Source of the DNA: Candidatus Eiseniibacteriota bacterium | GTDB taxonomy: Bacteria; Eisenbacteria; RBG-16-71-46 | Length of the DNA: 64,000 nt | Assembly: GCA_963717935.1 (NCBI GenBank) | Contig: CAVQXP010000004.1 | Coordinates: 1,664,001 to 1,728,000 of the forward strand | Direction: 5' to 3' | In this document: positions 1 to 64,000 of the stretch, piece by piece | Numbering within the stretch: the stretch's first letter is position 1 | Layout of the letters: each line of letters begins with the position of its first letter | Notes under the pieces: model-generated | What the model was told of the DNA's origin: nothing | The model's database searches: none | What the model saw: the letters and a program-made list of their open reading frames with translations, nothing else | Made by a program: the position numbers and the translations under genes

Positions 1-516
1 CCACAGGGGCAGCCGCGCCGCCGTCATGAGCCCCATGGTCTGCGAGCGGCCCTGGCCGACGATGTCGTACTGGAACGCGTGCACCAGCTCGTGGCCGATG
101 ACGTGGTCGGTCTCCGCCAGCGGACCGGCGAAGGGGACGACGATGCGGCGCTTGAGGGCCTCGGTCACGCCGCCCACGCCCTCGCCCAGGTCGCCGTAGA
201 TGGCGTTGGTCTGTTCGAAGGCCGGATGGCTGGCGTAGAGGACGAGAGGCTGGCGGCGCGAGAGGTCGTGCTGCAGGGCCTTCGAGAGCCGTGCGTACCA
301 GCGCTCCGCCATGCGCGCGGCCTCGGGTACGACCTCCTTCGTCTCCGAATAGTAGTAGACGTCGAAGTGCTCGGTCGTGAGCACCTGGAAGTCGAAGGGC
401 TGGTAACGGACCTTGTTCTGGCCGAAGTACTCCTGGGCGCTGGCCGGTGGGGCGAGAGACGCCGCCAGCGCGAGGCAGGCAAGGACAGGCGTGACCGAAC
501 GACGCCACGAAGACAT
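1..516 (-). CDS. Secreted zinc metallopeptidase-domain protein (peptidase MA-like), 5' part only, runs off the window edge
   Basis: Not in the ORF track. Manual translation from ATG at 516 (RBS GGGAGG) gives the signal peptide MSSWRRSVTPVLACLALAASLAPPASA, then QEYFGQNKVRY...TEHFDVYYY...DHVIGHELVHAFQY (HExxH motif), ending LPLW at the edge. Confidence 0.8.
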   Translation of the reverse strand, partial: MSSWRRSVTPVLACLALAASLAPPASAQEYFGQNKVRYQPFDFQVLTTEHFDVYYYSETKEVVPEAARMAERWYARLSKALQHDLSRRQPLVLYASHPAFEQTNAIYGDLGEGVGGVTEALKRRIVVPFAGPLAETDHVIGHELVHAFQYDIVGQGRSQTMGLMTAARLPLW

Positions 517-920
517 GAAACGGACCTCCCACGGATGGGGATGGGTGGATCTGGCCCTGGGCAGAAGACGCGAGGGTTGCTCCCGGCGCGCTCATTCTAT
601 AACGCGGGGGGACTCCGGACACCAGCGGCTCCCCGCGGGGGAGTGACCGCCCCGGTGGAGGGCGCTGCCGTGGAGTCAGGAGACCGTCAGGTCGCCGCGG
701 CGGCACGAGCCGCTCGGTCACGGGGGGCGCCGCGTGGAATCGTCCCGACCGTGGGGCGCATCTCATCCTGCGTACCCATCACCGGGGTGTCTGCCCCGGC
801 CGCGGCCCGAACACCCTGTCGGCGTGTCCGGGCCGCGGGCTTCGTGGTAGTCTGCGGCCCGTCTCTGCACCGGAGAGGAGCGGCTCTGCCACCGGCCGCG
901 GGGCAGCCATCGAGGGACAC

Positions 921-3697
921 ATGGCCTCCAGACTCGATGCCATCCAACGCGCCAGCGCCTCGTACATCGAGGAACTGTACGCGCGGTACCGGGAAGACCC
1001 GGGCTCGGTCTCCGAGGATTGGGGCATCTTCTTCGCCGGCTTCGAGCTGGCGGGCCCGCCGCGGCCCGGTGGGGGCGTGCCGGGCCAGCCTTCGGGCGAG
1101 GTCTTCGGCCTGGTGCAGCACCACCGCATCTTCGGGCACCTCGCGGCCTGGCTCGATCCGCTGAGCGACCGCCCGCGGCTCCTGCCGTTGCTCGACCCGG
1201 TGTCCTTCGGCTTCCAGGAGGCCGACCTCGAGGCCGTGGTCTCCTGGGAGCCCTTCAAGGGCGGCGCTCGGGGCCCGTTGCGCGAACTGATCGCCGCCCT
1301 GCGCCGGACCTACTGCGACACGATCGGCGTCGAGTTCATGCGCCTGGCCGACGAGGAACGGCGCGTCTGGCTGCAGGAGCGCATGGAGCCCGTGCAGAAC
1401 CACCCGGCGATGGAGCCGGCCGAGCGCCTGCGCATCCTGCGGCAGTTGACGCTGGCGGACGGCTTCGAGGAGTTCCTGCACACGCGCTACCCGGGCCAGA
1501 AGCGCTTCTCGCTCGAGGGCTGCGGCGCGCTCATCCCGATGCTCGACGGGCTCGTCGAGGCGGCGGCCGCTTCGGGCGTGGAGCAGATCGTGCTCGGGAT
1601 GCCGCACCGCGGGCGTCTCAACGTGCTCGCCAACCTGATGGGCAAGCCCTTCGAGGACATCTTCCACGAGTTCGAGGCCACCGAGCTGCCCGAGGAGATC
1701 CAGGGACACGGCGACGTGAAGTACCACCTGGGCTACTCGACCGACCACCCGACGCGCGGCGCGGGCTGCATCCACCTGGACCTCTACTTCAATCCGAGCC
1801 ACCTGGAGTTCGTGAACCCGGTCGTGCTCGGGGCGGTGCGGGCGAAGCAGGATCGCATGGGGGATGCCGGACCGATGCGCTGCCTGCCGGTGCTGCTCCA
1901 CGGCGACGCCGCCTTCGCGGGCGAGGGTATCGTGACCGAGACGCTGGCCATGGCCGCGCTCCCGCACTACGACACGGGCGGCACGGTGCACGTCATCGTG
2001 AACAACCAGGTGGGGTTCACCACCTCGCCCGCGGACGCGCGCACCTCGCGCTATCCGACCGACGTGGCGCGGGTCGAGGACGCGCCGGTGTTCCACGTGA
2101 ACGCCGACGACCCCGCGGCGGTCGTGCACGTCATCCGGCTCGCGGTGGAGTACCGGCAGCGGTTCAAGCGCGATGTCTTCGTGGACCTGGTGTGCTTCCG
2201 CAAGCACGGGCACAACGAGCTGGACGACCCGACCTTCACCCAGCCGGTCATGTACCGGAAGGTGGCCGGGCACCCCGCGGTCTCGCGGCTCTACGCGGAG
2301 CGGCTCAAGAGCGAGGGCGTCCTCGACGACGCCGGGCTCGAGGCCCTGCGGGGCGAGCTCGCGACGGTGTTCCAGGCGGCCCACCAGCGCGCCCGTGGCC
2401 GGCGGCCCGTGCCGCCCTCGCGCGCGCTGGGCGGCGCCTGGAAGGGGTTCGAGTGGGCCGGCGAGGACTGGACGGCCGAGACGGCGCTGCCGCGCGAGCG
2501 GCTCGAGCAGGTGGCGCGCTCGCTGGCCGAGGTGCCGACCGGGTTCCATCCTCATCGCAAGGTCGCGGCCCTCGCGGCCGAGCGCGTGAAGATGCTGGAG
2601 CAGGACCGCGTGGACTGGGGGCTGGGCGAGGCGCTCGCCCTGGGCACGCTGTTGCTCGAGGGGCACCACCTGCGCCTGAGCGGGCAGGACACGGGGCGCG
2701 GCACCTTCAGCCACCGCCACGCGGTGCTGCACGACGCCGAGGACGGCCGCCTGCACGTCCCGCTGCAGCACCTGGCCGTCGGGCAGGGCCGCTTCGAGAT
2801 CTTCGACACGCCGCTCGCCGAATCGGCGCCCGTCGGCTTCGAGTACGGCTACAGCACGGCCGACCCGCAGACGCTGGTGGTCTGGGAGGCGCAGTTCGGG
2901 GATTTCGTGAACGTGGCCCAGGTCTACCTGGACCAGTTCCTGGCGAGCGCCGAGTCCAAGTGGCGGCGCATGTCCGGCCTGACGCTGCTGCTGCCCCACG
3001 GCTACGAAGGGCAGGGCCCGGAGCACTCGAGCGCGCGGCTCGAGCGCTTCCTGGAGCTCTGCGCGCGCTGCAACCTGCAGGTCGTGAACCTCACCACCCC
3101 GGCGCAGTTGTTCCACGCGCTGCGGCGCCAGATGCACCGGCGCTTCCGCAAGCCGCTGGTCATCATGAGCCCGAAGAGCCTGCTGCGGCACCGCTCGGCG
3201 GTCTCGCCCGTCCTGGACTTCACGGACGGGGCACTTCCGCACCGTGATCGACGACGCGAAGGTCGCAGGACCCCGACGCGGTGCGGGGGATCCTGCTCGC
3301 CTCCGGCAAGATCTGCTACGCCCTCGAGGAGGCACGCGCCGCGCGGCCGGACCTGCCGGCGGCGCTGGCGCGGGTCGAGCAGCTCTACCCGTTCCCGCGC
3401 GCGGAGCTCGACGCGCTGTTCCGCCGCTACCCGAACGCGCGCGAGGTGCGCTGGGTGCAGGAGGAGCCGGCCAACATGGGGGCCTGGCGCAGCACGCGTC
3501 ACCGGATCGAGGTGGCCCTGCCGCCGGGCTGGCGCCTGCGGCTCGTGGCGCGCAAGGCCTCGCCCACCCCGGCCACCGGCAATTACCATGTCCATGTCGA
3601 GCAGGAGCGCGCGCTGCTGGAGCGCGCCCTCGCGGAGTTCGGGCCCGCGCGCAAGGCGCCCGCGCCGGCGGGGCGCCGGGAAGGAGGAGCGCCGTGA
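921..3697 (+). CDS. sucA: 2-oxoglutarate dehydrogenase E1 component (two frameshifts near 3230-3270)
   Basis: Motifs [64 protein letters not shown] and [15 protein letters not shown]. The C-terminus ([10 protein letters not shown]) lies in ORF 3281..3697. Confidence 0.95.
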
Positions 3698-4929
3698 GCG
3701 TCGAGGTCAAGGTCCCGCGGCTGGCCGAGTCCATCGCGGACGCCACGCTCGTCGAATGGCTCAAGGGGGACGGCGAGGCCGTGCGTCTGGACGAGCCCGT
3801 CGCCACGCTGGAGACCGACAAGGCGGCGGTGGAGATCTCCGCCACGGAGAGCGGCGTGCTGCGCCACGCGCGGAAGGTGGGCGACGTGGTGCGGATGGAC
3901 GACGTGCTGGCGCGCATCGAGCCCGGCGCGGTCCCCGCTGCCGCTGCGGCGCGGCCTGCCGCGCCCGCCGCCCGCCCGTTCCCGCCGGGGGTGGCTGCGG
4001 CCGCCCCGCCGGCCGCCGTTCCCGGGGTCCCGTTCGGACCTGCCGTGCGGCGCCTGGTCGAGGAGCACGGGCTCGACCCGGCGTCCGTGACGGGGACGGG
4101 CCCGGGCGGGCGGTTGCTCAAGGAGGACGTGCTGCGGCACCTCGAGGCGGCCGCCTCGTGCCCCGCCATACCCGCCCGCCCCGCCGCGCCGCCCGCGCCG
4201 CCGCCGTCCGGCCCCGCCGCTCCCGCGGAGGCTGGCGAGCGCGTCGTGCCGATGAACCGCATCCGCCAGCGGATCGCCGAGCGTCTCGTGCAGGCCCAGC
4301 ACACGGCCGCGATCCTGACCACGTTCAACGAGGTGGACATGAGCGCGATCGTCGAGTTGCGGGCGCGACGGCGCGAGAGCTTCGAGCAGCAGCACGGGTT
4401 GAAGCTCGGTCTCACGAGTTTCTTCGGGCGCGCCTGCGTCCAGGTGCTGCGCGAGGTCCCCGAGTTGAACGCCAGGGTCCGCGGCACCGACGTCGTCTAC
4501 CACGATTTCGTCCATCTCGCCGTGGCGGTGCAGACCGACCGGGGCCTGGTGGTGCCGGTCATCCACGACGCGCACCGGCTCTGCTTCGTGGAACTCGAGC
4601 GCGAGATCGCCCGCCTGGCCGGGAAGGCCCGCGACCACCGGCTCTCGCTCGACGACCTGGCGGGGGGCACCTTCACGGTCTCGAACGGCGGCATCTTCGG
4701 CTCGCTGTTGTCCACGCCCATCCTCAACCCGCCGCAGAGCGGCATCCTCGGCATGCACAAGATCGAGAAGCGCCCCGTGGTCGTGGCCGACCAGGTCGTG
4801 ATCCGGCCCATGATGTACGTCGCGCTCTCCTACGACCACCGCATCGTGGACGGCGAGCAGTCGGTCAGCTTCCTGGTGCGGGTGAAGGAGCGGCTCGAGG
4901 ATCCCGAGCGCCTGTTGCTGGACGTCTGA
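3694..4929 (+). CDS. sucB: Dihydrolipoyllysine succinyltransferase E2
   Basis: GTG start overlaps the sucA stop. Lipoyl motif LETDKA, E3-binding GTGPGGR, catalytic YDHRIVDG. Confidence 0.95.
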
Positions 4930-5022
4930 GCGGCGGGCCCTCGCCGGCGGACCCACCCTCGGCCGGTGGCCGCCTGCGCGCGACCGCCGCGCATCCCGTG
5001 GGACATAGAGGAGACCCGCTTC

Positions 5023-6424
<1,402 letters not shown>

Positions 6425-6556
6425 CCGGTCCACGGTGTGCCCGCCCCTCGCCGGATGCCCCCGGCGGGTGCCGCCCGGCGCTCATCGCGGGTGGATCCTT
6501 GTCCCGGGCCGGGCATCTCAGGGTTTTGGGGCAGGATTGACTGCCCGGTCCTCCAT

Positions 6557-6572
6557 TGGTAGGATTATTGCG
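6557..6572 (+). promoter_or_regulatory. Sigma54 (-24/-12) promoter
   Basis: TGGTAGGATTATTGCG has exact GG-N10-GC spacing and sits in an AT-richer patch ~135 nt upstream of the ATG at 6708. Confidence 0.65.
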
Positions 6573-6707
6573 AATGGTCCATTGAGATAAGGGTTCTGCG
6601 CTTCCCCTTCGGCCCCCCCTTGGAGCGCGGAACGAGGCCGTGTAGCTGCCAGGTCGACTCCCAAAAGGTCCGGCGCTTTGCTTCCACCAGCTCGGGAGAG
6701 ACAATCC

Positions 6708-7478
6708 ATGCGTGGTCTGATCGGGTGTCTGTTCACCCTGTTCATCGGCACCGCACTTTGTGCAGCCGTTCCGTCTCAGGCTGCCGTGGAGGTCGTCTTC
6801 GGGGATTCCTGGGATGGCCCGAGCCAGAACCTCCAGGTGATCGTGGATGGTCTTTACGGGGTGGGCCGGATCGACGTGAAGCGCGACTACCTCGGTGCGA
6901 AGGCCGATGAGCCAGACCCATGGTTCTGGGTGGACAACAAGTTCGCGGCGCTGCTCGTGAGAGAGGTGGCCGGGAACGCGGGTGCCAACCAGGTCGGCTG
7001 GTACGAGGAGACGGGCTCGATGCCCGTGCTCACGAACGACGGCGTGCGCGACGGGCTGGTGTTCGACGGCCCCGCGGGGGCGGGCGCCAGCGCGATCCTG
7101 ACCTTCACGAAGCCCATGATGCGGTTCGGCTTCTACCTGAACCCCAACGGCCCCCTCGACGCTCTCAACGCTCCCGAGCCGGAGAAGTTCTTCACGAACC
7201 GCACGTTCAACGACATCGGTCCCGACGGGAGCGGTGCGCTGCACTCGCCCACGGGCGGCGACATGCAGGTGCTGGTCTTCGACCTCTCGAATATCACGGA
7301 GGCGAACACCTGGCTCGTGTGCTTCGAGGACCTGGACTCGGGCGCCGTGCCGGGCCCGATCGGCCAGGCGCAGACCGACAACGATTTCAACGATTTCATC
7401 TTCGAAGTCAAGGCCTTCGGCGCGACGCCGGTCCAGCCGCTCTCCTTCGGCGGGCTCAAGGCGAAATACGCGCGCTGA
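6708..7478 (+). CDS. Secreted DUF4114-like protein with a C-terminal TPVQPLSFGGLKAKYAR tail
   Basis: Signal peptide MRGLIGCLFTLFIGTALCAAVPSQA; DUF4114-like FEDL...DNDFNDFIF; RBS GGGAGAG. Confidence 0.8.
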   Translation: MRGLIGCLFTLFIGTALCAAVPSQAAVEVVFGDSWDGPSQNLQVIVDGLYGVGRIDVKRDYLGAKADEPDPWFWVDNKFAALLVREVAGNAGANQVGWYEETGSMPVLTNDGVRDGLVFDGPAGAGASAILTFTKPMMRFGFYLNPNGPLDALNAPEPEKFFTNRTFNDIGPDGSGALHSPTGGDMQVLVFDLSNITEANTWLVCFEDLDSGAVPGPIGQAQTDNDFNDFIFEVKAFGATPVQPLSFGGLKAKYAR

Positions 7479-7643
7479 CGGTTCCCTCCCGGCACGGCGG
7501 GCGCGCCCCTCAGGGAGCGCGCCCGCCGTGCGTCGGGAGCGGGGCCCCGTGGTGCGTGAGCGAGGTCCAGCCGTTTGACGCCCGCGCGGCCTCTGCGACA
7601 TCCTGCGCGATCATGACGACCGCACCCATCGGGTCCGCCTGAG

Positions 7644-8303
7644 GTGTTCCACTCGCTCCTGACCGTCTGGTTCGACCTCACGCTGAGGTGGGGCTACGCA
7701 GGCGTGTTCGTGCTCATGGCGATCGAGTCCACCGTGTTCCCGCTGCCGAGCGAGGTCGTGATCCCTCCGGCGGCCTACCTGGCGACGCAGGGGCACATGC
7801 ACTTCTGGGGCGTGGTGGCCGCAGCGACGCTGGGCTCGTGGGCGGGCTCGGCGCTCTCCTACTGGGTGGCCCGGGCGGTCGGGCGCCCGCTGCTGCTGCG
7901 CTACGGCCGCTACGTGTTCGTGCCCGAGAAGAAGTGGCTGCTGGCCGAGGGCTGGATCAACCGCTATTCCGCGGCCGGCATCTTCTTCGCGCGTCTGCTG
8001 CCGGTCGTCCGGCACCTGGTCTCGCTCCCCGCGGGGGCGGCGCGCATGCGCTTCGGGGTCTTCACGACCATGACGCTGCTCGGCTCCTTCGTGTGGTCCA
8101 CCGTCCTGGCCTGGTTCGGCGCGCAGGTGCTCGGCGAGGAGAAGCAGTTGCTCCAGGACCCGGACGCGCTGGTGCGCGTGCTGAAGCACAAGCTGGTCTG
8201 GTTCATGGCTGCGGCCGCGGTCCTGCTCCTGCTGTACGTCCTGGTGGACGTGATCGGGCGCCGGCTGCGGCGCGACGCCGCGGGCGCGGCGAAGACCTCC
8301 TGA
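7644..8303 (+). CDS. DedA family membrane protein
   Basis: MAIESTVFPLPSEVV, FFARLLPVVRHLVSLPAG, several TM segments. Confidence 0.9.
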   Translation: MFHSLLTVWFDLTLRWGYAGVFVLMAIESTVFPLPSEVVIPPAAYLATQGHMHFWGVVAAATLGSWAGSALSYWVARAVGRPLLLRYGRYVFVPEKKWLLAEGWINRYSAAGIFFARLLPVVRHLVSLPAGAARMRFGVFTTMTLLGSFVWSTVLAWFGAQVLGEEKQLLQDPDALVRVLKHKLVWFMAAAAVLLLLYVLVDVIGRRLRRDAAGAAKTS

Positions 8304-8382
8304 GAGGCAGGCCGGGCGCACCGCGTTCGGCCGGTGCGCGACGCTCGCCGGACTCCTGGCCCCGGGCTGGCGCGTGGCCACT

Positions 8383-8455
8383 CAGGGAGCCAGCGTGCAG
8401 CGGGGGCCGAGCAGAGGCACCATGCGCTCGGCCCCCGCTGCACGCCGGCTCCCTG
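8383..8455. repeat. 30-bp-arm hairpin with conserved core CGAGCAGAGGCACCATGCGCTCG (copy A)
   Basis: Arms 8383-8412 and 8426-8455 are complementary with 1 mismatch; loop AGAGGCACCATGC. A degenerate tandem copy of the right half lies at 8471-8512. Confidence 0.85.
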
Positions 8456-8513
8456 GCTACGATGGCAGGCCCATGCGCTCGGCCCCTGCTGTGCGCCCGC
8501 TCCCTGACTACGG

Positions 8514-10929
8514 TCAGTGGATCAGGGCGAGTCTCGAAACGAAGGTCCGGCCCTCGGTCATGAGCCTCACGAAGTAGAGTCCGGCGGGCAGCGTGCGCCC
8601 GCTCTCGTCGCATCCATCCCAGGTGAGCGTGCGCTCGCCCGCGGGCTGCGTGCTGGCGACGAGGCTCCGCACCCGGCGCCCCTGCTGGTCGTAGAGCGCG
8701 AGTTCGACGTGCGCCGCGCGCGGCAGGCCGAAGCGCAGCGTGGTCGCGCCGCGCGTGGGGTTGGGCGCGGGCGGCGCCAGGGAGACCGCGCGCGGCAGCG
8801 CGGGCCCCGGCACGTCCGTGGTGCCCGAAGGCAGCAGCGTGCTGAAGCTGCTCACGTTGCCGTGCAGGTCCAGGGCGCAGAGCTTGTAGTAGTACGGCGC
8901 GCCCGCCACGTCCACGTAGCCGGTGTTGGACTGGGCCGCCACCAGGTTCGCGGGCTCCGGCACGAAGTCGGCCGTGCTGCCGCGGTAAAGCCGGTACCCG
9001 GCCAGATCGACGGCGGGATTGACCGCCCACTGCAGGATGGCGGTGCCGTCCGTGTACTCGCCGGTGAAGGGCGCGGGTGCCGGGGGCGCGAGGTCGTCCA
9101 CCGAGTAGCCCGAGTCGGGAGCGGAGGACCACCACTGGGTGCCGCCGACCGCCCAGGCCTGGACCAGGAAGGCCGTGACCGGATTGGAGTCCGCGATCGA
9201 GTCCCCGGTGGTCGGCGCGACCATGCTGTAGGCAGGCAGGTGGTAGGCCTCCTGGGCCCCGACGTACTCCCAGTAGTAGGTCAGCATGCCGGAGGTCGTG
9301 ACGAGCAGCCGACCCGGCAGGCTCGCGGCCTCGCCCGGGTCCTGCGTGAGCGTGGCGCCGCTACGGATCGCCCGGGCCGCGAGGTTGGGGGGGGCCGAGC
9401 GGAAGACGAGGTAGTTGTCTACGTTCCGGAACAGCGGGTCCACGTCGAGCGGGCTCGCGTTCCAGGAGACCTTGACCAGGCCGCCCTCGTCGTTCGGGAT
9501 GTCGCGCACGCTGGCGATGGCCGGCTCCGCGCCGAGATAGCCCCACTCGTCCACGCGCTGGGCGTAGATGTCGGAGTTGCCGCTGCGCCCGTCGTGCCAG
9601 GTGACGATGGCCCCGCACGCGCCGTCCGAGACGAGCGTGGGGTACATCTGATCGAGGATGGCGGTGCAGAGGGCCACGCCATTGGCCGTCCACTGGACCG
9701 CGCCGGTGGCCGAGATCCGCTGGGCGTAGATGTCGGAGTTGCCGCTGCGGTAGTCGTGCCAGGTGACGATGGCCCCGCCCGTCCCGTCCGAGACGATGGT
9801 GGGGTGGTACTGGGCGGCGACGCTGGTGCAGAGGGGCACGCCGTTGGCCGTCCACTGGACCGTGCCGGTGGCCGAGATCCGCTGGGCGTAGATGTCGGAG
9901 TTGCCGCTGCGGTAGTCGTACCAGGTGACGATGGCCCCGCCCGCGCCGTCCGAGACGAGGGTGGGGTAGTACTGATCGCCGGTGGCGGTGCAGAGGGCCA
10001 CGCCGTTGGCCGTCCACTGGACCGCGCCACTGGCCGAGACCCGCTGGGCGTAGATGTCGTAGCTGGTGCCGCTGCGGTAGTCGTACCAGGTGACGATGGC
10101 CCCGCCCGCGCCGTCCGAGGCGAGGGTGGGGTAGGACTGTTCGCTGGCGGCGGTGCAGAGGGCCACGCCGTTGGCCATCCACTGGACCGTGCCGGCGGCC
10201 GAGATCCGCTGGGCGTAGATGTCCCCGTTGCCGCTGCGCTGGTCCTGCCAGGTGACGATGGCCCCACCCGCGTCGTCCGAGGCGATGGTGCAGGCGTACT
10301 GATCGCTGGTGGCGGTGCAGAGGGGCACGCCGTTGGCCGTCCACTGGACCACGCCGTTGGCCGAGATCCGCTGGGCGTAGATGTCGTAGTTGGTGCCGCT
10401 GCGGTAGTCGTACCAGGTGACGATGGCCCCGCCCGCGCCGTCCGAGACGAGGGTGGGATCGTACTGGGTGGTGACGCTGGTGCAGAGGGCCACGCCGTCG
10501 GCCGTCCACTGGACCACGCCGTTGGCCGAGATCCGCTGGGCGTAGATGTCGTAGTTGCCGCTGCGGTAGTCGTACCAGGTGACGATGGCCCCGCCCGCGC
10601 CGTCCGAGGTGATGGTGGGGCCATCCTGCTCGCCGGTGGCGGTGCAGAGGGCCACGCCGTCGGCCGTCCACTGGACCGCGCCGTTGGCCGAGATCCGCTG
10701 GGCGTAGATGTCGTAGCTGGTGCCGCTGCGGTAGTCGCGCCAGGTGACGATGGCTCCGCCCGCGCCGTCCGAGGTGATGGTGGGGCTGTACTGAGAGCCC
10801 GATGGCGGTGCAGACCGGCACGTTGACGGCCGGCTCGTGGGGCCAGGCGCTCCATGCCGGGCGCGGGGCTGCTGCAAGGGCGGTGGCAAGGAGCGCGATG
10901 GCGAGCAGGGGGACTGGGGTCCGGATCAT
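8514..10929 (-). CDS. Secreted tandem-repeat (beta-propeller-like) protein with C-terminal FlgD-Ig/T9SS-CTD-like domain (frameshift near 10800)
   Basis: Signal peptide MIRTPVPLLAIALLATALAAA in one frame. Eight SDGAGGAIVTWxDxRSGxxDIYAQR repeats, an FnIII-like segment and a PNP...LYDQQGRRVRSL...WDG...GLYFVRL tail in another frame. Confidence 0.85.
9545..10800 (-). repeat. Intragenic tandem repeat, ~8 units of 162-165 bp
   Basis: CTGGGCGTAGATGTC and CCAGGTGACGATGG recur at ~162-165 bp spacing; units encode 54-55 aa. Confidence 0.9.
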
Positions 10930-11030
10930 GGTGCACCTCCCGAGGGACGCACGCGGAACCGCCTGGCCTGGGACGACCTGCCCGTGTTTCGATCGAGGAA
11001 GGCGGCACCAGTGCGGCCGAAACGCAGTGA

Positions 11031-11059
11031 AGTATGCACCTGCGGGGCAGGGGATTCAA
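11031..11059 (-). promoter_or_regulatory. Sigma70-type promoter for the repeat protein gene
   Basis: Minus strand TTGAAT-N17-CATACT, ~100 nt upstream of the ATG at 10929. Confidence 0.5.
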
Positions 11060-11087
11060 CGATCGAGTTCGATGGATGCGCGCCCGC

Positions 11088-14064
11088 TCACGCCCCGGGC
11101 TTGTAGATGACGCCGCGGTTCTGGCGGCCGTTCATCTTCACGAGCAGCGGCTGCTCGAAGCGCAGCAGGCGCACGTGCCCGTCCACGGCCTCGGCCGGCT
11201 GTGCGGCGAGCCAGTCCCAGTCCACGAAGCCTTCGCCATGTTCCGGGTTGGCGGTGAAGTAGCCGATCTGGAACGAGGTCAGGTTCTGGAAGAAGTGGCT
11301 GCCCTGCGAGGGCGTGACGCGGAAGTCGCGGAACCCGGCCTCGACGATGACGCGCGCTCCGGAGATCTCGTCCCAGGTGACGGGGATGCCGAGCCACGGG
11401 TCGGTCGAGCCCCAGCGCCCCACGCCGATCAGCAGGTAGGGCGCGCCGCGCGCGAGCAGCTCGGCGTTGAAGCGCGCCACGGCGCGGGCGGCCTGGGGGC
11501 TCTGGGCGCGGTCGAAGCGGTGGAAGTCCACCACCACGACGTGCCGCAGGTCGTCCACCTGGCCGTTGCCCAGCACCTTGGGGCTCAGGCACAGGAGCCG
11601 CGCGGGATCCGTGTCGTCGATCTCGAGCGCGGCGGTCTCGCGCGCGAGCACGAGCGGGCGCATCTGCAGGAAGCCGAACTCGCGCGGCGCCCCGGGGGGC
11701 ACGTCGAGGCGCACCGCGAACTCGATCTCGGTGGCGCGGTTCATGCCGTGTCCAGCCATGTCGAGCAGGGCCTCGAGGATCTCGGCGAGCGGGAAGACGC
11801 CGTGCTTGAGCACGGGCGCGAAGGAGACCAGCCGCACGCCGGGCCGCGACAGCCCGTCGTAGACGACGCTGTTCTCGTGCGAGTAGGTGGAGCCGAGCGC
11901 GAAGAGCGTCCCGTCCGCCTCGGCGACCTCGAGGTCGAAGCGGCTCTCCCGCAGTTCCCGCTCGGGGTCCCCGCTCGCGGCGGGGTCCAGCTCCAGCGCC
12001 CAGAACTGGCGCTGCGAGTTCCTGACCATGTCCTTCACGGACGAGAACTGCAGCAGGTGCTGCGGGTAGCGCGGGCAGAAGGTCAGGCACTTCTCGCCCT
12101 CGACCACCGAGCGGCCGAGTCCGAGCGCCACGGCGGCCACGCCGTCCTCGGACTTGAGCGGGAGGGTGGGATAGAAGTTGAAGGAGCGGGCCACCCCGGA
12201 GAAGATCCGGATAGAAGCGCCCGCCGTGCGGCGCGCCGACGACCTTCTGCAGGATGACCGCCATCTTCTCTTCTTCGAGCCGGTAGGGCGTGGCCCGCAG
12301 GTAGCCCCGCGCGTGACGGCTGAAGGTGGAGGCGTACACGCGCCGGATGGCGTCCAGGAGCCGCTTGAGCCGCACGCGCGGGTCGGGGTTGTGGTTCGGC
12401 AGCATGAAGGTCTCGTAGACCCCGGTGAACGGCTGGTACTGCGAGTCCTCGAGCAGGCTCGACGAACGCACCGCCAGCGGGCAGCGCACGGCGTCGAGGA
12501 ACGCGGTCAGGTCGGCGAGCACGTCGTCGGGGAAGCGGGCGGCGAGGAAGCGCCGCTGGATCTCGCCTTCGTCGTTCGAGTGCAGGGCCAGGTCCAGCAG
12601 GTCGTTCTCGACCAGGAAACGGTCGAACACGTCGGTGGCCAGCACCACCGCCGCCGGCACGCCGATGTGCACGTCGGGGAAGCGCCGGTTCAGCTGGCGC
12701 AGGCCGAGCAGCCGCCGCACGAAGGCGAGGCCCCGCGCCTTGCCGCCGAGCGAGCCCCCGCCGATGCGAAGGAAGAAGGGGGCCGCGGGGTCGAACGTCC
12801 TGGGGTCGAAGTCCCCGACCAGCGATTCGGCCTGCTCGCGCCGGTACCCGGCGATCGAATCGATCAGGTCCTCGCGCAGCTCTTCGAGGCTGGCGTAGTC
12901 CGGGACCTTGCGCGGGCGCAGCCGGTGGGCCAGCGCGAACTCGGTGCGGGCGGTGAGCCAGTTGGAGAAGTGGTTGCGCTCGGCGTGGTAGCCGACGCTC
13001 TCCGCGGGCACGGTGTGCAGCTTGGCTTCGAGCGACTTGAGGTCGGCGGCGCGATCCACCTCGCGCCCGTCGGGCAGCCGGAAGACGAAATCGCCGAAGG
13101 CGAACTGCTCGACCAGGAAGCGGCGCAGGTCCTGGAGCATGGCGTCCGAGCCCTTGAGCAGGAAGGGCATGCCCGCCGCCTGCGCGCGCGCGGCGAACTC
13201 CACGCGGCCGGACTGGATCAGGATGGGCAGGTCGAACGCGTGCTGGCGCGCCATGCGGGCCAGCTCGAAGCCGGCCTCGCGGGACAACTCGCGGCCGCGC
13301 GGGAACTCCACGTCGGTGATGATGCCCAGCAGGTGGTCGCGGTGGGCCAGGAAGCGCTCCCAGGCCTCCTCGAAGGTCGTGCACAGGAGGATCTTGGGGC
13401 GGGCGCGCAGCCGCACCAGCTTGTGGGAGAGGTTCACGCCCTCGCTGATGAGCCGCTCGGACTGGCGGATGATCTCGGTGTAGATGGTGGGCAGGAACGA
13501 GGAGTAGTAGCGGATGTTGTCCTCGACCAGGAGGATGACGCGCACCCCCGTCGCGCGCGTGTCGTGCGCCGCGTTCCGCTGGTCCTCGATGGTGTTGACG
13601 ATGGCGAGCAGGATGCGCGCATTGCCCTGCCACAGGAAGCAGCGCTCGATGCCCGTGGTGTCGGCGCGCGCGACGAAGTCGCCGAGTTCCCGGTCGTCGT
13701 AGGCCAGCACCACGACCGGCACGTCCAGGCCGGCCGCGCGGACCGCGCGCGCCAGGTCGGTCGCGTCCATGTCGCCGGTCTGGATCGTGGTGACGATGAG
13801 GTTGAAGCGCGGTTGCTCGCGGGCCAGGGCCAGCGCCTCGGCGCCGCTCGAGACGTGGGTGATGCCCGGCGTGCGATGCAGGTTGAGGTCGAGGTACTCG
13901 CTCAGGATGAGCTCGTTCAGCCGCCCGTCCTCCTGCAGCGTGAAGGCGTCGTAGAGGCTGGAAACGAGCAGGATGTCCTGCACCCGCCAGGGCATCAGGT
14001 CCTGGAAGCCCTGCAGGGTGCCGCCCGGCGCAGGGTCCGACAGGCGGGGCGCCGCGTCATCCAC
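11088..14064 (-). CDS. PEP/pyruvate-binding (PPDK_N) domain protein with N-terminal receiver-like domains (frameshift near 12200)
   Basis: ILLVSSLYD and ILLVEDN receiver-like segments; GSLGGKARGL, AVRSSSLLED, EKMAVILQKVVG; C-terminal GRWGSTDPWLGIPV...PSQGSHFFQNL in ORF 11088..12194. Confidence 0.85.
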
Positions 14065-14079
14065 GGGTCACCTCCGAAG

Positions 14080-14114
14080 AAAAAGGCGCGGAGTGGAAGC
14101 CTCCACCCCGCGCC
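14080..14114 (-). terminator. Intrinsic terminator after gdhA
   Basis: Minus strand GGCGCGGGGTGGAGGCTTCCACTCCGCGCC hairpin followed by TTTTT. Confidence 0.75.
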
Positions 14115-14135
14115 CGTGCATCGTGAAGATCCGCT

Positions 14136-16575
<2,440 letters not shown>

Positions 16576-16683
16576 CGGGCCATACATCGCATGCCGGGCC
16601 CGCGGCCGCAAGTGCGGACCGTGGGCCCGGCATTGACCGCCCCGGCCCGGGCGGGGATACTGCGCGCGGCCGGGACGGCGACC

Positions 16684-18603
16684 ATGCCCTTGAAACGGAT
16701 CTCATCGCTCATTCTGCTGCTCTTCCTCGCCGGGATCGCGGGCGCCGCCTCCGATCCGGCCATCCCCACCCGTGCCCGCGAGCAGGCCGCAGCGCTCTAC
16801 CAGCGCTCGCTCGGGTGGCTCGCGCACGACACGGTCGAGACGCGCCGCCAGGCGGTGCAGGCGCTGGAGGAGGCCACGGTCCTCGATCCCGGAAACGCCA
16901 CCTACGAGCTGGCGCTGGCCCGGGCCTACTACCACGGCGGGCAGCTGAGGAACGCGCGCCAGCGCTTCGAGCGGGTGGCGCGGATCCAGCCCGGGGACGC
17001 GGCCGGCCACCGGGGCCTGGGCCTCATCTGGCGGCGGGACTGGCTCAAGTACCTCGACCGCCGTTCGCTCGACCGGGCGGTGGAGCATCTCGAGACGGCG
17101 GCCCGGCTCGACTCCGGGAACACGGATGCCTGGCTGACGCTGGCGCCGCTGCGCGTCGAGCAGGGCGACCTTGCGGGCGCCTTGCGGGCCGCCTTCCGCG
17201 CGCTGCGCTCCGATCCCGGCCGGTCCGAGGCCCGTCTCGCCGTGGCGCACGCGCTGTACCGGAGCGGGATGCTGCGCGAGGCCGACAGCGTCTTCGGCGC
17301 CACCATCCCGCGGCTCGGGACCAGGGTGCGCGAGCGCTACGAGGACATCAGCCCGGTCGCCACCGAGCAGGACACGGCCCTCCTGCGCAGCCTGCCGCGG
17401 GCGGACAAGGCGGCCTTCGTCGAGCGCTTCTGGCGGGAGAACGACCCGGATCTCACCACCGCCGAGAACGAGGCGCGCCTGGAGTACTGGTCGCGCGTGA
17501 CGCAGGCCTACTTCCTGTTCTTCGACGTGAAGCGCGGCGGCTGGGACGAGCGCGGCGAGGTCTACGTGCGCTACGGGCCGCCCGCCGAGATGCAGTACAA
17601 CCCGCTGGGCGGGAAGCTGAGCTGGGCCTTCGGCACCGGACCGGAGTCCGCCGCGCGAACCTGCTGGTGTGGAACTACCCGGAGCTGGGCATGCGGTGGC
17701 CCTGCGAGGACCGGCTGCTCTCCGAGCACTACCTGCTGCCGGTCTCGCGTTACTCGGACCCCGACCCGCTGCCCGATCCCGACTCGCTGGCGAGGTGCGC
17801 GGACGCGCTCGGCACGCGCGGCGGGCGCGGCGTGTTCCACCTGCTTCCGCCGGGCACGAAGCCGCTGCCGCTCGAGGGCCTCGTGGCCCGCTTCGAGGGC
17901 AGCGCCGGCCCGCGCGTGCTCGTGCAGTTCGAGATGCCCGGAGGGCCGGCCGACAGCGTGTGGGCCGACTGGGCCGTGCTCGACTCGGCGCGGGTGGTGC
18001 GCGCGCGCGCCTCGCTCCTGCTCGGGCCCTCGGCGTGCGCGGCCGCGACCCGGCGCGTCGGCGACTTCGCGGCCGATCTCGAGCCCGGCCCCTACGTCGT
18101 CAGCGTGACCGTGCGCGACGGCGCGGGCCGGCCGCGGCGTCCTGCGCGCGCCGGTCGAGCTCGCAGCCGCGCGGCCGGTGCTGGCGCTGAGCGACGTGGT
18201 CATCGCCTGCGGCGTCCCGGAGAACGGGCGCCGGCCCGGTGCGCATCGAGCCCAACCCGGGCGCGCGGGTCGCCGGGGCCGGGCCGCTCACGGCCTACTT
18301 CGAGATCTACCACCTGCAGCCCGAGAGCGACGGGCTCGCGCGCTTCGAGTACGTCTACACCGTGCGGTCCACGACGCCGGACGACTCGCGCCACTGGATG
18401 GCGAAGCTCTTCTCGCCCGCGCCGCCGCCCGGCCGTCTCGGTCTCGCGCGAGGAACAGCACCTGGGCGCGCTGCGGCGGCAGTTCATCTCGGTGCCGGTG
18501 GGCTCGCTGCGCGCCCGGGCGCTACCGGCTCGAGATCAGCGTGCGCGACCTGGTCGCCGAGACCTCGGTCGCGAGGAAGCTGGGGTTCGTCAAGACGCGG
18601 TAG
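16684..18603 (+). CDS. GWxTD-domain protein with N-terminal TPR repeats (multiple frameshifts)
   Basis: Signal peptide; TPR-like helices; FWRENDPDLTTAENEARLEYWSRV...GWDERGEVYVRYGPP; C-terminal LSDVV, YFEIYHL and PGRYRLEISVRDL in other frames. Confidence 0.8.
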
Positions 18604-19458
18604 GTGGCGCGGGGCCCGCCGCCGGACGCGGGCCTCGGCTCCCGGCCCACCCGCGCCACGGGCGATGATCGCTTCCATCGTCGTGGACGTCGGCCGTTGC
18701 TGGCGAGGATCTCGCGGCCGTCGAGCCGCGAACTCGCCGCCGTCGTAGGCGGTCACGAGGCCGCCCGCCTCGCGCACCAGCAGCATGCCCGCCGCCACGT
18801 CCCAGGGCGAGAGGGACGTCTCCCAGAAGCCGTCGAAGCGCCCGCAGGCCAGGTAGCAGAGGTTCAGCGCGGCCGAGCCGTCGCGGCGGACGGCCTGCGC
18901 GCGCACCAGGAAGGCCTCGACAGGGGGCAGCGAACGCTCCGGGTGCTCGCGCACGTCGTAGGGGAAGCCGGTCACGAGCAGCGCGTCCTCGACGCGCGCG
19001 ACGTCCGAGACGCGGATGGGCGCGGCCGTTCAGCGTTGCGCCGTGTCCCGGCGGCCGCCGCGAACAACTCGTCGCGCACTGGGTCGTAGACCACGCCCGC
19101 GGCCAGGCCGGCCCGCGACCTCGGCGGCGATGGAGACGCAGAAGAACGGGTAGTTGTGCGTGAAGTTGGTGGTGCCGTCGAGCGGGTCCACGATCCAGCG
19201 CAGCGCCCCCGGCGCGCCCGCCGGGTCGCCGGCGTGCGCGCCCGACTCCTCGGCGAGGATGGCGTGGCCGGGGAAGCGCTGGCGGAGGCCGTCGAGCACC
19301 AGACGCTCCGAGCGGCGGTCGTACTCGGTGACCAGGTCGATGCGGCCCTTGCGCTCGGGGACGTGCGCGCGGCCGTGGCCCTCGCGCAGGATGGCGCCGG
19401 CCGCGCGGGCCAGCTCCACGGCGGCGTCGCGCAAATCGCGCGGATCGGTCGCGCTCAC
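18604..19458 (-). CDS. suhB: Inositol monophosphatase family protein (frameshifted; 3' end approximate)
   Basis: DLVTEYD, ILAEES, WIVDPLDGTTNF, RRDGSAAL, SPWDVAAG. GTG start overlaps the helicase stop. Confidence 0.88.
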
Positions 19459-22433
19459 GCCGGCCCCCGCGCGGCGCTGTGGATGCAGAAGCGCGAGTAG
19501 GGGCAGTAGCCGCAGTTGCGCTGGTCGGGCTTCGGCGGGAACTGGGCGCTGCGGATGCCAGCCGCGGCCTTCGCGACGCGCTCGCGGGCGCGCTCGAGGT
19601 GCTCGGGCTTCACCTCGCCCGAGCCCACCGTGCCGGGCCCGACGAAGTGCAGCTCGGTGCGCGCCGGCAGCACGCCGAGCGTCTCGCGGTAGGCCAGGGC
19701 GTAGAGCCCGAGCTGGCCGTCGCTGCAGGTCGGTCTTCGCGCGCTCCGCGGCCTTCTCGGGGTCGCCCGACCTCGGAGGTCTTGTAGTCCACCAGCACGA
19801 TGCCCTCCGGGCGCTCGTCGATCGCGGTCCCAGCGGCCCACCACCAGGTCGTCGCCGAGCTTGAAGCGGAAGTCGCGCTCGATGGCGAGCGGCGCCTGCC
19901 GGCGTGCCTCCTCGCGCGCGACGAAGCGACGCAGGGTGTCGCGGCCCTCCTCGAACCGGCGCTCCTCGTGCTCGCGCGAGTAGAAGCCCTCGCTCGACCA
20001 CGCGCCGGTCGAAGGCACCGAGACCACGTCGTCGACGGTGATGGGCAGCCCCTTCATGCGGTGCTGGTGGTAGACGCGGATGGCATGGTGGATGGCCATC
20101 GCCGTACATCACAGTCGGGTTCGAGCCGAGCGGCACCTGCGCGACGTGGGCGTAGCGGTACTTGAGCGGGCAGGTGAGGTAGTCGTCCACCTGACCGAAC
20201 GAGATGCGCAGCGGCTGCTCCGGCGGCACGGGCGCGATCTCGGCGGCGGTGCGTCCTCGGGCGCCGGCGCGTAGCGCGCGATGGATTCGAGCGCCGAGGC
20301 CGCCGCACCGCTCCTGGGCGGATTCGGCAGGTCGAGCGCCTCGATCACGAAGCGGCTCGGCTTGTGCGCGCGCTGGCCGCCGTAGTCCGCGGCGTGGGTG
20401 AGCACCAGCCGGTCGCGCGCGCGGGTCATGCCTGACGTAGAAGAGCCGCCGCTCCTCGCGGTAGTGCTCGCCGGCGTCGTCCGGCGACGCCCTTGCGCAG
20501 TTCGGGCGGGAAGGGCAATGGGTCGCCCTGCGGAAGCGCGGGAAGCGGCCCTCGACCAGGTGCACCAGGTAGACCACCGGGAACTCGAGACCCTTGGCGT
20601 TGTGGACGGTCAGCAGGTGCACCGCGTCCTCTTCGTTCTCGATCGCGGCCGCGGCCGGATCGTCGCCCATCTCGATGAGCAGGTCGAGGTGCCCCATGAA
20701 GTGCAGCCACGCGATCCTGCTTGCAGCAGCGGCCCGACGCGGGCCACGATCGAGAAGAGCCGGTTGAGGTTCAGCACGCGCTCGGCGGCCTCGGCGCTGT
20801 CGTCGGCGGCGAGCCGGCCGAGCAGTCCGCTCTCGGTCACGAACTCGTAGAGCACCTCCGAGGTCGGGCCGGCGCAGCGCGCTGGCGGCGAGCCGGCGGT
20901 GCAGGTCGGAGAAACGGCGGACGGCCTCGCGGGTGGATTCGGCCAGACCGGCCTCGCCGTCGCGCCGCCTCGCGCGGCGAGGGCGAGGAGCCCGCGGTGG
21001 CTGCGCCGGGCCGCGGCCCCGAGGCGCGCCAGGTCCACCGGGTCGGCCCCGAACACGGGATCGCCCAGCGCCAGGTAGGTGGCCGCGCCGTCGTCGGGGT
21101 CGGCCAGCGTGCGCAGGACGTTGAGGCACAGGTGCACCTCGGGCCGCGCGTAGAGTCCGCGCAGCCCGACGCGACGGAAGCGCACGCCGACGGACTTGCA
21201 GCGCGAGCGCGAACGCGTCGAGGCTGGAGTGCGCGCGCGCCAGCACGGCGAAGTCCTGCGCCTGCCGTTCCGCCGGCCGCGATCGCGGCGGCGATCTCGG
21301 CGGCCACGGTCTCGGCCTCGTCGCTGGCGCAGGCGAAGGCGCGGTGCTCGACCGGCGCGTCGATGCCGCGCCAGGCGAGCAGGCGCTTGTCGTAGCCCAG
21401 CCGCGCCTCGAGGCGGGCCGGGTTGTTGGCCTGGATGAGGCGGTGCGCCAGGTCGAGGATGCGCTGCCCGGAGCGGTAGTTCTGCGCGCAGCAGCAGCAC
21501 GCGCGCGCCGGGGAAGACCTCGAGGAAGCCGAGCAGGTTCTCGACCTTGGCGCCGCGGAAGCGATAGATGCTCTGGTCGTCGTCGCCCACCACGGTGAGG
21601 TTGCCGCGACCCTCCGGCCAGCAGTCTTCACCAGCTCGAACTGGACGTGGTTGGTGTCCTGGAACTCGTCCACCAGCACGTAGCGGTAGCGCTCCTGGAG
21701 CTCGCGCCGCAGGTAGGCGCGCTCGCGCAGCAGGCGCAGCGCGAGGCTGATCTGCGAGCCGAAGTCCACGCGCCCGCTCTCGAGCAGCAGCTTCTGGTAG
21801 GCGCCGTAGGCGCGCGCCTTCTCGAGCTCGGCTTCGGCGCGGTCGCGCAGGGCCGGGTCGTCGCCGGCGTCCGCGGCGAGCTGCGCGGCGAAGGCGGCGT
21901 ACTCCGTCCGGGCGTCACGTCCTCGTCGCGCGCGCGGTCGAAGCAGGCGACCAGGGCCTTCAGGTGCTCGTCGGGGTTGCCCAGCGGCAGGTAAGCGCTC
22001 GAGCCCCAGGTCGAAGAGCCGCTCCCGCAGGAACACCAGGATCTCGGCCGGCGTCTCGACCCGCAGCTGCGAGGTGAGTCCCAGCTCCACGGCGTGCTCG
22101 CGCACCAGCCGGTCGCAGAAGGCGTGGAAGGTGGAGAGCGTCGCGCCCACGAACCCGTAGGGCACGAGCACGTCGACGCGCGCCTCCATCTCGGCGGCGG
22201 CCTTGTCGGTGAAGGTGAGGCCGAGGATCTCCTCGGGGCGGGCGCGCTTGGTGGCGATGAGCCAGGCGATGCGGCGCGTGACGACCTGGGTCTTGCCCGT
22301 GCCCGCGCCCGCCACGATCAGGAGCGGGCCCTCGCCGTGGGTGACGGCTTCGAGCTGCTCCGGGATTGAGGCCTTCGAGGATGCGCTCGACCCCCGGTGC
22401 CGGGGCGGGACCCGGAACGGCGCCCGCGCTCAC
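19455..22433 (-). CDS. UvrD/PcrA-like helicase fused to a C-terminal PD-(D/E)XK (RecB-like) nuclease (many frameshifts)
   Basis: [61 protein letters not shown]; nuclease [32 protein letters not shown]. Confidence 0.88.
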
Positions 22434-22567
22434 GATGCGAGGCCGTCGGGAGAAAGGGAGGGGCTCACGGCCGGACGCTAGCATGGCCCGAGGCGGCACG
22501 GGCACCGGCTCGTCCCGGCGCCGGCCGCTTCCGCCCGGCGCCGAAGCCGTCTAGACTGCGCCCGCCC

Positions 22568-24155
22568 ATGAAACGTCGTGCGCGTCTCTCGCCCCGGCTG
22601 CCCTGCTCCGCCGTTCGCCGCGCTCTCCTGCGCCGGCTGCGCGGACCGCGCCCCGACGCGCGGCACGACCTGCGTCTGGATCGCGGGACGGCTGGAGCCT
22701 GCCTTCGACCCGCAGGGACCGCCCGATCCCCTGCGCTGGTCCCTCGAGCGGCTGCTCACGCGCGGTCTCGTCGAGGAGGACTCCAGCGGCGCGCTCGTGC
22801 CCGGAGCCGCGGAGCGCTGGGAGTGGTCGCCGACAGCCTCGACGCTCACCTTCCACCTGCGGCCGGGACTCGTGTTCGCCGACGGTTCCCCGTGCGGAAG
22901 CGCGGACTTCCGGCGCGCGCTGACCACCGGGCTGGGGCGCACCGACCACGGCTCGTGGGCCTGGCTGCTGGGCGCGGTCTCCGGCGTCGAGCGCGTGCGC
23001 GCCGGCAGGCCGCTGCCGCCGCTCGGCGTCGAGACGCCCGACTCCCGCACGCTCGTGCTCCGGCTGGCGCGCCGCGACCCGCTGCTGCCCGCGAAGCTCG
23101 CGCTCCCCGGCGCTGAGCGCGCCGTGGTCGGCTTCGGCGTCCGGCGGGTGGCGCGACGCCGCGGGGCTCGGACCGTACCGGGTGCTGGGGGAGGAGCCCG
23201 GGCGCGCGCTCACGCTGGTACGCCGGCGCGCGGGCGCGGCCGGTCCCGACACGATCGTGGTGCGCTTCCAGCCCCTGGCCGCGCGGGTGCTGACCTTCCT
23301 GCGGGCGAACGCCGCCGACCTGGTCTGGCCGCTGCCCGCCACGCTGGAGGCGGCGGCCGCGCCGCCGGGCTTCCGGCTCGGGGTGCGCGCGGCCGCGCCG
23401 CCGGCGCACGCTGTTGCTCGTCATGCGCGCCGATCTGCCGCCCACCTCGCGCCTGGCGACGCGGCACGCGCTGGCGCACAGCGTGAACCGGGACCGGGTG
23501 CTGGAGTTGCTGGGGCGGCGTGCGGGGCGGTTGGGGAGCTGGTTGCCGGGGGCGGGGCCGTACGACTTCCCCGCGCTGGACGAAGGGCAGGCCCGGGAGT
23601 GGATGGGGCGTGGGAAACTCGGCCAGGCCTTCCACGTGGTGATGGGCTACGACGCGGATGGCGTGGGCGCCACGGTGGCAAGGGCCTTGCAAGGGGATTG
23701 GTCGAGGTTGGGGATTTACGCGGAACTGCGCCCGCTGCGCGGACGGAAGCTCGAGCGCGAGTTGCTCGGCGGTCTCTCGCATCTCGTTCTGGTCGAGGAG
23801 CAACCCTGGACGGACGATCCGGCGGGTACCGCTGGCCTCGCTCGTCATGCCCCTGCGCGGGCCAGCCGTGGGCGCGTTCCGCACGGGATGGCGGACGCGG
23901 GAGTTCGATGGTCTGCTCGGCCCGGCGCGGGGCTCGACCTCGCCCGGCCCGGATGCGGCGCAGGCGCGCCTGCGCGAGGACCTGGCCGTACTTCCCCTGG
24001 CGCGGTTGCCGTGGGTCTGGCTGGCGCGGGAGAAGGGTGCGCCCCTGTCCTTCCACCCGCGCTTCGGGCCAGGTTGCGCAGGGTTCGGGTGGTCCGCCCC
24101 GGCGGGGTCAGCCGCGACGGAGTCCCCCGGCGGCCCACCCCCGACCCGGCGTTAG
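22568..24155 (+). CDS. ABC transporter substrate-binding protein, family 5-like (frameshifted)
   Basis: RGLVEED...LVPGAAERWEWS...LTFHLRPGLVFADGSP, GPYRV, RHALAHSVNR. Possible lipobox LSCAGC. Boundaries approximate. Confidence 0.65.
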
Positions 24156-24336
24156 GCAGGGATCCCGCCGCCGGGTTATCATGTAGGTCGGACACGCCTC
24201 TTGCGAAGCTCTCCGGGCCCGCTCGAACATCCGAGATGACCACATCCATGCCCGTCCCCACCCCGCGTGTTGTCCCGGCCGATCTCTCGGCCGCCCAGGC
24301 TGCCATCACGCTCTGTGCAACTCCCCGGGAGAACCC

Positions 24337-27300
24337 ATGAAGAAGTCCCTCTGCCTGGCCCTCGCCATCCTGCTCGGTTCGGTCATCTGGACGGTTGTGG
24401 CGCCCGGTGCCGCATCGGCCTCGACGACGATCGAACGCGAGTTCCGCTATGGCCGGGACCAGTTCGAGCTGACCCGGAATGCCGACGGCACGACTCACGT
24501 GGAGATGAGCTCGGCCACGCGGGAAGGCACCGCCGGCCGTCCGGACCTGCCCCTGGTGGGTGAGCGCGTGGAGCTGCCTCTGGGGTTGCGGCTCGCAGCG
24601 GTGGAGATCGTCGGGCTCGAGACGGTCCCGCTGGCGCAGGGCGTGCGGTTGCCGAGCGCGATGCTCATGCGCCCCGGGGTGGACGGTCTCGAGCGCTCGG
24701 CGCCGGACCCGGCGATCTTCGGGCATGCGGGCTTCGTCCCCGAGCAGATGGTGCAGGTCGGTGCGCAGGGGTTCGAGCGCGGGCGGAATCTGGCCTACGT
24801 CGTGGTCGCGCCCGTGCGCTGGAACCCGGCGACGGGCGAACTGGAGCGGGTCGAGCGGGTGCGCGTGCGCCTGGTGCTCGAGTCCACCTCGGAGCGGCCG
24901 CTGGAGCGCGAACGCGTGGTGCCCGAGTGGGAGGACGGCGGCGGCGGTGGGGCTGCTCCCGGCTCGCGCGCGGCGCGGCCGACGGCCCTGGTGGATGGCA
25001 CACGTCTGGCGGAGCCCTTCAAGGCCACGCAATTGCCCTCGTTGCTGGGCAGCCCGGTCGCCTATGTCATCGTCACGAACGACGCGATGGCTCCGGCCTT
25101 CCAGCAGCTCGCGGACTGGAAGACGCAGAGCGGCGTCCCCGCCGTGGTGCGCACGATCTCGTTCATCAAGCAGGAGTACCCATTCGGCGCCGATGACGCC
25201 GAACGCGTGCGCTCCTTCATCCGAGACGCCTACTCGCGCTGGGGCGCGAAGTGGGTCCTCCTGGGGGGCGATACCGACGTGGTTCCCACGCGTTTCGCCC
25301 ACACCACCTTCTACGGTGGCGAGTCCATCTCCACGGACCTCTACTTCTCGTGCCTGGATGGCAACTGGAACGCCGACGGGGACAGCCTCTACGGCGAGGG
25401 CGCCGTCAGCTACCCGGTGGCCGCGGGCGACTCCGCCGACCTGCTGCCCGAGGTCTATGTGGGGCGCGCCCCCGCCAGCACGCTCGCCGAGGCGCAACTG
25501 TTCGTGGACAAGGCCATGAAGTACGAGCGGGAGCCCGTAGCCGACTACATGAACACCATCATATCCTTCGCCGAGGTGCTCTTCCCGCAGACCTGGTACC
25601 CGGGCATGGCGACCCAGCTCGACGGGGCCGAACTCATCGACTACGACTTGCTGCCCATCCTGGACACCGTGCCCTGGGTCCACTCCGCGCGGCTCTACGA
25701 GAACTACACCGACGCGCGCTGGCGCCCGGGCGCGCTCCCCGAGTCGCGGGCCCGGGCGATCGATTCGCTGAACGTGGGCTACAACATCGCGGTGCACGTC
25801 GGGCACGGCTACCGCAACACCATGAACATGGGGGACATCGGTCTCACCAACACCGAGGCGATCGCGCTCACGAACGGCGACCGACTGACGAACCTGTACG
25901 CCATCAACTGCAACTCCACGGCAATCGATTACCCGTGCGTCGCCGAGGCGTTCATGAAGGCCCCCAACGGCGGCACCGTCACCGTCGTCGGTTCCACGCG
26001 GTACGATTTCCCGACCTACGGCCGCCAGTACAAGAAGGAGTACTTCGAGCTCCTGTACCAGGAGGATGTCACCGCCGTCGGCGAGGCGCAGGCGCGGCAG
26101 AAGCTGCCGTTCGTGAGCCTGTCCGCCTACGATGGCGCGCACCGCTGGACGCAGATGTCACTGGTCCTGCTGGGTGACCCGGAGCTGCACATCTACACGG
26201 CCACGCCGCGCACGCTCAGCGTCGTGCACCCGGCCTCGATGCCGGTGAGCGATTCGACGCTGGCCGTGAACGTGGCGGTGGACGGCGTGCCGCTCGACAG
26301 CGCGCGGGTGACGGTCTACCGGGCGGACCACGAGTTCGCGAGCGCCCTCACCGACGCGGCCGGGAACGTGACGCTGGCGGTCCGGCCCGACACCCTCGGC
26401 GCCCTGACCCTGACGGTGACCGGGCTCAATTGCCGGCCCTACCAGGCCTCGGTTTCCCTGGTGGCTGGCGCCTACCCCGCGCTGGCGGGGTGCGCGGTCC
26501 TCGTCGACGACAGCGGCGCGGACGGCACCTCCGGCAATGGCAACGGGATCTGGGACGCCGGGGAGACGGTCGCCCTGTACCCGATGCTCCGGAACAACGG
26601 CGGCGCGGACGCGACGTCCGTGTCGGGCGGGTTGCTGACGACCGACGGGCTGGTCACCCTCCTGCAGCCCGCCGCGAGCTACGGCACGATCGCCGTGGCG
26701 GACAGCGCGAGCCCGTCTCCGGGCCTGCTCGTCGGCCTTCCGTTCACGGCGGAGGACCAGCGCGAGGTCCCCTTCGATCTGTACCTGACCGATGGCACGG
26801 GGCGCACGTACCTGGAGCGCTTCCAGCTGACGGTTCGGGCTCCCGAGCTGCGGCACTCCGCGCACGTCATGGTGGACGTGGGCGGGAACCTCGACGGACG
26901 CCCCGACCCGGGCGAGACGGTGGCCTGCTACATCAAGCTGCGCAACCTGGGCACCGGGGTCGCCCAGGGCGTGTCGGCCCGGCTGCGCAATCTCGACGGG
27001 CTCGCCACGGTGACCGATAGCATGGCATCGTGGGCCGACATCCAGCCCGGCGAGGAACTGACGGGGGACGCGTTCAAGTTCACGCCGACGAGCACCGCTG
27101 CCACACTCCTGCTGGTGGTCTCGGACCAGTACGGGGAGCGGCTGCAACAGACGCTGGACATCCTGTACCCGTCCATGCCACAGGGGCTGCTGAGCCTCGG
27201 TGCGGGGGGCAGGATCTCGCTCACCTGGGCGAAGGTCGGGGACACGGGACTGATGGGCTACAACGTCTACCGCGCCACCGCGTCCGCCGGGCCCTTCGTC

Positions 27301-29064
27301 AAGGTGACCCCGGTGCCCACCGACCGCACGGCCTACTTCGTGGACGACGGGCTGGCGCCGCTGACGCGCTACTACCACAAGGTCACGTCCGTGGACCTGT
27401 CCGGCAACGAGTCGACGCCCTCGGCGGCGGTGTCCGCCTGGACGAACCCGCCGGCGCATCCCAGTTTCCCGATCCAGACCCGCCGCCTGTCGCCCGCCCC
27501 CGTGGCGGTGGACCGCATCTACGACGGCTACCCGATGGACATCGTGGCCGGTGCCGACGTGCTCTACCTGTGGCATCCGGACGGCAGCGCCCCGGTGGAC
27601 GCCGACGGCTCCGCGTTCACTTCGGGGGATTTCACGACCCAGGGCAGCTACTACGCGGGCGGTCCCACGGTCGCCGACCTCGACGGTGGCGACAAGGAGA
27701 TCCTCGGGTCCACCTGGGATAGCCACACGATCTACGCGTTCGACCTCGAGGGCCAGGCGAAGCCGGGTTGGCCGGTCACGGTCGCCGACGCCATGTACGC
27801 GGCCGTGGCCGTTGCCGACCTGCAGGGCGACGGGCCGAAGGAGGTCGTGGTGGGCTCGAACGGGTACGACATCTACGCGCTGCAGGCGAACGGTGCCGAG
27901 CTGATGGACGGCGACAACAATCCGGCGACCGTGGGCGTGTTCAAGCACACGGGGGCCATGTACAACTACGGCTCGCCGGCGCTGGCGCCGATCCAGAACG
28001 ACGGCACGAACGCGATCGTCTACGGTGCGTCGGACGCGCGCCTCTACGTCTGGCGGTACGACGGCAGCAACGTGCCCGGCTTCCCCGCGACCCTCGGGGG
28101 CGGCGTGCGCAGCTCGCCTGCGGTGGGCAGCCTGGACGGGCCCGCTGGCCAGCTCAGCATCGTGGTCCCTGCGATGTGCGACTCCCTCTACGTGTTCGGT
28201 GCCGACGGATCGCGCCGGCCGGGCTTCCCGGTCTACTGCCGCATGGAGGCGAACGGCCGGAATCCCTCGCCCGCATTGGCCGACATGGACGGTGATGGCT
28301 ACCTCGACATCGTCCAGGCCAACACCATCGGCGGTCTCTACGTGTGGGACCGCAACGGGGCCATCGTCCCGCCGTGGAACAACATCCGCTACAGCGCGCT
28401 CACGAGCTGGGCGACGGATTGCAGCCCGGTGGCGGCCGACATCGACGGTGACGGCCATCCGGACGTCCTGATGGGCGAGGCGAGCGGCCAGCTGACCGCG
28501 TTCTCCGGCGCTGACGCCAGCATGCTGCCCGGGTTCCCCATCCAGCTCGCGGGCGACGTGTGTGGCTCGCCCGCACTGTGTGACTGTGACGGTGACGGGA
28601 AGACCGAGATCGTGGTCGCCGGCCTGGACCTGACGGTCTACATGTGGGACTACGACTTCCCGTTCTCGCCCGGGCAGGTCCCGCCGTGGCCGCAGTTCCA
28701 CCACGACCCCGCGCGCACGGGCTATGCGGCGACCCCGATCGTGGTGGGGACGGAGGAGGAGACCCCGGTCCTGCCGCGCGCGCTGGAGCTGGCGGCCCCC
28801 GCGCCGAACCCGGCGAGGGGCGGAACGCGGCTCTGGTACGGCGTTCCTGCCGACCGCGCGGGAGACGTGCTCGAGCTGGCGATCTACGACCTCGCCGGCC
28901 GCCGGGTGCGCACCCTGCAGAGCGGCCGGGCCGAGCCGGGGCGGCACTCCGTGTCCTGGGACCTGCGCGACGCGGCGGGGGCGCCGGCGCATGCCGGGGT
29001 GTACTTCGCCCGCTTCTCGCTGGGCGCGGAGGCCTGTTCGCGGAAGCTCGTCGTGGTCCGATAG
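24337..29064 (+). CDS. C25 family (gingipain-like) cysteine peptidase with FnIII, FG-GAP repeats and a C-terminal FlgD-Ig domain
   Basis: Signal peptide; propeptide GRPDLP; YVIVT...LADWKTQSG, WVLLGGD, TDLYFSCLDG, VYVGRAP; catalytic HVGHG and INCNS; LLGDP; ADLDG/ADMDGDG/ADIDGDG repeats; PNP...IYDLAGRRVRTL...WDL...GVYFARF tail. Confidence 0.9.
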   Translation: MKKSLCLALAILLGSVIWTVVAPGAASASTTIEREFRYGRDQFELTRNADGTTHVEMSSATREGTAGRPDLPLVGERVELPLGLRLAAVEIVGLETVPLAQGVRLPSAMLMRPGVDGLERSAPDPAIFGHAGFVPEQMVQVGAQGFERGRNLAYVVVAPVRWNPATGELERVERVRVRLVLESTSERPLERERVVPEWEDGGGGGAAPGSRAARPTALVDGTRLAEPFKATQLPSLLGSPVAYVIVTNDAMAPAFQQLADWKTQSGVPAVVRTISFIKQEYPFGADDAERVRSFIRDAYSRWGAKWVLLGGDTDVVPTRFAHTTFYGGESISTDLYFSCLDGNWNADGDSLYGEGAVSYPVAAGDSADLLPEVYVGRAPASTLAEAQLFVDKAMKYEREPVADYMNTIISFAEVLFPQTWYPGMATQLDGAELIDYDLLPILDTVPWVHSARLYENYTDARWRPGALPESRARAIDSLNVGYNIAVHVGHGYRNTMNMGDIGLTNTEAIALTNGDRLTNLYAINCNSTAIDYPCVAEAFMKAPNGGTVTVVGSTRYDFPTYGRQYKKEYFELLYQEDVTAVGEAQARQKLPFVSLSAYDGAHRWTQMSLVLLGDPELHIYTATPRTLSVVHPASMPVSDSTLAVNVAVDGVPLDSARVTVYRADHEFASALTDAAGNVTLAVRPDTLGALTLTVTGLNCRPYQASVSLVAGAYPALAGCAVLVDDSGADGTSGNGNGIWDAGETVALYPMLRNNGGADATSVSGGLLTTDGLVTLLQPAASYGTIAVADSASPSPGLLVGLPFTAEDQREVPFDLYLTDGTGRTYLERFQLTVRAPELRHSAHVMVDVGGNLDGRPDPGETVACYIKLRNLGTGVAQGVSARLRNLDGLATVTDSMASWADIQPGEELTGDAFKFTPTSTAATLLLVVSDQYGERLQQTLDILYPSMPQGLLSLGAGGRISLTWAKVGDTGLMGYNVYRATASAGPFVKVTPVPTDRTAYFVDDGLAPLTRYYHKVTSVDLSGNESTPSAAVSAWTNPPAHPSFPIQTRRLSPAPVAVDRIYDGYPMDIVAGADVLYLWHPDGSAPVDADGSAFTSGDFTTQGSYYAGGPTVADLDGGDKEILGSTWDSHTIYAFDLEGQAKPGWPVTVADAMYAAVAVADLQGDGPKEVVVGSNGYDIYALQANGAELMDGDNNPATVGVFKHTGAMYNYGSPALAPIQNDGTNAIVYGASDARLYVWRYDGSNVPGFPATLGGGVRSSPAVGSLDGPAGQLSIVVPAMCDSLYVFGADGSRRPGFPVYCRMEANGRNPSPALADMDGDGYLDIVQANTIGGLYVWDRNGAIVPPWNNIRYSALTSWATDCSPVAADIDGDGHPDVLMGEASGQLTAFSGADASMLPGFPIQLAGDVCGSPALCDCDGDGKTEIVVAGLDLTVYMWDYDFPFSPGQVPPWPQFHHDPARTGYAATPIVVGTEEETPVLPRALELAAPAPNPARGGTRLWYGVPADRAGDVLELAIYDLAGRRVRTLQSGRAEPGRHSVSWDLRDAAGAPAHAGVYFARFSLGAEACSRKLVVVR

Positions 29065-29225
29065 GGCGCGGTGCGGACGGAGGCCGCCCGGGCAGTCCCG
29101 GGCGGCCTCCTCGCGTCCGGCGCGGTCGGTCACCACGGGGTCGGTCACGGACCGCGCCGCGCCGCGCTGTGCTAGAGTCCGCCATGTCCATCCTGATCGC
29201 GTGAAGCTCAACCCTCAGGGACGCC

Positions 29226-32585
<3,360 letters not shown>

Positions 32586-32656
32586 GCGCTCAGGGCCCGG
32601 GCCGCCTTGTCCGGGGTGGCGGTCTTGGGTTACCTTCCCTGCCGCATCGAATCGAT

Positions 32657-32730
32657 TGCCCGGTGGTGTAACGGTAGCACGACTGGCTCTGGACCAGTTA
32701 GTCGAGGTTCGAATCCTTGCCGGGCAGCCA
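32657..32730 (+). tRNA. tRNA-Gln(CTG)
   Basis: Acceptor stem TGCCCGG/CCGGGCA; anticodon arm ACTGG-CTCTGGA-CCAGT; T-loop GGTTCGAATCC; encoded CCA. Confidence 0.95.
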
Positions 32731-32856
32731 GCCTCAACGTGAGTACGACGGGCGCGCCGGTCGCGCGCCCGCGTCGTTTGAGGGCTTCGGGCCCGCGGTG
32801 GATGCCGTCGCTTGACGGTCCTCGTCTTCGGCGGATAGATTCCCGCCCGCTTCCGT

Positions 32857-32932
32857 GGCGCTATCGTCTAGGGGTCTAGGACAGGTGGTTCTCAGCCATC
32901 AGACCGGGGTTCGAATCCCCGTAGCGCTACCA
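32857..32932 (+). tRNA. tRNA-Glu(CTC)
   Basis: Acceptor stem GGCGCTA/TAGCGCT; anticodon arm GGTGG-TTCTCAG-CCATC; GGTTCGAATCC; encoded CCA. Confidence 0.95.
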
Positions 32933-33006
32933 GCTTCGTGAACGCCCGCCCGCGGAGATCCCTCCGCGGGTTTCGTGTCGGGCGGCGCCGGCGCGTCCGG
33001 GCTTTC

Positions 33007-33050
33007 CCGGGGAGTGGTGGGCCGGACGCGACCGGCCCACCACTCCCCGG
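33007..33050. repeat. Perfect 19-bp inverted repeat abutting the rsgA stop (terminator or REP-like)
   Basis: CCGGGGAGTGGTGGGCCGG-ACGCGA-CCGGCCCACCACTCCCCGG between the convergent tRNA-Glu and rsgA. Confidence 0.75.
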
Positions 33051-34121
33051 CTACCGCCAGCGGTCCGCCTTCGGGTGGCGTCTGATCGAGCGGGCGATCA
33101 GCTTCCACCGGGTCTCCTCCTCGGCCCGCGCGCGCGGGTCCTGCCGCGCCTCGAGCCGGCGCAGCTCGCGGCCGAGCTTGCGCCAGCTCTCGAGCCGCGC
33201 CGGCTCGAGAGCGCCGCGCTCGACCGCGGCGCGCACGGCGCAGCCCGGCTCGTCCGCGTGGGCGCAGTCGCGGAAGCGGCAGTCCGCCGCCAGCGCCACC
33301 ACGTCCGGGAAGGCCCCGGCGAGCCCGCCGTCGTCGCCCCACAACTGCAGCTCGCGCAGGCCGGGCGTGTCGAGCAGCAGTCCGCCGCCCGGCAGGAGCA
33401 CCAGCTCGCGCCGCGTGGTCACGTGGCGTCCGCGCGAGTCGTCTTCGCGCACCGCGCCGGTCGCCTGGCGGGCCTCGCCCAGCAGCGCGTTGACGAGCGT
33501 GCTCTTGCCCACGCCCGAGGAGCCGAGCAGGGCCACCGTGCGGCCGGGCCCGAGCCACGGCGCGAGCGCGGCGAGCCCGTCCCCGGTGAGCGCCGACAGC
33601 GCCAGCACGGGCACGCCCATCCCCACCCGCTCGACCTCCGCGAGCCGCGCCGCGAGGTCGCCGGCGAGGTCCGCCTTGTTGAGCACGATCACCGGGCTCG
33701 CGCCGCTCTCCCAGGCGGCGGCCAGGTAGCGCTCGATGCGCCGCAGGTTGAAGTCGCCATCCAGCCCGGAGACGAGCAGCACGGTGTCCACGTTGGCGGC
33801 GACCACCTGTTCCTCGGTGATCTCGCCGGCAGATTTGCGCAGGAAGGCGCTGGCGCGGGGCAGGACCGCGACGATCACCGCCGTCGCCGCGGCGCCGGCG
33901 CGCGCCGCGACCCAGTCGCCCACGGCGGGCAGGTCGGAGCGGCGGCGCGCCTCGTGGCGCAGGCGGCCGGCCAGCACGGCGGGACACTCGCGCCGCCCGT
34001 CCAGCAGCAGGTAGCGGCCCCGGTCCTCGCGTGCGACGCGGGCGGGCACGAGGCCCCGCTCGCGGAAGGGGTGGAAAGCGTCCTCGAGGGTCTGGTTCCA
34101 ACCGAGATGTCGAAGCGGCAT
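33051..34121 (-). CDS. rsgA: Ribosome small subunit-dependent GTPase A
   Basis: PAVGDWV, VAANVD, NKAD, GSSGVGKSTL, GRHVTT, DTPG, and the zinc motif CRFRDCAHADEPGC. Confidence 0.93.
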   Translation of the reverse strand: MPLRHLGWNQTLEDAFHPFRERGLVPARVAREDRGRYLLLDGRRECPAVLAGRLRHEARRRSDLPAVGDWVAARAGAAATAVIVAVLPRASAFLRKSAGEITEEQVVAANVDTVLLVSGLDGDFNLRRIERYLAAAWESGASPVIVLNKADLAGDLAARLAEVERVGMGVPVLALSALTGDGLAALAPWLGPGRTVALLGSSGVGKSTLVNALLGEARQATGAVREDDSRGRHVTTRRELVLLPGGGLLLDTPGLRELQLWGDDGGLAGAFPDVVALAADCRFRDCAHADEPGCAVRAAVERGALEPARLESWRKLGRELRRLEARQDPRARAEEETRWKLIARSIRRHPKADRWR

Positions 34122-34226
34122 GGCGGCGCTACCTTTCACGCAGGGTCACTCGATGCGGGCGCGCCGGGGGCGGCCCGGGGACGATGCGGTCGGTGTGCGT
34201 CGCGCGGGACGGCGGGAAAAGCGAAA

Positions 34227-34248
34227 CGCCGCTCCTTCCGGAGCGGCG
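34227..34248 (-). terminator. Leader terminator (attenuator) upstream of rsgA
   Basis: Minus strand CGCCGCTCC-GGAA-GGAGCGGCG followed by TTTCGCTTTT. Confidence 0.65.
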
Positions 34249-34267
34249 CGGGCGCGGACTGGACGCT

Positions 34268-34324
34268 CTAGGCGCGGCGGTGGAAGGCGCGTGACGCACG
34301 GGCATCGAGGACCACGGCTGCCAT
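34268..34324 (-). CDS. Putative leader peptide MAAVVLDARASRAFHRRA
   Basis: AAGGAG RBS 6 nt before the ATG; lies between a TTGACA promoter box and the terminator. Confidence 0.55.
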   Translation of the reverse strand: MAAVVLDARASRAFHRRA

Positions 34325-34378
34325 GTCTCGCTCCTTCCCCTTCCCGGTCGCCCGCCCCCTGCGGAGCGCCGTGAGGAG

Positions 34379-34407
34379 AGGTTCCCCCAGGGTCGGGTGG
34401 CTGTCAA
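34379..34407 (-). promoter_or_regulatory. Sigma70-type promoter for the rsgA leader
   Basis: Minus strand TTGACA-N17-GAACCT: perfect -35, weak -10 that keeps the key A and T. Confidence 0.5.
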
Positions 34408-34557
34408 GGACGGGCTTCGCGGGTGGTGGTGGGGCCGCCACCAGGCCACCCGCCGCGCTCCGCCCGGTGCCGGCGGCCGGCGGGGCGCCCGCGCTGGTGA
34501 GGCGCCTCGCACATGCGGTAACGTGCCGCGGCTGGCCACGTTCCGCCGGAGGATTCG

Positions 34558-35460
34558 ATGGGTGAGGGTCTGTGGAGCGGCAGGGAGGGTGGCGGCCCGG
34601 TCCTCGTGACCGGGGCGCTGGGCTTCGTGGCGTCGCGGCTCATCCCGCGGCTCCTCGAGCGCGGGGCGCAGGTGGCGGCTCTGGTGCGCCCCGGCCGCGA
34701 CGCTTCGTGGCTCGCCTCGCTCGGTGTCGAGGCGCGGCGCGCGGACCTCGACGATCCCGCCATCGGGGCGGAGGTCTTCGCCGGCGCCGGAGCCGTGGTG
34801 CACCTCGCCGGGCTCGCCCTGGTGCCGCGCTTCCTCGGCGCGGTCGAGCAGGCGGGCGTGCCGTGCGGGGTCTTCGTGAGCTCGGCCGGCGTCTACACGC
34901 GACTCGTGAGCCCGGGCGCCGACGCCAAGCGGGCGGGGGAGGCCCGGCTGCGCGCCGCGGCACTCGAGGCGACGATCCTGCGGCCGAGCATGATCTACGG
35001 CCGCCCGGGGGACCGGAACCTGGAGCGCCTGCTGCGCTGGCTCGCGCGGGTCCCGGTGGTGCCGCTGCCGGGTGGCGGCCGCGTGCTGCAGCAGCCCGTT
35101 CACGTGGACGACCTGGTGAGCGCGATCGTGGCGTCCCTCGAGCGCCCTGCCGCGCGCCGGAGCGAGTATGACGTGGGCGGTCCCGAGGCGCTCTCGTTGC
35201 GCGCGCTGATCGAGCAGAGCGCGCAGGCCCTCGGCCGGCGCGCTCTGCTGGTCCCGCTGCCCCTGCGTCCGGTCCACGGGCTGGTGCGCGTCCTGCGCCG
35301 GATCGGACTCCCGGTGCCGATCCGGCCCGAGCAACTGCTGCGGCTCGAGGAATCGAAGGCCGTGGACATCACGCCGGCGCGGCGCGACCTGGACTTCGCC
35401 CCCCGGTCCTTCGCGGAGGGAATCAGGACGGAGGCCGCGATGCTCGCCGGACGGCGGTGA
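34558..35460 (+). CDS. NAD-dependent epimerase/dehydratase family protein
   Basis: VLVTGALGFVA, VVHLAG, ILRPSMIYG, QPVHVDDL. Confidence 0.85.
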   Translation: MGEGLWSGREGGGPVLVTGALGFVASRLIPRLLERGAQVAALVRPGRDASWLASLGVEARRADLDDPAIGAEVFAGAGAVVHLAGLALVPRFLGAVEQAGVPCGVFVSSAGVYTRLVSPGADAKRAGEARLRAAALEATILRPSMIYGRPGDRNLERLLRWLARVPVVPLPGGGRVLQQPVHVDDLVSAIVASLERPAARRSEYDVGGPEALSLRALIEQSAQALGRRALLVPLPLRPVHGLVRVLRRIGLPVPIRPEQLLRLEESKAVDITPARRDLDFAPRSFAEGIRTEAAMLAGRR

Positions 35461-35573
35461 CGGGCGCGGCGGCGGCGGCAGCGCCCGCCCGTACGCGGGT
35501 GGCTTCGTGCGAAGTGCAATCCCTGTTGCAGATTGCGGCCCGCGGGTCGGCTAACGCATTACAGCCACTTTAC

Positions 35574-35603
35574 TTGACACTCCTTCCCGGCGGCCCATAG
35601 AAT
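35574..35603 (+). promoter_or_regulatory. Sigma70 promoter of the EPS operon
   Basis: TTGACA-N18-TAGAAT, ~265 nt upstream of the ATG at 35868. Confidence 0.7.
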
Positions 35604-35867
35604 GCTTCTGTTCGGGGTGCGCGCGCGGGCGCTGTCGACCGTGCGCGCCGGGTATCTGTTGCAGCGCCTCAAACCGCTCGTCCCGAGTGGCCGCGGGGGC
35701 GGGTTCGGAGGCCGTAGGATCGCGTACCCGGACCTGCATCGGATCCAGACCTGCACAGCCATCCCTGACCGCCGCGTGCCCGGCGCCCCTTGCCGAAGCC
35801 CCTCCTTCCGGGTCCACGTCGGGCGGAGCCCCGGTCCGCATCGGTCGCTCGCCGCAGGATTGAGCCC

Positions 35868-38534
35868 ATGAACCTGAAGAAGACGCCGCGCTTCGTGATC
35901 CTCACGCTGGGCTACACGCTGCTCCTGCAGCTGGCCTTCGCGGGGGCGTTGTTGCTGCGCTTCGAGGGCGCCGTGCCCGCCGTCTTCTGGCGCGGCTACC
36001 TGCTGGCCGCACCCTGGTTCACCGGGCTCTCGCTGGTCGGCTTCTACGTGGCCGGCCTCTATCACGGGTTGTGGCGCTACGCCAGCACGGTGACGCTCTT
36101 CCAGATCGTGAAGGGGGTCACGCTCTCGGCCCTTTCGCTCGTGGTCATCAGCCTCTTCTCCTACGACCTGCTCTTCCCGCGCAGCCTCATCGTGCTCGTC
36201 TGGCTGTGGGAGATCGTGCTCATGGGCAGCGTGCGGTTCGCCTGGCGGCTCTCTCGCGAGCGCCTGCTGGGGCCGGTGCCGCTGCGGGCCGGTCGGGCGG
36301 TCGTCGTGGGCGCGGGACACGCGGGCGTGCACCTGATCACCGAGATGCGCCGCGGGCCCGCGGGCAACGAGGTCCTGCAGGCCGTGGGCTTCATCGACGA
36401 CGATTCGCGCCTTACCGGTCACCTGATCGAGGGTGTGAAGGTGCTCGGCAGCATCGCCGACCTGCCGCGTGTGATCCAGGAGCAGCGGGTGGAGATCGTG
36501 ATCGTCTCGGATCCGAATCTGCCGGCGAAGGTGGTGCGGGAGATCGCGCGCTTCTGCGTCGAGGCGCACGTCCGCGTGAAGACGCTGTCCGGGCTTTCCG
36601 ACCTGCAACACGGCCGCTCGGCGCTCTCCCAGATGCGCGACGTGAGCATCGAGGACCTGCTGGGGCGCCAGCCCGTGCACCTGCACCTGACCGAGGTGGC
36701 CGAGTTCCTGCACGGCCAGCGCGTGCTCGTGACCGGTGCGGGTGGCTCGATCGGATCCGAGCTGGCGCGCCAGGTGGCGAGCTTCGGCCCGGCCTGCCTG
36801 ATCCTGCTGGACCACGCGGAGAACGGGCTCTATTACGTCCACAACGAACTGGTCGCCCAGTTCCCGTCGCTGCCGATGCACGCCCTGGTCGCCGACGTCC
36901 GCGACAACGAGGCGGTCGAACAGGCCTACACGAAGTTCCGGCCCACGGTGGTGTTCCATGCCGCGGCGCACAAGCACGTCCCGCTGCTCGAGGCCAACCC
37001 GCGCGAGGCGGTGCTCAACAACGTGGTGGGCACGCGCAACCTGCTGGACGCCGCCGAGCGGCACTGGGTGAGCAAGTTCGTGCTCATCTCCACCGACAAG
37101 GCGGTGAACCCCACCAGCGTGATGGGCGCGACCAAACGGGTCTGCGAGATGATGATGCAGAGCCGCTCCCACCGCAGCCACACGCGTTTCGCGGCCGTGC
37201 GCTTCGGCAACGTGCTGGGCAGCGAGGGCTCGGTGGTCCCGCTCTTCCAGCGGCAGATCCAGCGTGGCGGGCCGCTGACCGTGACCCACCCCGAGGCGCG
37301 TCGCTTCTTCATGACCATTCCCGAAGCGGTGCGTCTGGTGCTGCAGGCCGGGGCCATGGGGCGCGGAGGCGAGGTGTTCCTGCTGGACATGGGCGAGCAG
37401 GTGCGGATCGACGATCTGGCGCGGCAGCTCATCCGCATGGCGGGGCTGCGCGAGGGCGAGGACATCGAGATCGTCTACACGGGACTGCGCCCGGGCGAGA
37501 AACTCTACGAGGAGCTGCACTCGGACGCCGAGCGCATGCGCATCACCCGCCACGAGCGCATCATGGTCTGGGACCTGGACGCCCCGCCGGAGTCCGAACT
37601 GCTCGAGGACGTGGACGAGCTGGAAACACGCGCCCGGGCCGGGGACGCCGACGGGATGCGCGTGCAGTTGCAGCGCATCGTGCCCGAGTACCGGGAGCCG
37701 ACCCCCGAGAGCCTGGCCACGCCGCAGGAGGATTCCGATCTGGTGGAGCTGCCGGCCGTGGCGCTGGACGGCCCCGAGGCTGGACCGTTGCACGCTCCGG
37801 AGCGGGTGCGGCGGACGCTCGACGTGCTGGCGGCGCTCGGGTTCATCGCGCTCACCGTGCCGGCCTGGGCGCTGGCCTGGCTCGAGGCCCGGCGTGCGGG
37901 CGAGCGCGACCCGTTCCGCCATCTCGAGTGCGTGGGCCGCAACCGCCGCTGGCAGCGGCGGCGCTCGGCTCGCGTCGCGTCGCCCATCGACCGTCGCAGC
38001 GGCGAGCGTCGCACGCAGGACCTGTTCGGCGCCCCCCTGGCCTGCGCCCATTTTCGCGACGACCTCGGGCCGGTCGGTTGCTGGCTGGCGCGCCGCGGTC
38101 TCGACCGTCTCCCGCTGCTCCTCAACGTGCTGCGCGGCGAGATGGCGCTGGTGGGCCCGCGCCCCGAGACCCAGGACTCCGTGCTGCGCTGGCAGTCCCT
38201 TTCGCCGGAGTTCGCGCGCCGCTTCTCGGTGCTGCCCGGGGTGACCGGGCTCGCCCAGCTTTCCGGCTGCCCGGACGGGGATCCCGAGGGCATGGCCTGC
38301 CGCATCCAATACGACCTGTACTATGTCGACCATCGCTCGCTGCTGCTCGACATCCGCATGCTGTTCCGCACGGCTCGCGTGGTCTTCGGCCAGCCGGGCG
38401 GGGCCGCGGCGCGGCTCCGCGATGCCGCGGGGGCCGCAGGGGGCCGTCCGGGCCGTCCGGCGCGGCCGGAAGCAGAGGGGACCACCACGATCGCCGCGTC
38501 CACGCCGACCGCAGTCAAAGGAGTGACACGATGA
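35868..38534 (+). CDS. CapD/PglF-like UDP-sugar 4,6-dehydratase fused to a degenerate phosphoglycosyl transferase domain
   Basis: 4 TM helices; IEDLLGR, TGAGGSIGSEL, FHAAAHKHVP, STDKAVNP, RFGNVLGS, GLRPGEKLYEEL; C-terminal LDRLPLLLNVLRGEMALVGPRP...PGVTGLAQ...YDLYY. Confidence 0.9.
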   Translation: MNLKKTPRFVILTLGYTLLLQLAFAGALLLRFEGAVPAVFWRGYLLAAPWFTGLSLVGFYVAGLYHGLWRYASTVTLFQIVKGVTLSALSLVVISLFSYDLLFPRSLIVLVWLWEIVLMGSVRFAWRLSRERLLGPVPLRAGRAVVVGAGHAGVHLITEMRRGPAGNEVLQAVGFIDDDSRLTGHLIEGVKVLGSIADLPRVIQEQRVEIVIVSDPNLPAKVVREIARFCVEAHVRVKTLSGLSDLQHGRSALSQMRDVSIEDLLGRQPVHLHLTEVAEFLHGQRVLVTGAGGSIGSELARQVASFGPACLILLDHAENGLYYVHNELVAQFPSLPMHALVADVRDNEAVEQAYTKFRPTVVFHAAAHKHVPLLEANPREAVLNNVVGTRNLLDAAERHWVSKFVLISTDKAVNPTSVMGATKRVCEMMMQSRSHRSHTRFAAVRFGNVLGSEGSVVPLFQRQIQRGGPLTVTHPEARRFFMTIPEAVRLVLQAGAMGRGGEVFLLDMGEQVRIDDLARQLIRMAGLREGEDIEIVYTGLRPGEKLYEELHSDAERMRITRHERIMVWDLDAPPESELLEDVDELETRARAGDADGMRVQLQRIVPEYREPTPESLATPQEDSDLVELPAVALDGPEAGPLHAPERVRRTLDVLAALGFIALTVPAWALAWLEARRAGERDPFRHLECVGRNRRWQRRRSARVASPIDRRSGERRTQDLFGAPLACAHFRDDLGPVGCWLARRGLDRLPLLLNVLRGEMALVGPRPETQDSVLRWQSLSPEFARRFSVLPGVTGLAQLSGCPDGDPEGMACRIQYDLYYVDHRSLLLDIRMLFRTARVVFGQPGGAAARLRDAAGAAGGRPGRPARPEAEGTTTIAASTPTAVKGVTR

Positions 38535-39487
38535 AACGAGCCTGTCCGGCAGTGCTGGGAGTGGTCTTCGCACTGGTGATCTCGCTGGCCGCGGGGTCGG
38601 CGCGTGGCGAGGAATATACGATCGGCGCCGAGGACGTCCTGCAGGTCTCGGTCTGGATGCACCCCGAACTGGAACGGGCGGTCACGGTGGGCGCGGACGG
38701 CAGCATCACGTTCCCCCCGGTCGGCGACCTCAAGGCCGGGGGCCAGACCCCGAACCAGCTGGCCACGCGCGTCGCGGACCGGTTGTCGAGCTACCTGCGC
38801 CAGACCGCCACGGTGACGGTGACCGTCACGCAGTACATGAGCCAGAGCGTGTTCGTCTCGGGCGGCGTGGCCAGGCCAGGACGCTACGGCTTCGAGCGGC
38901 TGCCGGGCGTGATCGACGTCATCAGCCAGGCGGGGGGGGCGATCGCCGGGGCGGACCTCTCCCGGGTGCAGGTCATCCGGCGCGAGGGCGATCTGCGGCG
39001 CCCGCAGACGGTGGACGTGGCCCGCGCGCTGCGCGAGGGCACCGACGCGGGGCTGCCGGCGCTCAAGCCGGGGGATACCGTCGTGGTCCCGGTGGAGTCT
39101 GCGCCGGGGGTCACGGCCGGAGGCGACGCGGTCGGCGTGCTGGGCGAGGTGGCCCGGCCGGGTCTCTACCCGGTCGGCGCGGGCCAGGACCTGTGGATGG
39201 TGCTGGCCGCGGCGGGCGGGCTCACCTTGCAGGGCAACCTGGGGGACGTTCGCGTCGTGCGCCCGAAGGACTCCGGCACATCGGTCTTCGGCGTGAACCT
39301 CAAGGACCAGCTGGCGCACGGCGCGCGCGACCCGTTCGTGGTCCACTCCGGCGACGTGATCTTCGTCACCGGTCGCGGCGCCTGGGGCAGCACCTGGGCC
39401 GCGCTGACGCAGTTGCTCTCGATCTCGCGCGACCTCGTCAACGTCGTCGTGCTCGCCGACTACCTCCAGCACAGGAACAACAACTGA
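38531..39487 (+). CDS. Polysaccharide export protein (Wza/SLBB family)
   Basis: YTIGAEDVLQVSVW, DGSITFPPVG, GGVARPG and GEVARPG SLBB repeats. Confidence 0.88.
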   Translation: MKRACPAVLGVVFALVISLAAGSARGEEYTIGAEDVLQVSVWMHPELERAVTVGADGSITFPPVGDLKAGGQTPNQLATRVADRLSSYLRQTATVTVTVTQYMSQSVFVSGGVARPGRYGFERLPGVIDVISQAGGAIAGADLSRVQVIRREGDLRRPQTVDVARALREGTDAGLPALKPGDTVVVPVESAPGVTAGGDAVGVLGEVARPGLYPVGAGQDLWMVLAAAGGLTLQGNLGDVRVVRPKDSGTSVFGVNLKDQLAHGARDPFVVHSGDVIFVTGRGAWGSTWAALTQLLSISRDLVNVVVLADYLQHRNNN

Positions 39488-41730
39488 TGGCCCTGGCACC
39501 GGAGCCCGCCGCCCTGGATCTGCGCCAGCTCACGCGCGTGTTGCTGCGCCGCAGGTGGCTGTTGCTCCTGCCCTGGGTCGCGGCCGTGCTGGTGGGCGTG
39601 GCCGCCGCGTTCCTGCTCAAGCCCATCTACGTCAGCCAGGTCACCCTGATGCTGGAGCGACCGCAGGCGCTCACCGGGCCGCTCGGTGGGATGGTGGGCG
39701 GTGGCGTGAGCAGCGAACAGCAGGCCGAGATGATGCGCGAGCAGGTGCGCAGCACGCCGTTCCTGCGCGGCGTGATCAGCGCGACCGGTCTGAAGAGCGA
39801 TCCGGCGGCGCGTGCCTGGGCGCTGGCCGGCTCGAAGCGCTATCCGGGGCTGCCCGCGGACCAGGAGGTCGAGGCGTTCCTGACCGACTACCTGCGCGGG
39901 GCCATCGACGTGCGGCGTGAGAAGGGTGATGTATTCCAGGTCACGGTCGGCGCCTTCGAGGCGGAGCGCGCCCGGCGGCTCGCCGAGTCGGTCGCGAACC
40001 AGTTCGTGATGGCCTCCAAGGCCGCGCAGCTGGAAGCCGCGCGCGCCACCCAGATCTTCTCGATCGAGCAGCAGGAGGTCTACCGGCGCAAGCTGGCGGA
40101 CAGCGAGGTGCGCCTGGAGGCGGCCGCGCGCGCGGCGCTGGGCAGCGGGGCGCCCCAGTTGGACGCGACCAACGTGGCGCGCGCCCGCGGATTGCTCGAG
40201 CAGGCCAACCTCGAGCTCGAGGAGCAGCGGCAGAAACTCGCCGGGCTCAAGGTCCAGTTGCAGGGCCGGAGGCTCGAACCGAGCCTCGAAATGCTCTCGA
40301 GCCCGCGCACGGCGACGCTTTCCGCGCAACTCGCCGAACTCGACCGCCAGCTCTCCGCCGTCCTGCTGGCGGAGTCCGGCAGCGACGGGGGGGCGAACGT
40401 CCGGCTCCTGATCAGCCGGAAGTACGCCGAGCTGGAGGATGAACTGGACCGCGGCGCCGTCGCGGCGCTGCCCTCCCTTTCGGCGGATGAGCGCGACCTG
40501 CTGGTGCGCGCGCGTCTGGCGCAGGTTGACCTCGCCGCCAAGCAGACCGGGCGCGACGAGATCGGCCGGCAGGTCTCCAGCTACCAGCGTGAACAGTCGC
40601 TCTCGCCCGACCGCGACCTCGCCGTGCAGCGGCTCCGGCAGGAGGTCGAGGCGAACCGGACGCTCTACAACTCTTTCGTCCAGCAGGCGACGGCATCGCA
40701 GGTCAACGAGGCGTTCCAGAACGCGCGGGTGGGGGGACGTTTCAGCGTGCTCGAACCCGCGACGCGGCCGCTCGCGCCCGCCAAGCCCAACCGCCCGCTC
40801 ATCATCCTGCTGGCGTTCGTGCTGGGAGGGGTCGTGGGTGTGGGGACCGCGCTGGTCGTGGAGCAGCACGACGAGTCCATGAAGGACGCCCAGGAGGTGG
40901 AGAGCCTGCTGGGGCTGCCCGTTCTGGGCGCGGTGCCGCGCGATGGCGAGCTCGGGCGTCGCTCCCGCCGCGGCGCGTCCGCCCCGGCGGCCGGCCTTCC
41001 CGCGCTGCACGGGGGGACCGCGGGGTCGCGCGATGGCCTGATCCACCGCCTCAAGGTGGAGAGCCCGCTGGGCCTCGAGTTCCGGCGCATCTACCTCAAG
41101 CTGGCGAAGACGCACGGGCGGATACTGCCGCGCACCCTGATGGTCACGAGCGCGACGCGCGGCGAGGGCAAGACCACGACCGCGGCCTGCCTCGGGATCA
41201 CGCTGGCGCGCGAGCTGCGCGAGAAAGTGCTGCTGGTGGACTTCGACCTGCGCAGCCCCACGCTGCACCGGACGCTGGGCCTGCCCAGCGCCACCTGGGG
41301 ACTGGCGCAGATGCTGCACGGCCGCGTCTTCGACGAGCGCCACGTGCGCGCGACGTCGCTGCCGAACCTCGATTTCCTGGCCGCAGGCCGCTCGGAGCGG
41401 CCCGCGGGCGAACTGGTGGACTCCGCGGCCTGCGAGTGGTTCTTCGAGGAGGCCATCGCCCGCTACTCGCTGGTGCTGGTGGACGCGCCCCCGAACCTGG
41501 CTGTGCCCGATCCGCTCATCCTGGGTCGGGTGGTCGAGGGCGTGTTGTACGTCATCAAGGCAGGCAGCACGATCCGCAAGGCCGCCGAGTACGGGGTGAA
41601 GGTGCAGCGCGAGGCCCGCGACAACGTGCTCGGGATCCTGATGAACGACGCCGGGGAAGTGCTGCCCAGCTACTACGGCTACCGCGCCGGGAGCTACGGC
41701 TACACCCCGAAGGAGGCAGGCGGGGCCTAG
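39487..41730 (+). CDS. Wzc-like polysaccharide co-polymerase / tyrosine autokinase
   Basis: Two TM helices around a coiled coil; PAKPNR; Walker A GEGKTT; LLVDFDLR; VDAPP; C-terminal Tyr cluster SYYGYRAGSYGY. Confidence 0.9.
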   Translation: MALAPEPAALDLRQLTRVLLRRRWLLLLPWVAAVLVGVAAAFLLKPIYVSQVTLMLERPQALTGPLGGMVGGGVSSEQQAEMMREQVRSTPFLRGVISATGLKSDPAARAWALAGSKRYPGLPADQEVEAFLTDYLRGAIDVRREKGDVFQVTVGAFEAERARRLAESVANQFVMASKAAQLEAARATQIFSIEQQEVYRRKLADSEVRLEAAARAALGSGAPQLDATNVARARGLLEQANLELEEQRQKLAGLKVQLQGRRLEPSLEMLSSPRTATLSAQLAELDRQLSAVLLAESGSDGGANVRLLISRKYAELEDELDRGAVAALPSLSADERDLLVRARLAQVDLAAKQTGRDEIGRQVSSYQREQSLSPDRDLAVQRLRQEVEANRTLYNSFVQQATASQVNEAFQNARVGGRFSVLEPATRPLAPAKPNRPLIILLAFVLGGVVGVGTALVVEQHDESMKDAQEVESLLGLPVLGAVPRDGELGRRSRRGASAPAAGLPALHGGTAGSRDGLIHRLKVESPLGLEFRRIYLKLAKTHGRILPRTLMVTSATRGEGKTTTAACLGITLARELREKVLLVDFDLRSPTLHRTLGLPSATWGLAQMLHGRVFDERHVRATSLPNLDFLAAGRSERPAGELVDSAACEWFFEEAIARYSLVLVDAPPNLAVPDPLILGRVVEGVLYVIKAGSTIRKAAEYGVKVQREARDNVLGILMNDAGEVLPSYYGYRAGSYGYTPKEAGGA

Positions 41731-41757
41731 TCTCCGCCAGGCAGGGAGGCCGGTCCG

Positions 41758-42107
41758 GTGAGGCGCCGCGGCACGGTGGCCGCCGCCCGGGGCATTCCGG
41801 AAGCCTCCTCGAGGAGTCGCCGTTGCGCAGTGTCCGGGTACCGAAGAACGTCCGCACCAACCACCTCCGGTTCCTCCTGGCCGGGCTCGTGGACAACGCG
41901 CGCTCGGCCGCTGCAGGCTGGGGCGGGCCGTGCCGCGCGCGAGCCACGGTGCGCTGGCGCGCGATCACCTGCGCGGCGCGTGGTTCGTCCCGGAGCGCGC
42001 GCTGCCGGTCGCGGTGGCCCTCCGGGCGAGCTTGCTGCCGCCAGCCCGGCTCGCCGGACCGCGGCGGCCGGGGTGGGCCGCGCGCCCGGTGGAGCGGCGC
42101 CTCGTGA
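41758..42107 (+). CDS. Possible small hypothetical protein (probably frameshifted)
   Basis: GGGAGG precedes the GTG at 41758; protein-like stretch LLEESPLRSVRVPKNVRTNHLRFLLAGLVDNAR in an otherwise tightly coupled operon. Confidence 0.3.
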
Positions 42108-42150
42108 GTCGGCGTCGCGTGCGGTTGTACGGTGCGGTGAAGGGTCCCCG

Positions 42151-43593
42151 ATGAGCCCGGACCATCCCGGCCCGGGCCCGGCCCCGGTCGCCGAGGCTCG
42201 CGGCGCGGCCCGGCGCCATGCGCGCCGGCTGTCCGCCGGCCTCGCGGTCGCGTTCGGCACGGCGCTGGCCCTCGTGTTGGTCGTGGGGTTCGTGGCGCTC
42301 GACTACCGCTTCGGCCAGGAGCCGCATCGCCTGGTGAAGATCGCGCTGGGCGGGGCGGTCGGCGTCTGGATCCTGCTGATCCCGCGCCTCGGGCTCTTCC
42401 TGCTGCCCGTGGCCACGCCGTTCCTCTCGTGGATGCCCCGCATCCCGGTGCCGGGCTTGAACATCCTGAACGTCCTCCTGTTCACGGTGTTCGCGAGCTG
42501 GGCGCTGGGGCGCATCTTCGCCCGGCAGCCGATCGTGCGGCGCACTCGCCTGGGGAGCCTGCTCGCCGCCATCATGGTGCTGGCCGCGCTCTCCATCGTG
42601 CGGGGCGCCGCGTTCCCCACCGGCTACCACTACGAGGGCCTCGCGGCGGCCTGGGGGCTGCTGCGCAGCGCCATGACCTTCGCCTTCTACTTCCTCGGCT
42701 TGTGGATGGTGCGGGGAGCGCAGGACCGCCGCCGCATGAGCTGGGCCATCGTCATCGGACTGCTCGCCGAGGCGGTCGTGACCATCGCCTTCGGGCGCAA
42801 CGGACGCGGTGGACGGGCCGTCGGCTCCTTCGGCCAGCCCAACGAACTGGGGGCCTTCCTGGCCATGTTCACGGCCTTCGCCGCCGCGCAGCTGCCCGCG
42901 GCGCGGCGCTGGGGGGCGCGGCTCGCGCTGAGCGGGGCGGTGGTGGCCGGCGTCTTCGCGGTGGTGCTGACGGTCTCGCGCGGCGCCGTGGTGGCGCTGG
43001 TGGCGGCGCTGCTCTTCGTCGCGCTGCGCAGCTCGCGCGTCCTCACCCTGATCCTGCTCGTCGCGGGAGTATCCTCGCCACTCTGGGCCCCGGACTACCT
43101 CAAGGAGCGCATGATGGGCATGCAGGTCGAGTCCGAGACCTCCGACGGCGTTTCGCTCGAGGCTTCGGCCCAGTTGCGCGTGGACACCTGGCGGGCCGTC
43201 ATGAAGGTGGTGTCGGAGCATCCGGTGGATGGCGTGGGCTTCTCGGGGCTTGGCTACGTGCTGCCCGCCGCCGGCCAGGAACTGGGTGTCGAGGTCAAGG
43301 ACTCGGCCCACAACACCTATCTGCGTTTCCTGGGCGAGATGGGCGTGCTGGGCCTGCTGCTCTTCCTGGCATTGCTGTGGCGCTGCTGGATGCTGGCGCG
43401 CGACGGCGTGCGGCTCGCGCGCGACCGCGCGGACCGGCAGCTCGCGCTGGGGCTCGCCGCGGCGACGATCGCGTTCGCCGTCTCGTGCGCCTTCGGCGAC
43501 CGCTTCTTCAGCGGGCTGATCTCGGGCAACTTCTGGCTGGCCTGTGCCCTCGTGGACGACCTCGTGAGCGAGCGCCGCGCGGAGGCCGCGTGA
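42151..43593 (+). CDS. O-antigen ligase/polymerase (Wzy_C) family protein
   Basis: Many TM helices; RAVGSFGQPNELG, LTVSRGA, HPVDGVG, SAHNTYL..LGEMG. Confidence 0.88.
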   Translation: MSPDHPGPGPAPVAEARGAARRHARRLSAGLAVAFGTALALVLVVGFVALDYRFGQEPHRLVKIALGGAVGVWILLIPRLGLFLLPVATPFLSWMPRIPVPGLNILNVLLFTVFASWALGRIFARQPIVRRTRLGSLLAAIMVLAALSIVRGAAFPTGYHYEGLAAAWGLLRSAMTFAFYFLGLWMVRGAQDRRRMSWAIVIGLLAEAVVTIAFGRNGRGGRAVGSFGQPNELGAFLAMFTAFAAAQLPAARRWGARLALSGAVVAGVFAVVLTVSRGAVVALVAALLFVALRSSRVLTLILLVAGVSSPLWAPDYLKERMMGMQVESETSDGVSLEASAQLRVDTWRAVMKVVSEHPVDGVGFSGLGYVLPAAGQELGVEVKDSAHNTYLRFLGEMGVLGLLLFLALLWRCWMLARDGVRLARDRADRQLALGLAAATIAFAVSCAFGDRFFSGLISGNFWLACALVDDLVSERRAEAA

Positions 43594-44612
43594 GCGGGCG
43601 TGCGCTGCGCTGGCTCGCGAGCCTGCTGCGGCACCCGCACGGCGATGGGGTGGCGAGCCTGGTCATCATCCGGCACCACCGTGTCTACGGCCCGGGCGAG
43701 CGTCCGCTCTACCGGCTGGGCGTGGGCGAGGACGTGCTGCGCGCGCAGCTCGCGCTGCTGGTGCGGCGCGGCCAGGTGCCTGTGACGGTCTCGGAGGGGT
43801 TGGCGCGGCTGGCGGGTGGGGAGCCCCGCCGCACCGTGGCGCTGAGCTTCGACGACGGCTACGCCGACAACGTGCGGCGCGTCCTGCCGCTGCTCGCGGC
43901 GGCCGGGGCGCGGGCCACGTTCTTCCTCACCGCGGGGCTCATCGAGGAGCGCCGGGCGCCCTGGTGGGACGAACTCGCGCACCTGCTCGCCGGGGCCCGC
44001 GTGGCGCGCTTCGAGCACGAAGGCCGCGTCTGCGAGCTCGCGGACGAAGCGGGCCGGGTGCGGGCGCTGCGAGCGCTCCTGCCCGCGTTCCGCACCTCAC
44101 CCGTGGGCCAGCGGGCGCTGCTCGAGGGCCTGGCCGGGCGTCTCGGGGTCCCGAACCCCGCGCCCTGCGAGCTGGCGACCTGGGAGGAGTGCGGCGCGCT
44201 GCGGGCGGCGGGGATGGAGGTCGGGGCGCACACGCTCACCCACCCCCTGCTCTCGACCCTGCCCGCTGCGGAGCAGGCCGCCGAGATCGGCGGCTCCTTC
44301 GAACTCATCGCGCGGCGGCTGGGCGAGCGGCCGCGCGGGCTCGCCTACCCGGGCGGCGACCACGACGCCGCGAGCCTCGAAGCGGCGCGTGCCGCCGGCG
44401 CCGCCTGGGCGGTGACCACGCGGGCGGGGGAGAACCGCGCGGACACGCCGGCGCTGGAACTGCTGCGCCGCGGACTCTCCGAGGGCGCGTGCCTCGGCCC
44501 GGGCGGGCGCTTTTCGGAGCGTCTGACGCTGGCCGAGCTGGACGGGCGGTTCGAGCGGCTGCGGGCGCGGCGGGCGCGGGCCGGCGTGCCCGCGGGGGAG
44601 GCCGCCGGATGA
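43590..44612 (+). CDS. Polysaccharide deacetylase
   Basis: LSFDDGYADN, ATFF, GAHTLTHP, LAYPGG. Confidence 0.88.
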   Translation: MSGRALRWLASLLRHPHGDGVASLVIIRHHRVYGPGERPLYRLGVGEDVLRAQLALLVRRGQVPVTVSEGLARLAGGEPRRTVALSFDDGYADNVRRVLPLLAAAGARATFFLTAGLIEERRAPWWDELAHLLAGARVARFEHEGRVCELADEAGRVRALRALLPAFRTSPVGQRALLEGLAGRLGVPNPAPCELATWEECGALRAAGMEVGAHTLTHPLLSTLPAAEQAAEIGGSFELIARRLGERPRGLAYPGGDHDAASLEAARAAGAAWAVTTRAGENRADTPALELLRRGLSEGACLGPGGRFSERLTLAELDGRFERLRARRARAGVPAGEAAG

Positions 44613-45756
44613 GCTTGCGGATCCGGGTGCTCTACGTGGTCGGCAACTTCGTCGCGGGCGGGGCGGAGCGCCATCTCGTCGAGCTGTGGAAGGGGATCGA
44701 CCGTGCGCGCTTCGAGGTCGTCATCGCCTGCTTCCGGCGCGAGGGCGCGTTCCTGGCCGAGGTGGAGTCGCTGGGCTGGCCGGTCCGCGAGCTCGCGGTC
44801 GGACGCCGCATCTATGGTGCGGCGGGCCTCGCGGGGTTCGCGCGCCTCCTGCACCTCGTGCGCGACGTGCGGCCGCAGGTCATCCACGGGTACCTCTTCG
44901 GCCCGAACCTCTACGCGGCGCTCGCCGGGCGGCTGGCGGGGGTGCCCGCGGTGGTCGTGGCCAAGCGCAACGTGGACGCCTTCGAGACGCGCCGGCAGGT
45001 CCTGGCGCAGCGGCTCGCGCATCGGCTGGCCACGCACGTGACGGCGGTGAGCGAGGTGGTGGCGGAGTCCGTCGTCGCCCTGGGCGTGCCGCGCGCGCGC
45101 GTCACCGTGATCCCGAACGGGGTGGACGCTGCGCGCTTCGTCCCACTCGCCCCGGTGGAGGAGGCGCGGCACGCGCTCGGCGCGGACGGCTGCGCCGCTG
45201 GTGGGGAGCGTGGGCTGCCTGGCCGCGCGCAAGGACTACGGCACGCTGCTCGAGGCGCTGCGCCTGCTCGGAGGGCCGCGGCGTCGCGTTCCGCGCGGCG
45301 CTGGTGGGGGACGGCCCCGACCGCGACGCGCTCGAGGCGCGCGCCGCCGCTCTGGGGCTCGCGGACCGCGTGCGGTTCCTCGGCGAGCGCGCCGACATCG
45401 ACCGCCTGCTGCCCGGCATGGACGTGTTCGTGCTCTCCTCCCGCGAGGAGGGGATCCCGAACGCGCTGCTCGAGGCCATGGCCGCGGGGCGTGCGTGCGT
45501 CGCGACGGCGGTGGGCGGCACGCCCGAGGTGCTGCGCGACGGCGAGACCGGCTGGCTCGTGCCGCCCGGCTCGCCCGGGGCGCTGGCGGACGCGCTCGAG
45601 CAGGCGCTCACGCGGCCCGGCGAAGCGCGCCGGCGCGGGGAGGCGGCCCGCCGCGCGGCGCGCGAGGAGCTGAGCATCGAGGCGATGGTGCGGCGGCACG
45701 AGGAGTTCTACGAGCACGTCGCCGGCCGCCCATCGACGGGGGGAGGGAGCCGGTGA
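44609..45756 (+). CDS. GT4 glycosyltransferase (frameshifts near 45190 and 45270)
   Basis: GGAERHL, VIPNGVD, DVFVLSSREEGIPNALLEAMA. Confidence 0.88.
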
Positions 45757-46994
45757 AGTCCGTGGCCTTCGTGACGACGACGTTCCCCACGCTCGCCTCG
45801 TTCATCGAGGACGACGTCCATCGGCTCACGGCCCGCGGCGTGCGGGTGCGGGTCTACGCGCTGCGCGGGGTCGGGCGCCAGTACCAGCCGCGGCACGCGC
45901 CACTGGTGGCCCTCACGGAATCCGTGGGCTCGCCCCTGGACCTGCGCGCCTGGGGGGCCATGCTGGTCTGGCTGCTGCGCCGCCCCGGCACGTTGGTGGG
46001 CGAGACCGCACGCATCCTCTGGGCTTCGCGCGGCTCGCCCTACGCGCTCGCCGGCCACCTGCTCTGGCTGCCCGCCGCCTGCCGCGTGGCTCTGCTCGTC
46101 GAGCGCGAGGGCCTCGAGCGCGTGCACGGGGCGTGGGCCCACTTCCCGGGCAGTGCGGCCTACCTCGCCGCGCGGCTGACGGGCCGGCCCTTCAGCCTCT
46201 CGGCGCACGCCGGCGCCGACCTCTACCGCACGCGCGCCTTCCTTGCGGAGAAGGTGCGCGCCGCCGATTTCGTGGCGACCTGCGTGCGTGGCAACGCGGA
46301 GCTGCTGCGCGAGCTGGCGGGCCCCGGCGCCCGGGTCGAGTGGGTCGCGCACGGCGTGGATCTCGCCCGCTTCGACGGCTCGGGCCGTGCGCCCGATCCC
46401 GATCCCGTTCTGATCACGGTCGGACGGCTCTCGCCGCCCAAGGGCTTCGACGACGCCATCCGCGCGCTGGCGCTCCTGCGCTCGCGCGGGCGCGAGGCCA
46501 CGCTCTGGCTGGTGGGCGACGGTCCCGAGCGGGTCGCCCTCGAAGCTCTGGCCCGCGAGACCGGCGTGGCGGACCGGGTACGCTTCCTCGGCGCGCTCAG
46601 CCACGAGGAGCTGTTGCCGCTCTACCGCCGGGCCTGGCTCCTGCTCGCCCCGAGCCGCGTGCTCGCCAACGGCCGCCGCGACGGCATCCCGAACGTGATC
46701 GTGGAGGCGATGGCGATGGGGATGCCCTGTGTGGGCACGCGCGCGGGCGGCATCGAGGAGGCGATCGTGCCGGGCGGGACCGGTGCGCTCGCCGAGCCGG
46801 GAGACCCGGCCTCGCTGGCCGATGCGGTCGAGAGCGTGCTGGCCGACCCGGAGGCGCTGGCGCGGCTCGGCCGCGCGGCGCGGCAGCGGGCCCTGGAGCG
46901 GTTCGACGCGGCGCGGAGCTTCGAGCGGTTCTTCGCGTTGTTCGAAGGGCACGAGGCGGACCCGCCTGCCGTGGCTCCCGGAGCCGGACGATGA
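45753..46994 (+). CDS. GT4 glycosyltransferase (WcaL-like)
   Basis: TFPTLASFI, HGVDLARF, VGRLSPPKG, DGIPNVIVEAMA. Confidence 0.88.
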   Translation: MKSVAFVTTTFPTLASFIEDDVHRLTARGVRVRVYALRGVGRQYQPRHAPLVALTESVGSPLDLRAWGAMLVWLLRRPGTLVGETARILWASRGSPYALAGHLLWLPAACRVALLVEREGLERVHGAWAHFPGSAAYLAARLTGRPFSLSAHAGADLYRTRAFLAEKVRAADFVATCVRGNAELLRELAGPGARVEWVAHGVDLARFDGSGRAPDPDPVLITVGRLSPPKGFDDAIRALALLRSRGREATLWLVGDGPERVALEALARETGVADRVRFLGALSHEELLPLYRRAWLLLAPSRVLANGRRDGIPNVIVEAMAMGMPCVGTRAGGIEEAIVPGGTGALAEPGDPASLADAVESVLADPEALARLGRAARQRALERFDAARSFERFFALFEGHEADPPAVAPGAGR

Positions 46995-48116
46995 GCGGGC
47001 GGACGCTGCGGGTGCTGCACGTCATCGAGGCCATGGACCGGGGTGGCGCGGAGTCGCTCATCGTGGAGCACGCGCGCCACGCGGGACCCGGCGTCGAGGT
47101 GCTGGTGTGCGCGCTCAACCGCGGAGGACCGGCGCTCGAGGCGGCGCGCGCCGCCGGAGCGCGGACCTTCGTGCTCCAGGGCCGCGGCCGGCTCGCGCGC
47201 ATCGGCCGGCTCGCGGGGCTGATCCGCGAAGAGGCGGTCACGGTGGTGAACGGCCACAACCCCACCGGGGGGCTGGCGGCGGCGCTGGCCGCGCGGCTCG
47301 CGGGCGTGCGCGCGGTGCTGCGCACGGAGCACAGCCTCCACTACGCGGGCCGGCACTCGGTCGCGTGGCCCGTCCTCGAACAGGTCGCGACGGCGCTCAC
47401 GGTGCGCGTCCTGTGCGTGTGCGAGACCGTGCGCGAGAGCCATGTGACGCGCTTCCGGCGCACGGCGCGGCGCTTCGTCACCGTGCTCAACGGAGTCTCG
47501 GTCGCTCCGGCCGCACGGCCGCGCGCGCAGGCGCGCGCAGCCCTCGGGTTCGGACCACGAGGAGCGCGTGGCGCTCAGCGTGGGCAGCATCACGCCGCAG
47601 AAGGCGCAGGATGTCCTGCTCGAGGCGTTCGCGCGGGCGGCGGCGGACGCGTCCGCAAGCCGGCTCCTGATCGCCGGGGAAGGGCCGCTGCGCGCCGGGC
47701 TCGAGGCCCGGTGCGATGCCCTGGGCCTGGGCGCACGCGTCCGGTTCCTGGGCGCGCGCGAGGACGTGGGCGACCTGCTCGCGGCGGCCGACGTGTTCGT
47801 GCTCTCCTCGCGGCGCGAGGGGCTCCCCGTGACCCTGCTCGAGGCGATGCGCGCGGGACGCGCGGCGGTCGTGACGCGCGCGGGCGGTTGCGCCGAGGCC
47901 GTGGCGGACGGGGACACGGGGCTGCTCGTGCCGGTGGGCGATGCCGTGGCACTGGGCGCGGCGCTTCGCGCGCTGCTGGCCGACCCCGGGCGCTGCGCGC
48001 GCCTGGGGGATGCGGCCCGCGAGCGCTGGGCGCGGGAGTTCACGGCGGAGCGCATGGTGCTCGAGACCGAGGGGATCTACGAGGCGGCGCTGGCCGCAGG
48101 AGGGACTGGCCGGTGA
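46991..48116 (+). CDS. GT4 glycosyltransferase (frameshift near 47560)
   Basis: RVLHVIEAMDRGGAE, DVFVLSSRREGLPVTLLEAM. Confidence 0.88.
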
Positions 48117-49249
48117 GCGGGGAGCGGTTGCTCGAGCCGGTGGGGCCGGTGCGCCTCAGCCTGGCCGCGATCGGCGACGTGGGGGTGATCGGGAGCGCCC
48201 GTGCCCGCGCGCGGCGCGAGGGCTGGGACGCGGTCTTCGCCGCGGCCGCCCCCGCGCTGCGCGCCGCGGACGCGGGCTTCGCGAACCTCGAGATGCCCGT
48301 GGCCGAGGCGGGCCAGGTGCGCCCGGGACGCTCCCCCGAGTTCCGGCACGATCCGGAGGTGCTCCCGGCGCTGGCGCGCGCGGGCGTGCGCGTCCTCGCG
48401 CTGGCCAACAACCACATCCTGGACTGCGGCCCGCGCGGGCTCGAGCGCACGCTTTCGGCCTGCGAGAGCGCGGGCCTTGCCTGCGCCGGCGCGGGGCCCG
48501 GCCTGGAGGCGGCGCGCCGCCCGGCCGAGTTCGTCGTCGGCTCGCAGCGCGTGGCCCTGCTGGCGTACGCTGCGCCCTCGAAGGAGAGCGCGCGGGCGGG
48601 CAGTCCGGGCCCGGCGCCGCTCGAGGCCGCGCTCGTCCGTGAGGACCTCGAACGCTGGCGCCCGCGCGCCGACGTGCTGGTCGTGAGCGTGCACTGGGGC
48701 TCGATGTACGTGGACTACCCGCCTCCGCGCGTGCTCGAGCTGGCGGAGACGCTGGAGCGCGGTGGGGCCGACCTCGTGCTCGGGCACCACCCTCACGTAT
48801 TGCAGGGCTGGCGTCGCGCGGGCCGGTGTCTGACGCTCTTCAGCCTCGGCGACGTGGTGTTCGACGCGCGCGCGGGTGACTTCGAGGCGCGCGTGGCATC
48901 CGCGACGCGGCGCGAGAGCGCGGTCTTCACGGTGCGCGTGGCGGACCAGCCCGGGCTGGACGTGCTGCCGCTCACGCTCGATCCCGACGGCTGGCCGCAG
49001 GCCCCGGACGAGGCCCGGGGACGCGCGCAAGTCGGGCGCCTGAGGGACCTTGCCGCGGGACTCGCGGATGCGCGCGGGCGCTTCGCCCGCGAGGCGGCCC
49101 CGCGCCTGCTCGGCTACGAGCTCGAGAGCCTCGGACATTACCTTCGGCAGGGCCGCCTGGATCGGGTCGCGCGACTGCTGGGCTCGGTGAGGCCGCGCCA
49201 CCTGCCGCTGCTGTGGCAGGCGCTGCGCCGGCGGGGAAGGGACGCATGA
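48113..49249 (+). CDS. CapA/PGA_cap family metallophosphoesterase
   Basis: IGDV, ANLEMP, LANNHILDCG, VSVHWG, LGHHPHVLQ, FSLGD. Confidence 0.88.
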   Translation: MSGERLLEPVGPVRLSLAAIGDVGVIGSARARARREGWDAVFAAAAPALRAADAGFANLEMPVAEAGQVRPGRSPEFRHDPEVLPALARAGVRVLALANNHILDCGPRGLERTLSACESAGLACAGAGPGLEAARRPAEFVVGSQRVALLAYAAPSKESARAGSPGPAPLEAALVREDLERWRPRADVLVVSVHWGSMYVDYPPPRVLELAETLERGGADLVLGHHPHVLQGWRRAGRCLTLFSLGDVVFDARAGDFEARVASATRRESAVFTVRVADQPGLDVLPLTLDPDGWPQAPDEARGRAQVGRLRDLAAGLADARGRFAREAAPRLLGYELESLGHYLRQGRLDRVARLLGSVRPRHLPLLWQALRRRGRDA

Positions 49250-49402
49250 CGAGGGAAGCCTGGGACACGAGGTGGCCTGCCGGCTGGAGGGTGGTGCCGT
49301 CCGGGCGCTGTCGAACGCCGCGGCGGTCGCGTGGCATCATGCGCGTCGGCGGCCGCCAGCGATCGCGGAGGCGCTGAAGCTGCGCAAGAGAGGCGGAGGA
49401 TC

Positions 49403-50284
49403 ATGAGCCAGAGGACGGAGGCACGGCGCTCGTTCGAGCGGCTGCTCGAGTGGACCATCCGGGTCGAGTACCCGGCGGCAGCGACGTTCCTGCCGGAGGC
49501 CGGGCGGGAGGCCTTTCTGGACTATTACAGGAACCTGCCGAAACTGCGTGAGCCGCAGGCGCTCGCGCGGTACCGCCGGGGCATGTGGCGCTCCGAGGCG
49601 GGCTGGGTGGCGCGCTGGGTCGCGCGGCGGCACGAGGTCACCGGGCGCAGGCCCCGCGTGCTCGACGCGGGTTCCGGGTTCGGGACCTACTCGATGCTCT
49701 TCGCGGCCGCGGGCGCCGAGGTCGTGGGCGCGGACCTGAGACCCGACCGGCTCGAAGCGACCGCGAGCCGGCTCGTCTTCTGCCGCGAGAGTCTGGGGCT
49801 GGATCTTCCGGTGCGCTGCGAGCGCGCGGACCTCACGGCCGCCTGGGACGCGGACTACGACCTGGTCTGGGTCTACAACGCGCTCTCGCACATCGACCCG
49901 CTGGAGCGCTTCCTCGAGGAACTCCGCCGCCACCTCAGGCCGGGGGGCGTACTGGCCGTGGGCGACATCAACGGCGCGCACCCGGGTCACGTGCGGCGCC
50001 TGGCCGGTCTGCGCGAGGAGGTGCACCAGGAATACGTGGCGCCCGACGGTCAGCGTTCCGCCTACGCGGTCGAGCGCACGTTCCCCCCGGGCGAATTGCG
50101 CCGGGAGATGCAGTCGCACGGCCTGCGGGTCGTGCACCACGAGCTCTACTGGGGCGGGTCGGGCGTGCTCGCCTGGCCCCTCTACGAAGGCCTGCTGCGG
50201 CCGCTGCAGACGCAATGGTGGCTGGGCGCGTGGTTCGCGCGGCGGCAACTGATGGTCGCCGCGGTGGCGCGGCCCGGGGCGTGA
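49403..50284 (+). CDS. Class I SAM-dependent methyltransferase
   Basis: RVLDAGSGFG, YDLVW, LRPGG; RBS GGAGG. Confidence 0.85.
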   Translation: MSQRTEARRSFERLLEWTIRVEYPAAATFLPEAGREAFLDYYRNLPKLREPQALARYRRGMWRSEAGWVARWVARRHEVTGRRPRVLDAGSGFGTYSMLFAAAGAEVVGADLRPDRLEATASRLVFCRESLGLDLPVRCERADLTAAWDADYDLVWVYNALSHIDPLERFLEELRRHLRPGGVLAVGDINGAHPGHVRRLAGLREEVHQEYVAPDGQRSAYAVERTFPPGELRREMQSHGLRVVHHELYWGGSGVLAWPLYEGLLRPLQTQWWLGAWFARRQLMVAAVARPGA

Positions 50285-50298
50285 GCGGAGGGCGGCGG

Positions 50299-52113
50299 AT
50301 GCGCGTGTTGTTCGTGACCCAGTATTTCCCGCCCGAGACCGGGGCGGCGCCCGCGCGGGCGCTGCACTTCGCGCGCGCTCTGGAGCGCGCCGGGCACGAG
50401 GTGCGCGTGGTGACGGGTCTGCCGAACCATCCCTCCGGCGTGGTGCAGCCCGCCTACCAGCGGGTGCGCCGCGCGAGCGAGCGGGACGGCGGGATCACGG
50501 TCGAGCGGGTGTGGCTGCACGCCACGCCGCGCAGGACGCCGGTGACGCGCCTCTGGAACCACCTCTCCTTCGCGCTCTCCGCACTGGGCCCCGCGCTCGC
50601 CGGGCCGCGGCCCGGCGTGGTGCTGGCGACCATGCCGCCGCTCTTCCTGGGAGCGACCGCCTGGCTCGTGGCGCGCTGGCACGGTGCTCCGCTCGTGATC
50701 GATTGCCGCGACGATTGGCCCGCGGCGGCCGTGGCGCTGGGCGAGATGCGCGCCGGGTTCGCCACGCGCGTGCTCGGGGGGCTCGCGCGGTTCCTCCAGC
50801 GCCGCGCGGAGCGCGTGCTCGCCGTCACGCCCGGGATGCTGCGCGCCTTCGAACGGGCCGGTCTCGACGCGGGCCGTCTGGTGCTCGTCACGAACGGCGC
50901 CGACACCGATCTGTTCCGGCCGGCGCCGGCGGGGCGGCCCGGTGGCTCCGGCCGGCCGTTCACGGTGCTGTATGCGGGCACGCACGGCCTGATCCACGGC
51001 ATGGAAGCGCTGCTCGACGCCGCAGAGCGCCTGCGCGCGCGCCGCGACGTCCGCTTCCTGCTGGTGGGCGACGGCGTGGCCAAGCCCGGGCTGGAGCGGC
51101 GCGCGCGCGAGGCCGGGCTGGAGCAGGTCGAGTTCCGTCCGAGCGTGGCGCCCGAGCGGCTGGTCGAGGAGATCCACGCGGCCGACGTGTGCGTGGCGAC
51201 GACGCGGGACCATTCCTTCTGCGGCGAGACCATCCCGGTCAAGCTCTTCGACTACCTGGCCTGCGGGCGCCCGGTGGTCGCCGCGGTGAGCGGGGACGCG
51301 GCGCGCGTGGTCGAGGAGTCGGGCGGGGGCGTGGTGGTCCCCCCGGGCGACGGGGCAGCCCTGGCGGAGGCGCTCGCGGCGCTCGCGGCCGACCCGGCGC
51401 GGTGCGCGGCCCTCGGCGCGGCCGGGCCCGCGTTCATCGAGGAGCGCTACTCGCGACGGGCGGTGGGGACGAAGCTCGTGGCGTTGCTGGAGCAGGTCTT
51501 GCGCCTGGCACGCGGGCGGGACGTGGCGCCCCGGCCGGCGGGACCCGGCGGCGCCGCCAAGCGCGCGGTGGACCTGGTCGTGGCCGGCGTCCTGCTCGTG
51601 GTCCTGGCGCCGCTCCTCGTCGCGCTCGCGCTCGCGGTCCGGCTCGACTCGCCCGGGCCGGCGCTCTTCCGCCAGCGGCGAGTGGGCCGCGCCTCACGCG
51701 AGTTCACCATCCTCAAGTTTCGCACCATGCGGGTGGGCACGCCGGACCTGGCCTCGCACCTCATGGGGCCGGGCTCGGACCGGGTCACGCGCGTCGGGCG
51801 GTGGTTGCGACGCACGAGCCTGGACGAGTTGCCGCAGTTGCTGAACGTGCTGGTCGGCGACATGACGCTGGTGGGACCACGGCCCGCGCTGCACAATCAG
51901 CACGACCTGGTCGCGCTGCGCCAGCAGGCCGGCGTGGACGCGCTCAAGCCCGGCGTGACCGGCTGGGCGCAGATCCACGGGCGCGACGACCTCCCGCTGG
52001 ACCGGAAGGTGGCCTACGACCACTGGTACCTCGAGCATGTCTCCTTCGGGCTCGACCTGGCCATCGCGCTGCGCACGCCCTTCGCGCTGCTCTCCTCGCG
52101 GGGGGTGTTCTGA
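50299..52113 (+). CDS. WbuB-like GT4 glycosyltransferase fused to a sugar (phosphoglycosyl) transferase
   Basis: TQYFPPE, LPNHP, PVKLFDYLACG, then KRAVDL, KFRTM, SLDELPQLLNV, VGPRP, KPGVTGWAQ. Confidence 0.9.
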   Translation: MRVLFVTQYFPPETGAAPARALHFARALERAGHEVRVVTGLPNHPSGVVQPAYQRVRRASERDGGITVERVWLHATPRRTPVTRLWNHLSFALSALGPALAGPRPGVVLATMPPLFLGATAWLVARWHGAPLVIDCRDDWPAAAVALGEMRAGFATRVLGGLARFLQRRAERVLAVTPGMLRAFERAGLDAGRLVLVTNGADTDLFRPAPAGRPGGSGRPFTVLYAGTHGLIHGMEALLDAAERLRARRDVRFLLVGDGVAKPGLERRAREAGLEQVEFRPSVAPERLVEEIHAADVCVATTRDHSFCGETIPVKLFDYLACGRPVVAAVSGDAARVVEESGGGVVVPPGDGAALAEALAALAADPARCAALGAAGPAFIEERYSRRAVGTKLVALLEQVLRLARGRDVAPRPAGPGGAAKRAVDLVVAGVLLVVLAPLLVALALAVRLDSPGPALFRQRRVGRASREFTILKFRTMRVGTPDLASHLMGPGSDRVTRVGRWLRRTSLDELPQLLNVLVGDMTLVGPRPALHNQHDLVALRQQAGVDALKPGVTGWAQIHGRDDLPLDRKVAYDHWYLEHVSFGLDLAIALRTPFALLSSRGVF

Positions 52114-53012
52114 TGCAGCGCCCGGGCCCGACGGCGGGCGCGACGGTGTCCGCGACGGGGCGCGGGTGGACGGAACACGCCGCGGCGTACGCGAGCGCGG
52201 CGCTGGTCGCGCTCCTGCTCGGACTCATCTACCATCGCACCGTCGCGGGGCTCTGGGCCATGTGGACCACGAACGACAACTACTCCCACGGACCGCTGGT
52301 GCCGCTGGTGTCGCTGGCGCTGATCGTGTCCCGGCGCGAGCGCCTGCGCGCGCTGCCGCGGACGGGCGACTGGCTCGGGTTCGGGCTCGTGGCCCTGGCC
52401 TGCGCGCTCCAGGTGCTGGGCGTGCGCGCGGACGTCCTCACCCTGCAGGGCTGGTCGCTCGTGCTGGTGCTCTACGGGCTCGCTCTCGCGCTCCTGGGCG
52501 GACCGCTCACGCGCTCGCTCGCCTTTCCCATCGGCTACCTGGTCTTCATGCTCACCTTTCCGCCGTTCGTGATGAACCGGCTCAGCTTCGCCCTGAAGGA
52601 GGTGGCCGTGCAGGCCGCCGCGCACGCCTCCGAGATGCTGGGCGTGACGCTGCAGCGCAGCGGCATGACTCTCTGGCTCGCCAGCGGCGCGCTCGAGATC
52701 GAGAACCCCTGCAGCGGCCTTCGCTCGCTGCTGGCGATGCTGGCGACCGGCGTGCTCTTCGCGTCGCTGCTGCCTGCGGGCTGGTGGCGGCGCGCCCTGC
52801 TCGTGCTGCTGGCCGTGCCGATGGCCATCGCGGGGAACGCCCTGCGCATCACCCTGCTCGTGGTGATGGCTCACTACGTTGGCATCAAGCAGGCACTGGG
52901 GGTGTTCCACGACGTGTCGGGCTACCTGACGTACGGCCTCTCGCTCGCCGGGCTGCTGGCGGCCTGGGCGCTGCTCCAGTCGCGCGGTCCCGCGCCGGCG
53001 CGCCGGCCGTGA
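52113..53012 (+). CDS. Exosortase (EpsH/XrtA family)
   Basis: ~8 TM helices; NYSHG; catalytic triad segments PCSGLRS, GNALRI and FHD. Confidence 0.92.
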   Translation: MQRPGPTAGATVSATGRGWTEHAAAYASAALVALLLGLIYHRTVAGLWAMWTTNDNYSHGPLVPLVSLALIVSRRERLRALPRTGDWLGFGLVALACALQVLGVRADVLTLQGWSLVLVLYGLALALLGGPLTRSLAFPIGYLVFMLTFPPFVMNRLSFALKEVAVQAAAHASEMLGVTLQRSGMTLWLASGALEIENPCSGLRSLLAMLATGVLFASLLPAGWWRRALLVLLAVPMAIAGNALRITLLVVMAHYVGIKQALGVFHDVSGYLTYGLSLAGLLAAWALLQSRGPAPARRP

Positions 53013-53647
53013 GGCTCCTCGCCGTCCTCCTCCTGCTCGCGGCCACCGCCGCCTATGTGCTGGTGCACCCGCCTGCGAACCTGGCCGTGGGCCGGGGAGC
53101 GCTGGCGGCCTGCCCGGCCGTCTTCGGTGACTGGAACGGCACGGACCTCTCGTTCGAGGATGCCGTGCTCGAGGAGCTCAGGGCCGACGACGTGCTTGTG
53201 CGCCGCTATGCCCTGGGGGACGAGGTGACCTGGCTCACCATCGTCTACCACCAGAATCGTCGCTACGGATCGCACGATCCCCGGTTGTGCTACGAGTCGC
53301 AGGGCTACCTGGTGGAGCCGCTGGGCCGCCGTCGCGTGGAGGACGGCAGCCCTGCCGGGCTCCAGGTCAACGTGTTCCGCGCGGTCCGCCCGCGCGAGCG
53401 GCGGCTGGTATATTACTGGTGGACGACTCGCAACCTGGTCACGGCGGACGTCGCCACGCTGCGTCAGCGCATGGCGCTGGCGGGCGCGCTCGACAACCGG
53501 TCGTGGGGCGCGTTCGTGCGGGTCGAGACGCGGCTGGGGAACGGGGGCGAGACACGGGCCACCGCGGCGCTCGATGATTTCACGGCGCGCGTGGCGCGTG
53601 CCCTGCCCGGCGTGTTCGCCGCGGCGGAACGGAGGCCGGGCCGATGA
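53009..53647 (+). CDS. epsI: Exosortase-associated EpsI family protein
   Basis: GDWNGTD, LRADDVLVRRY, HDPRLCYESQG, LVYYW, GAFVRV. Confidence 0.85.
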   Translation: MRLLAVLLLLAATAAYVLVHPPANLAVGRGALAACPAVFGDWNGTDLSFEDAVLEELRADDVLVRRYALGDEVTWLTIVYHQNRRYGSHDPRLCYESQGYLVEPLGRRRVEDGSPAGLQVNVFRAVRPRERRLVYYWWTTRNLVTADVATLRQRMALAGALDNRSWGAFVRVETRLGNGGETRATAALDDFTARVARALPGVFAAAERRPGR

Positions 53648-54489
53648 AGGTGCTCGAACAGCTGGCGCTGGCGGGGCAGGCGCTGTGGCTCACGCTGCGC
53701 GAGCTGCGTGCGGGGTGGTTGTGGGTGCCGTGGCTCGTCCTGGGCGTGTTCCAGTGCGCGGCGCTGCTGGCTCTCCTGGGCTTCGCCCATCCGCTGCTGG
53801 CCGGGGTGGTGGCCCCGTTCGTACGGTCGGTCGGTGGCGAGTCGGCCCTGCACTTCCCGGACTTCTATCGGGCGCTTCCGTTTCTGTACTCACGCATGGA
53901 TCTCGTGCTGAGCTCGCTCGCCGGCGCGGTCGCCACGGGCTGGAGCATCCGGCTCTTCGCCGCGCGCTGGCGCCAGCAGGCGCTGGCGGCCGGCGGGGCG
54001 TGGGCGGAGATCGCGCCGCGGGCCCTGACGCTCGTGCTGGCGCAGCTTCCCTTCCAACTGCTGGTGCTGCTCCTCACTGGCCTGCTCGATCACGCTCTGG
54101 CCGGCCAGGGCGGACTCGTGCGGCGCCTCGGCCATTTCGTGACCCTCGGTGGGGTGGCCGGGCTGCAGGCGCTCTTCCTCTACCTTCCCGCGCTGATCGT
54201 GCTCGAGCGGCGCGGGCTGTGGCGCGCGTTCGCGAGCCTGCCGCGAGCCTGGGCGCGCGGCTTGTGGGCGGCGCTCCTGCTCGGGCTGGTGGCCCTGCTG
54301 CCGCTCCTGCCGCTCGAGGGGCTGGGACAGCGGAGCGACCTGCTGGTGGTCCGGGGCTCTCCCGAACTCGTCGCCTGGCTCACCGCGATGCAGCTCGTTG
54401 TCGGGCTCGTCGTGTCGTTCCTGCTGGCCGGGAGCTCGACGCTGGTCTACCTCGGGGCCGTGGCCGACGAGCCCGGGGAGGAGGGATGA
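53644..54489 (+). CDS. Hypothetical multi-pass membrane protein
   Basis: ~6 hydrophobic segments; start and stop overlap both neighbours (ATGA). Confidence 0.7.
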   Translation: MKVLEQLALAGQALWLTLRELRAGWLWVPWLVLGVFQCAALLALLGFAHPLLAGVVAPFVRSVGGESALHFPDFYRALPFLYSRMDLVLSSLAGAVATGWSIRLFAARWRQQALAAGGAWAEIAPRALTLVLAQLPFQLLVLLLTGLLDHALAGQGGLVRRLGHFVTLGGVAGLQALFLYLPALIVLERRGLWRAFASLPRAWARGLWAALLLGLVALLPLLPLEGLGQRSDLLVVRGSPELVAWLTAMQLVVGLVVSFLLAGSSTLVYLGAVADEPGEEG

Positions 54490-56021
54490 GCGTGCACGTT
54501 CGTCTCGCCCTCCGGGGCCCGGGTCAGATGGCCGCCCTGCTGGGCCTGGCGCTGCTGGCTGTGGGTTGCGGGGACCGCGGACTCTGGGCGCGCTGGCGCG
54601 CGGAACGCGGCGCGTGGCGCGCGCAACGCGCGGTCGAGCGCATCGAGATCAACCCCCGCCTCGCCGGCGCCGCCGACTGGGCTCGGGCGGATGCGGCGTG
54701 CCGCCTGGTCACCGCGGGCTTCCCGGCGGAGGCGTGGTCGGCGCGGGCCCGCGCGGGTGACTCGATGGCCTCCGAGGTGCTCGAAGCCTCGGGCCGGGCC
54801 GCACTGCTGTGGGCGCGGCTCGAGGATCTTCGCGAGCGCCCCGGGGCGGCGCTCGCGGCCTACGAGCGCGCGCGGAGCGACTACGCGGCGGCCCCCGGCC
54901 TCTCGCTCGGAGCCGCGGTGGCGCAGGCCCGTCTGCTGGCCGACCTGGGGCGACCGGGGGAGGCGGAGGAGGTCTGGTGCGCCATCGCGCGGGACTACCC
55001 GGCCGCCGACCCACGCACCGGGGCGCTCTTCGACGCGGTCCTCGACGCGCCGCTGCTCCTGGCTCGCGACCGGCGCGCGCGCGGCGACACGGAGGGCGCG
55101 GACTCGGTGCTGCGCGCGGCCGAAGGGACCTACTTGCACCTGCTGCCCGCGCAACGCGGGCTCCCGGCGGCGCCCGCGCTGTGGGTGCGTGTCAGCGAGG
55201 CCCGTTCGGCGCGGGGGGATGCGGCGGGCGCGCGGGGGGCGCTGCGACACGCGCTCGCCGACCCGGCGGGGGCCGCGATGGCCCCGCGGCTGGTGCTGAT
55301 GCTGGCCCGCCGGGCGCTGGAAAGCGCGCAGCCCGACACGGCGCTGGCCTACGCGGACTGGGCCGCGCGCGGCTTCGGCGGCGCGGCGCGCCCGGCGGCC
55401 CTGTTGGTCGCCGCCCAGGCCTGGCGGGCCCGTGGCGCCCCGGACTCTGCGCTGCAGGCGTACGAGCGGCTCCTCGAGGAGGAGCCCGGCGACCTGGACA
55501 AGGCGGCCGAGGCCCGCTTCGGGCGGGCGCGACTCCTCGAGGACCTGGGCCGTTGGGATCAGGCCCGCGGGGAGTACCATGCGCTCGCCAGCGCCGTGCC
55601 GACGCATCCGCTGGCCTTCGAATCCATGGTGCGCGTGGTTCGCTACCACCTCGGACGGGGTGAGCGTGGCCTGGGGCTGACCGAGGCGCGGCACGCGCTG
55701 GCAGCGCTGGACGCGCTGATCGCAAATCAGCAGGATGATGACGTGCAGGTGCGGGCGGGCGAAGCCCGCGCGCGCCTGCTGTTCGAGACCGACGACACCC
55801 GCGGCGGTTGCGGCGCACTGGCCGCGCTGCTGCGGCGCTACTCCGAGGCACCGCTTGATGCTGCGCTGTTGACGAAGGCGGCCGAGGCGGCCGAGACGCG
55901 ACTCAACGACACCGACCTGGCACTCGAGTTGTACCGGGCGGCCGCTGCTCGGGCTGTGGCCCCGGAGTTGCGCCGCCGGGCCCGCGCCGCAGTGGGCCGC
56001 CTGGCGGACCTGCCGCGATAG
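54486..56021 (+). CDS. TPR-repeat lipoprotein (PrsT-like position)
   Basis: Lipobox LALLAVGC; repeated TPR-like helices such as AEARFGRARLLEDLGRWDQARGEY. Confidence 0.7.
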   Translation: MSVHVRLALRGPGQMAALLGLALLAVGCGDRGLWARWRAERGAWRAQRAVERIEINPRLAGAADWARADAACRLVTAGFPAEAWSARARAGDSMASEVLEASGRAALLWARLEDLRERPGAALAAYERARSDYAAAPGLSLGAAVAQARLLADLGRPGEAEEVWCAIARDYPAADPRTGALFDAVLDAPLLLARDRRARGDTEGADSVLRAAEGTYLHLLPAQRGLPAAPALWVRVSEARSARGDAAGARGALRHALADPAGAAMAPRLVLMLARRALESAQPDTALAYADWAARGFGGAARPAALLVAAQAWRARGAPDSALQAYERLLEEEPGDLDKAAEARFGRARLLEDLGRWDQARGEYHALASAVPTHPLAFESMVRVVRYHLGRGERGLGLTEARHALAALDALIANQQDDDVQVRAGEARARLLFETDDTRGGCGALAALLRRYSEAPLDAALLTKAAEAAETRLNDTDLALELYRAAAARAVAPELRRRARAAVGRLADLPR

Positions 56022-56030
56022 GAGGACACC

Positions 56031-58211
56031 TTGAACCTGACGTACCTGCCGCTCCAGGTCAGTCTCGTCACCGCGAGCGCGTTGCTTGCCACGATGATCG
56101 GGCTGCTCGCCCTGCTGCGGCGCGGGCACTGGCTGGTGACCCTGCTGTTCTCGTCGGCGTTTCTCAGCATGGCGGCCTTCCAGGCCGGGACCCTCGGCAT
56201 CGTGTACGCCGACTCCGCGCTGGCGGCCCGCACCTGGGCCACCTACCTGGCACAGGTCTCGGCACTGGCGTCGTGGCTGTGGCTCGCGCTCAGCGTGGTG
56301 CTGGCACGGCCCGACCCGTGGAAGCAGATCCGCGACGCGGGCGCCTACCTCACGCTGGCGCTCGTGGGCTGCGCGATCCTGTGGGGCATCGCCGGCACGC
56401 CCTGGGTGGTGCGCGAAGTGACCGGTGTGCGCGGCAGCGGGGTGATCCAGCTCGGGCCCCTGGGCAAGATCTACCTCATGTACCTGGTGGTCGTGATGGT
56501 GGCGATGCTGATGAATTTCGAGCGCATGCTGCGCATCGCCCCGGTCACCGTTCAGCGCTGGCTGCGCCCGTTGTTCGTCGCGTTCCTGGTGGGCATCCTG
56601 AGCGAGATGCTGCTGGTCTCGGGAGGGTTGCTCTTCGGCGGATTCCGGGTGTCCTGGCTGGCGGGGAGCGCGGTGCCCATGTTCGCGGCGGGAACGGTCA
56701 CCGCCCTGGCACTGGCGCGCCGACGCCTCTCGGACATGAGCGTGCCGATGGCCCGCCCGGTCATCTACTACTCCTCGGTCTCGCTCACCCTGGCCGGTGC
56801 CTTCCTGCTCCTGATGGCGGTGCTCTCGAAGGTTGTCCCGGTGCTCTCGCCCGAGGCCAAGCATGTCGTGAGCCTGGCCTTCTACCTGCTCGCGGGCGGT
56901 GGCGGGCTGTTGCTGACGCTGAGTCCGCGCACCAACCGCGCGGTGAAGCGCTTCGTGGACCGCAACTTCTACGCGAACCGCTACGACTACCGGCGTGAGT
57001 GGGAGCGCGTGAGCGCGGGCATCGTGCCGACGGCGCGGCTGGAGGACGTCGCGCGCCAGATGGAGGTGCTGGTGTGCGCCATCTTCGGCGCGGAGCGGGC
57101 GGCCATCTACCTGCGCGACGACGGGCGATCGGGCCTGCCCGGCATGGCCGCGCCGTTCCGCCGGCTGCACGGTCCGTCCGCCCTGCCGACCGTCATCGCT
57201 CCCGACAACGCGCTGGTGCGCGAACTGGAGCGCACGCGCATGCCGGTCGTGTTCCACGACGTGCGGCGGGATCTGGACCTCATCCCGATCGCGGTCGAGA
57301 ACCGCCCGACCATCCAGGCGATGACAGCCGCGGTGTGCGCTCCGCTGCAGGCCGGCGAGAGCGTGGTGGGGCTCCTGTGGCTCTCCGAGAAGCGCGACGA
57401 CGAGGCGTACACGCACGAGGACGCCGAGTTCCTCGGCGCCATGGCCCGCCAGCTCGGCGCGGCCCTGTGGTTCGCGCGCCTGGCAGAGCAGCTGGCGGAG
57501 ACACGGCAGCTCGAGTCGCTGAACCGGCTCTCGAGCTACGTGCTCCACGACATCAAGAACCAGGTCTCGGGCCTCTCGCTCGTGGTCCAGAACGCGCGCC
57601 GCTTCATGGACAACCCCGACTTCCAGCGCGACGCGCTGAAGACCATCGAGGGGACCGTGGCGAGCCTCACGCAGCTCATGAACCAGGTGGCCGGGATGGC
57701 GCGGCCCACGGACGTGCAGGTGGCGCCGTGCGAACTCAAGGGCCTGCTGGACGAGGCGGCTGCCTCGTCCGGGCTGGGCGGAACCGGCGCGGCAGCGGCG
57801 GACGTGCGCTTCCGGCTCACCTGGCGCGGGCCCGAAACGGCCGCGCTCGATCGCCGGCTCATGCTGCGCGTGCTCGTCAACCTGCTCACGAACGCGCGCG
57901 AGTCGCTCGGCGGACCCGGCGAGATCGAGCTGGCCGCCGGGCTCGAGCCCGATGCCGCCGGTGCGCAGAACCTCGTCTTCCGCGTGCGCGACACCGGGCA
58001 TGGCATGAGCGAGGAGTTCATCCGCACGTCCCTCTTCCGCCCGTTCGCCACGACCAAGCCCACCGGGCTGGGCGTCGGCCTCAGCCAGTGCCGCAGCATC
58101 GTCGAGGTCCTGGGCGGGACCATCACCGTCGACAGCCGCCCGGGCACGGGCACCACGTTCGCGGTGCACCTGCCGCTCGCCGCCGCCGAGACCACGGAGA
58201 AGTCCGCATGA
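56031..58211 (+). CDS. prsK: PEP-CTERM-system sensor histidine kinase (PrsK-like)
   Basis: ~9 TM helices; NFYANRYDYRREW signature; GAF domain; H-box VLHDIKN; NLLTNA, DTGHGM, FRPFATTK, GLGVGL. TTG start with AGGAGG RBS. Confidence 0.88.
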   Translation: MNLTYLPLQVSLVTASALLATMIGLLALLRRGHWLVTLLFSSAFLSMAAFQAGTLGIVYADSALAARTWATYLAQVSALASWLWLALSVVLARPDPWKQIRDAGAYLTLALVGCAILWGIAGTPWVVREVTGVRGSGVIQLGPLGKIYLMYLVVVMVAMLMNFERMLRIAPVTVQRWLRPLFVAFLVGILSEMLLVSGGLLFGGFRVSWLAGSAVPMFAAGTVTALALARRRLSDMSVPMARPVIYYSSVSLTLAGAFLLLMAVLSKVVPVLSPEAKHVVSLAFYLLAGGGGLLLTLSPRTNRAVKRFVDRNFYANRYDYRREWERVSAGIVPTARLEDVARQMEVLVCAIFGAERAAIYLRDDGRSGLPGMAAPFRRLHGPSALPTVIAPDNALVRELERTRMPVVFHDVRRDLDLIPIAVENRPTIQAMTAAVCAPLQAGESVVGLLWLSEKRDDEAYTHEDAEFLGAMARQLGAALWFARLAEQLAETRQLESLNRLSSYVLHDIKNQVSGLSLVVQNARRFMDNPDFQRDALKTIEGTVASLTQLMNQVAGMARPTDVQVAPCELKGLLDEAAASSGLGGTGAAAADVRFRLTWRGPETAALDRRLMLRVLVNLLTNARESLGGPGEIELAAGLEPDAAGAQNLVFRVRDTGHGMSEEFIRTSLFRPFATTKPTGLGVGLSQCRSIVEVLGGTITVDSRPGTGTTFAVHLPLAAAETTEKSA

Positions 58212-59651
58212 GCCGCGAGAAGGTCCTGATCGTCGACGACGAGGAAGCCATCCTGAGCCAGCTTCGCTGGGGACTTCAGGAGGAATACGACGTGCTGACC
58301 GCGTCCACGCCCGAGGAGGCGCGGCGCCAGCTGCGGGAGGAGCGCCCCAGCGTGGTGACGCTCGACCTGACGCTGCGCTCCGGTGGCGGCCCCGAGGACG
58401 GCCTGCAACTCCTCGACGAGATCGTGGACCAGTATCCGCTGACCAAGGTGATCATGGTCACCGGGAACGACGACCCGCAGAACGCCCTGCTCGCGATCCA
58501 CCGGGGCGCGGTGGACTGGTACTCCAAGCCGATCGAGCTCGACGAGCTCCGGGGCATCCTGCGGCGGGCGCTCCACGTGCGCTCGATCGAGCAGCTGCGG
58601 GGCGGCGCGGTGCTCTCCGGGCCGAAGCGCTACCACCGGCTGGTGGGGGAGTCCGAGGCGATCCGCCGGGTGTTCGCGCTCGTCCAGCGCGTGGCCGGGA
58701 CCGACGCGACGGTGCTGATCACCGGCGAGAACGGCTCCGGCAAGGAGCTGGTGGCCCACGCCATCCACACGGCCGGCGCCCGGCGGACCGGGCCGTTCGT
58801 GCCCATCAATTGCGGGGCCATCCCGGAGCAGTTGCTCGAGAGCGAATTGTTCGGGCACGAGCGCGGCGCCTTCACCGACGCCCACCGCATGCGCGAGGGC
58901 AAGCTGGAGCTGGCGGAGGGGGGCACCATCTTCCTGGACGAGATCGCGGAGCTGCCCACGCACCTGCAGGTGAAGCTGCTGCGCTTCCTGCAGGACAAGG
59001 TGGTCGAGCGCGTGGGCGGGCGGGAGCAACGCAAGGTGGACGCTCGCGTCGTGGCCGCCACCAACCAGGATCTCAAGGCGGCGATCGCGGCGGGGCGCTT
59101 CCGCGAGGATCTCTATCTACCGGCTGAGCGTCGTGAACATCGCGGTGCCGCCGCTACGCGAGCGTGGCGACGACCTGCGGCTGCTGGCGGAGTTCTTCCT
59201 CGGCTTCTACGCGATGCACCACAAGCGCCGCATCCGCGGCTTCACGCAGGCCGCGCTGCGGGCGGTGCAGGCGCACCCCTGGCCCGGGAACGTGCGCGAG
59301 CTGGAGAATCGCGTGCAACGCGCGGTGATCCTGGCGCAGGGCGCCCACGTGCGGCCCTCGGACCTCGAGCTGGAGGCGGGGCTCGAGGACGGGCCGCAGA
59401 GCCTGCAGGGCGCCCGCGACGAGGCGGAGCAGCGGCTGCTGGTCGAGTCGCTCACACGCAACGCCGGCAACATCACGCGTGCGGCACGCGACATCAGGGT
59501 GAGCCGGCCCACCTTCCACGACCTGCTCCGCAAGCATGGCATCGAGGTGGGGCGCTACCGCAAGCCTGACGTGCCTGGGCCGGTCGAGCCGGAGGGGGAC
59601 GGGGAGGCCGAGGGCGACGAGCCGGGCGGGCCGGCGGAGGAGCGGCCGTGA
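58208..59651 (+). CDS. prsR: Sigma54-dependent response regulator (PrsR-like; frameshift near 59115)
   Basis: VLIVDDE, VTLDL, GENGSGKE, ESELFGHERGAFTDA, FLDEI, WPGNVRELEN, Fis-type HTH SRPTFHDLL. Confidence 0.88.
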
Positions 59652-60295
59652 GCCCGGGCTATTTCCTCGCCATCGCCGGGAACATCGGGGTCGGCAAGAC
59701 GGAGCTCACGACGCGGCTCAGCGCGGAGCTGGGCTGGATGGCGTACTACGAGCCGGTCATCCAGAACCCGTACCTGGACGACTTCTACGCCGACATGTCG
59801 CGCTGGAGCTTCCACCTGCAGATCTACTTCCTGAGCGAGCGCTTCAAGGCGCAGGTCCAGATCGGCTCGAGCCCGCTGCCCTTCATCCAGGACCGCACGA
59901 TCTACGAGGACGCCGAGATCTTCGCCCGGGTGCTGCACGACCAGGGCTCGATGTCGGCGGTCGACTACCGCAACTACACGTCGCTCTTCCACGTGCTGGT
60001 GGGGTTCCTGCGCAAGCCGGACCTCATCGTCTACCTGAAGGCGAGCCCCGACGTGCTCATGGAGCGCATCGGGCGCCGGGGACGCGCCAGCGAGCAGAGC
60101 ATCCACCGCGACTACATCGCGCGCCTGAACGGCGCCTACGATGACTGGATGCGGCGCGCGCGCGCCGAGACCGAGGTGCTGGAGATCGACACCGACCAGG
60201 TGCCGCTCCAGGGCGAGACCGAGGCCTTCGCGCGGCTGGTGGGCGACCTGAAAGCGCGCTACCCGAGGCAGGCGGTGCTGGACCTGGGAGAGTAG
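59648..60295 (+). CDS. Deoxynucleoside kinase
   Basis: IAGNIGVGKT, NPYLDDFY, LQIYFL, QDRTIYED, PDLIVYL, RGRASE. Confidence 0.92.
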   Translation: MSPGYFLAIAGNIGVGKTELTTRLSAELGWMAYYEPVIQNPYLDDFYADMSRWSFHLQIYFLSERFKAQVQIGSSPLPFIQDRTIYEDAEIFARVLHDQGSMSAVDYRNYTSLFHVLVGFLRKPDLIVYLKASPDVLMERIGRRGRASEQSIHRDYIARLNGAYDDWMRRARAETEVLEIDTDQVPLQGETEAFARLVGDLKARYPRQAVLDLGE

Positions 60296-60378
60296 GGGGA
60301 CGGCCGGCTCCGCGGGCCTTGCTGCGCGACAGCCCCTCGTCCGTGGCCCAAGGGCGATCGCCCTCATGGGCGCGAAAC

Positions 60379-60449
60379 GCCGGGCCTGCCGGAGCCGTGG
60401 GACGAGCAGAGGCACCATGCGCTCGCCCCACGGCTCCGGCAGGCCCGGC
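60379..60449. repeat. 29-bp-arm hairpin with the conserved core (copy B1)
   Basis: Arms 60379-60407 and 60421-60449 with 1 mismatch; loop AGAGGCACCATGC identical to copy A. Confidence 0.85.
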
Positions 60450-60452
60450 TGC

Positions 60453-60523
60453 GCGATGGCCGTGACAGCCGAAGGACGAGCGCATGGTGCCTCTGCTCGT
60501 CCTTCGGCTGTCACAGCCATCGC
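60453..60523. repeat. 29-bp-arm hairpin with the conserved core in reverse orientation (copy B2)
   Basis: Arms 60453-60481 and 60495-60523 with 1 mismatch; loop GCATGGTGCCTCT is the reverse complement of the A/B1 loop. Confidence 0.85.
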
Positions 60524-60549
60524 CCATGCACCGCCCGTGCACGGCCCGT

Positions 60550-63363
60550 CTACCGCCCGGCGGACTCCAGCGCCGTCACGCACCGCCCGCACAGCCCGGC
60601 GCGTGCGCCCTCGGCGACCACGTCCTTGCGGTGCATCCAGCAGCGCTCGCACTTCACCAGCGCCGTGGGCTGCACCGTGACCGCCAGTTCACCCGTGGGC
60701 CCGGTCGCCGTCAGCTCCACCTTCGCCACGATCAGGAACGCGGCCAACTCGCCGCCGTAGGCGCGCAGTCGCGAGATCACGGGCTCGGGGCCGGCGATCG
60801 CGATCTCGGTGGCCGCGGGCGAGGCCACCGTCTTTGCCGCACGCAGCGGCTCGATGGCGGCGTTGACCGCGTCGCGCACGCCGTGCAGGAACTCCCACTC
60901 CTCGTCGGTCGCGGGGTCGGTCGCGCCGGCCGGCCGCTCCGGCCAGCGCGCCAGGTGCACGCTCTCGCACTCGGCCAGCAGCGCGGGGTGGTGCTGCCAG
61001 ACCTCCTCGGCGGTGAAGACCAGCGCCGGAGAGATCGCGATGGTCAGGTCGTGCAGCGCCTGCCACAGGACGGTCTGCGCCGAGCGCCGTGCGGGATCGT
61101 CCGCGGCCAGCGTGTAGAGCCGGTCCTTCGAGACGTCGAGGAAGACGGCCGAGAGATCCACGGTGCACAGGCCGAGCACGGCGTCGAGGGCGCGGTGGAA
61201 CTGCAGCGCCTGCCAGGCCTCGCGCACCACGGCGAGCCGGGCGGTGAGCGCGTCGGAGAATGCGCGGTCCACCGCGGTGAGCCGTTCGCACGGCAGCGCC
61301 TGCGCGGGATCGAAGTCCCCGAGGTTGCCGAGCAGGAAGCGGAACGTGTTCCGCACCTTCCGGTAGGCGTCGGCAGTGCGCTCGAGGATCTCGTCGCTGA
61401 CGCGCACGTCGCTGCGCCAGTCGGTGGCCAGCGCCCACCAGCGCACGATCTCGGCGCCGTACTTCTTCACCACGTCGTGCGGCAGGATGATGTTGCCGAG
61501 CGACTTGTGCATGGCGCGGCCCTCACCGTCGAGCACCCAGCCGTGCGTGCACACGTCGGTGTAGGGCGCGTGGTCGGTGGCGCCGACGCCGACCATGAGC
61601 GAGGAGTTGAACCAGCCACGGTGCTGGTCGGGGCCCTCGAAGTAGACGACGCGCCCGCCCTCGCTCTCGGCCTTGCGCCAGAGCGCGTCGAGCGCGGGGT
61701 GCGTGACCCGCACGGCGCGGTGGGTCGAGCCCGAGTCGAACCACACGTCGAGGATGTCGCTCTCGCGGCGGAACGGGCCTTCGGCGCCGCACGCCGGGCA
61801 CTTGAGGCCGGGCGGCAGGAAGTCCTCGACCGGGCGCTCGTACCAGGCGTCCGAGCCGTGGGCGCGCGTCATCTCGACGGCGCGGCGCATGATGCTGGCG
61901 TCGAGGATGGGCTGGTCACAGGGCTCGCAGTAGATGGCCGGGATTCCCACGCCCCAGCTGCGCTGGCGGGACAGGCACCAGTCGGGGCGCCCGCGCACGG
62001 ACTCGCGGATGCGGTTCTGCGACGACGCCGGATCCCAGTGCACGCCCTCGATCAGCGCGAGCGCGCGCTCGCGGTGCGTGGGAGCGTCCGCGGCGGGGGC
62101 GTGGTCGATGATCATGAACCACTGGTCGGTGGCGCGGAAGATCACGGGCTGGCGGCAGCGCCAGCAGTGCGGGTAGGAGTGGACGAACGAGGAGGCGGCC
62201 AGCAGCCGGCCGCGCTCCTTGAGCCACGCGATGATGTCGGCGTTCACCTCGAGCACGCTGCGGCCCACGAAGGGCTCCGCGCCGGCGAGGAAACGGCCGG
62301 CCTCGTCTACCGGGCAGGAAACCTCGAGGCCTTCGCGCTGGCCGACGAAGAAGTCCTCCTTGCCGTGGCCGGGCGCCGTGTGCACCAGGCCGGTGCCGTC
62401 CTCCATGCTGACGAAGGGCATGCCGTCCACCACGCGCGAGTCGCGGCCCCAGGGGTTCTCGAAGATCGCGCCGACCAGTTCGCGCCCTCGCACCCTGGCG
62501 GCGACGGCGGCGTCGGTCCAGCCGACGGCCTGCGCCACCGCCTCGAGCCGCGCGGCGGCCACGACCCAGTGCCGGCCTCCGGCGGTCGCCACGGCGTAGT
62601 CGGCGTCGGGGTCCACCATCAGGCCGACGTTGGCGGGCAGGGTCCAGGGCGTGGTGGTCCAGGCGATGGCGGCCACGCCGGGCCATGCCTCGAGCGCGCC
62701 GCGCGGGTCGGAACGCAGCGGGAAGGGCACGAAGATCGAGGGCGAGGGATCGTCCGCGTACTCGATCTCGGCCTCGGCCAGCGCGGTGCGGTCGGTCGGG
62801 CACCAGTGGATCGAGCGCAGGCCGCGCTGGATGAAGCCGCGCCCGGCGAGGACGGCGAAGGCGTCGAGGATCGCCGCCTCGAAGTTGGTGTCCATCGTCA
62901 GGTAGGGTGCCTCCCACTCGCCCCAGCCGCCGAGGCGCTCGAACTCGCCGCGCTGCACGTCCACCCAGTGCGCGGCGTACTCGCGGCAGCGGTGGCGCAG
63001 GGCGATGCGTTCGGGCTTGAGCCCCTTCTCGCGGAACTCGCTGGCGACGCGGGTCTCGATCGGCATGCCGTGGTTGTCCCAGCCCGGCACGTAGGGTGCG
63101 TCCCAGCCCATGAGCGAGGCCTGGCGCACGGCGGCGTCCTTCCAGATCTTGTTGGCCGCCGTGCCCATGTGGAGGTGACCGTTGGAGTAGGGCGGGCCGT
63201 CGTGCAGCAGCCAGACCGGCGCGCCGGCGCGCTTCTCGCGCAGGCGGTGGTAGAGGTCGCGCTCCTTCCACCACGCCAGGCGCTCGGGCTCGCGCCTGAG
63301 CAGGTCGGCCTTCATGGGGAATTCCGTCCGCGGCAGGTTCAGCGTGTCGCGATAGCCGGCCAT
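60550..63363 (-). CDS. ileS: Isoleucine--tRNA ligase (type 1, C-terminal zinc finger)
   Basis: TLNLPRTEFPMKA, LHDGPPY, WTTTPWTLPAN, GTGLVHTAPGHG, DWCLSRQRSWG, DQHRGWF, KCERCW...CGRC. Confidence 0.96.
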   Translation of the reverse strand: MAGYRDTLNLPRTEFPMKADLLRREPERLAWWKERDLYHRLREKRAGAPVWLLHDGPPYSNGHLHMGTAANKIWKDAAVRQASLMGWDAPYVPGWDNHGMPIETRVASEFREKGLKPERIALRHRCREYAAHWVDVQRGEFERLGGWGEWEAPYLTMDTNFEAAILDAFAVLAGRGFIQRGLRSIHWCPTDRTALAEAEIEYADDPSPSIFVPFPLRSDPRGALEAWPGVAAIAWTTTPWTLPANVGLMVDPDADYAVATAGGRHWVVAAARLEAVAQAVGWTDAAVAARVRGRELVGAIFENPWGRDSRVVDGMPFVSMEDGTGLVHTAPGHGKEDFFVGQREGLEVSCPVDEAGRFLAGAEPFVGRSVLEVNADIIAWLKERGRLLAASSFVHSYPHCWRCRQPVIFRATDQWFMIIDHAPAADAPTHRERALALIEGVHWDPASSQNRIRESVRGRPDWCLSRQRSWGVGIPAIYCEPCDQPILDASIMRRAVEMTRAHGSDAWYERPVEDFLPPGLKCPACGAEGPFRRESDILDVWFDSGSTHRAVRVTHPALDALWRKAESEGGRVVYFEGPDQHRGWFNSSLMVGVGATDHAPYTDVCTHGWVLDGEGRAMHKSLGNIILPHDVVKKYGAEIVRWWALATDWRSDVRVSDEILERTADAYRKVRNTFRFLLGNLGDFDPAQALPCERLTAVDRAFSDALTARLAVVREAWQALQFHRALDAVLGLCTVDLSAVFLDVSKDRLYTLAADDPARRSAQTVLWQALHDLTIAISPALVFTAEEVWQHHPALLAECESVHLARWPERPAGATDPATDEEWEFLHGVRDAVNAAIEPLRAAKTVASPAATEIAIAGPEPVISRLRAYGGELAAFLIVAKVELTATGPTGELAVTVQPTALVKCERCWMHRKDVVAEGARAGLCGRCVTALESAGR

Positions 63364-63392
63364 GTATCCCTCCAGTGTGACGATGGGACTCC

Positions 63393-63695
63393 AAAGAGAA
63401 ACGCCCCGACGCCTGTGCGCCGGGGCGGACGGGTCCGCGGTGCCACCCGACTTCACGCCGGCCTCGCGGTCGGCGCCTCGGGAGCCATCGGGGATGGCTC
63501 CGGCCCCCTGACGCGGGGCGGACGGCCGAGCCTACCGGGCGCCGTCGCCGCGGTCCCCGCAGGGTCGCCGCGCGGCGAGCGCCGTTCGGTCGGCGGCTCG
63601 GGGGTGATCTTCGGCGCGCGCGTGAGTGCCGGGCTCCCACCGTCCCCGGCTCGCTGGTACGCGCCGCGCGCCTACTCGTCCCCGTCACAGCCTTT
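63393..63695 (-). ncRNA. T-box riboswitch (Ile, ATC specifier) with intrinsic terminator
   Basis: Minus strand stem I with GCTGTGA, AGTAG, CAGCGAG and GGTGGGA motifs; specifier GAAG-ATC-AC (63606-63608); T-box AAGTCGGGTGGCACCGCG (63436-63453); terminator CGCCCCGG...CGGGGCG-TTTCTCTTT. Confidence 0.9.
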
Positions 63696-63871
63696 CGACC
63701 GGGTCGACTCGTGAGGCGCTCCGGCGAACGCGCTCTGAACCGGCAGACCGCGCTCAGGGCGCGATTCAGCGACGCGCGCCACGGATCGTCCCGACCGCGA
63801 CGGACGGTGACACGCCAGCCGCCCGGGGTCAAGCGCGCCGCCCGGGGCGCGCCGCCACGGCCCAGCCGCGC

Positions 63872-64000
63872 TCAGCGCGGGTGGTCTTCGGGGGCCGGGG
63901 AGGGAGGTGGAGTGCCGGCGCCCAGGTCGGCGAGGAGCAGGCAGGCGTCGGCCACGGTGGGCGGGGCGCCGCGGTACAGGCCGTCGAGGTCCTTCGCGGG
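63872..64000 (-). CDS. 3' end of an unidentified CDS entering from the right edge
   Basis: Open frame PAKDLDGLYRGAPPTVADACLLLADLGAG...EDHPR* with GC3-biased codons. Confidence 0.5.
   Translation of the reverse strand, partial: PAKDLDGLYRGAPPTVADACLLLADLGAGTPPPSPAPEDHPR

Follow-up and report, generated by a model that had tools for sequence, protein, structure and literature searches.

Type IX secretion (T9SS) is established in Bacteroidota. PorV carries the type A CTD (TIGR04183 or PF18962) through SprA/Sov, and PorU takes it off. PEP-CTERM is an inner-membrane signal. According to the parts of the source that were accessible, type A CTDs are recognized mostly by shape, as a folded β-sandwich, and an almost invariant lysine near their C-terminus contacts PorV (PMC10994853). 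Accessible excerpts of two further papers place PorU cleavage at X/(GSA)(VLI) (PMC4560394) and describe a TTTACA-containing motif upstream of the sigma54 site at PEP-CTERM genes (Haft et al., PMC1569441). In the same portion of the literature, the T9SS signals considered are folded domains, and short C-terminal sorting signals have a transmembrane helix. Mainly open-access literature, covered as listings and the starts of abstracts and without supplements, contained no description of the soluble C-terminal tail presented here.

The window, that is, the whole analyzed stretch of 64,000 nucleotides, derives from an Eisenbacteria genome (G000, the source genome; 3.0 Mb, 93% complete). Its region from 6557 to 7478 holds one gene, encoding a secreted DUF4114 protein (Table 1), with orthologues in 22 of 41 relatives. 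An earlier note on this DNA had described a signal peptide, a DUF4114-like domain and a C-terminus without a transmembrane helix, and each of these is present. The end of the signal peptide at ...VPSQA (residue 25) was called by eye. The DUF4114 match (E of 1.1e-6) reaches 29.9 bits compared to the Pfam gathering cutoff of 27; an NCBIfam scan of the protein gave no match. No transmembrane helix follows the signal peptide, with a maximum 19-residue Kyte-Doolittle value of 1.12 and a value of -0.16 for the last 19 residues. The AlphaFold model predicts a confident β-rich domain (mean pLDDT of 85.6), a linker with a pLDDT of <50, and a terminal helix of 9 residues (model residues 220 to 228) in blocks of pLDDT 52 to 59. 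A Foldseek search of this model against the PDB gave no fold match at an E of ≤0.001. The C-terminus of the protein reads ATPVQPLSFGGLKAKYAR. Among the best 120 homologues listed, 112 match the tail pattern, and the Phe variant is stable in this protein; seven of the eight nonmatching homologues show small deviations, and one is apparently frameshifted.

The tail gene lies 3′ of a dihydrolipoamide dehydrogenase gene (window positions 5111 to 6424), with its own promoter in the gap, and the same gene order is apparent in at least seven relatives (L152, L153, L157, L158, L159, L161, and L166). Elsewhere in the window (24337 to 29064, plus strand), a C25/gingipain-like protein of 1,575 residues has a type A CTD-like end, with its His/Cys motif pattern unmatched. 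Several genes are split over frames, namely, those for 2-oxoglutarate dehydrogenase E1, glutamate dehydrogenase, and PrsR (window positions 921 to 3697, 11056 to 15565, and 58211 to 59651) and sprA (G000 C4:1327229-1333287). These frame splits are probably assembly indels and not true pseudogenes.

Table 1. Positions of the tail gene, its predicted signals, and related genes (window positions unless a contig is given)
Feature	Position	Strand	Remarks
Secreted DUF4114 protein gene	6708..7478	+	ATG 6708, stop 7478, 256 aa; conserved in Eisenbacteria
Predicted sigma70 promoter TTGACT-17-TAGGAT, extended -10 TG	6537..6565	+	1 site found, 0.1 expected
Sigma54-like GG-N10-GC match TGGTAGGATTATTGCG	6557..6572	+	GG 6558-6559, GC 6570-6571; overlaps the sigma70 -10 box
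Predicted RBS GGGAGAG before ATG 6708	6694..6700	+	From sequence
Predicted Sec signal peptide, residues 1-25	6708..6782	+	From sequence; homologue N-termini equivalent
DUF4114 (PF13448) match	7122..7412	+	Within a β-rich domain of ~210 aa
Tail TPVQPLSFGGLKAKYAR	7425..7475	+	Flexible linker and short helix (both predicted); a TWG-type tail with Phe
Cargo gene with a T9SS type A CTD, at 1 kb from the tail gene	8514..10889	-	TIGR04183 31.1 bits, cutoff 23
Second PorU-like C25 peptidase	G000 C4:946024-950310		Intact His and Cys motifs
PEP-CTERM protein, 105 aa	G000 C4:585406-585723 (L015:2406-2723)	-	Only one found in the genome

The 17-residue tail of the window protein is a variant of a family motif, P-V-x-x-[ST]-[ST]-[WF]-G-x-[ILV]-K-x-x-[YF]-R-stop. 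The proteome scan proposed in the earlier note shows that it is not unique, as [ST][WF]G..K..[YF] ends 15 of 24,028 stop-to-stop frames of the source genome; the strict motif is found at no internal position of these frames. A matrix built from the 15 tails gives them scores of 39.8 to 54, followed by two degenerate lipoprotein tails (26.5 and 14.6) and then background. The glycine, lysine, tyrosine, and last arginine are invariant across the 15 tails, with the lysine five residues from the end. The carriers are unrelated to each other and feature NHL repeats, lamin-tail domains, or DUF4114, while most belong to no family. No Pfam or NCBIfam model matches the tail in the window protein and the 16 other tail genes scanned. 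The earlier note had proposed to test for an enrichment of signal peptides; a hydropathy heuristic assigns one to 12 of the 13 carriers of full length, compared to 492 of 2050 other genes. Most carriers are small single domains, with a median size of 238 residues (range of 172 to 425; n = 78).

At the DNA level, a search pattern for the tail gives 3,910 matches, spread over 146 of the 151 phylum genomes with up to 77 in each; this pattern misses TTC-coded Phe, leaving the window gene itself uncounted. G031, G059, and G128 are among the genomes without the tail. With 15 terminal open reading frames, no internal occurrence, and only 0 to 2 matches per genome for the reversed-pattern control, the tail exceeds chance by a wide margin. 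A scan of all GTDB species with the strict pattern gives at least 125 tail loci, 80 of which carry titles. Among these 80 titled loci listed, most belong to Eisenbacteria and unclassified bacteria, 9 are Poribacteria records, and Krumholzibacteriia and Latescibacterota are represented by 1 record each; a few low-copy records under other names may be misbinned, and none of the 80 is Bacteroidota by name. Five Poribacteria genomes have 36 to 109 copies each of a tail variant, compared to 0 to 5 in controls, and a small sample of five Poribacteria CTD proteins contains no internal tail. The tail profile gave no match to PDB sequences, and an atlas search with the tail alone returned one weak cluster (0.80). 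The tail is a strictly terminal, multicopy peptide on secreted proteins of several phyla.

The strict conservation of the glycine and lysine at a fixed distance from the C-terminus suggests a protein pocket. Such a pocket might belong to a periplasmic or surface scaffold other than a T9SS shuttle, to which the uncleaved tail would dock noncovalently, comparable to a dockerin. The predominance of small single domains among the carriers, the predicted flexible linker, and the degenerate tail on two lipoproteins agree with docking. On the other hand, no candidate scaffold was found, and the tail stands exactly where the CTD would be, also after a pre-CTD Ig-like domain (see below), which makes docking an unlikely explanation. 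The two lipoproteins (L013:2457-3146, plus strand, and L014:2382-3128, minus strand) end in TWGQILALYY and TWGELNALYAR, both lacking the lysine. One of their genes sits between trmD-like and rplS-like genes; the other follows genes for an unannotated probable outer-membrane barrel of 714 residues and a second lipoprotein.

The predicted helix could also act as a short amphipathic anchor holding periplasmic proteins at the membrane surface without a dedicated reader. The C-terminal anchor of Escherichia coli PBP5 serves as the model for this type of attachment. The net charge of about +2 and a helical hydrophobic moment of 0.43 compared to 0.34 in shuffles are consistent with an anchor, but the β-strand moment is equally high (0.48 compared to 0.34), the helix covers only ~9 residues, and the mean hydrophobicity is -0.07. 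Furthermore, the invariant glycine and lysine exceed the needs of a lipid anchor, and anchoring of this kind is considered improbable.

The earlier note had placed the tail gene under a sigma54 promoter with control by PrsR and had proposed the exosortase of the window as one possible processing enzyme. The GG-N10-GC site is indeed present, though it overlaps a predicted sigma70 promoter (Table 1). Its score of 14.1, obtained with matrix weights approximated from the consensus, ranks among the 16 highest for 2115 upstream regions. Among the tail genes, however, only 2 of 17 have a sigma54-like site with a score of ≥10, compared to 87 of 2115 genes overall. Orthologous upstream regions, with the window gene included, retain TTG...TAnnnT in 18 of 21 cases (shuffles give a mean of 1.4 and a maximum of 5) but GG-N10-GC in register in only 3 of 21; a stricter sigma54 pattern is found in 1 of 21 orthologues compared to 0.8 in shuffles. 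No TTTACA-type box is present upstream of the window tail gene. The GG-N10-GC match is probably coincidental, and judging from these upstream regions, the tail gene is likely transcribed from the sigma70 promoter, independently of PrsKR.

The exosortase (52113 to 53012), EpsI, PrsK (over the cutoff), and the frame-split PrsR were found in the window, as the earlier note had stated, in an exopolysaccharide locus 45 to 53 kb from the tail gene, and rpoN is present in the genome. The genome scan likewise confirms the lack of a PEP-CTERM protein in the window and reveals one canonical PEP-CTERM protein elsewhere. This protein of 105 residues consists essentially of a Pro/Gly-rich linker and the signal; upstream of its gene lie TGTATTACA and a GG-N10-GC site. 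A whole-genome TIGR02595 search, in which the control was also silent, missed it. The combination of the TTACA box with a sigma54 site is matched only once in the whole genome, upstream of this PEP-CTERM gene, which points to a likely client that belongs to the exosortase/PrsKR system itself. The 105-residue protein is likely the main PrsR target and the exosortase substrate.

Across the 151 genomes of the phylum, exosortase is present in 108, PrsK in 81 (E of ≤1e-60), and SprA in 140. The 118 genomes with a completeness of at least 90% include 87 tail-rich genomes (≥10 tails) and 28 tail-poor genomes (≤5 tails). Exosortase, PrsK, and SprA occur in 65, 63, and 84 of the tail-rich genomes, respectively, compared to 19, 1, and 24 of the tail-poor genomes; 22 tail-rich genomes are without exosortase and 24 are without PrsK. 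Both exosortase and PrsK are missing from 11 of the 87 tail-rich genomes, including all 6 of family f2, which have 42 to 62 tails. In Poribacteria, exosortase was found in 0 of 9 genomes, and in a sample of the phylum, it was found in 1 of 41. As these are draft genomes, single absences are weak, and clade-wide absences are stronger. The tail is not codistributed with exosortase. A profile against PrsK does show the contrast that the earlier note looked for, with PrsK far more frequent in tail-rich than in tail-poor genomes, but this contrast comes almost entirely from family f7, and 24 tail-rich genomes have no PrsK. Family f7 (e.g., G012, G031, G055, and G116) mostly keeps SprA and has 26 to 62 type A CTD matches, with only 0 to 5 tails and no PrsK at the threshold used; it forms a natural contrast group for the reader of the tail.

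A role of the tail as a nontransmembrane PEP-CTERM substitute, cut by the window exosortase and encoded by genes driven by PrsR and sigma54, would draw on the presence of exosortase, EpsI, PrsK, PrsR, and rpoN, on the occurrence of PEP-CTERM on this domain in other bacteria, on the high sigma54-like score at the window gene, and on the PrsK contrast. The PEP-CTERM protein of the genome has the only TTACA-plus-sigma54 site found, however; orthologues conserve the sigma70 and not the sigma54 elements; exosortase and PrsK are absent together from part of the tail-rich genomes; and the tail lacks a transmembrane segment. The genome profile largely refutes this role, which is now very improbable. 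Exosortase as the reader of the tail was rejected on the genome profile and the missing transmembrane segment, and sigma54/PrsR control of the tail family was rejected on the scores, the orthologous upstream regions, and the lone box site at the PEP-CTERM gene.

A search with the domain of the window protein, deprived of its tail, gave 88 representatives. The C-termini were read in the 58 that reach or near the domain end, the 30 left out being mostly fragments: 35 show the tail, 10 show PEP-CTERM, 8 show a type A CTD, and 5 show other ends. The switch point is the same in all forms, with ...DLVVEIRA-NSPV followed by SIDDD-CTD or KTEEATWGELKSRFGQ. Three of the eight CTD forms were scanned, and those three pass TIGR04183. 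The proposal that the tail substitutes for PEP-CTERM in this lineage is supported with regard to the slot on the homologous domain but not with regard to a full replacement, as a PEP-CTERM protein is still encoded in the genome. A second module is an Ig-like domain with PVELSSF at its start. Behind it stands a type A CTD at 13 of 29 loci, a tail of the W/F-G/A-x-x-K type at 15, and neither at 1; these classes were assigned by reading (automatic labels were 14/3/12), and several loci are paired from one genome. Genome G183 contains both the CTD and the tail form. In the Poribacteria genome G151, a family of 38 copies has open frames of mostly 1,100 to 2,200 residues (e.g., L207:1097-5509, minus strand; L213; and L230), and the three copies inspected end in the PVELSSF Ig-like domain with a TFG tail; G188 has 29 copies of the domain. 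In one Poribacteria genome, a gene combining the PVELSSF domain with the tail adjoins sprA; this was considered as a meaningful linkage and dismissed, since the gene belongs to the 38-copy family and the adjacency is probably due to chance.

Judged by these C-termini, the tail is interchangeable with two known sorting signals. Because one of them, PEP-CTERM, is an inner-membrane signal, the swap points to a slot for sorting signals but does not identify the machine that reads the tail. In the source genome, 6 of 14 tail genes have a CTD gene no more than 3 kb away, compared to 25 of 265 other secreted-type genes (Fisher P of 0.002), a proximity that could reflect hotspots of secreted-protein genes. 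With a high degree of confidence, the tail is taken to be some type of signal for sorting to, or anchoring in, the envelope. As it is common to thousands of unrelated exported proteins and sits at the slot of two known signals, it likely serves as a hitherto undescribed address label for the cell surface. A tag for a tail-specific protease or periplasmic chaperone, setting turnover or folding instead of location, would agree with the strictly terminal position and with the exported PPIases that share a conserved cluster with tail genes; the interchange with two established surface-sorting signals makes such a tag highly unlikely.

The source genome encodes a PorU over the cutoff beside porV, three PorV/PorQ-family barrels in all, located at G000 C4:1848996, C4:999883, and C5:17807, and SprA (in several frames of the assembly) and has 42 type A CTD matches. 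Type A CTD matches are present in 80 of 80 genomes tested, and the FlgD_ig-like PF13860 is the type A CTD form in these genomes. SprA and PorV matches were obtained in five of five test genomes, including Poribacteria, Krumholzibacteriia, and Latescibacterota records. Searches for GldM in G000, G032, G012, G151, and G171 gave no match, with the positive control also silent; SprA, PorV, and C25 peptidases are present in those of these genomes that were tested for them. The tail carriers have a Sec signal peptide and an extreme C-terminal signal in genomes encoding SprA, PorV, and PorU. Since many type A cargoes already explain SprA, PorV, and PorU, their cooccurrence with the tail is not specific.

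The core of the second PorU-like peptidase has matches in 141 of 151 genomes at an E of ≤1e-20, the weakest of which may be the other PorU. Within 40 loci around this gene, 25 tails are found where 5.1 would be expected; one or more tails occur at 13 of these loci, compared to 4.7 expected, in windows placed towards the upstream side and without a matched control locus. This enrichment largely goes back to one ancestral gene cluster with exported PPIases, which also appears in a Latescibacterota record. Two of the five tails of the tail-poor genome G116 are located at this locus. Of seven C25 loci in Poribacteria, none has a tail gene nearby. The tail linker, P-[VT]-[PAS]-[VT]-E, resembles the PorU site in some members. 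In 158 tails, a set biased by the TTWG search pattern, the residue matching the postcleavage position is Pro in 48% and A, S, or G in 35%.

The best explanation, on balance a probable one, describes the tail as a modular mini-CTD of 17 residues that is addressed to the SprA/PorV/PorU system, with the second PorU-like peptidase as a possible cleaving enzyme. Here, the protein would be exported by Sec to the periplasm, as the predicted signal peptide suggests, where the cargo domain would fold and leave the tail free as a flexible linker with a short helix. A PorV-family barrel or a related adaptor would then read the W/F-G-x-hydrophobe-K-x-x-Y/F-R end, followed by the passage through SprA across the outer membrane, a step suggested by the swap with type A CTDs. 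In the last step, a PorU-like C25 peptidase, possibly the second paralogue, would cut the P/A/S-V/T-E linker, and the cargo may be released or anchored.

Several observations count against this reading. Family f7 keeps the machinery and its 26 to 62 CTD matches, yet it has only 0 to 5 tails. A helix of 10 residues, as predicted for the tail, cannot copy the folded β-sandwich of a CTD recognized by shape. The proline that is commonest at the position matching the PorU site lies outside the published consensus. A more far-reaching version, held only tentatively and with more doubt than belief, regards the tail as a new class of T9SS signal replacing the whole CTD, read by a PorV-family protein and cut by the second PorU-like peptidase, in a simplified T9SS that possibly lacks the known motor, on thousands of surface proteins in four lineages (Eisenbacteria, Poribacteria, Krumholzibacteria, and Latescibacteria).

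Further genes of the source genome resemble T9SS parts. The two additional PorV/PorQ-family barrels lie in operons (G000 C5:17807-24396 and C4:997078-1005615) that also contain a TonB-dependent-receptor-like gene and encode a protein whose end is a degenerate CTD-like strand (GKFxIV/VIR); the barrels and these proteins possibly form dedicated shuttle-cargo pairs. The operon at G000 C4:1844709-1861243 contains porU, porV, an M6-like CTD protein, two unannotated probable β-barrels, an NHL protein, and larger outer-membrane genes, with a similar order in G171 and in G172 (to the contig end). Its members are candidates for further T9SS-like parts.

Three results are new here: one cargo domain swaps among three kinds of C-terminal signal, a swap also takes place after the PVELSSF domain, and the exosortase/sigma54 reading is removed. 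Of the options raised in the earlier note, a separate export system fits best, with the tail as a real, repeated, and modular signal candidate on Sec-exported proteins. A soluble peptide of 17 residues that swaps with both types of signal would, if confirmed, be a new design of sorting signal and would label much of the secreted proteome, now mostly annotated as hypothetical, of abundant uncultured phyla. It would also provide a minimal probe of SprA/PorV cargo recognition outside Bacteroidota and perhaps, as a tool for engineering, an export tag of very small size. The negative result matters as well, as it gives the exosortase/PrsKR locus a separate PEP-CTERM protein as its likely client.

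In comparison with known systems, the cargo domain scores above the Pfam threshold of DUF4114 (PF13448), a family without an assigned function, and its model has no solved-fold match at an E of ≤0.001. Like LPXTG, GlyGly-CTERM, MYXO-CTERM, and WGxxGxxG-CTERM, the tail is located near the C-terminus in multiple copies per genome, but these tripartite signals, as far as the available part of the preprint describes them, combine a motif with a transmembrane helix and an arginine cluster, whereas the tail has no such helix (bioRxiv 10.1101/2023.06.07.544157). With PEP-CTERM (TIGR02595 or PF07589; exosortase PF09721), the tail shares its nature as a short, modular, multicopy C-terminal signal, the junction on DUF4114-domain homologues, a proline-containing start, and a basic end; it differs in having no PEP motif, transmembrane segment, exosortase tracking, conserved sigma54 site, or TTACA box. 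No match to TIGR02595 or PF07589 was obtained for the window protein and for the 16 further tail genes scanned, in contrast to the true PEP-CTERM protein, which does match. The type A CTD differs from the tail as a β-sandwich of 70 to 100 residues compared to ~17 residues with a predicted short helix, and the tail matches neither TIGR04183 nor PF18962 and commonly has proline in its linker. Tail carriers, with their median of 238 residues, are also smaller than the CTD proteins of the source genome, which mostly have 500 to 1300 residues. Both signals nevertheless occupy the extreme C-terminus of Sec-exported proteins without a transmembrane helix and have many unrelated carriers per genome. 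They also share the junction on homologous cargo, a conserved lysine near the end, the machinery in the genomes tested, and a linker of small, hydrophobic, and acidic residues ahead of the signal.

Follow-up and report, generated by a model that had tools for sequence, protein, structure and literature searches.

Of the replicators that persist over long periods within bacterial genomes, REP and REPIN sequences have been studied best; to our knowledge, they have been described almost only from Proteobacteria and always in company with a RAYT. Integron attC sites are folded single-strand recombination sites that retain their structure although most stem positions may vary in sequence, with conservation falling on the stem ends and the extrahelical bases rather than on the apex. 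A general replication error pathway known from E. coli genetics is quasipalindrome correction, which proceeds by intramolecular template switching. As set out in the available portion of the primary report, a REPIN forms a long hairpin whose ends are invariant and whose interior is less well conserved; its length and pairing capacity are critical, and compensatory changes are common (PMC3116915). The accessible text of PMC8266576 describes group-3 TnpA-REP enzymes that act on perfect-palindrome REPs and require GTAG and also the loop sequence, which they need for binding and cleavage, and it further describes IS200/IS605 transposases as touching loop bases and stem irregularities. Here we analyze a family of long hairpins that is probably restricted to a single genus and made up of dispersed extragenic palindromes of the REP/REPIN class. 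Among the open-access papers listed in our searches on Eisenbacteria and on REP, conserved loops, compensatory change, RAYT and REPIN, those inspected gave no description of it.

The DNA comes from an uncultured bacterium of soil and sediment, and the window (the whole stretch of DNA that was analyzed, 64,000 nucleotides) contains a hairpin that belongs to a repeat family sited between genes. Direct reading bore out the earlier note's account of a hairpin with 30-bp arms, one mismatch and a core that recurs twice farther along the window; the recurrences are at 60404 on the plus strand and 60478 on the minus strand. The left arm of this hairpin, copy A, spans 30 nt (8383-8412, plus strand) and pairs with the right arm (8426-8455, plus strand, also 30 nt) with one A.C mismatch in 30 pairs. 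Between the arms lies the 13-nt apex AGAGGCACCATGC (8413-8425, plus strand), which is predicted to form a 4-nt AGAG bulge followed by 3 bp of GCA:TGC and a CCA triloop. The adjoining tail and linker, GCTACGATGGCAGGC (8456-8470, plus strand), carry GTAG on the minus strand and are common to the copy at C4:1902601 elsewhere in the genome. Next comes a decayed tandem half-copy (8471-8512, plus strand) that consists of the last 6 nt of an apex, a right arm and CTAC; compared at an offset of 51 nt with 8420-8460 it has 36 of 41 positions identical, and each of the two ends in CTAC, exactly the arrangement that had been claimed. Copies B (60379-60449, plus strand) and C (60453-60523, minus strand, inverted relative to B) each have 29-bp arms with one mismatch. 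On the 3′ side of C a further remnant half-copy can be read in the sequence (CCATGC, a decayed right arm and TCTAC; 60524-60553, plus strand); it was absent from the earlier note's list, and its tail, ...GTCTACCGCC, resembles the tail of a copy at a different locus in the related genome G004. The arms of A, B and C are mutually different and their mid-stems very different, yet all are homologous to the family.

Chance and assembly error were both addressed. The 21-mer GAGC-apex-GCTC occurs three times in the window (8409 plus, 60404 plus and 60478 minus) against an expectation of 0.03 per shuffled window, and 0 of 100 shuffles reached three. Folding of the A, B and C hairpins as single-stranded DNA gave -44.8, -43.8 and -43.6 kcal/mol, with z-scores of -10.6, -9.5 and -13.0, respectively, from 200 shuffles each. 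Contigs assembled independently from two public short-read runs span 8332-8433 and 8404-8575 with 0 differences, and so the structure of copy A is not an assembly artefact.

Copy A sits between two convergent genes. Upstream is dedA (7644-8303, plus strand), encoding a DedA/VTT-domain protein (Pfam PF09335, E = 2e-20) and stopping 79 nt ahead of the hairpin, and downstream is a repeat-protein gene from the ORF list with a FlgD-Ig C-terminal domain (Pfam PF13860; 8514-10889, minus strand), whose stop adjoins the half-copy. In three relatives (G004, G005 and G007) dedA is followed by an esterase-like, signal-peptide gene, 414 amino acids long in G005. The genome that holds the window, G000, retains only about 60 nt of the start of this gene (the 5′ remnant at 8304-8366, plus strand) and has no orthologue elsewhere, the only match being a 31%-identical paralogue. 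With the rest of the gene missing, comparison of gene order indicates that copy A marks a synteny break that would be a deletion or rearrangement junction. A search of sequencing runs returned none that contained at least half of the sampled words; the single RNA run covered only dedA of a relative, and its contig diverges at 8366. Other window sites also differ between genomes. By synteny comparison, 22504-22524 (no strand assigned) has no copy in G000 where G004 has one (locus L015), and the gap that holds B and C is 265 nt long in G000, as against 64 nt in G004. The same gap in G005 contains one copy with a decayed apex whose orientation is opposite to that of copy C.

Searching the whole genome for the core, as had been proposed, was productive. 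G000 comprises 3.02 Mb on 5 contigs at about 71% G+C and 93% completeness, and it contains 20 exact copies of the 13-mer apex, compared with 0 for the reversed control. Allowing up to 3 mismatches in the 21-mer gave 28 matches, of which 25 were accepted as members; left out were one degenerate partial unit beside C4:1902601 and two matches with 4-bp "arms" that are probably chance. Arms measure 23-33 bp in 20 of these 25 members, with a mode of 29. All of the roughly 25 copies lie outside coding-like ORFs, in convergent, tandem and divergent gaps and in both orientations. One array in G000 (C4:272532-272755, period about 85 nt) shows one full copy followed by two partial units, in which the apex and right arm are kept but the left arm is reduced to its top 11-12 bp. 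Cumulative GC skew along contig C4 has its minimum near 510 kb and its maximum near 2,050 kb, likely the origin and the terminus, with the window between them; the copies between these two points show no replication-orientation bias (7 plus, 8 minus). Five of the seven other species of the genus also contain the core. Outside the genus, 33 genomes yielded two single near-matches and the reversed-pattern control 0. A collection of species-representative genomes had the core in 30 stretches, 26 titled Candidatus Eisenbacteria and one titled "uncultured bacterium," and the remaining three come from unrelated taxa and have no inverted arms. Metagenome contigs added 83 further distinct copies, 70 of them with the exact apex, and here again arm length peaks at 29 bp (21 copies), with 52 copies reaching at least 26 bp.

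Alignment of these copies changes the picture that the first three hairpins had given. Seventy-four distinct full copies share one consensus, an element of about 71 nt in which a 29-bp arm, the 13-nt apex and a second 29-bp arm follow one another and the arm reads GCGGGgcCCGGGgg.GGcGgtGGGCGAGC before the apex and as its mirror image after it. The copies of G004 alone reveal this consensus by eye, and 43 full copies drawn from four species, when aligned without gaps, yield GCGGGGGCCGGGGG.GGCGGTGGGCGAGC, the apex and the mirror image. Thus the outer arms, once thought unrelated, align as one diverged family with a conserved base and a conserved top. Across the 74 copies the apex and the 8 bp next to it carry the most information, the base carries less and the mid-stem the least, and the apex is near-invariant in the 43 aligned copies. 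The earlier description of a conserved tip on a variable stem therefore holds in that the apex and the top 8 bp are most conserved and the mid-stem varies while staying paired, but not in its treatment of the arms, which are homologous. A CTAC/GTAG tail is present in 6 of the 74 copies, including copy A and its subfamily, so that the arms, alignable as they are, do not form a classical REP family of the kind named beforehand as the outcome that would count against the proposal; nor was a RAYT found. The copies were gathered by apex search, and orthologues with a decayed apex, one of which was seen in G005, are therefore under-sampled.

Pairing is retained across this variation. In the 43-copy alignment 94.9% of 1247 cells are paired, compared with 66.7% after shuffling of the partners (the observed value was attained in 0 of 500 shuffles) and 40.7-47.1% when the partner is slid by 1-3 columns, and both sides have changed at 24 of 29 stem pairs. 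Most copies have 0-1 mismatch per 29 bp. A scan of G000 for long hairpins that was blind to the loop returned 53 non-overlapping hairpins, 19 with the family apex and 10 with a second conserved apex, and 22 of the strongest 24 belong to these two apex families. This result indicates that the build of conserved tip and free stem is a property of the long hairpins of this genome and not an effect of the search. A permissive search for [CG]CGAGC-N3-30-GCTCG[CG] was uninformative, with 604 matches against 929 for the reversed control.

The second hairpin family has the same build, with variable paired stems of 21-35 bp, a conserved base and a conserved apex of 18-24 nt with the core GAGCGTGTCCGTACTTAGCC, for which variant apexes exist. 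Among 41 related genomes it was seen in G000 and G004 only. One G000 site, C4:1645690-1645777, lies 18 kb ahead of the window start, and others are at C4:474541, C1:60826, C4:211074, C4:123849, C4:1459214, C4:944281, C4:988521 and C4:829358; a search with 4 mismatches gave mostly noise, and only its long-arm matches were used. The 9-mer GGGCGAGCG at the junction of stem and apex is common to both families.

The unit that is copied, to new intergenic sites as well as into tandem arrays, is the entire hairpin with its arms. In G001, another species of the genus, copies that lie on at least six contigs and are frequently arrayed at a period of 92-96 nt have the identical two arm mismatches, which indicates that both arms were inherited as copied and that the stem was not rebuilt at each copying event. 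Two near-identical copies in G004, L003 and L006, differ by three uncompensated changes confined to one arm. How stems drift at a fixed site can be followed in 24 orthologous pairs, defined as copies from different genomes with both flanks aligned and anchored within 20 nt of equal hairpin distance; these pairs are not independent, as some loci recur in several of them. The hairpin has the same orientation in 15 pairs, and in 9 its interior is inverted relative to the flanks. The 15 same-orientation pairs contain 64 compensated, 47 one-sided and 9 double-unpaired changes, where some compensated counts are inflated by register shifts of 1-3 nt (L218/L158 and L200/C2:105931, for example), and their apexes differ at 5 of 195 positions. 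Older pairs differ mainly by paired changes, as two comparisons with the G000 copy at C4:272710 illustrate: in L187, where flank identity is 86.9%, 4 of 29 pairs are altered on both arms and none on a single arm, and in L212, where flank identity is 81.7%, the corresponding counts are 7 and 0. Stems change about as fast as their flanks, then, and nearly always in pairs, which fits arm-to-arm templated correction, selection favoring those copies whose stem is perfect, or a combination of the two. In base, stem top, apex, tail and linker, copy A is almost perfectly like the copy at C4:1902601, and the two differ all along a mid-stem block of about 14 nt, with compensation on both arms. Mid-stems were also considered as copies of other DNA, and this idea was rejected after their 12-mers proved unique except for generic GC-rich and family-shared words.

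Copies are gained and lost between species, recombine with one another and often have their interior inverted by exchange between the arms. The G000 copy at C4:347330 and its metagenome counterpart L171 have collinear, almost identical flanks and arms, yet the apex of one is the reverse complement of the apex of the other. For the pair C4:179818 and L041, which belongs to a bulged subfamily, the asymmetry of the internal loop is inverted along with the apex, which places the exchange point in the basal arms. For gain, loss and REARRANGEMENT, the G004 loci with usable synteny were compared with G000, which also has a copy at four of them (L002, L003/L021, L014 and L016 plus neighbors). At least five loci have a copy in G004 and none in G000, seven being named (L005, L007/8, L009, L010, L011/12, L015 and L020). 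Two "empty" G000 sites, C4:992376 and C2:145514, are deletion remnants. The filled and empty pair L227 and C2:350225 is nearly clean, with a possible 6-nt direct repeat; the other filled/empty pairs are ambiguous or remnants, and no clean target-site signature emerged from the set. In G004, one copy whose arms are not complementary is the product of recombination between two copies that stand in tandem in G000.

Taken together, we consider it fairly likely that the hairpin family is a DNA-level palindromic replicator, similar to REP and REPIN, whose bulged tip serves as a cis-signal for a putative mobilizing factor. The apex and the top of the stem would be displayed on folded single-stranded or cruciform DNA and read there by a factor that copies or maintains the element, and only lineages that keep this signal would persist. 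The complementarity of the arms may be kept by the same signal requirement, by quasipalindrome template switching between the arms, or by both. The notion that the loop is the recognized signal is consistent with the conservation of the tip and, by analogy, with the group-3 TnpA-REP precedent.

A structured RNA offers a different explanation, in which the hairpin is a bidirectional terminator, a 3′-end stabilizer or the site of an RNA-binding protein, the stem covaries and the loop makes the protein contact. Conserved unpaired bases on covarying stems are the classic signature of RNA, and at least 7 of the 25 G000 copies lie between convergent genes, often with a stop codon a few to 60 nt away. 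Hairpins of an ordinary kind also occur at such places. Relatives have a terminator-like hairpin after a related repeat-protein gene, and G000 has tetraloop hairpins at sites that lack a family copy, such as C4:986138-986197, a perfect hairpin of unique sequence with 28-bp arms and a GCAG tetraloop between convergent genes, exactly where G004 carries 1.5 family copies. Long unique hairpins thus seem to serve as gene-end structures in G000. However, about 5 family copies lie at divergent gene starts, and copies stand in both orientations relative to their neighbor genes. In the 9 of 24 orthologous pairs with an inverted interior the RNA loop would become its own complement, and a function that depends on loop sequence would not survive such inversions. 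These inversions, together with the presence of copies in all gap types and in both orientations, argue for a DNA-level element and not an RNA motif. G.U accounts for 26 of 90 non-Watson-Crick cells, near the expectation from transitions alone, so wobble pairs are not favored and show no excess among the mismatches. No U-tract follows the hairpin, tandem arrays and half-copies exist, and Rfam has no match to the family, the window's passing hits being two tRNAs and those at the hairpin being sub-threshold microRNA look-alikes. On balance, an RNA function as the basis of the family appears unlikely.

A search for a RAYT/HUH, recombinase or reverse transcriptase gene beside the copies had been proposed. 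None was found there with the exception of one IS110 transposase, which is the sole mobile-element gene in a set of 96 ORFs that lie no farther than 3 kb from 21 sites in G000. It belongs to a single-copy IS110-family insertion sequence of 1446 bp (PF01548 and PF02371; C2:234577-236022, or L130:1578-3023) that lies 5 nt from the hairpin C2:236028-236096, is missing at the same site in G005 and appears to have inserted beside the hairpin. Some IS110/IS1111 elements target REP-like palindromes, and this insertion fits that habit. Neither a working RAYT nor a catalytically complete Y1/HUH transposase was found in G000, nor was there a match to TnpB (PF07282) or to reverse transcriptase (PF00078) in this 93%-complete genome, the latter being also absent from the 96 flanking ORFs. 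The flanks of 80 metagenome loci contain no Y1-like or IS110 gene by tblastn, and of the 136 ORF clusters in those flanks, 96 of them singletons, the scan covered representatives of the 40 recurrent ones, all of which are housekeeping or lack a Pfam match.

The one PF01797 gene of G000 encodes a single-copy IS200/IS605-like protein (C4:653507-653965, or L001:1447-1905, minus strand) and adjoins lexA (L001:2044-2643). It passes the NCBIfam IS200 model (76 bits, cut-off 55) and fails the RAYT model (33 bits, cut-off 80). Each of the six genus genomes has one solid PF01797 gene, with two extra matches barely over the cut-off in G007. Alignment of the G000 protein to solved IS200/IS605 transposases places Arg at the position of the catalytic tyrosine, as in 6 of 6 genus members. 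Five of the six have an intact HUH motif; in G000 it reads RVH, the first histidine being lost. The protein looks like a domesticated, non-transposing TnpA.

This protein invites a second alternative, that the hairpins are host-domesticated sites, folded-DNA ligands with a cellular role for the tyrosine-less IS200-like protein or another host protein. The near-invariance of the apex across species, where intergenic DNA is otherwise hard to align, could also reflect such a host function, and the gene itself is single-copy and present in 37 of 41 relatives across the order (a count that includes the unpublished genome G026), with HUH retained and the tyrosine lost in the proportions given above. 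Solved relatives bind hairpin loops and stem irregularities, as described in the available text of PMC8266576, and the second hairpin family in G000 and G004 shows the same build around a different conserved apex. Yet most of the genomes that have the protein lack the hairpin family, and it occurs in genera with neither of the two; no hairpin lies within 1.5 kb of the gene in 6 of 6 genomes; the first HUH histidine is lost in G000 itself; and the presence of copies varies freely between species at orthologous sites. We regard host sites of this kind as quite improbable. The same low standing applies to the fuller scheme in which the hairpins are no parasites and a transposase, with its metal-binding HUH motif kept and its tyrosine nucleophile lost, was domesticated into a hairpin reader, its sites being bulged apexes with stems kept paired by arm-to-arm templated correction and the two apex families turning over as they co-evolve with the protein.

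A third possibility, that the apex cassette alone is mobile or recognized and the stem comes from the target or is rebuilt by fold-back (snap-back) synthesis, would suit the very different mid-stems of A, B and C, the block of about 14 nt that differs on both arms between copy A and C4:1902601, the 0-1 mismatch of most copies and the existence of half-copies, but it is very improbable in view of the single arm consensus with its conserved base and top, the two mismatches inherited on at least six G001 contigs (which also contradict, for this subfamily, the stem regeneration that the earlier note offered as one option), the uncompensated single-arm differences between L003 and L006, mid-stem 12-mers that are not copies of other genomic DNA, and arms that are homologous between species at shared loci. 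A small-ORF reading, suggested by the resemblance of the apex to a ribosome-binding site plus ATG and by real genes that start with GGAGGCACCATG, was ruled out because the downstream "peptides" differ completely between copies and because, at C4:179818, the frame relative to the following gene is not the same in G000 and G004.

Under the replicator reading that we prefer, the family displays REP/REPIN-like population behavior, with copying, compensated drift, arrays, gain and loss, in an uncultured phylum. What is new relative to REP and REPIN is the conserved signal at the hairpin tip in a setting where a competent RAYT was not found, and a testable question follows as to the protein by which Eisenbacteria would recognize a bulged hairpin tip on folded DNA. 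With more than 150 copies, whose mid-stems are free and whose interiors are frequently inverted, the family also amounts to a natural data set on the perfection of long palindromes. On the practical side, the copies break short-read assemblies and mark rearrangement points.

Comparison with the known systems defines where this family stands. Integron attC sites share the conserved structure and the free stem sequence, and differ in that our copies have no cassette arrays or integrase near them and that the conserved part is the apex. Quasipalindrome correction would copy a change in one arm to the other and so yield paired changes that cross no fitness valley, which is the pattern of the orthologous copies; unlike the hairpins it is not an element family, and it leaves the conservation of the apex unexplained. 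Neither a retron or RT-linked hairpin nor an IS200/IS605-derived, PATE-like MITE describes the family, since G000 yielded no RT gene for the former and, for the latter, no TnpB, a Y1 gene without its tyrosine and no replication-orientation bias. Group-3 REPtrons come closer. As far as the available text of PMC8266576 describes them in Stenotrophomonas maltophilia and Marinomonas, they share perfect palindromes, recognition as folded single-stranded DNA and a need for the loop, and the subfamily that includes copy A adds the GTAG tail. In contrast, their stems of 8 bp and loops of 3-4 nt lie beside tnpA-REP according to the same text, whereas here stems of 29 bp carry a bulged 13-nt apex and the only Y1-like gene lacks the tyrosine and fails the RAYT model. 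The dispersed extragenic palindrome of classical REP and BIME is present as well, with the GTAG foot limited to the small subfamily and no cognate RAYT found. The nearest relation is to REPIN/REP with RAYT, for which the accessible part of PMC3116915, on Pseudomonas fluorescens SBW25, describes dispersed extragenic long hairpins in tens of copies per genome, clusters and arrays, and vertical inheritance within a lineage, all of which have their counterpart in this family. Our copies are fewer and have no flanking or cognate RAYT, and the rarity of GTAG (6 of 74), the missing RAYT and the signal at the tip together lead us to place the family as a variant of REP/REPIN and not as a member of the RAYT-associated family. 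The long hairpin with a compensated variable region is common to both. What separates them is the placement of conservation, for a REPIN, as far as that source goes, conserves the two REP units at its basal ends and varies its middle and tip, and the hairpins described here conserve the tip and the top of the stem.

Follow-up and report, generated by a model that had tools for sequence, protein, structure and literature searches.

The closest described counterparts of the elements analysed here are REPs and REPINs. REPs are extragenic, lie mainly between convergent and unidirectional genes near 3' ends, and often occur as opposed dimers, and members of the GTAG/CGTC superfamilies carry an unpaired GTAG or CGTC at one end of a palindrome of 20–40 bp (excerpts of PMC3733652). 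In the passages of PMC3337134 that deal with these elements, REPIN spacers are different in each copy yet always hairpin-forming, and long palindromic REP singlets (a-palindrome-a^c) are described as being left by excision of the REPIN centre. The TnpA-REP of E. coli recognises an imperfect small palindrome interrupted by a bulge, as stated in an extract of PMC8266576.

Here we describe a hairpin element that occurs three times in the window, that is, in the whole 64,000-nucleotide stretch of DNA that was analysed. We consider it probable that these three copies, A, B1 and B2, represent an undescribed non-autonomous family of REP/REPIN-like palindromic repeats of Candidatus Eisenbacteria-type genomes. 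This reading is based on the occurrence of extragenic palindromes, on doublets, on sites near the 3' ends of genes and on a stem segment that is copy-specific yet paired. The family most resembles REPs, as a new relative rather than as a member of a described family.

Three hairpins with a common core in the window

The first-pass annotation had reported two back-to-back hairpins carrying one core in opposite orientations, with near-perfect stems, and the sequence is as described. These hairpins, a third one and an associated partial copy are as follows:

60379–60449, + strand: copy B1, a 71-nt hairpin with 29-nt arms, 97% complementary (core 60403–60425; 13-nt apical module 60408–60420)
60453–60523, − strand: copy B2, a 71-nt hairpin (minus-strand core 60477–60499)
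8383–8455, + strand: copy A, a 73-nt hairpin with a 30-bp stem containing one mismatch, 97% complementary (core 8408–8430)
~8466–8512, + strand: tandem half-copy of A, made up of the apical module (3' part only), the inner stem of the right side, a right arm that has diverged, and flank

The 23-nt core is exact at all three positions, and no fourth match was found in the window even at 3 mismatches; a search of the window with the 13-nt loop at up to 2 mismatches returned the same three sites and no others. Only 0.01 core matches are expected by chance and none of 100 shuffles gave three or more, in agreement with the initial view that three exact 23-mers are unlikely to be coincidental.

The single mismatch in the 29-bp stem of B1 is an A.C pair adjoining the core, and all three of the stem mismatches in the window copies are transitions. 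In B2, pairing reaches 60450–60526 (32 nt at 94%). The predicted single-stranded DNA folding energies are −43.2, −37.9 and −44.8 kcal/mol for B1, B2 and A, respectively, with z-scores of −10.2, −11.2 and −9.4, and none of 200 shuffles was equally stable. The 13-nt loop noted at first pass is common to the three copies; however, it is not a plain loop, being predicted to fold into a 4-nt bulge and a 3-bp helix closing a 3-nt loop, which gives an asymmetric tip.

B1 and B2 form an inverted doublet with a spacing of 3 nt. Their stems had been called unrelated, a description that applies only within the window, where outer-stem identity is 0.48 despite the identical cores; in the best-sampled genome the outer and inner stems are 86% and 90% identical between copies. 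Even for B1 and B2 it needs qualifying, since 8 of the 10 innermost stem positions are the same in the two copies, and at the other two a change in the opposite arm compensates. Over 79 nt that include its left flank, B1 shows 79.7% identity to copies in another genome. Identical cores combined with dissimilar arms in the window make simple descent from one master copy less easy to envisage.

A deoxynucleoside kinase gene (+) has its stop at 60295, 84 nt before B1, and B2 sits 24–27 nt past the stop of the IleRS gene (60550, −), each copy being sense to the gene in question. Copy A lies between convergent genes, one for a VTT/DedA-type protein ending at 8303 (+) and one for an FlgD_ig-domain protein ending at 8514 (−), and its half-copy stops just short of the stop codon of the latter (8514–8516). 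Tandem Repeats Finder reports A plus the half-copy as a repeat of period 51 with 1.9 copies (8415–8512, 87% matches).

Distribution among Eisenbacteria-type genomes

Reference genomes were searched with the exact central 17 nt of the core as the key, and the matches listed comprise at least 105 stretches. Among these, the key sits in a hairpin element at 18 loci, all of Eisenbacteria type and from four assemblies; 17 are labelled Candidatus Eisenbacteria (three assemblies) and one 'uncultured bacterium', and at least 11 are on one 3.62-Mb chromosome. The 18 loci hold 16 full hairpins with stems of 19–33 bp, along with copies that are truncated, interrupted or halved. The remaining 87 loci, which come from many phyla and have flanking pairing of at most 13 bp, were set aside as chance matches. 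A blind hairpin scan of 136 kb of the related loci found 18 long hairpins, and every one of them has the core or a variant of it with 1–2 mismatches.

The window belongs to a genome different from those of the 18 loci, and the sole locus homologous to it is L045, with 72% identity over 4.7 kb of the C25-peptidase gene; it is on this one match that the genome of the window was placed, provisionally, in the same candidate phylum. The family is present in several genomes at non-orthologous sites. The initial description of the element as dispersed was therefore correct, with related copies in at least 18 loci of other genomes; copy number and taxonomic range are both lower bounds, as they refer to the matches listed. 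At 29066–29123 of the window, directly past the stop of the C25-peptidase gene, there is a coreless imperfect 27-bp hairpin. At the orthologous site in L045 an element with the constant tip stands in its place; the two sequences are unrelated and the downstream block is conserved.

A covariance model had been suggested as a check on the family. The model, R1, built from 21 copies from the window and related loci, finds A (81.2 bits), B1 (82.1 bits) and B2 (87.7 bits) alone in the window, the next match being a generic hairpin at 28 bits. In the related loci it adds a diverged copy with different arms (L030 9184–9266, 44 bits) and recovers several partial copies. The 28-bit hairpin, the best match outside the family, is a 22-bp palindrome with a 6-nt loop at 33004–33053, past tRNA-Glu and abutting the stop codon of the RsgA gene (minus strand). 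Its arm resembles family arms and it is without the core, and on the minus strand the RsgA stop lies within a GTAG directly before the stem.

Copies that were found through proximity or the model rather than through the key have 1–3 tip changes and more decayed stems, a coupling that fits birth and death of copies. The constancy of the tip partly reflects ascertainment, as 17 of its nucleotides are the search key. With three copies in 64 kb, and only one unlinked extra copy in ~100 kb of flanks, the copy number looks like tens, not hundreds.

Chimeric reads can create long near-perfect palindromes, and some window genes have apparent frameshifts, which is what a fold-back artefact of sequencing or assembly might look like. 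This explanation is excluded, because independent assemblies also contain the element: four others have it, and for these different assemblers are inferred from the contig names. In addition, each copy has point mismatches, the copies lie in otherwise collinear intergenic DNA between intact genes, and the tip has an asymmetric orientation that is conserved. An artefact is vanishingly improbable.

Stem anatomy, covariation and rearrangements

The unit is a hairpin of ~65–75 nt (the units measured span 65–79 nt) with four zones. The first is a conserved apical module, a 5-bp inner stem around the 13-nt tip, beneath which are two or three conserved base pairs that form the second. The third is a middle stem of ~11 bp that is copy-specific in sequence but retains pairing, and the fourth is a G-rich/C-rich outer stem that is alike within a genome. 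For 12 copies from one chromosome, the left-arm identity between copies and the Watson–Crick pairing within copies are:

Outer stem: identity 0.86, pairing 0.90
Middle stem (11 pairs): identity 0.42, pairing 0.94
Inner stem: identity 0.90, pairing 0.98

A MAFFT alignment of 21 copies contains 29 predicted pairs, and 20 of these show double-sided changes. Paired cells amount to 94.4% of 605, against 72.4% in shuffles, and double-change cells number 121, against 31.8; neither value was reached by any of 500 shuffles. When the partner column was slid as a control, pairing fell to 34–46%. Stem length is not constant among the 21 copies, as had been thought from those in the window, but ranges from 19 to 33 bp (mean 26.9). 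Changes in length are matched between the arms: the outer G-run lies 20–23 nt from the core, and in all 11 copies that could be measured the other arm mirrors this spacing exactly. The non-Watson–Crick cells, read on the core-forward strand, comprise 15 G.T, 11 A.C and 23 others, with no strand favoured, and G.U makes up only ~2.5% of cells. Two copies in one genome have a common inner-stem pair that is G.T on the core-forward strand and hence compatible with G.U. An asymmetric internal loop in the stem is common to copies of one genome.

A number of rearrangements have occurred at the DNA level. A composite of ~150 nt, made up of a hairpin, a 24-nt spacer and a half-copy, occurs twice, at loci that are ~356 kb from each other and whose flanks are unrelated, and its two copies are ~95% identical over the central 100 columns. 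Half-copies stand beside full copies at five loci, representing four independent events; in the core-forward orientation they are always 3' of the full hairpin and start within ~8 nt of the left edge of the core. At L030 and at copy A the duplicated unit reaches, or enters, the convergent gene at its 3' end. A mini-hairpin of 20 nt is inserted into one copy, again at the 5' edge of the core, and at one locus there is a solo core with 8 bp of pairing. The three inverted doublets (B1/B2, L011 and L036) are always ordered with the forward copy followed by the reverse copy. At L062 (~5045–5110, minus strand, left of the hairpin) the outer half of the left arm, with its flank, occurs as about three tandem units of ~31 nt, indicating that slippage also takes place on the 5' side of a copy.

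These observations bear on the possibility that only the 23-nt core is mobile or seeding and that the arms are local, either because the tip lands in older terminator hairpins or because the 5-bp repeat primes fold-back copying of the flank. The identical cores and dissimilar arms of the window copies would be explained in this way, as would the diverged L030 copy, whose arms are unlike the consensus of its genome, and the solo core with just 8 bp of pairing. The half-copies (core plus right flank) could be intermediates, the mirrored length changes would be accommodated, and at the orthologous site described above the window has a coreless hairpin where L045 has the element. However, the 86–90% identity of outer and inner stems between copies and the lack, in the 136 kb of loci (~100 kb of it from the best-sampled genome), of comparable hairpins that have no core indicate that in this genome the arms travel with the core. 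Insertion of the tip into older hairpins is disfavoured, since pairing abuts the core in 20 of the 21 copies with no remnant of an older loop, and copying of a whole arm by fold-back would be expected to erase the conserved asymmetric internal loop. Furthermore, when 20-nt arm segments of the 21 copies were compared with ~200 kb of sequence at up to 3 mismatches, they matched only their own partner arm and sister copies. We regard a core that moves without its arms as quite unlikely.

Genomic context and relation to known systems

None of the copies is inside Pfam-validated coding sequence, and the genes beside them are housekeeping genes. Fifteen of the 21 sites could be classified: seven are convergent, six tandem (one inferred from synteny with the window) and two divergent, while six were left out (four with short flanks, one ambiguous and one other). 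At least one gene 3' end faces the element at 13 of the 15. The bias to convergent sites that had been proposed is suggestive only (7/15 against a naive 25%, P = 0.057). Of the six tandem sites, four have the proximal copy in sense orientation to the upstream gene and two in antisense, and the two divergent sites carry 2–3 copies each. Replication-strand bias was rejected, as the strand of the core does not follow local GC skew (roughly 8 versus 7). No direct repeats are evident at the stem ends.

Some further features of the window were noted. Genes for tRNA-Gln(CTG) (32657–32730) and tRNA-Glu(CTC) (32857–32932) are directly 3' of the GlnRS-like and GluRS-like genes. A GluRS-like gene appears to be split (31274–32668 with 32121–32582), with the catalytic and anticodon-binding domains in different frames, and so does a gene for an NtrC-type sigma-54 activator (56999–59569 with 58974–59648), in which the AAA+ core is in one frame and the lid in another; the cause is either genuine frameshifting or indels of the assembly. 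A polysaccharide biosynthesis cluster at ~34500–52100 encodes Polysacc_synt_2, Bac_transf, Wzy_C, several GT1/GT4 glycosyltransferases and methyltransferases.

An explanation that does not require mobility is that the hairpins are host RNA elements, selected as mRNA 3'-end structures (a terminator or an exonuclease block) with the constant tip acting as a site for a conserved RNA-binding factor or as a mimic of a ribosome-binding site. It would account for B1 and B2 each being sense to the nearest gene, 24–84 nt downstream of it, for the gene 3' ends that face the element at 13 of 15 sites and for the sense orientation at four of six tandem sites. The tip recurs in several genomes and reads GAGG, four nucleotides, ATG, as a ribosome-binding-site mimic might, and the G.T pair in two copies of one genome would still pair in RNA. 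Against it stand the two antisense tandem sites, the two divergent sites with their 2–3 copies each, and the fact that every inverted doublet includes one antisense copy. No T-run was found in the 9 nt past the stem in any of the 21 copies, and a terminator scan of 59800–61000 gave 0 terminator-like sites. The 15 G.T against 11 A.C cells reveal no strand bias, and the proportion of G.U is low. Decayed copies lose tip and stem together, as in birth and death rather than selection on each copy, and the half-copies and the composite duplicated at a second locus are DNA-level events. The RNA 3'-end signal put forward in the first-pass annotation thus fits B1 and B2 themselves; for the family, orientation at tandem sites is mixed (4 sense, 2 antisense), and a general role of this type is not supported in view of the divergent sites (2/15), the missing T-tract and the absence of strand bias. 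Selection as a host RNA element is, in our judgement, unlikely.

Like Rho-independent terminators, the elements are GC-rich hairpins soon after stop codons, including a back-to-back convergent pair, but they have no T-tract, their stems are much longer than usual, the tip is common to unrelated genes and genomes, and some copies lie between divergent genes. A coding reading of the ATG in the tip was rejected because the frames downstream of it are no more open than 72% G+C would lead one to expect and are not the same from copy to copy; the tip-ATG frame of L072 is a 66-codon ORF antisense to pnp.

Comparison with databases supports the earlier statement that the element is undescribed. Over the whole window only two tRNAs reach the gathering threshold in Rfam 15, and in a permissive Rfam search around B1/B2 the best match is to a microRNA-precursor model (39.5 bits against a threshold of 99). 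The literature searched contained no description of the element: among the matches listed no paper links Eisenbacteria with palindromic repeats, and nothing was found on REPs with a 'conserved loop'. An origin of the arms as phage- or plasmid-derived spacers, a match that had been suggested for checking, finds no support, as blastn of 60365–60535 against phage and plasmid collections gave no match.

The family is like REPs and REPINs in consisting of short dispersed extragenic palindromes with frequent inverted doublets and clusters. Its distribution over seven convergent, six tandem and two divergent sites matches that given for REPs in the excerpt of PMC3733652, part of the hairpin is copy-specific yet always paired as in the REPINs of the cited passages of PMC3337134, and the tip is a small imperfect palindrome with a bulge, as is the TnpA-REP substrate in the extract of PMC8266576. 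The resemblance extends to the long palindromic REP singlets of PMC3337134, as far as they are treated there, in that a small imperfect palindrome is centred in a longer perfect one, and doublets with inverted cores (B1/B2, L011 and L036) coexist with singlets. In the Pseudomonas singlets of that passage, however, the arms are conserved REP flanks and the palindromes are 20–28 bp, whereas here the arms extend 24–28 nt beyond the core and their middle is copy-specific.

There are other differences. At ~71 nt the unit is about twice the classical REP length of 20–40, and only the 23-nt core fits that size. The conserved part is the tip of the hairpin, not its base or ends. A conserved outer stem around a variable paired middle, which may correspond to the REPIN layout of two inverted REPs with conserved ends and a hairpin-forming spacer, is seen in one genome, but the tip is conserved as well, and the window copies are without a common outer stem. 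Copies appear to number in the tens, unlike the hundreds of REPs. A regular GTAG or CGTC tag is also missing. In the interval from 8 nt outside to 4 nt inside each stem end, three of the 21 copies have CTAC, the GTAG complement, on the right-hand side, and three have CGTC or its complement, one of these at both ends; 15 of the 21 are without any motif of the GTAG/CGTC type. The family therefore coincides neither with an Rfam family nor with the tagged REP superfamilies, either of which would have made it a known element. A short motif that reads as the complement of GGCGGTAG adjoins hairpins at 60546–60560 and 33048–33058 of the window and at ~5056–5066 of L011, and at the two window positions the stop codons of the IleRS and RsgA genes lie within it. 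The motif may be a coincidence or a vestigial tag of the GTAG type.

Integron attC sites are folded single-stranded DNA recognised by structure, with conserved boxes at the base and a variable tip. The present family also combines conserved boxes with a variable but paired segment; unlike attC, it is the tip that is conserved, and there is no integrase or cassette context. MITEs have target-site duplications and terminal inverted repeats that match those of an IS. As to such a derivation from an insertion sequence, the sole transposase seen is that of an IS256-type element (L007 3677–4921, Mutator-family transposase, 16-nt terminal inverted repeats). One end of this element is 55 nt from a hairpin copy; its terminal repeats are unrelated to the family, and it was rejected as the source of a linked enzyme because it is a separate IS with terminal repeats of its own.

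A linked enzyme had been looked for on the strength of the first-pass annotation, which proposed an HUH-nuclease or recombinase substrate recognised as a single-stranded hairpin, and none was found near the copies. Pfam scans detected no HUH/Y1 domain in 52 window ORFs or in the 95 ORFs within 5 kb of copies at the 18 loci, and rescanning 16 of these at E values up to 0.05 again gave no Y1/HUH match. No recombinase or other recurrent neighbour was seen among the same 95, 52 and 16 ORFs, and no RAYT gene was seen in the window ORFs or in the neighbouring ORFs of the loci. In REPIN–RAYT systems the genome has a RAYT gene, which encodes an HUH/Y1 transposase and usually has the repeats on either side. 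The lack of an HUH/Y1 gene in the 52 and 95 ORFs counts against the putative HUH or recombinase substrate, which is favoured by the REP/REPIN-like behaviour of the family and by the clustering of break-points at the 5' edge of the core, and we regard it as plausible. A strictly lagging-strand, IS200-like mechanism might leave a relation to GC skew, and the split of roughly 8 to 7 argues against that version.

On the REP/REPIN-like reading that we prefer, a trans-acting enzyme would recognise the apical module in its folded, single-stranded state and copy the element as DNA, and the leading candidate is a nuclease of the HUH/Y1 (RAYT-like) type that nicks the core at its 5' edge. The arms would be kept complementary by copying or correction of one from the other while the DNA is folded. 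Copies would persist where they are least harmful, mostly just downstream of genes, and there they would incidentally become the 3' hairpin of the flanking mRNAs. The main support for this scheme comes from the break-points that cluster at the core edge and from the mirrored length changes.

It is also conceivable, if rather improbable, that the element is a palindrome-regenerating repeat, in which a candidate nicking enzyme would read only the asymmetric 23-nt tip plus a few adjacent pairs and an arm would be rebuilt at each round of copying or repair. After a nick at the 5' edge of the core, the arm would be restored through fold-back priming at the 5-bp inner stem or through correction on the folded strand. 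Regeneration of this kind would leave the mid-stem randomised between copies yet perfectly paired, and would produce mirrored length changes and half-copies that always consist of the core and the 3' arm. No description of such a copying mode for bacterial repeats was found in the literature searched.

The family does not amount to a new kind of system, and no evidence ties it to defence, to regulation of specific genes or to mobile cargo. If our reading of it is correct, a barely studied candidate phylum has a REP-like family of its own, with inverted conservation in the sense that the tip is constant and the middle of the stem is free but paired. Covariance model R1 can be used to flag the hairpins in Eisenbacteria assemblies, as marks of gene ends and as likely sites of assembly trouble. 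The copies would also constitute a natural data set on how arm complementarity is maintained in palindromic repeats, a matter that the REPIN literature raises and has not settled, and the folded 23-nt motif would serve as bait for the enzyme or host factor that reads it.
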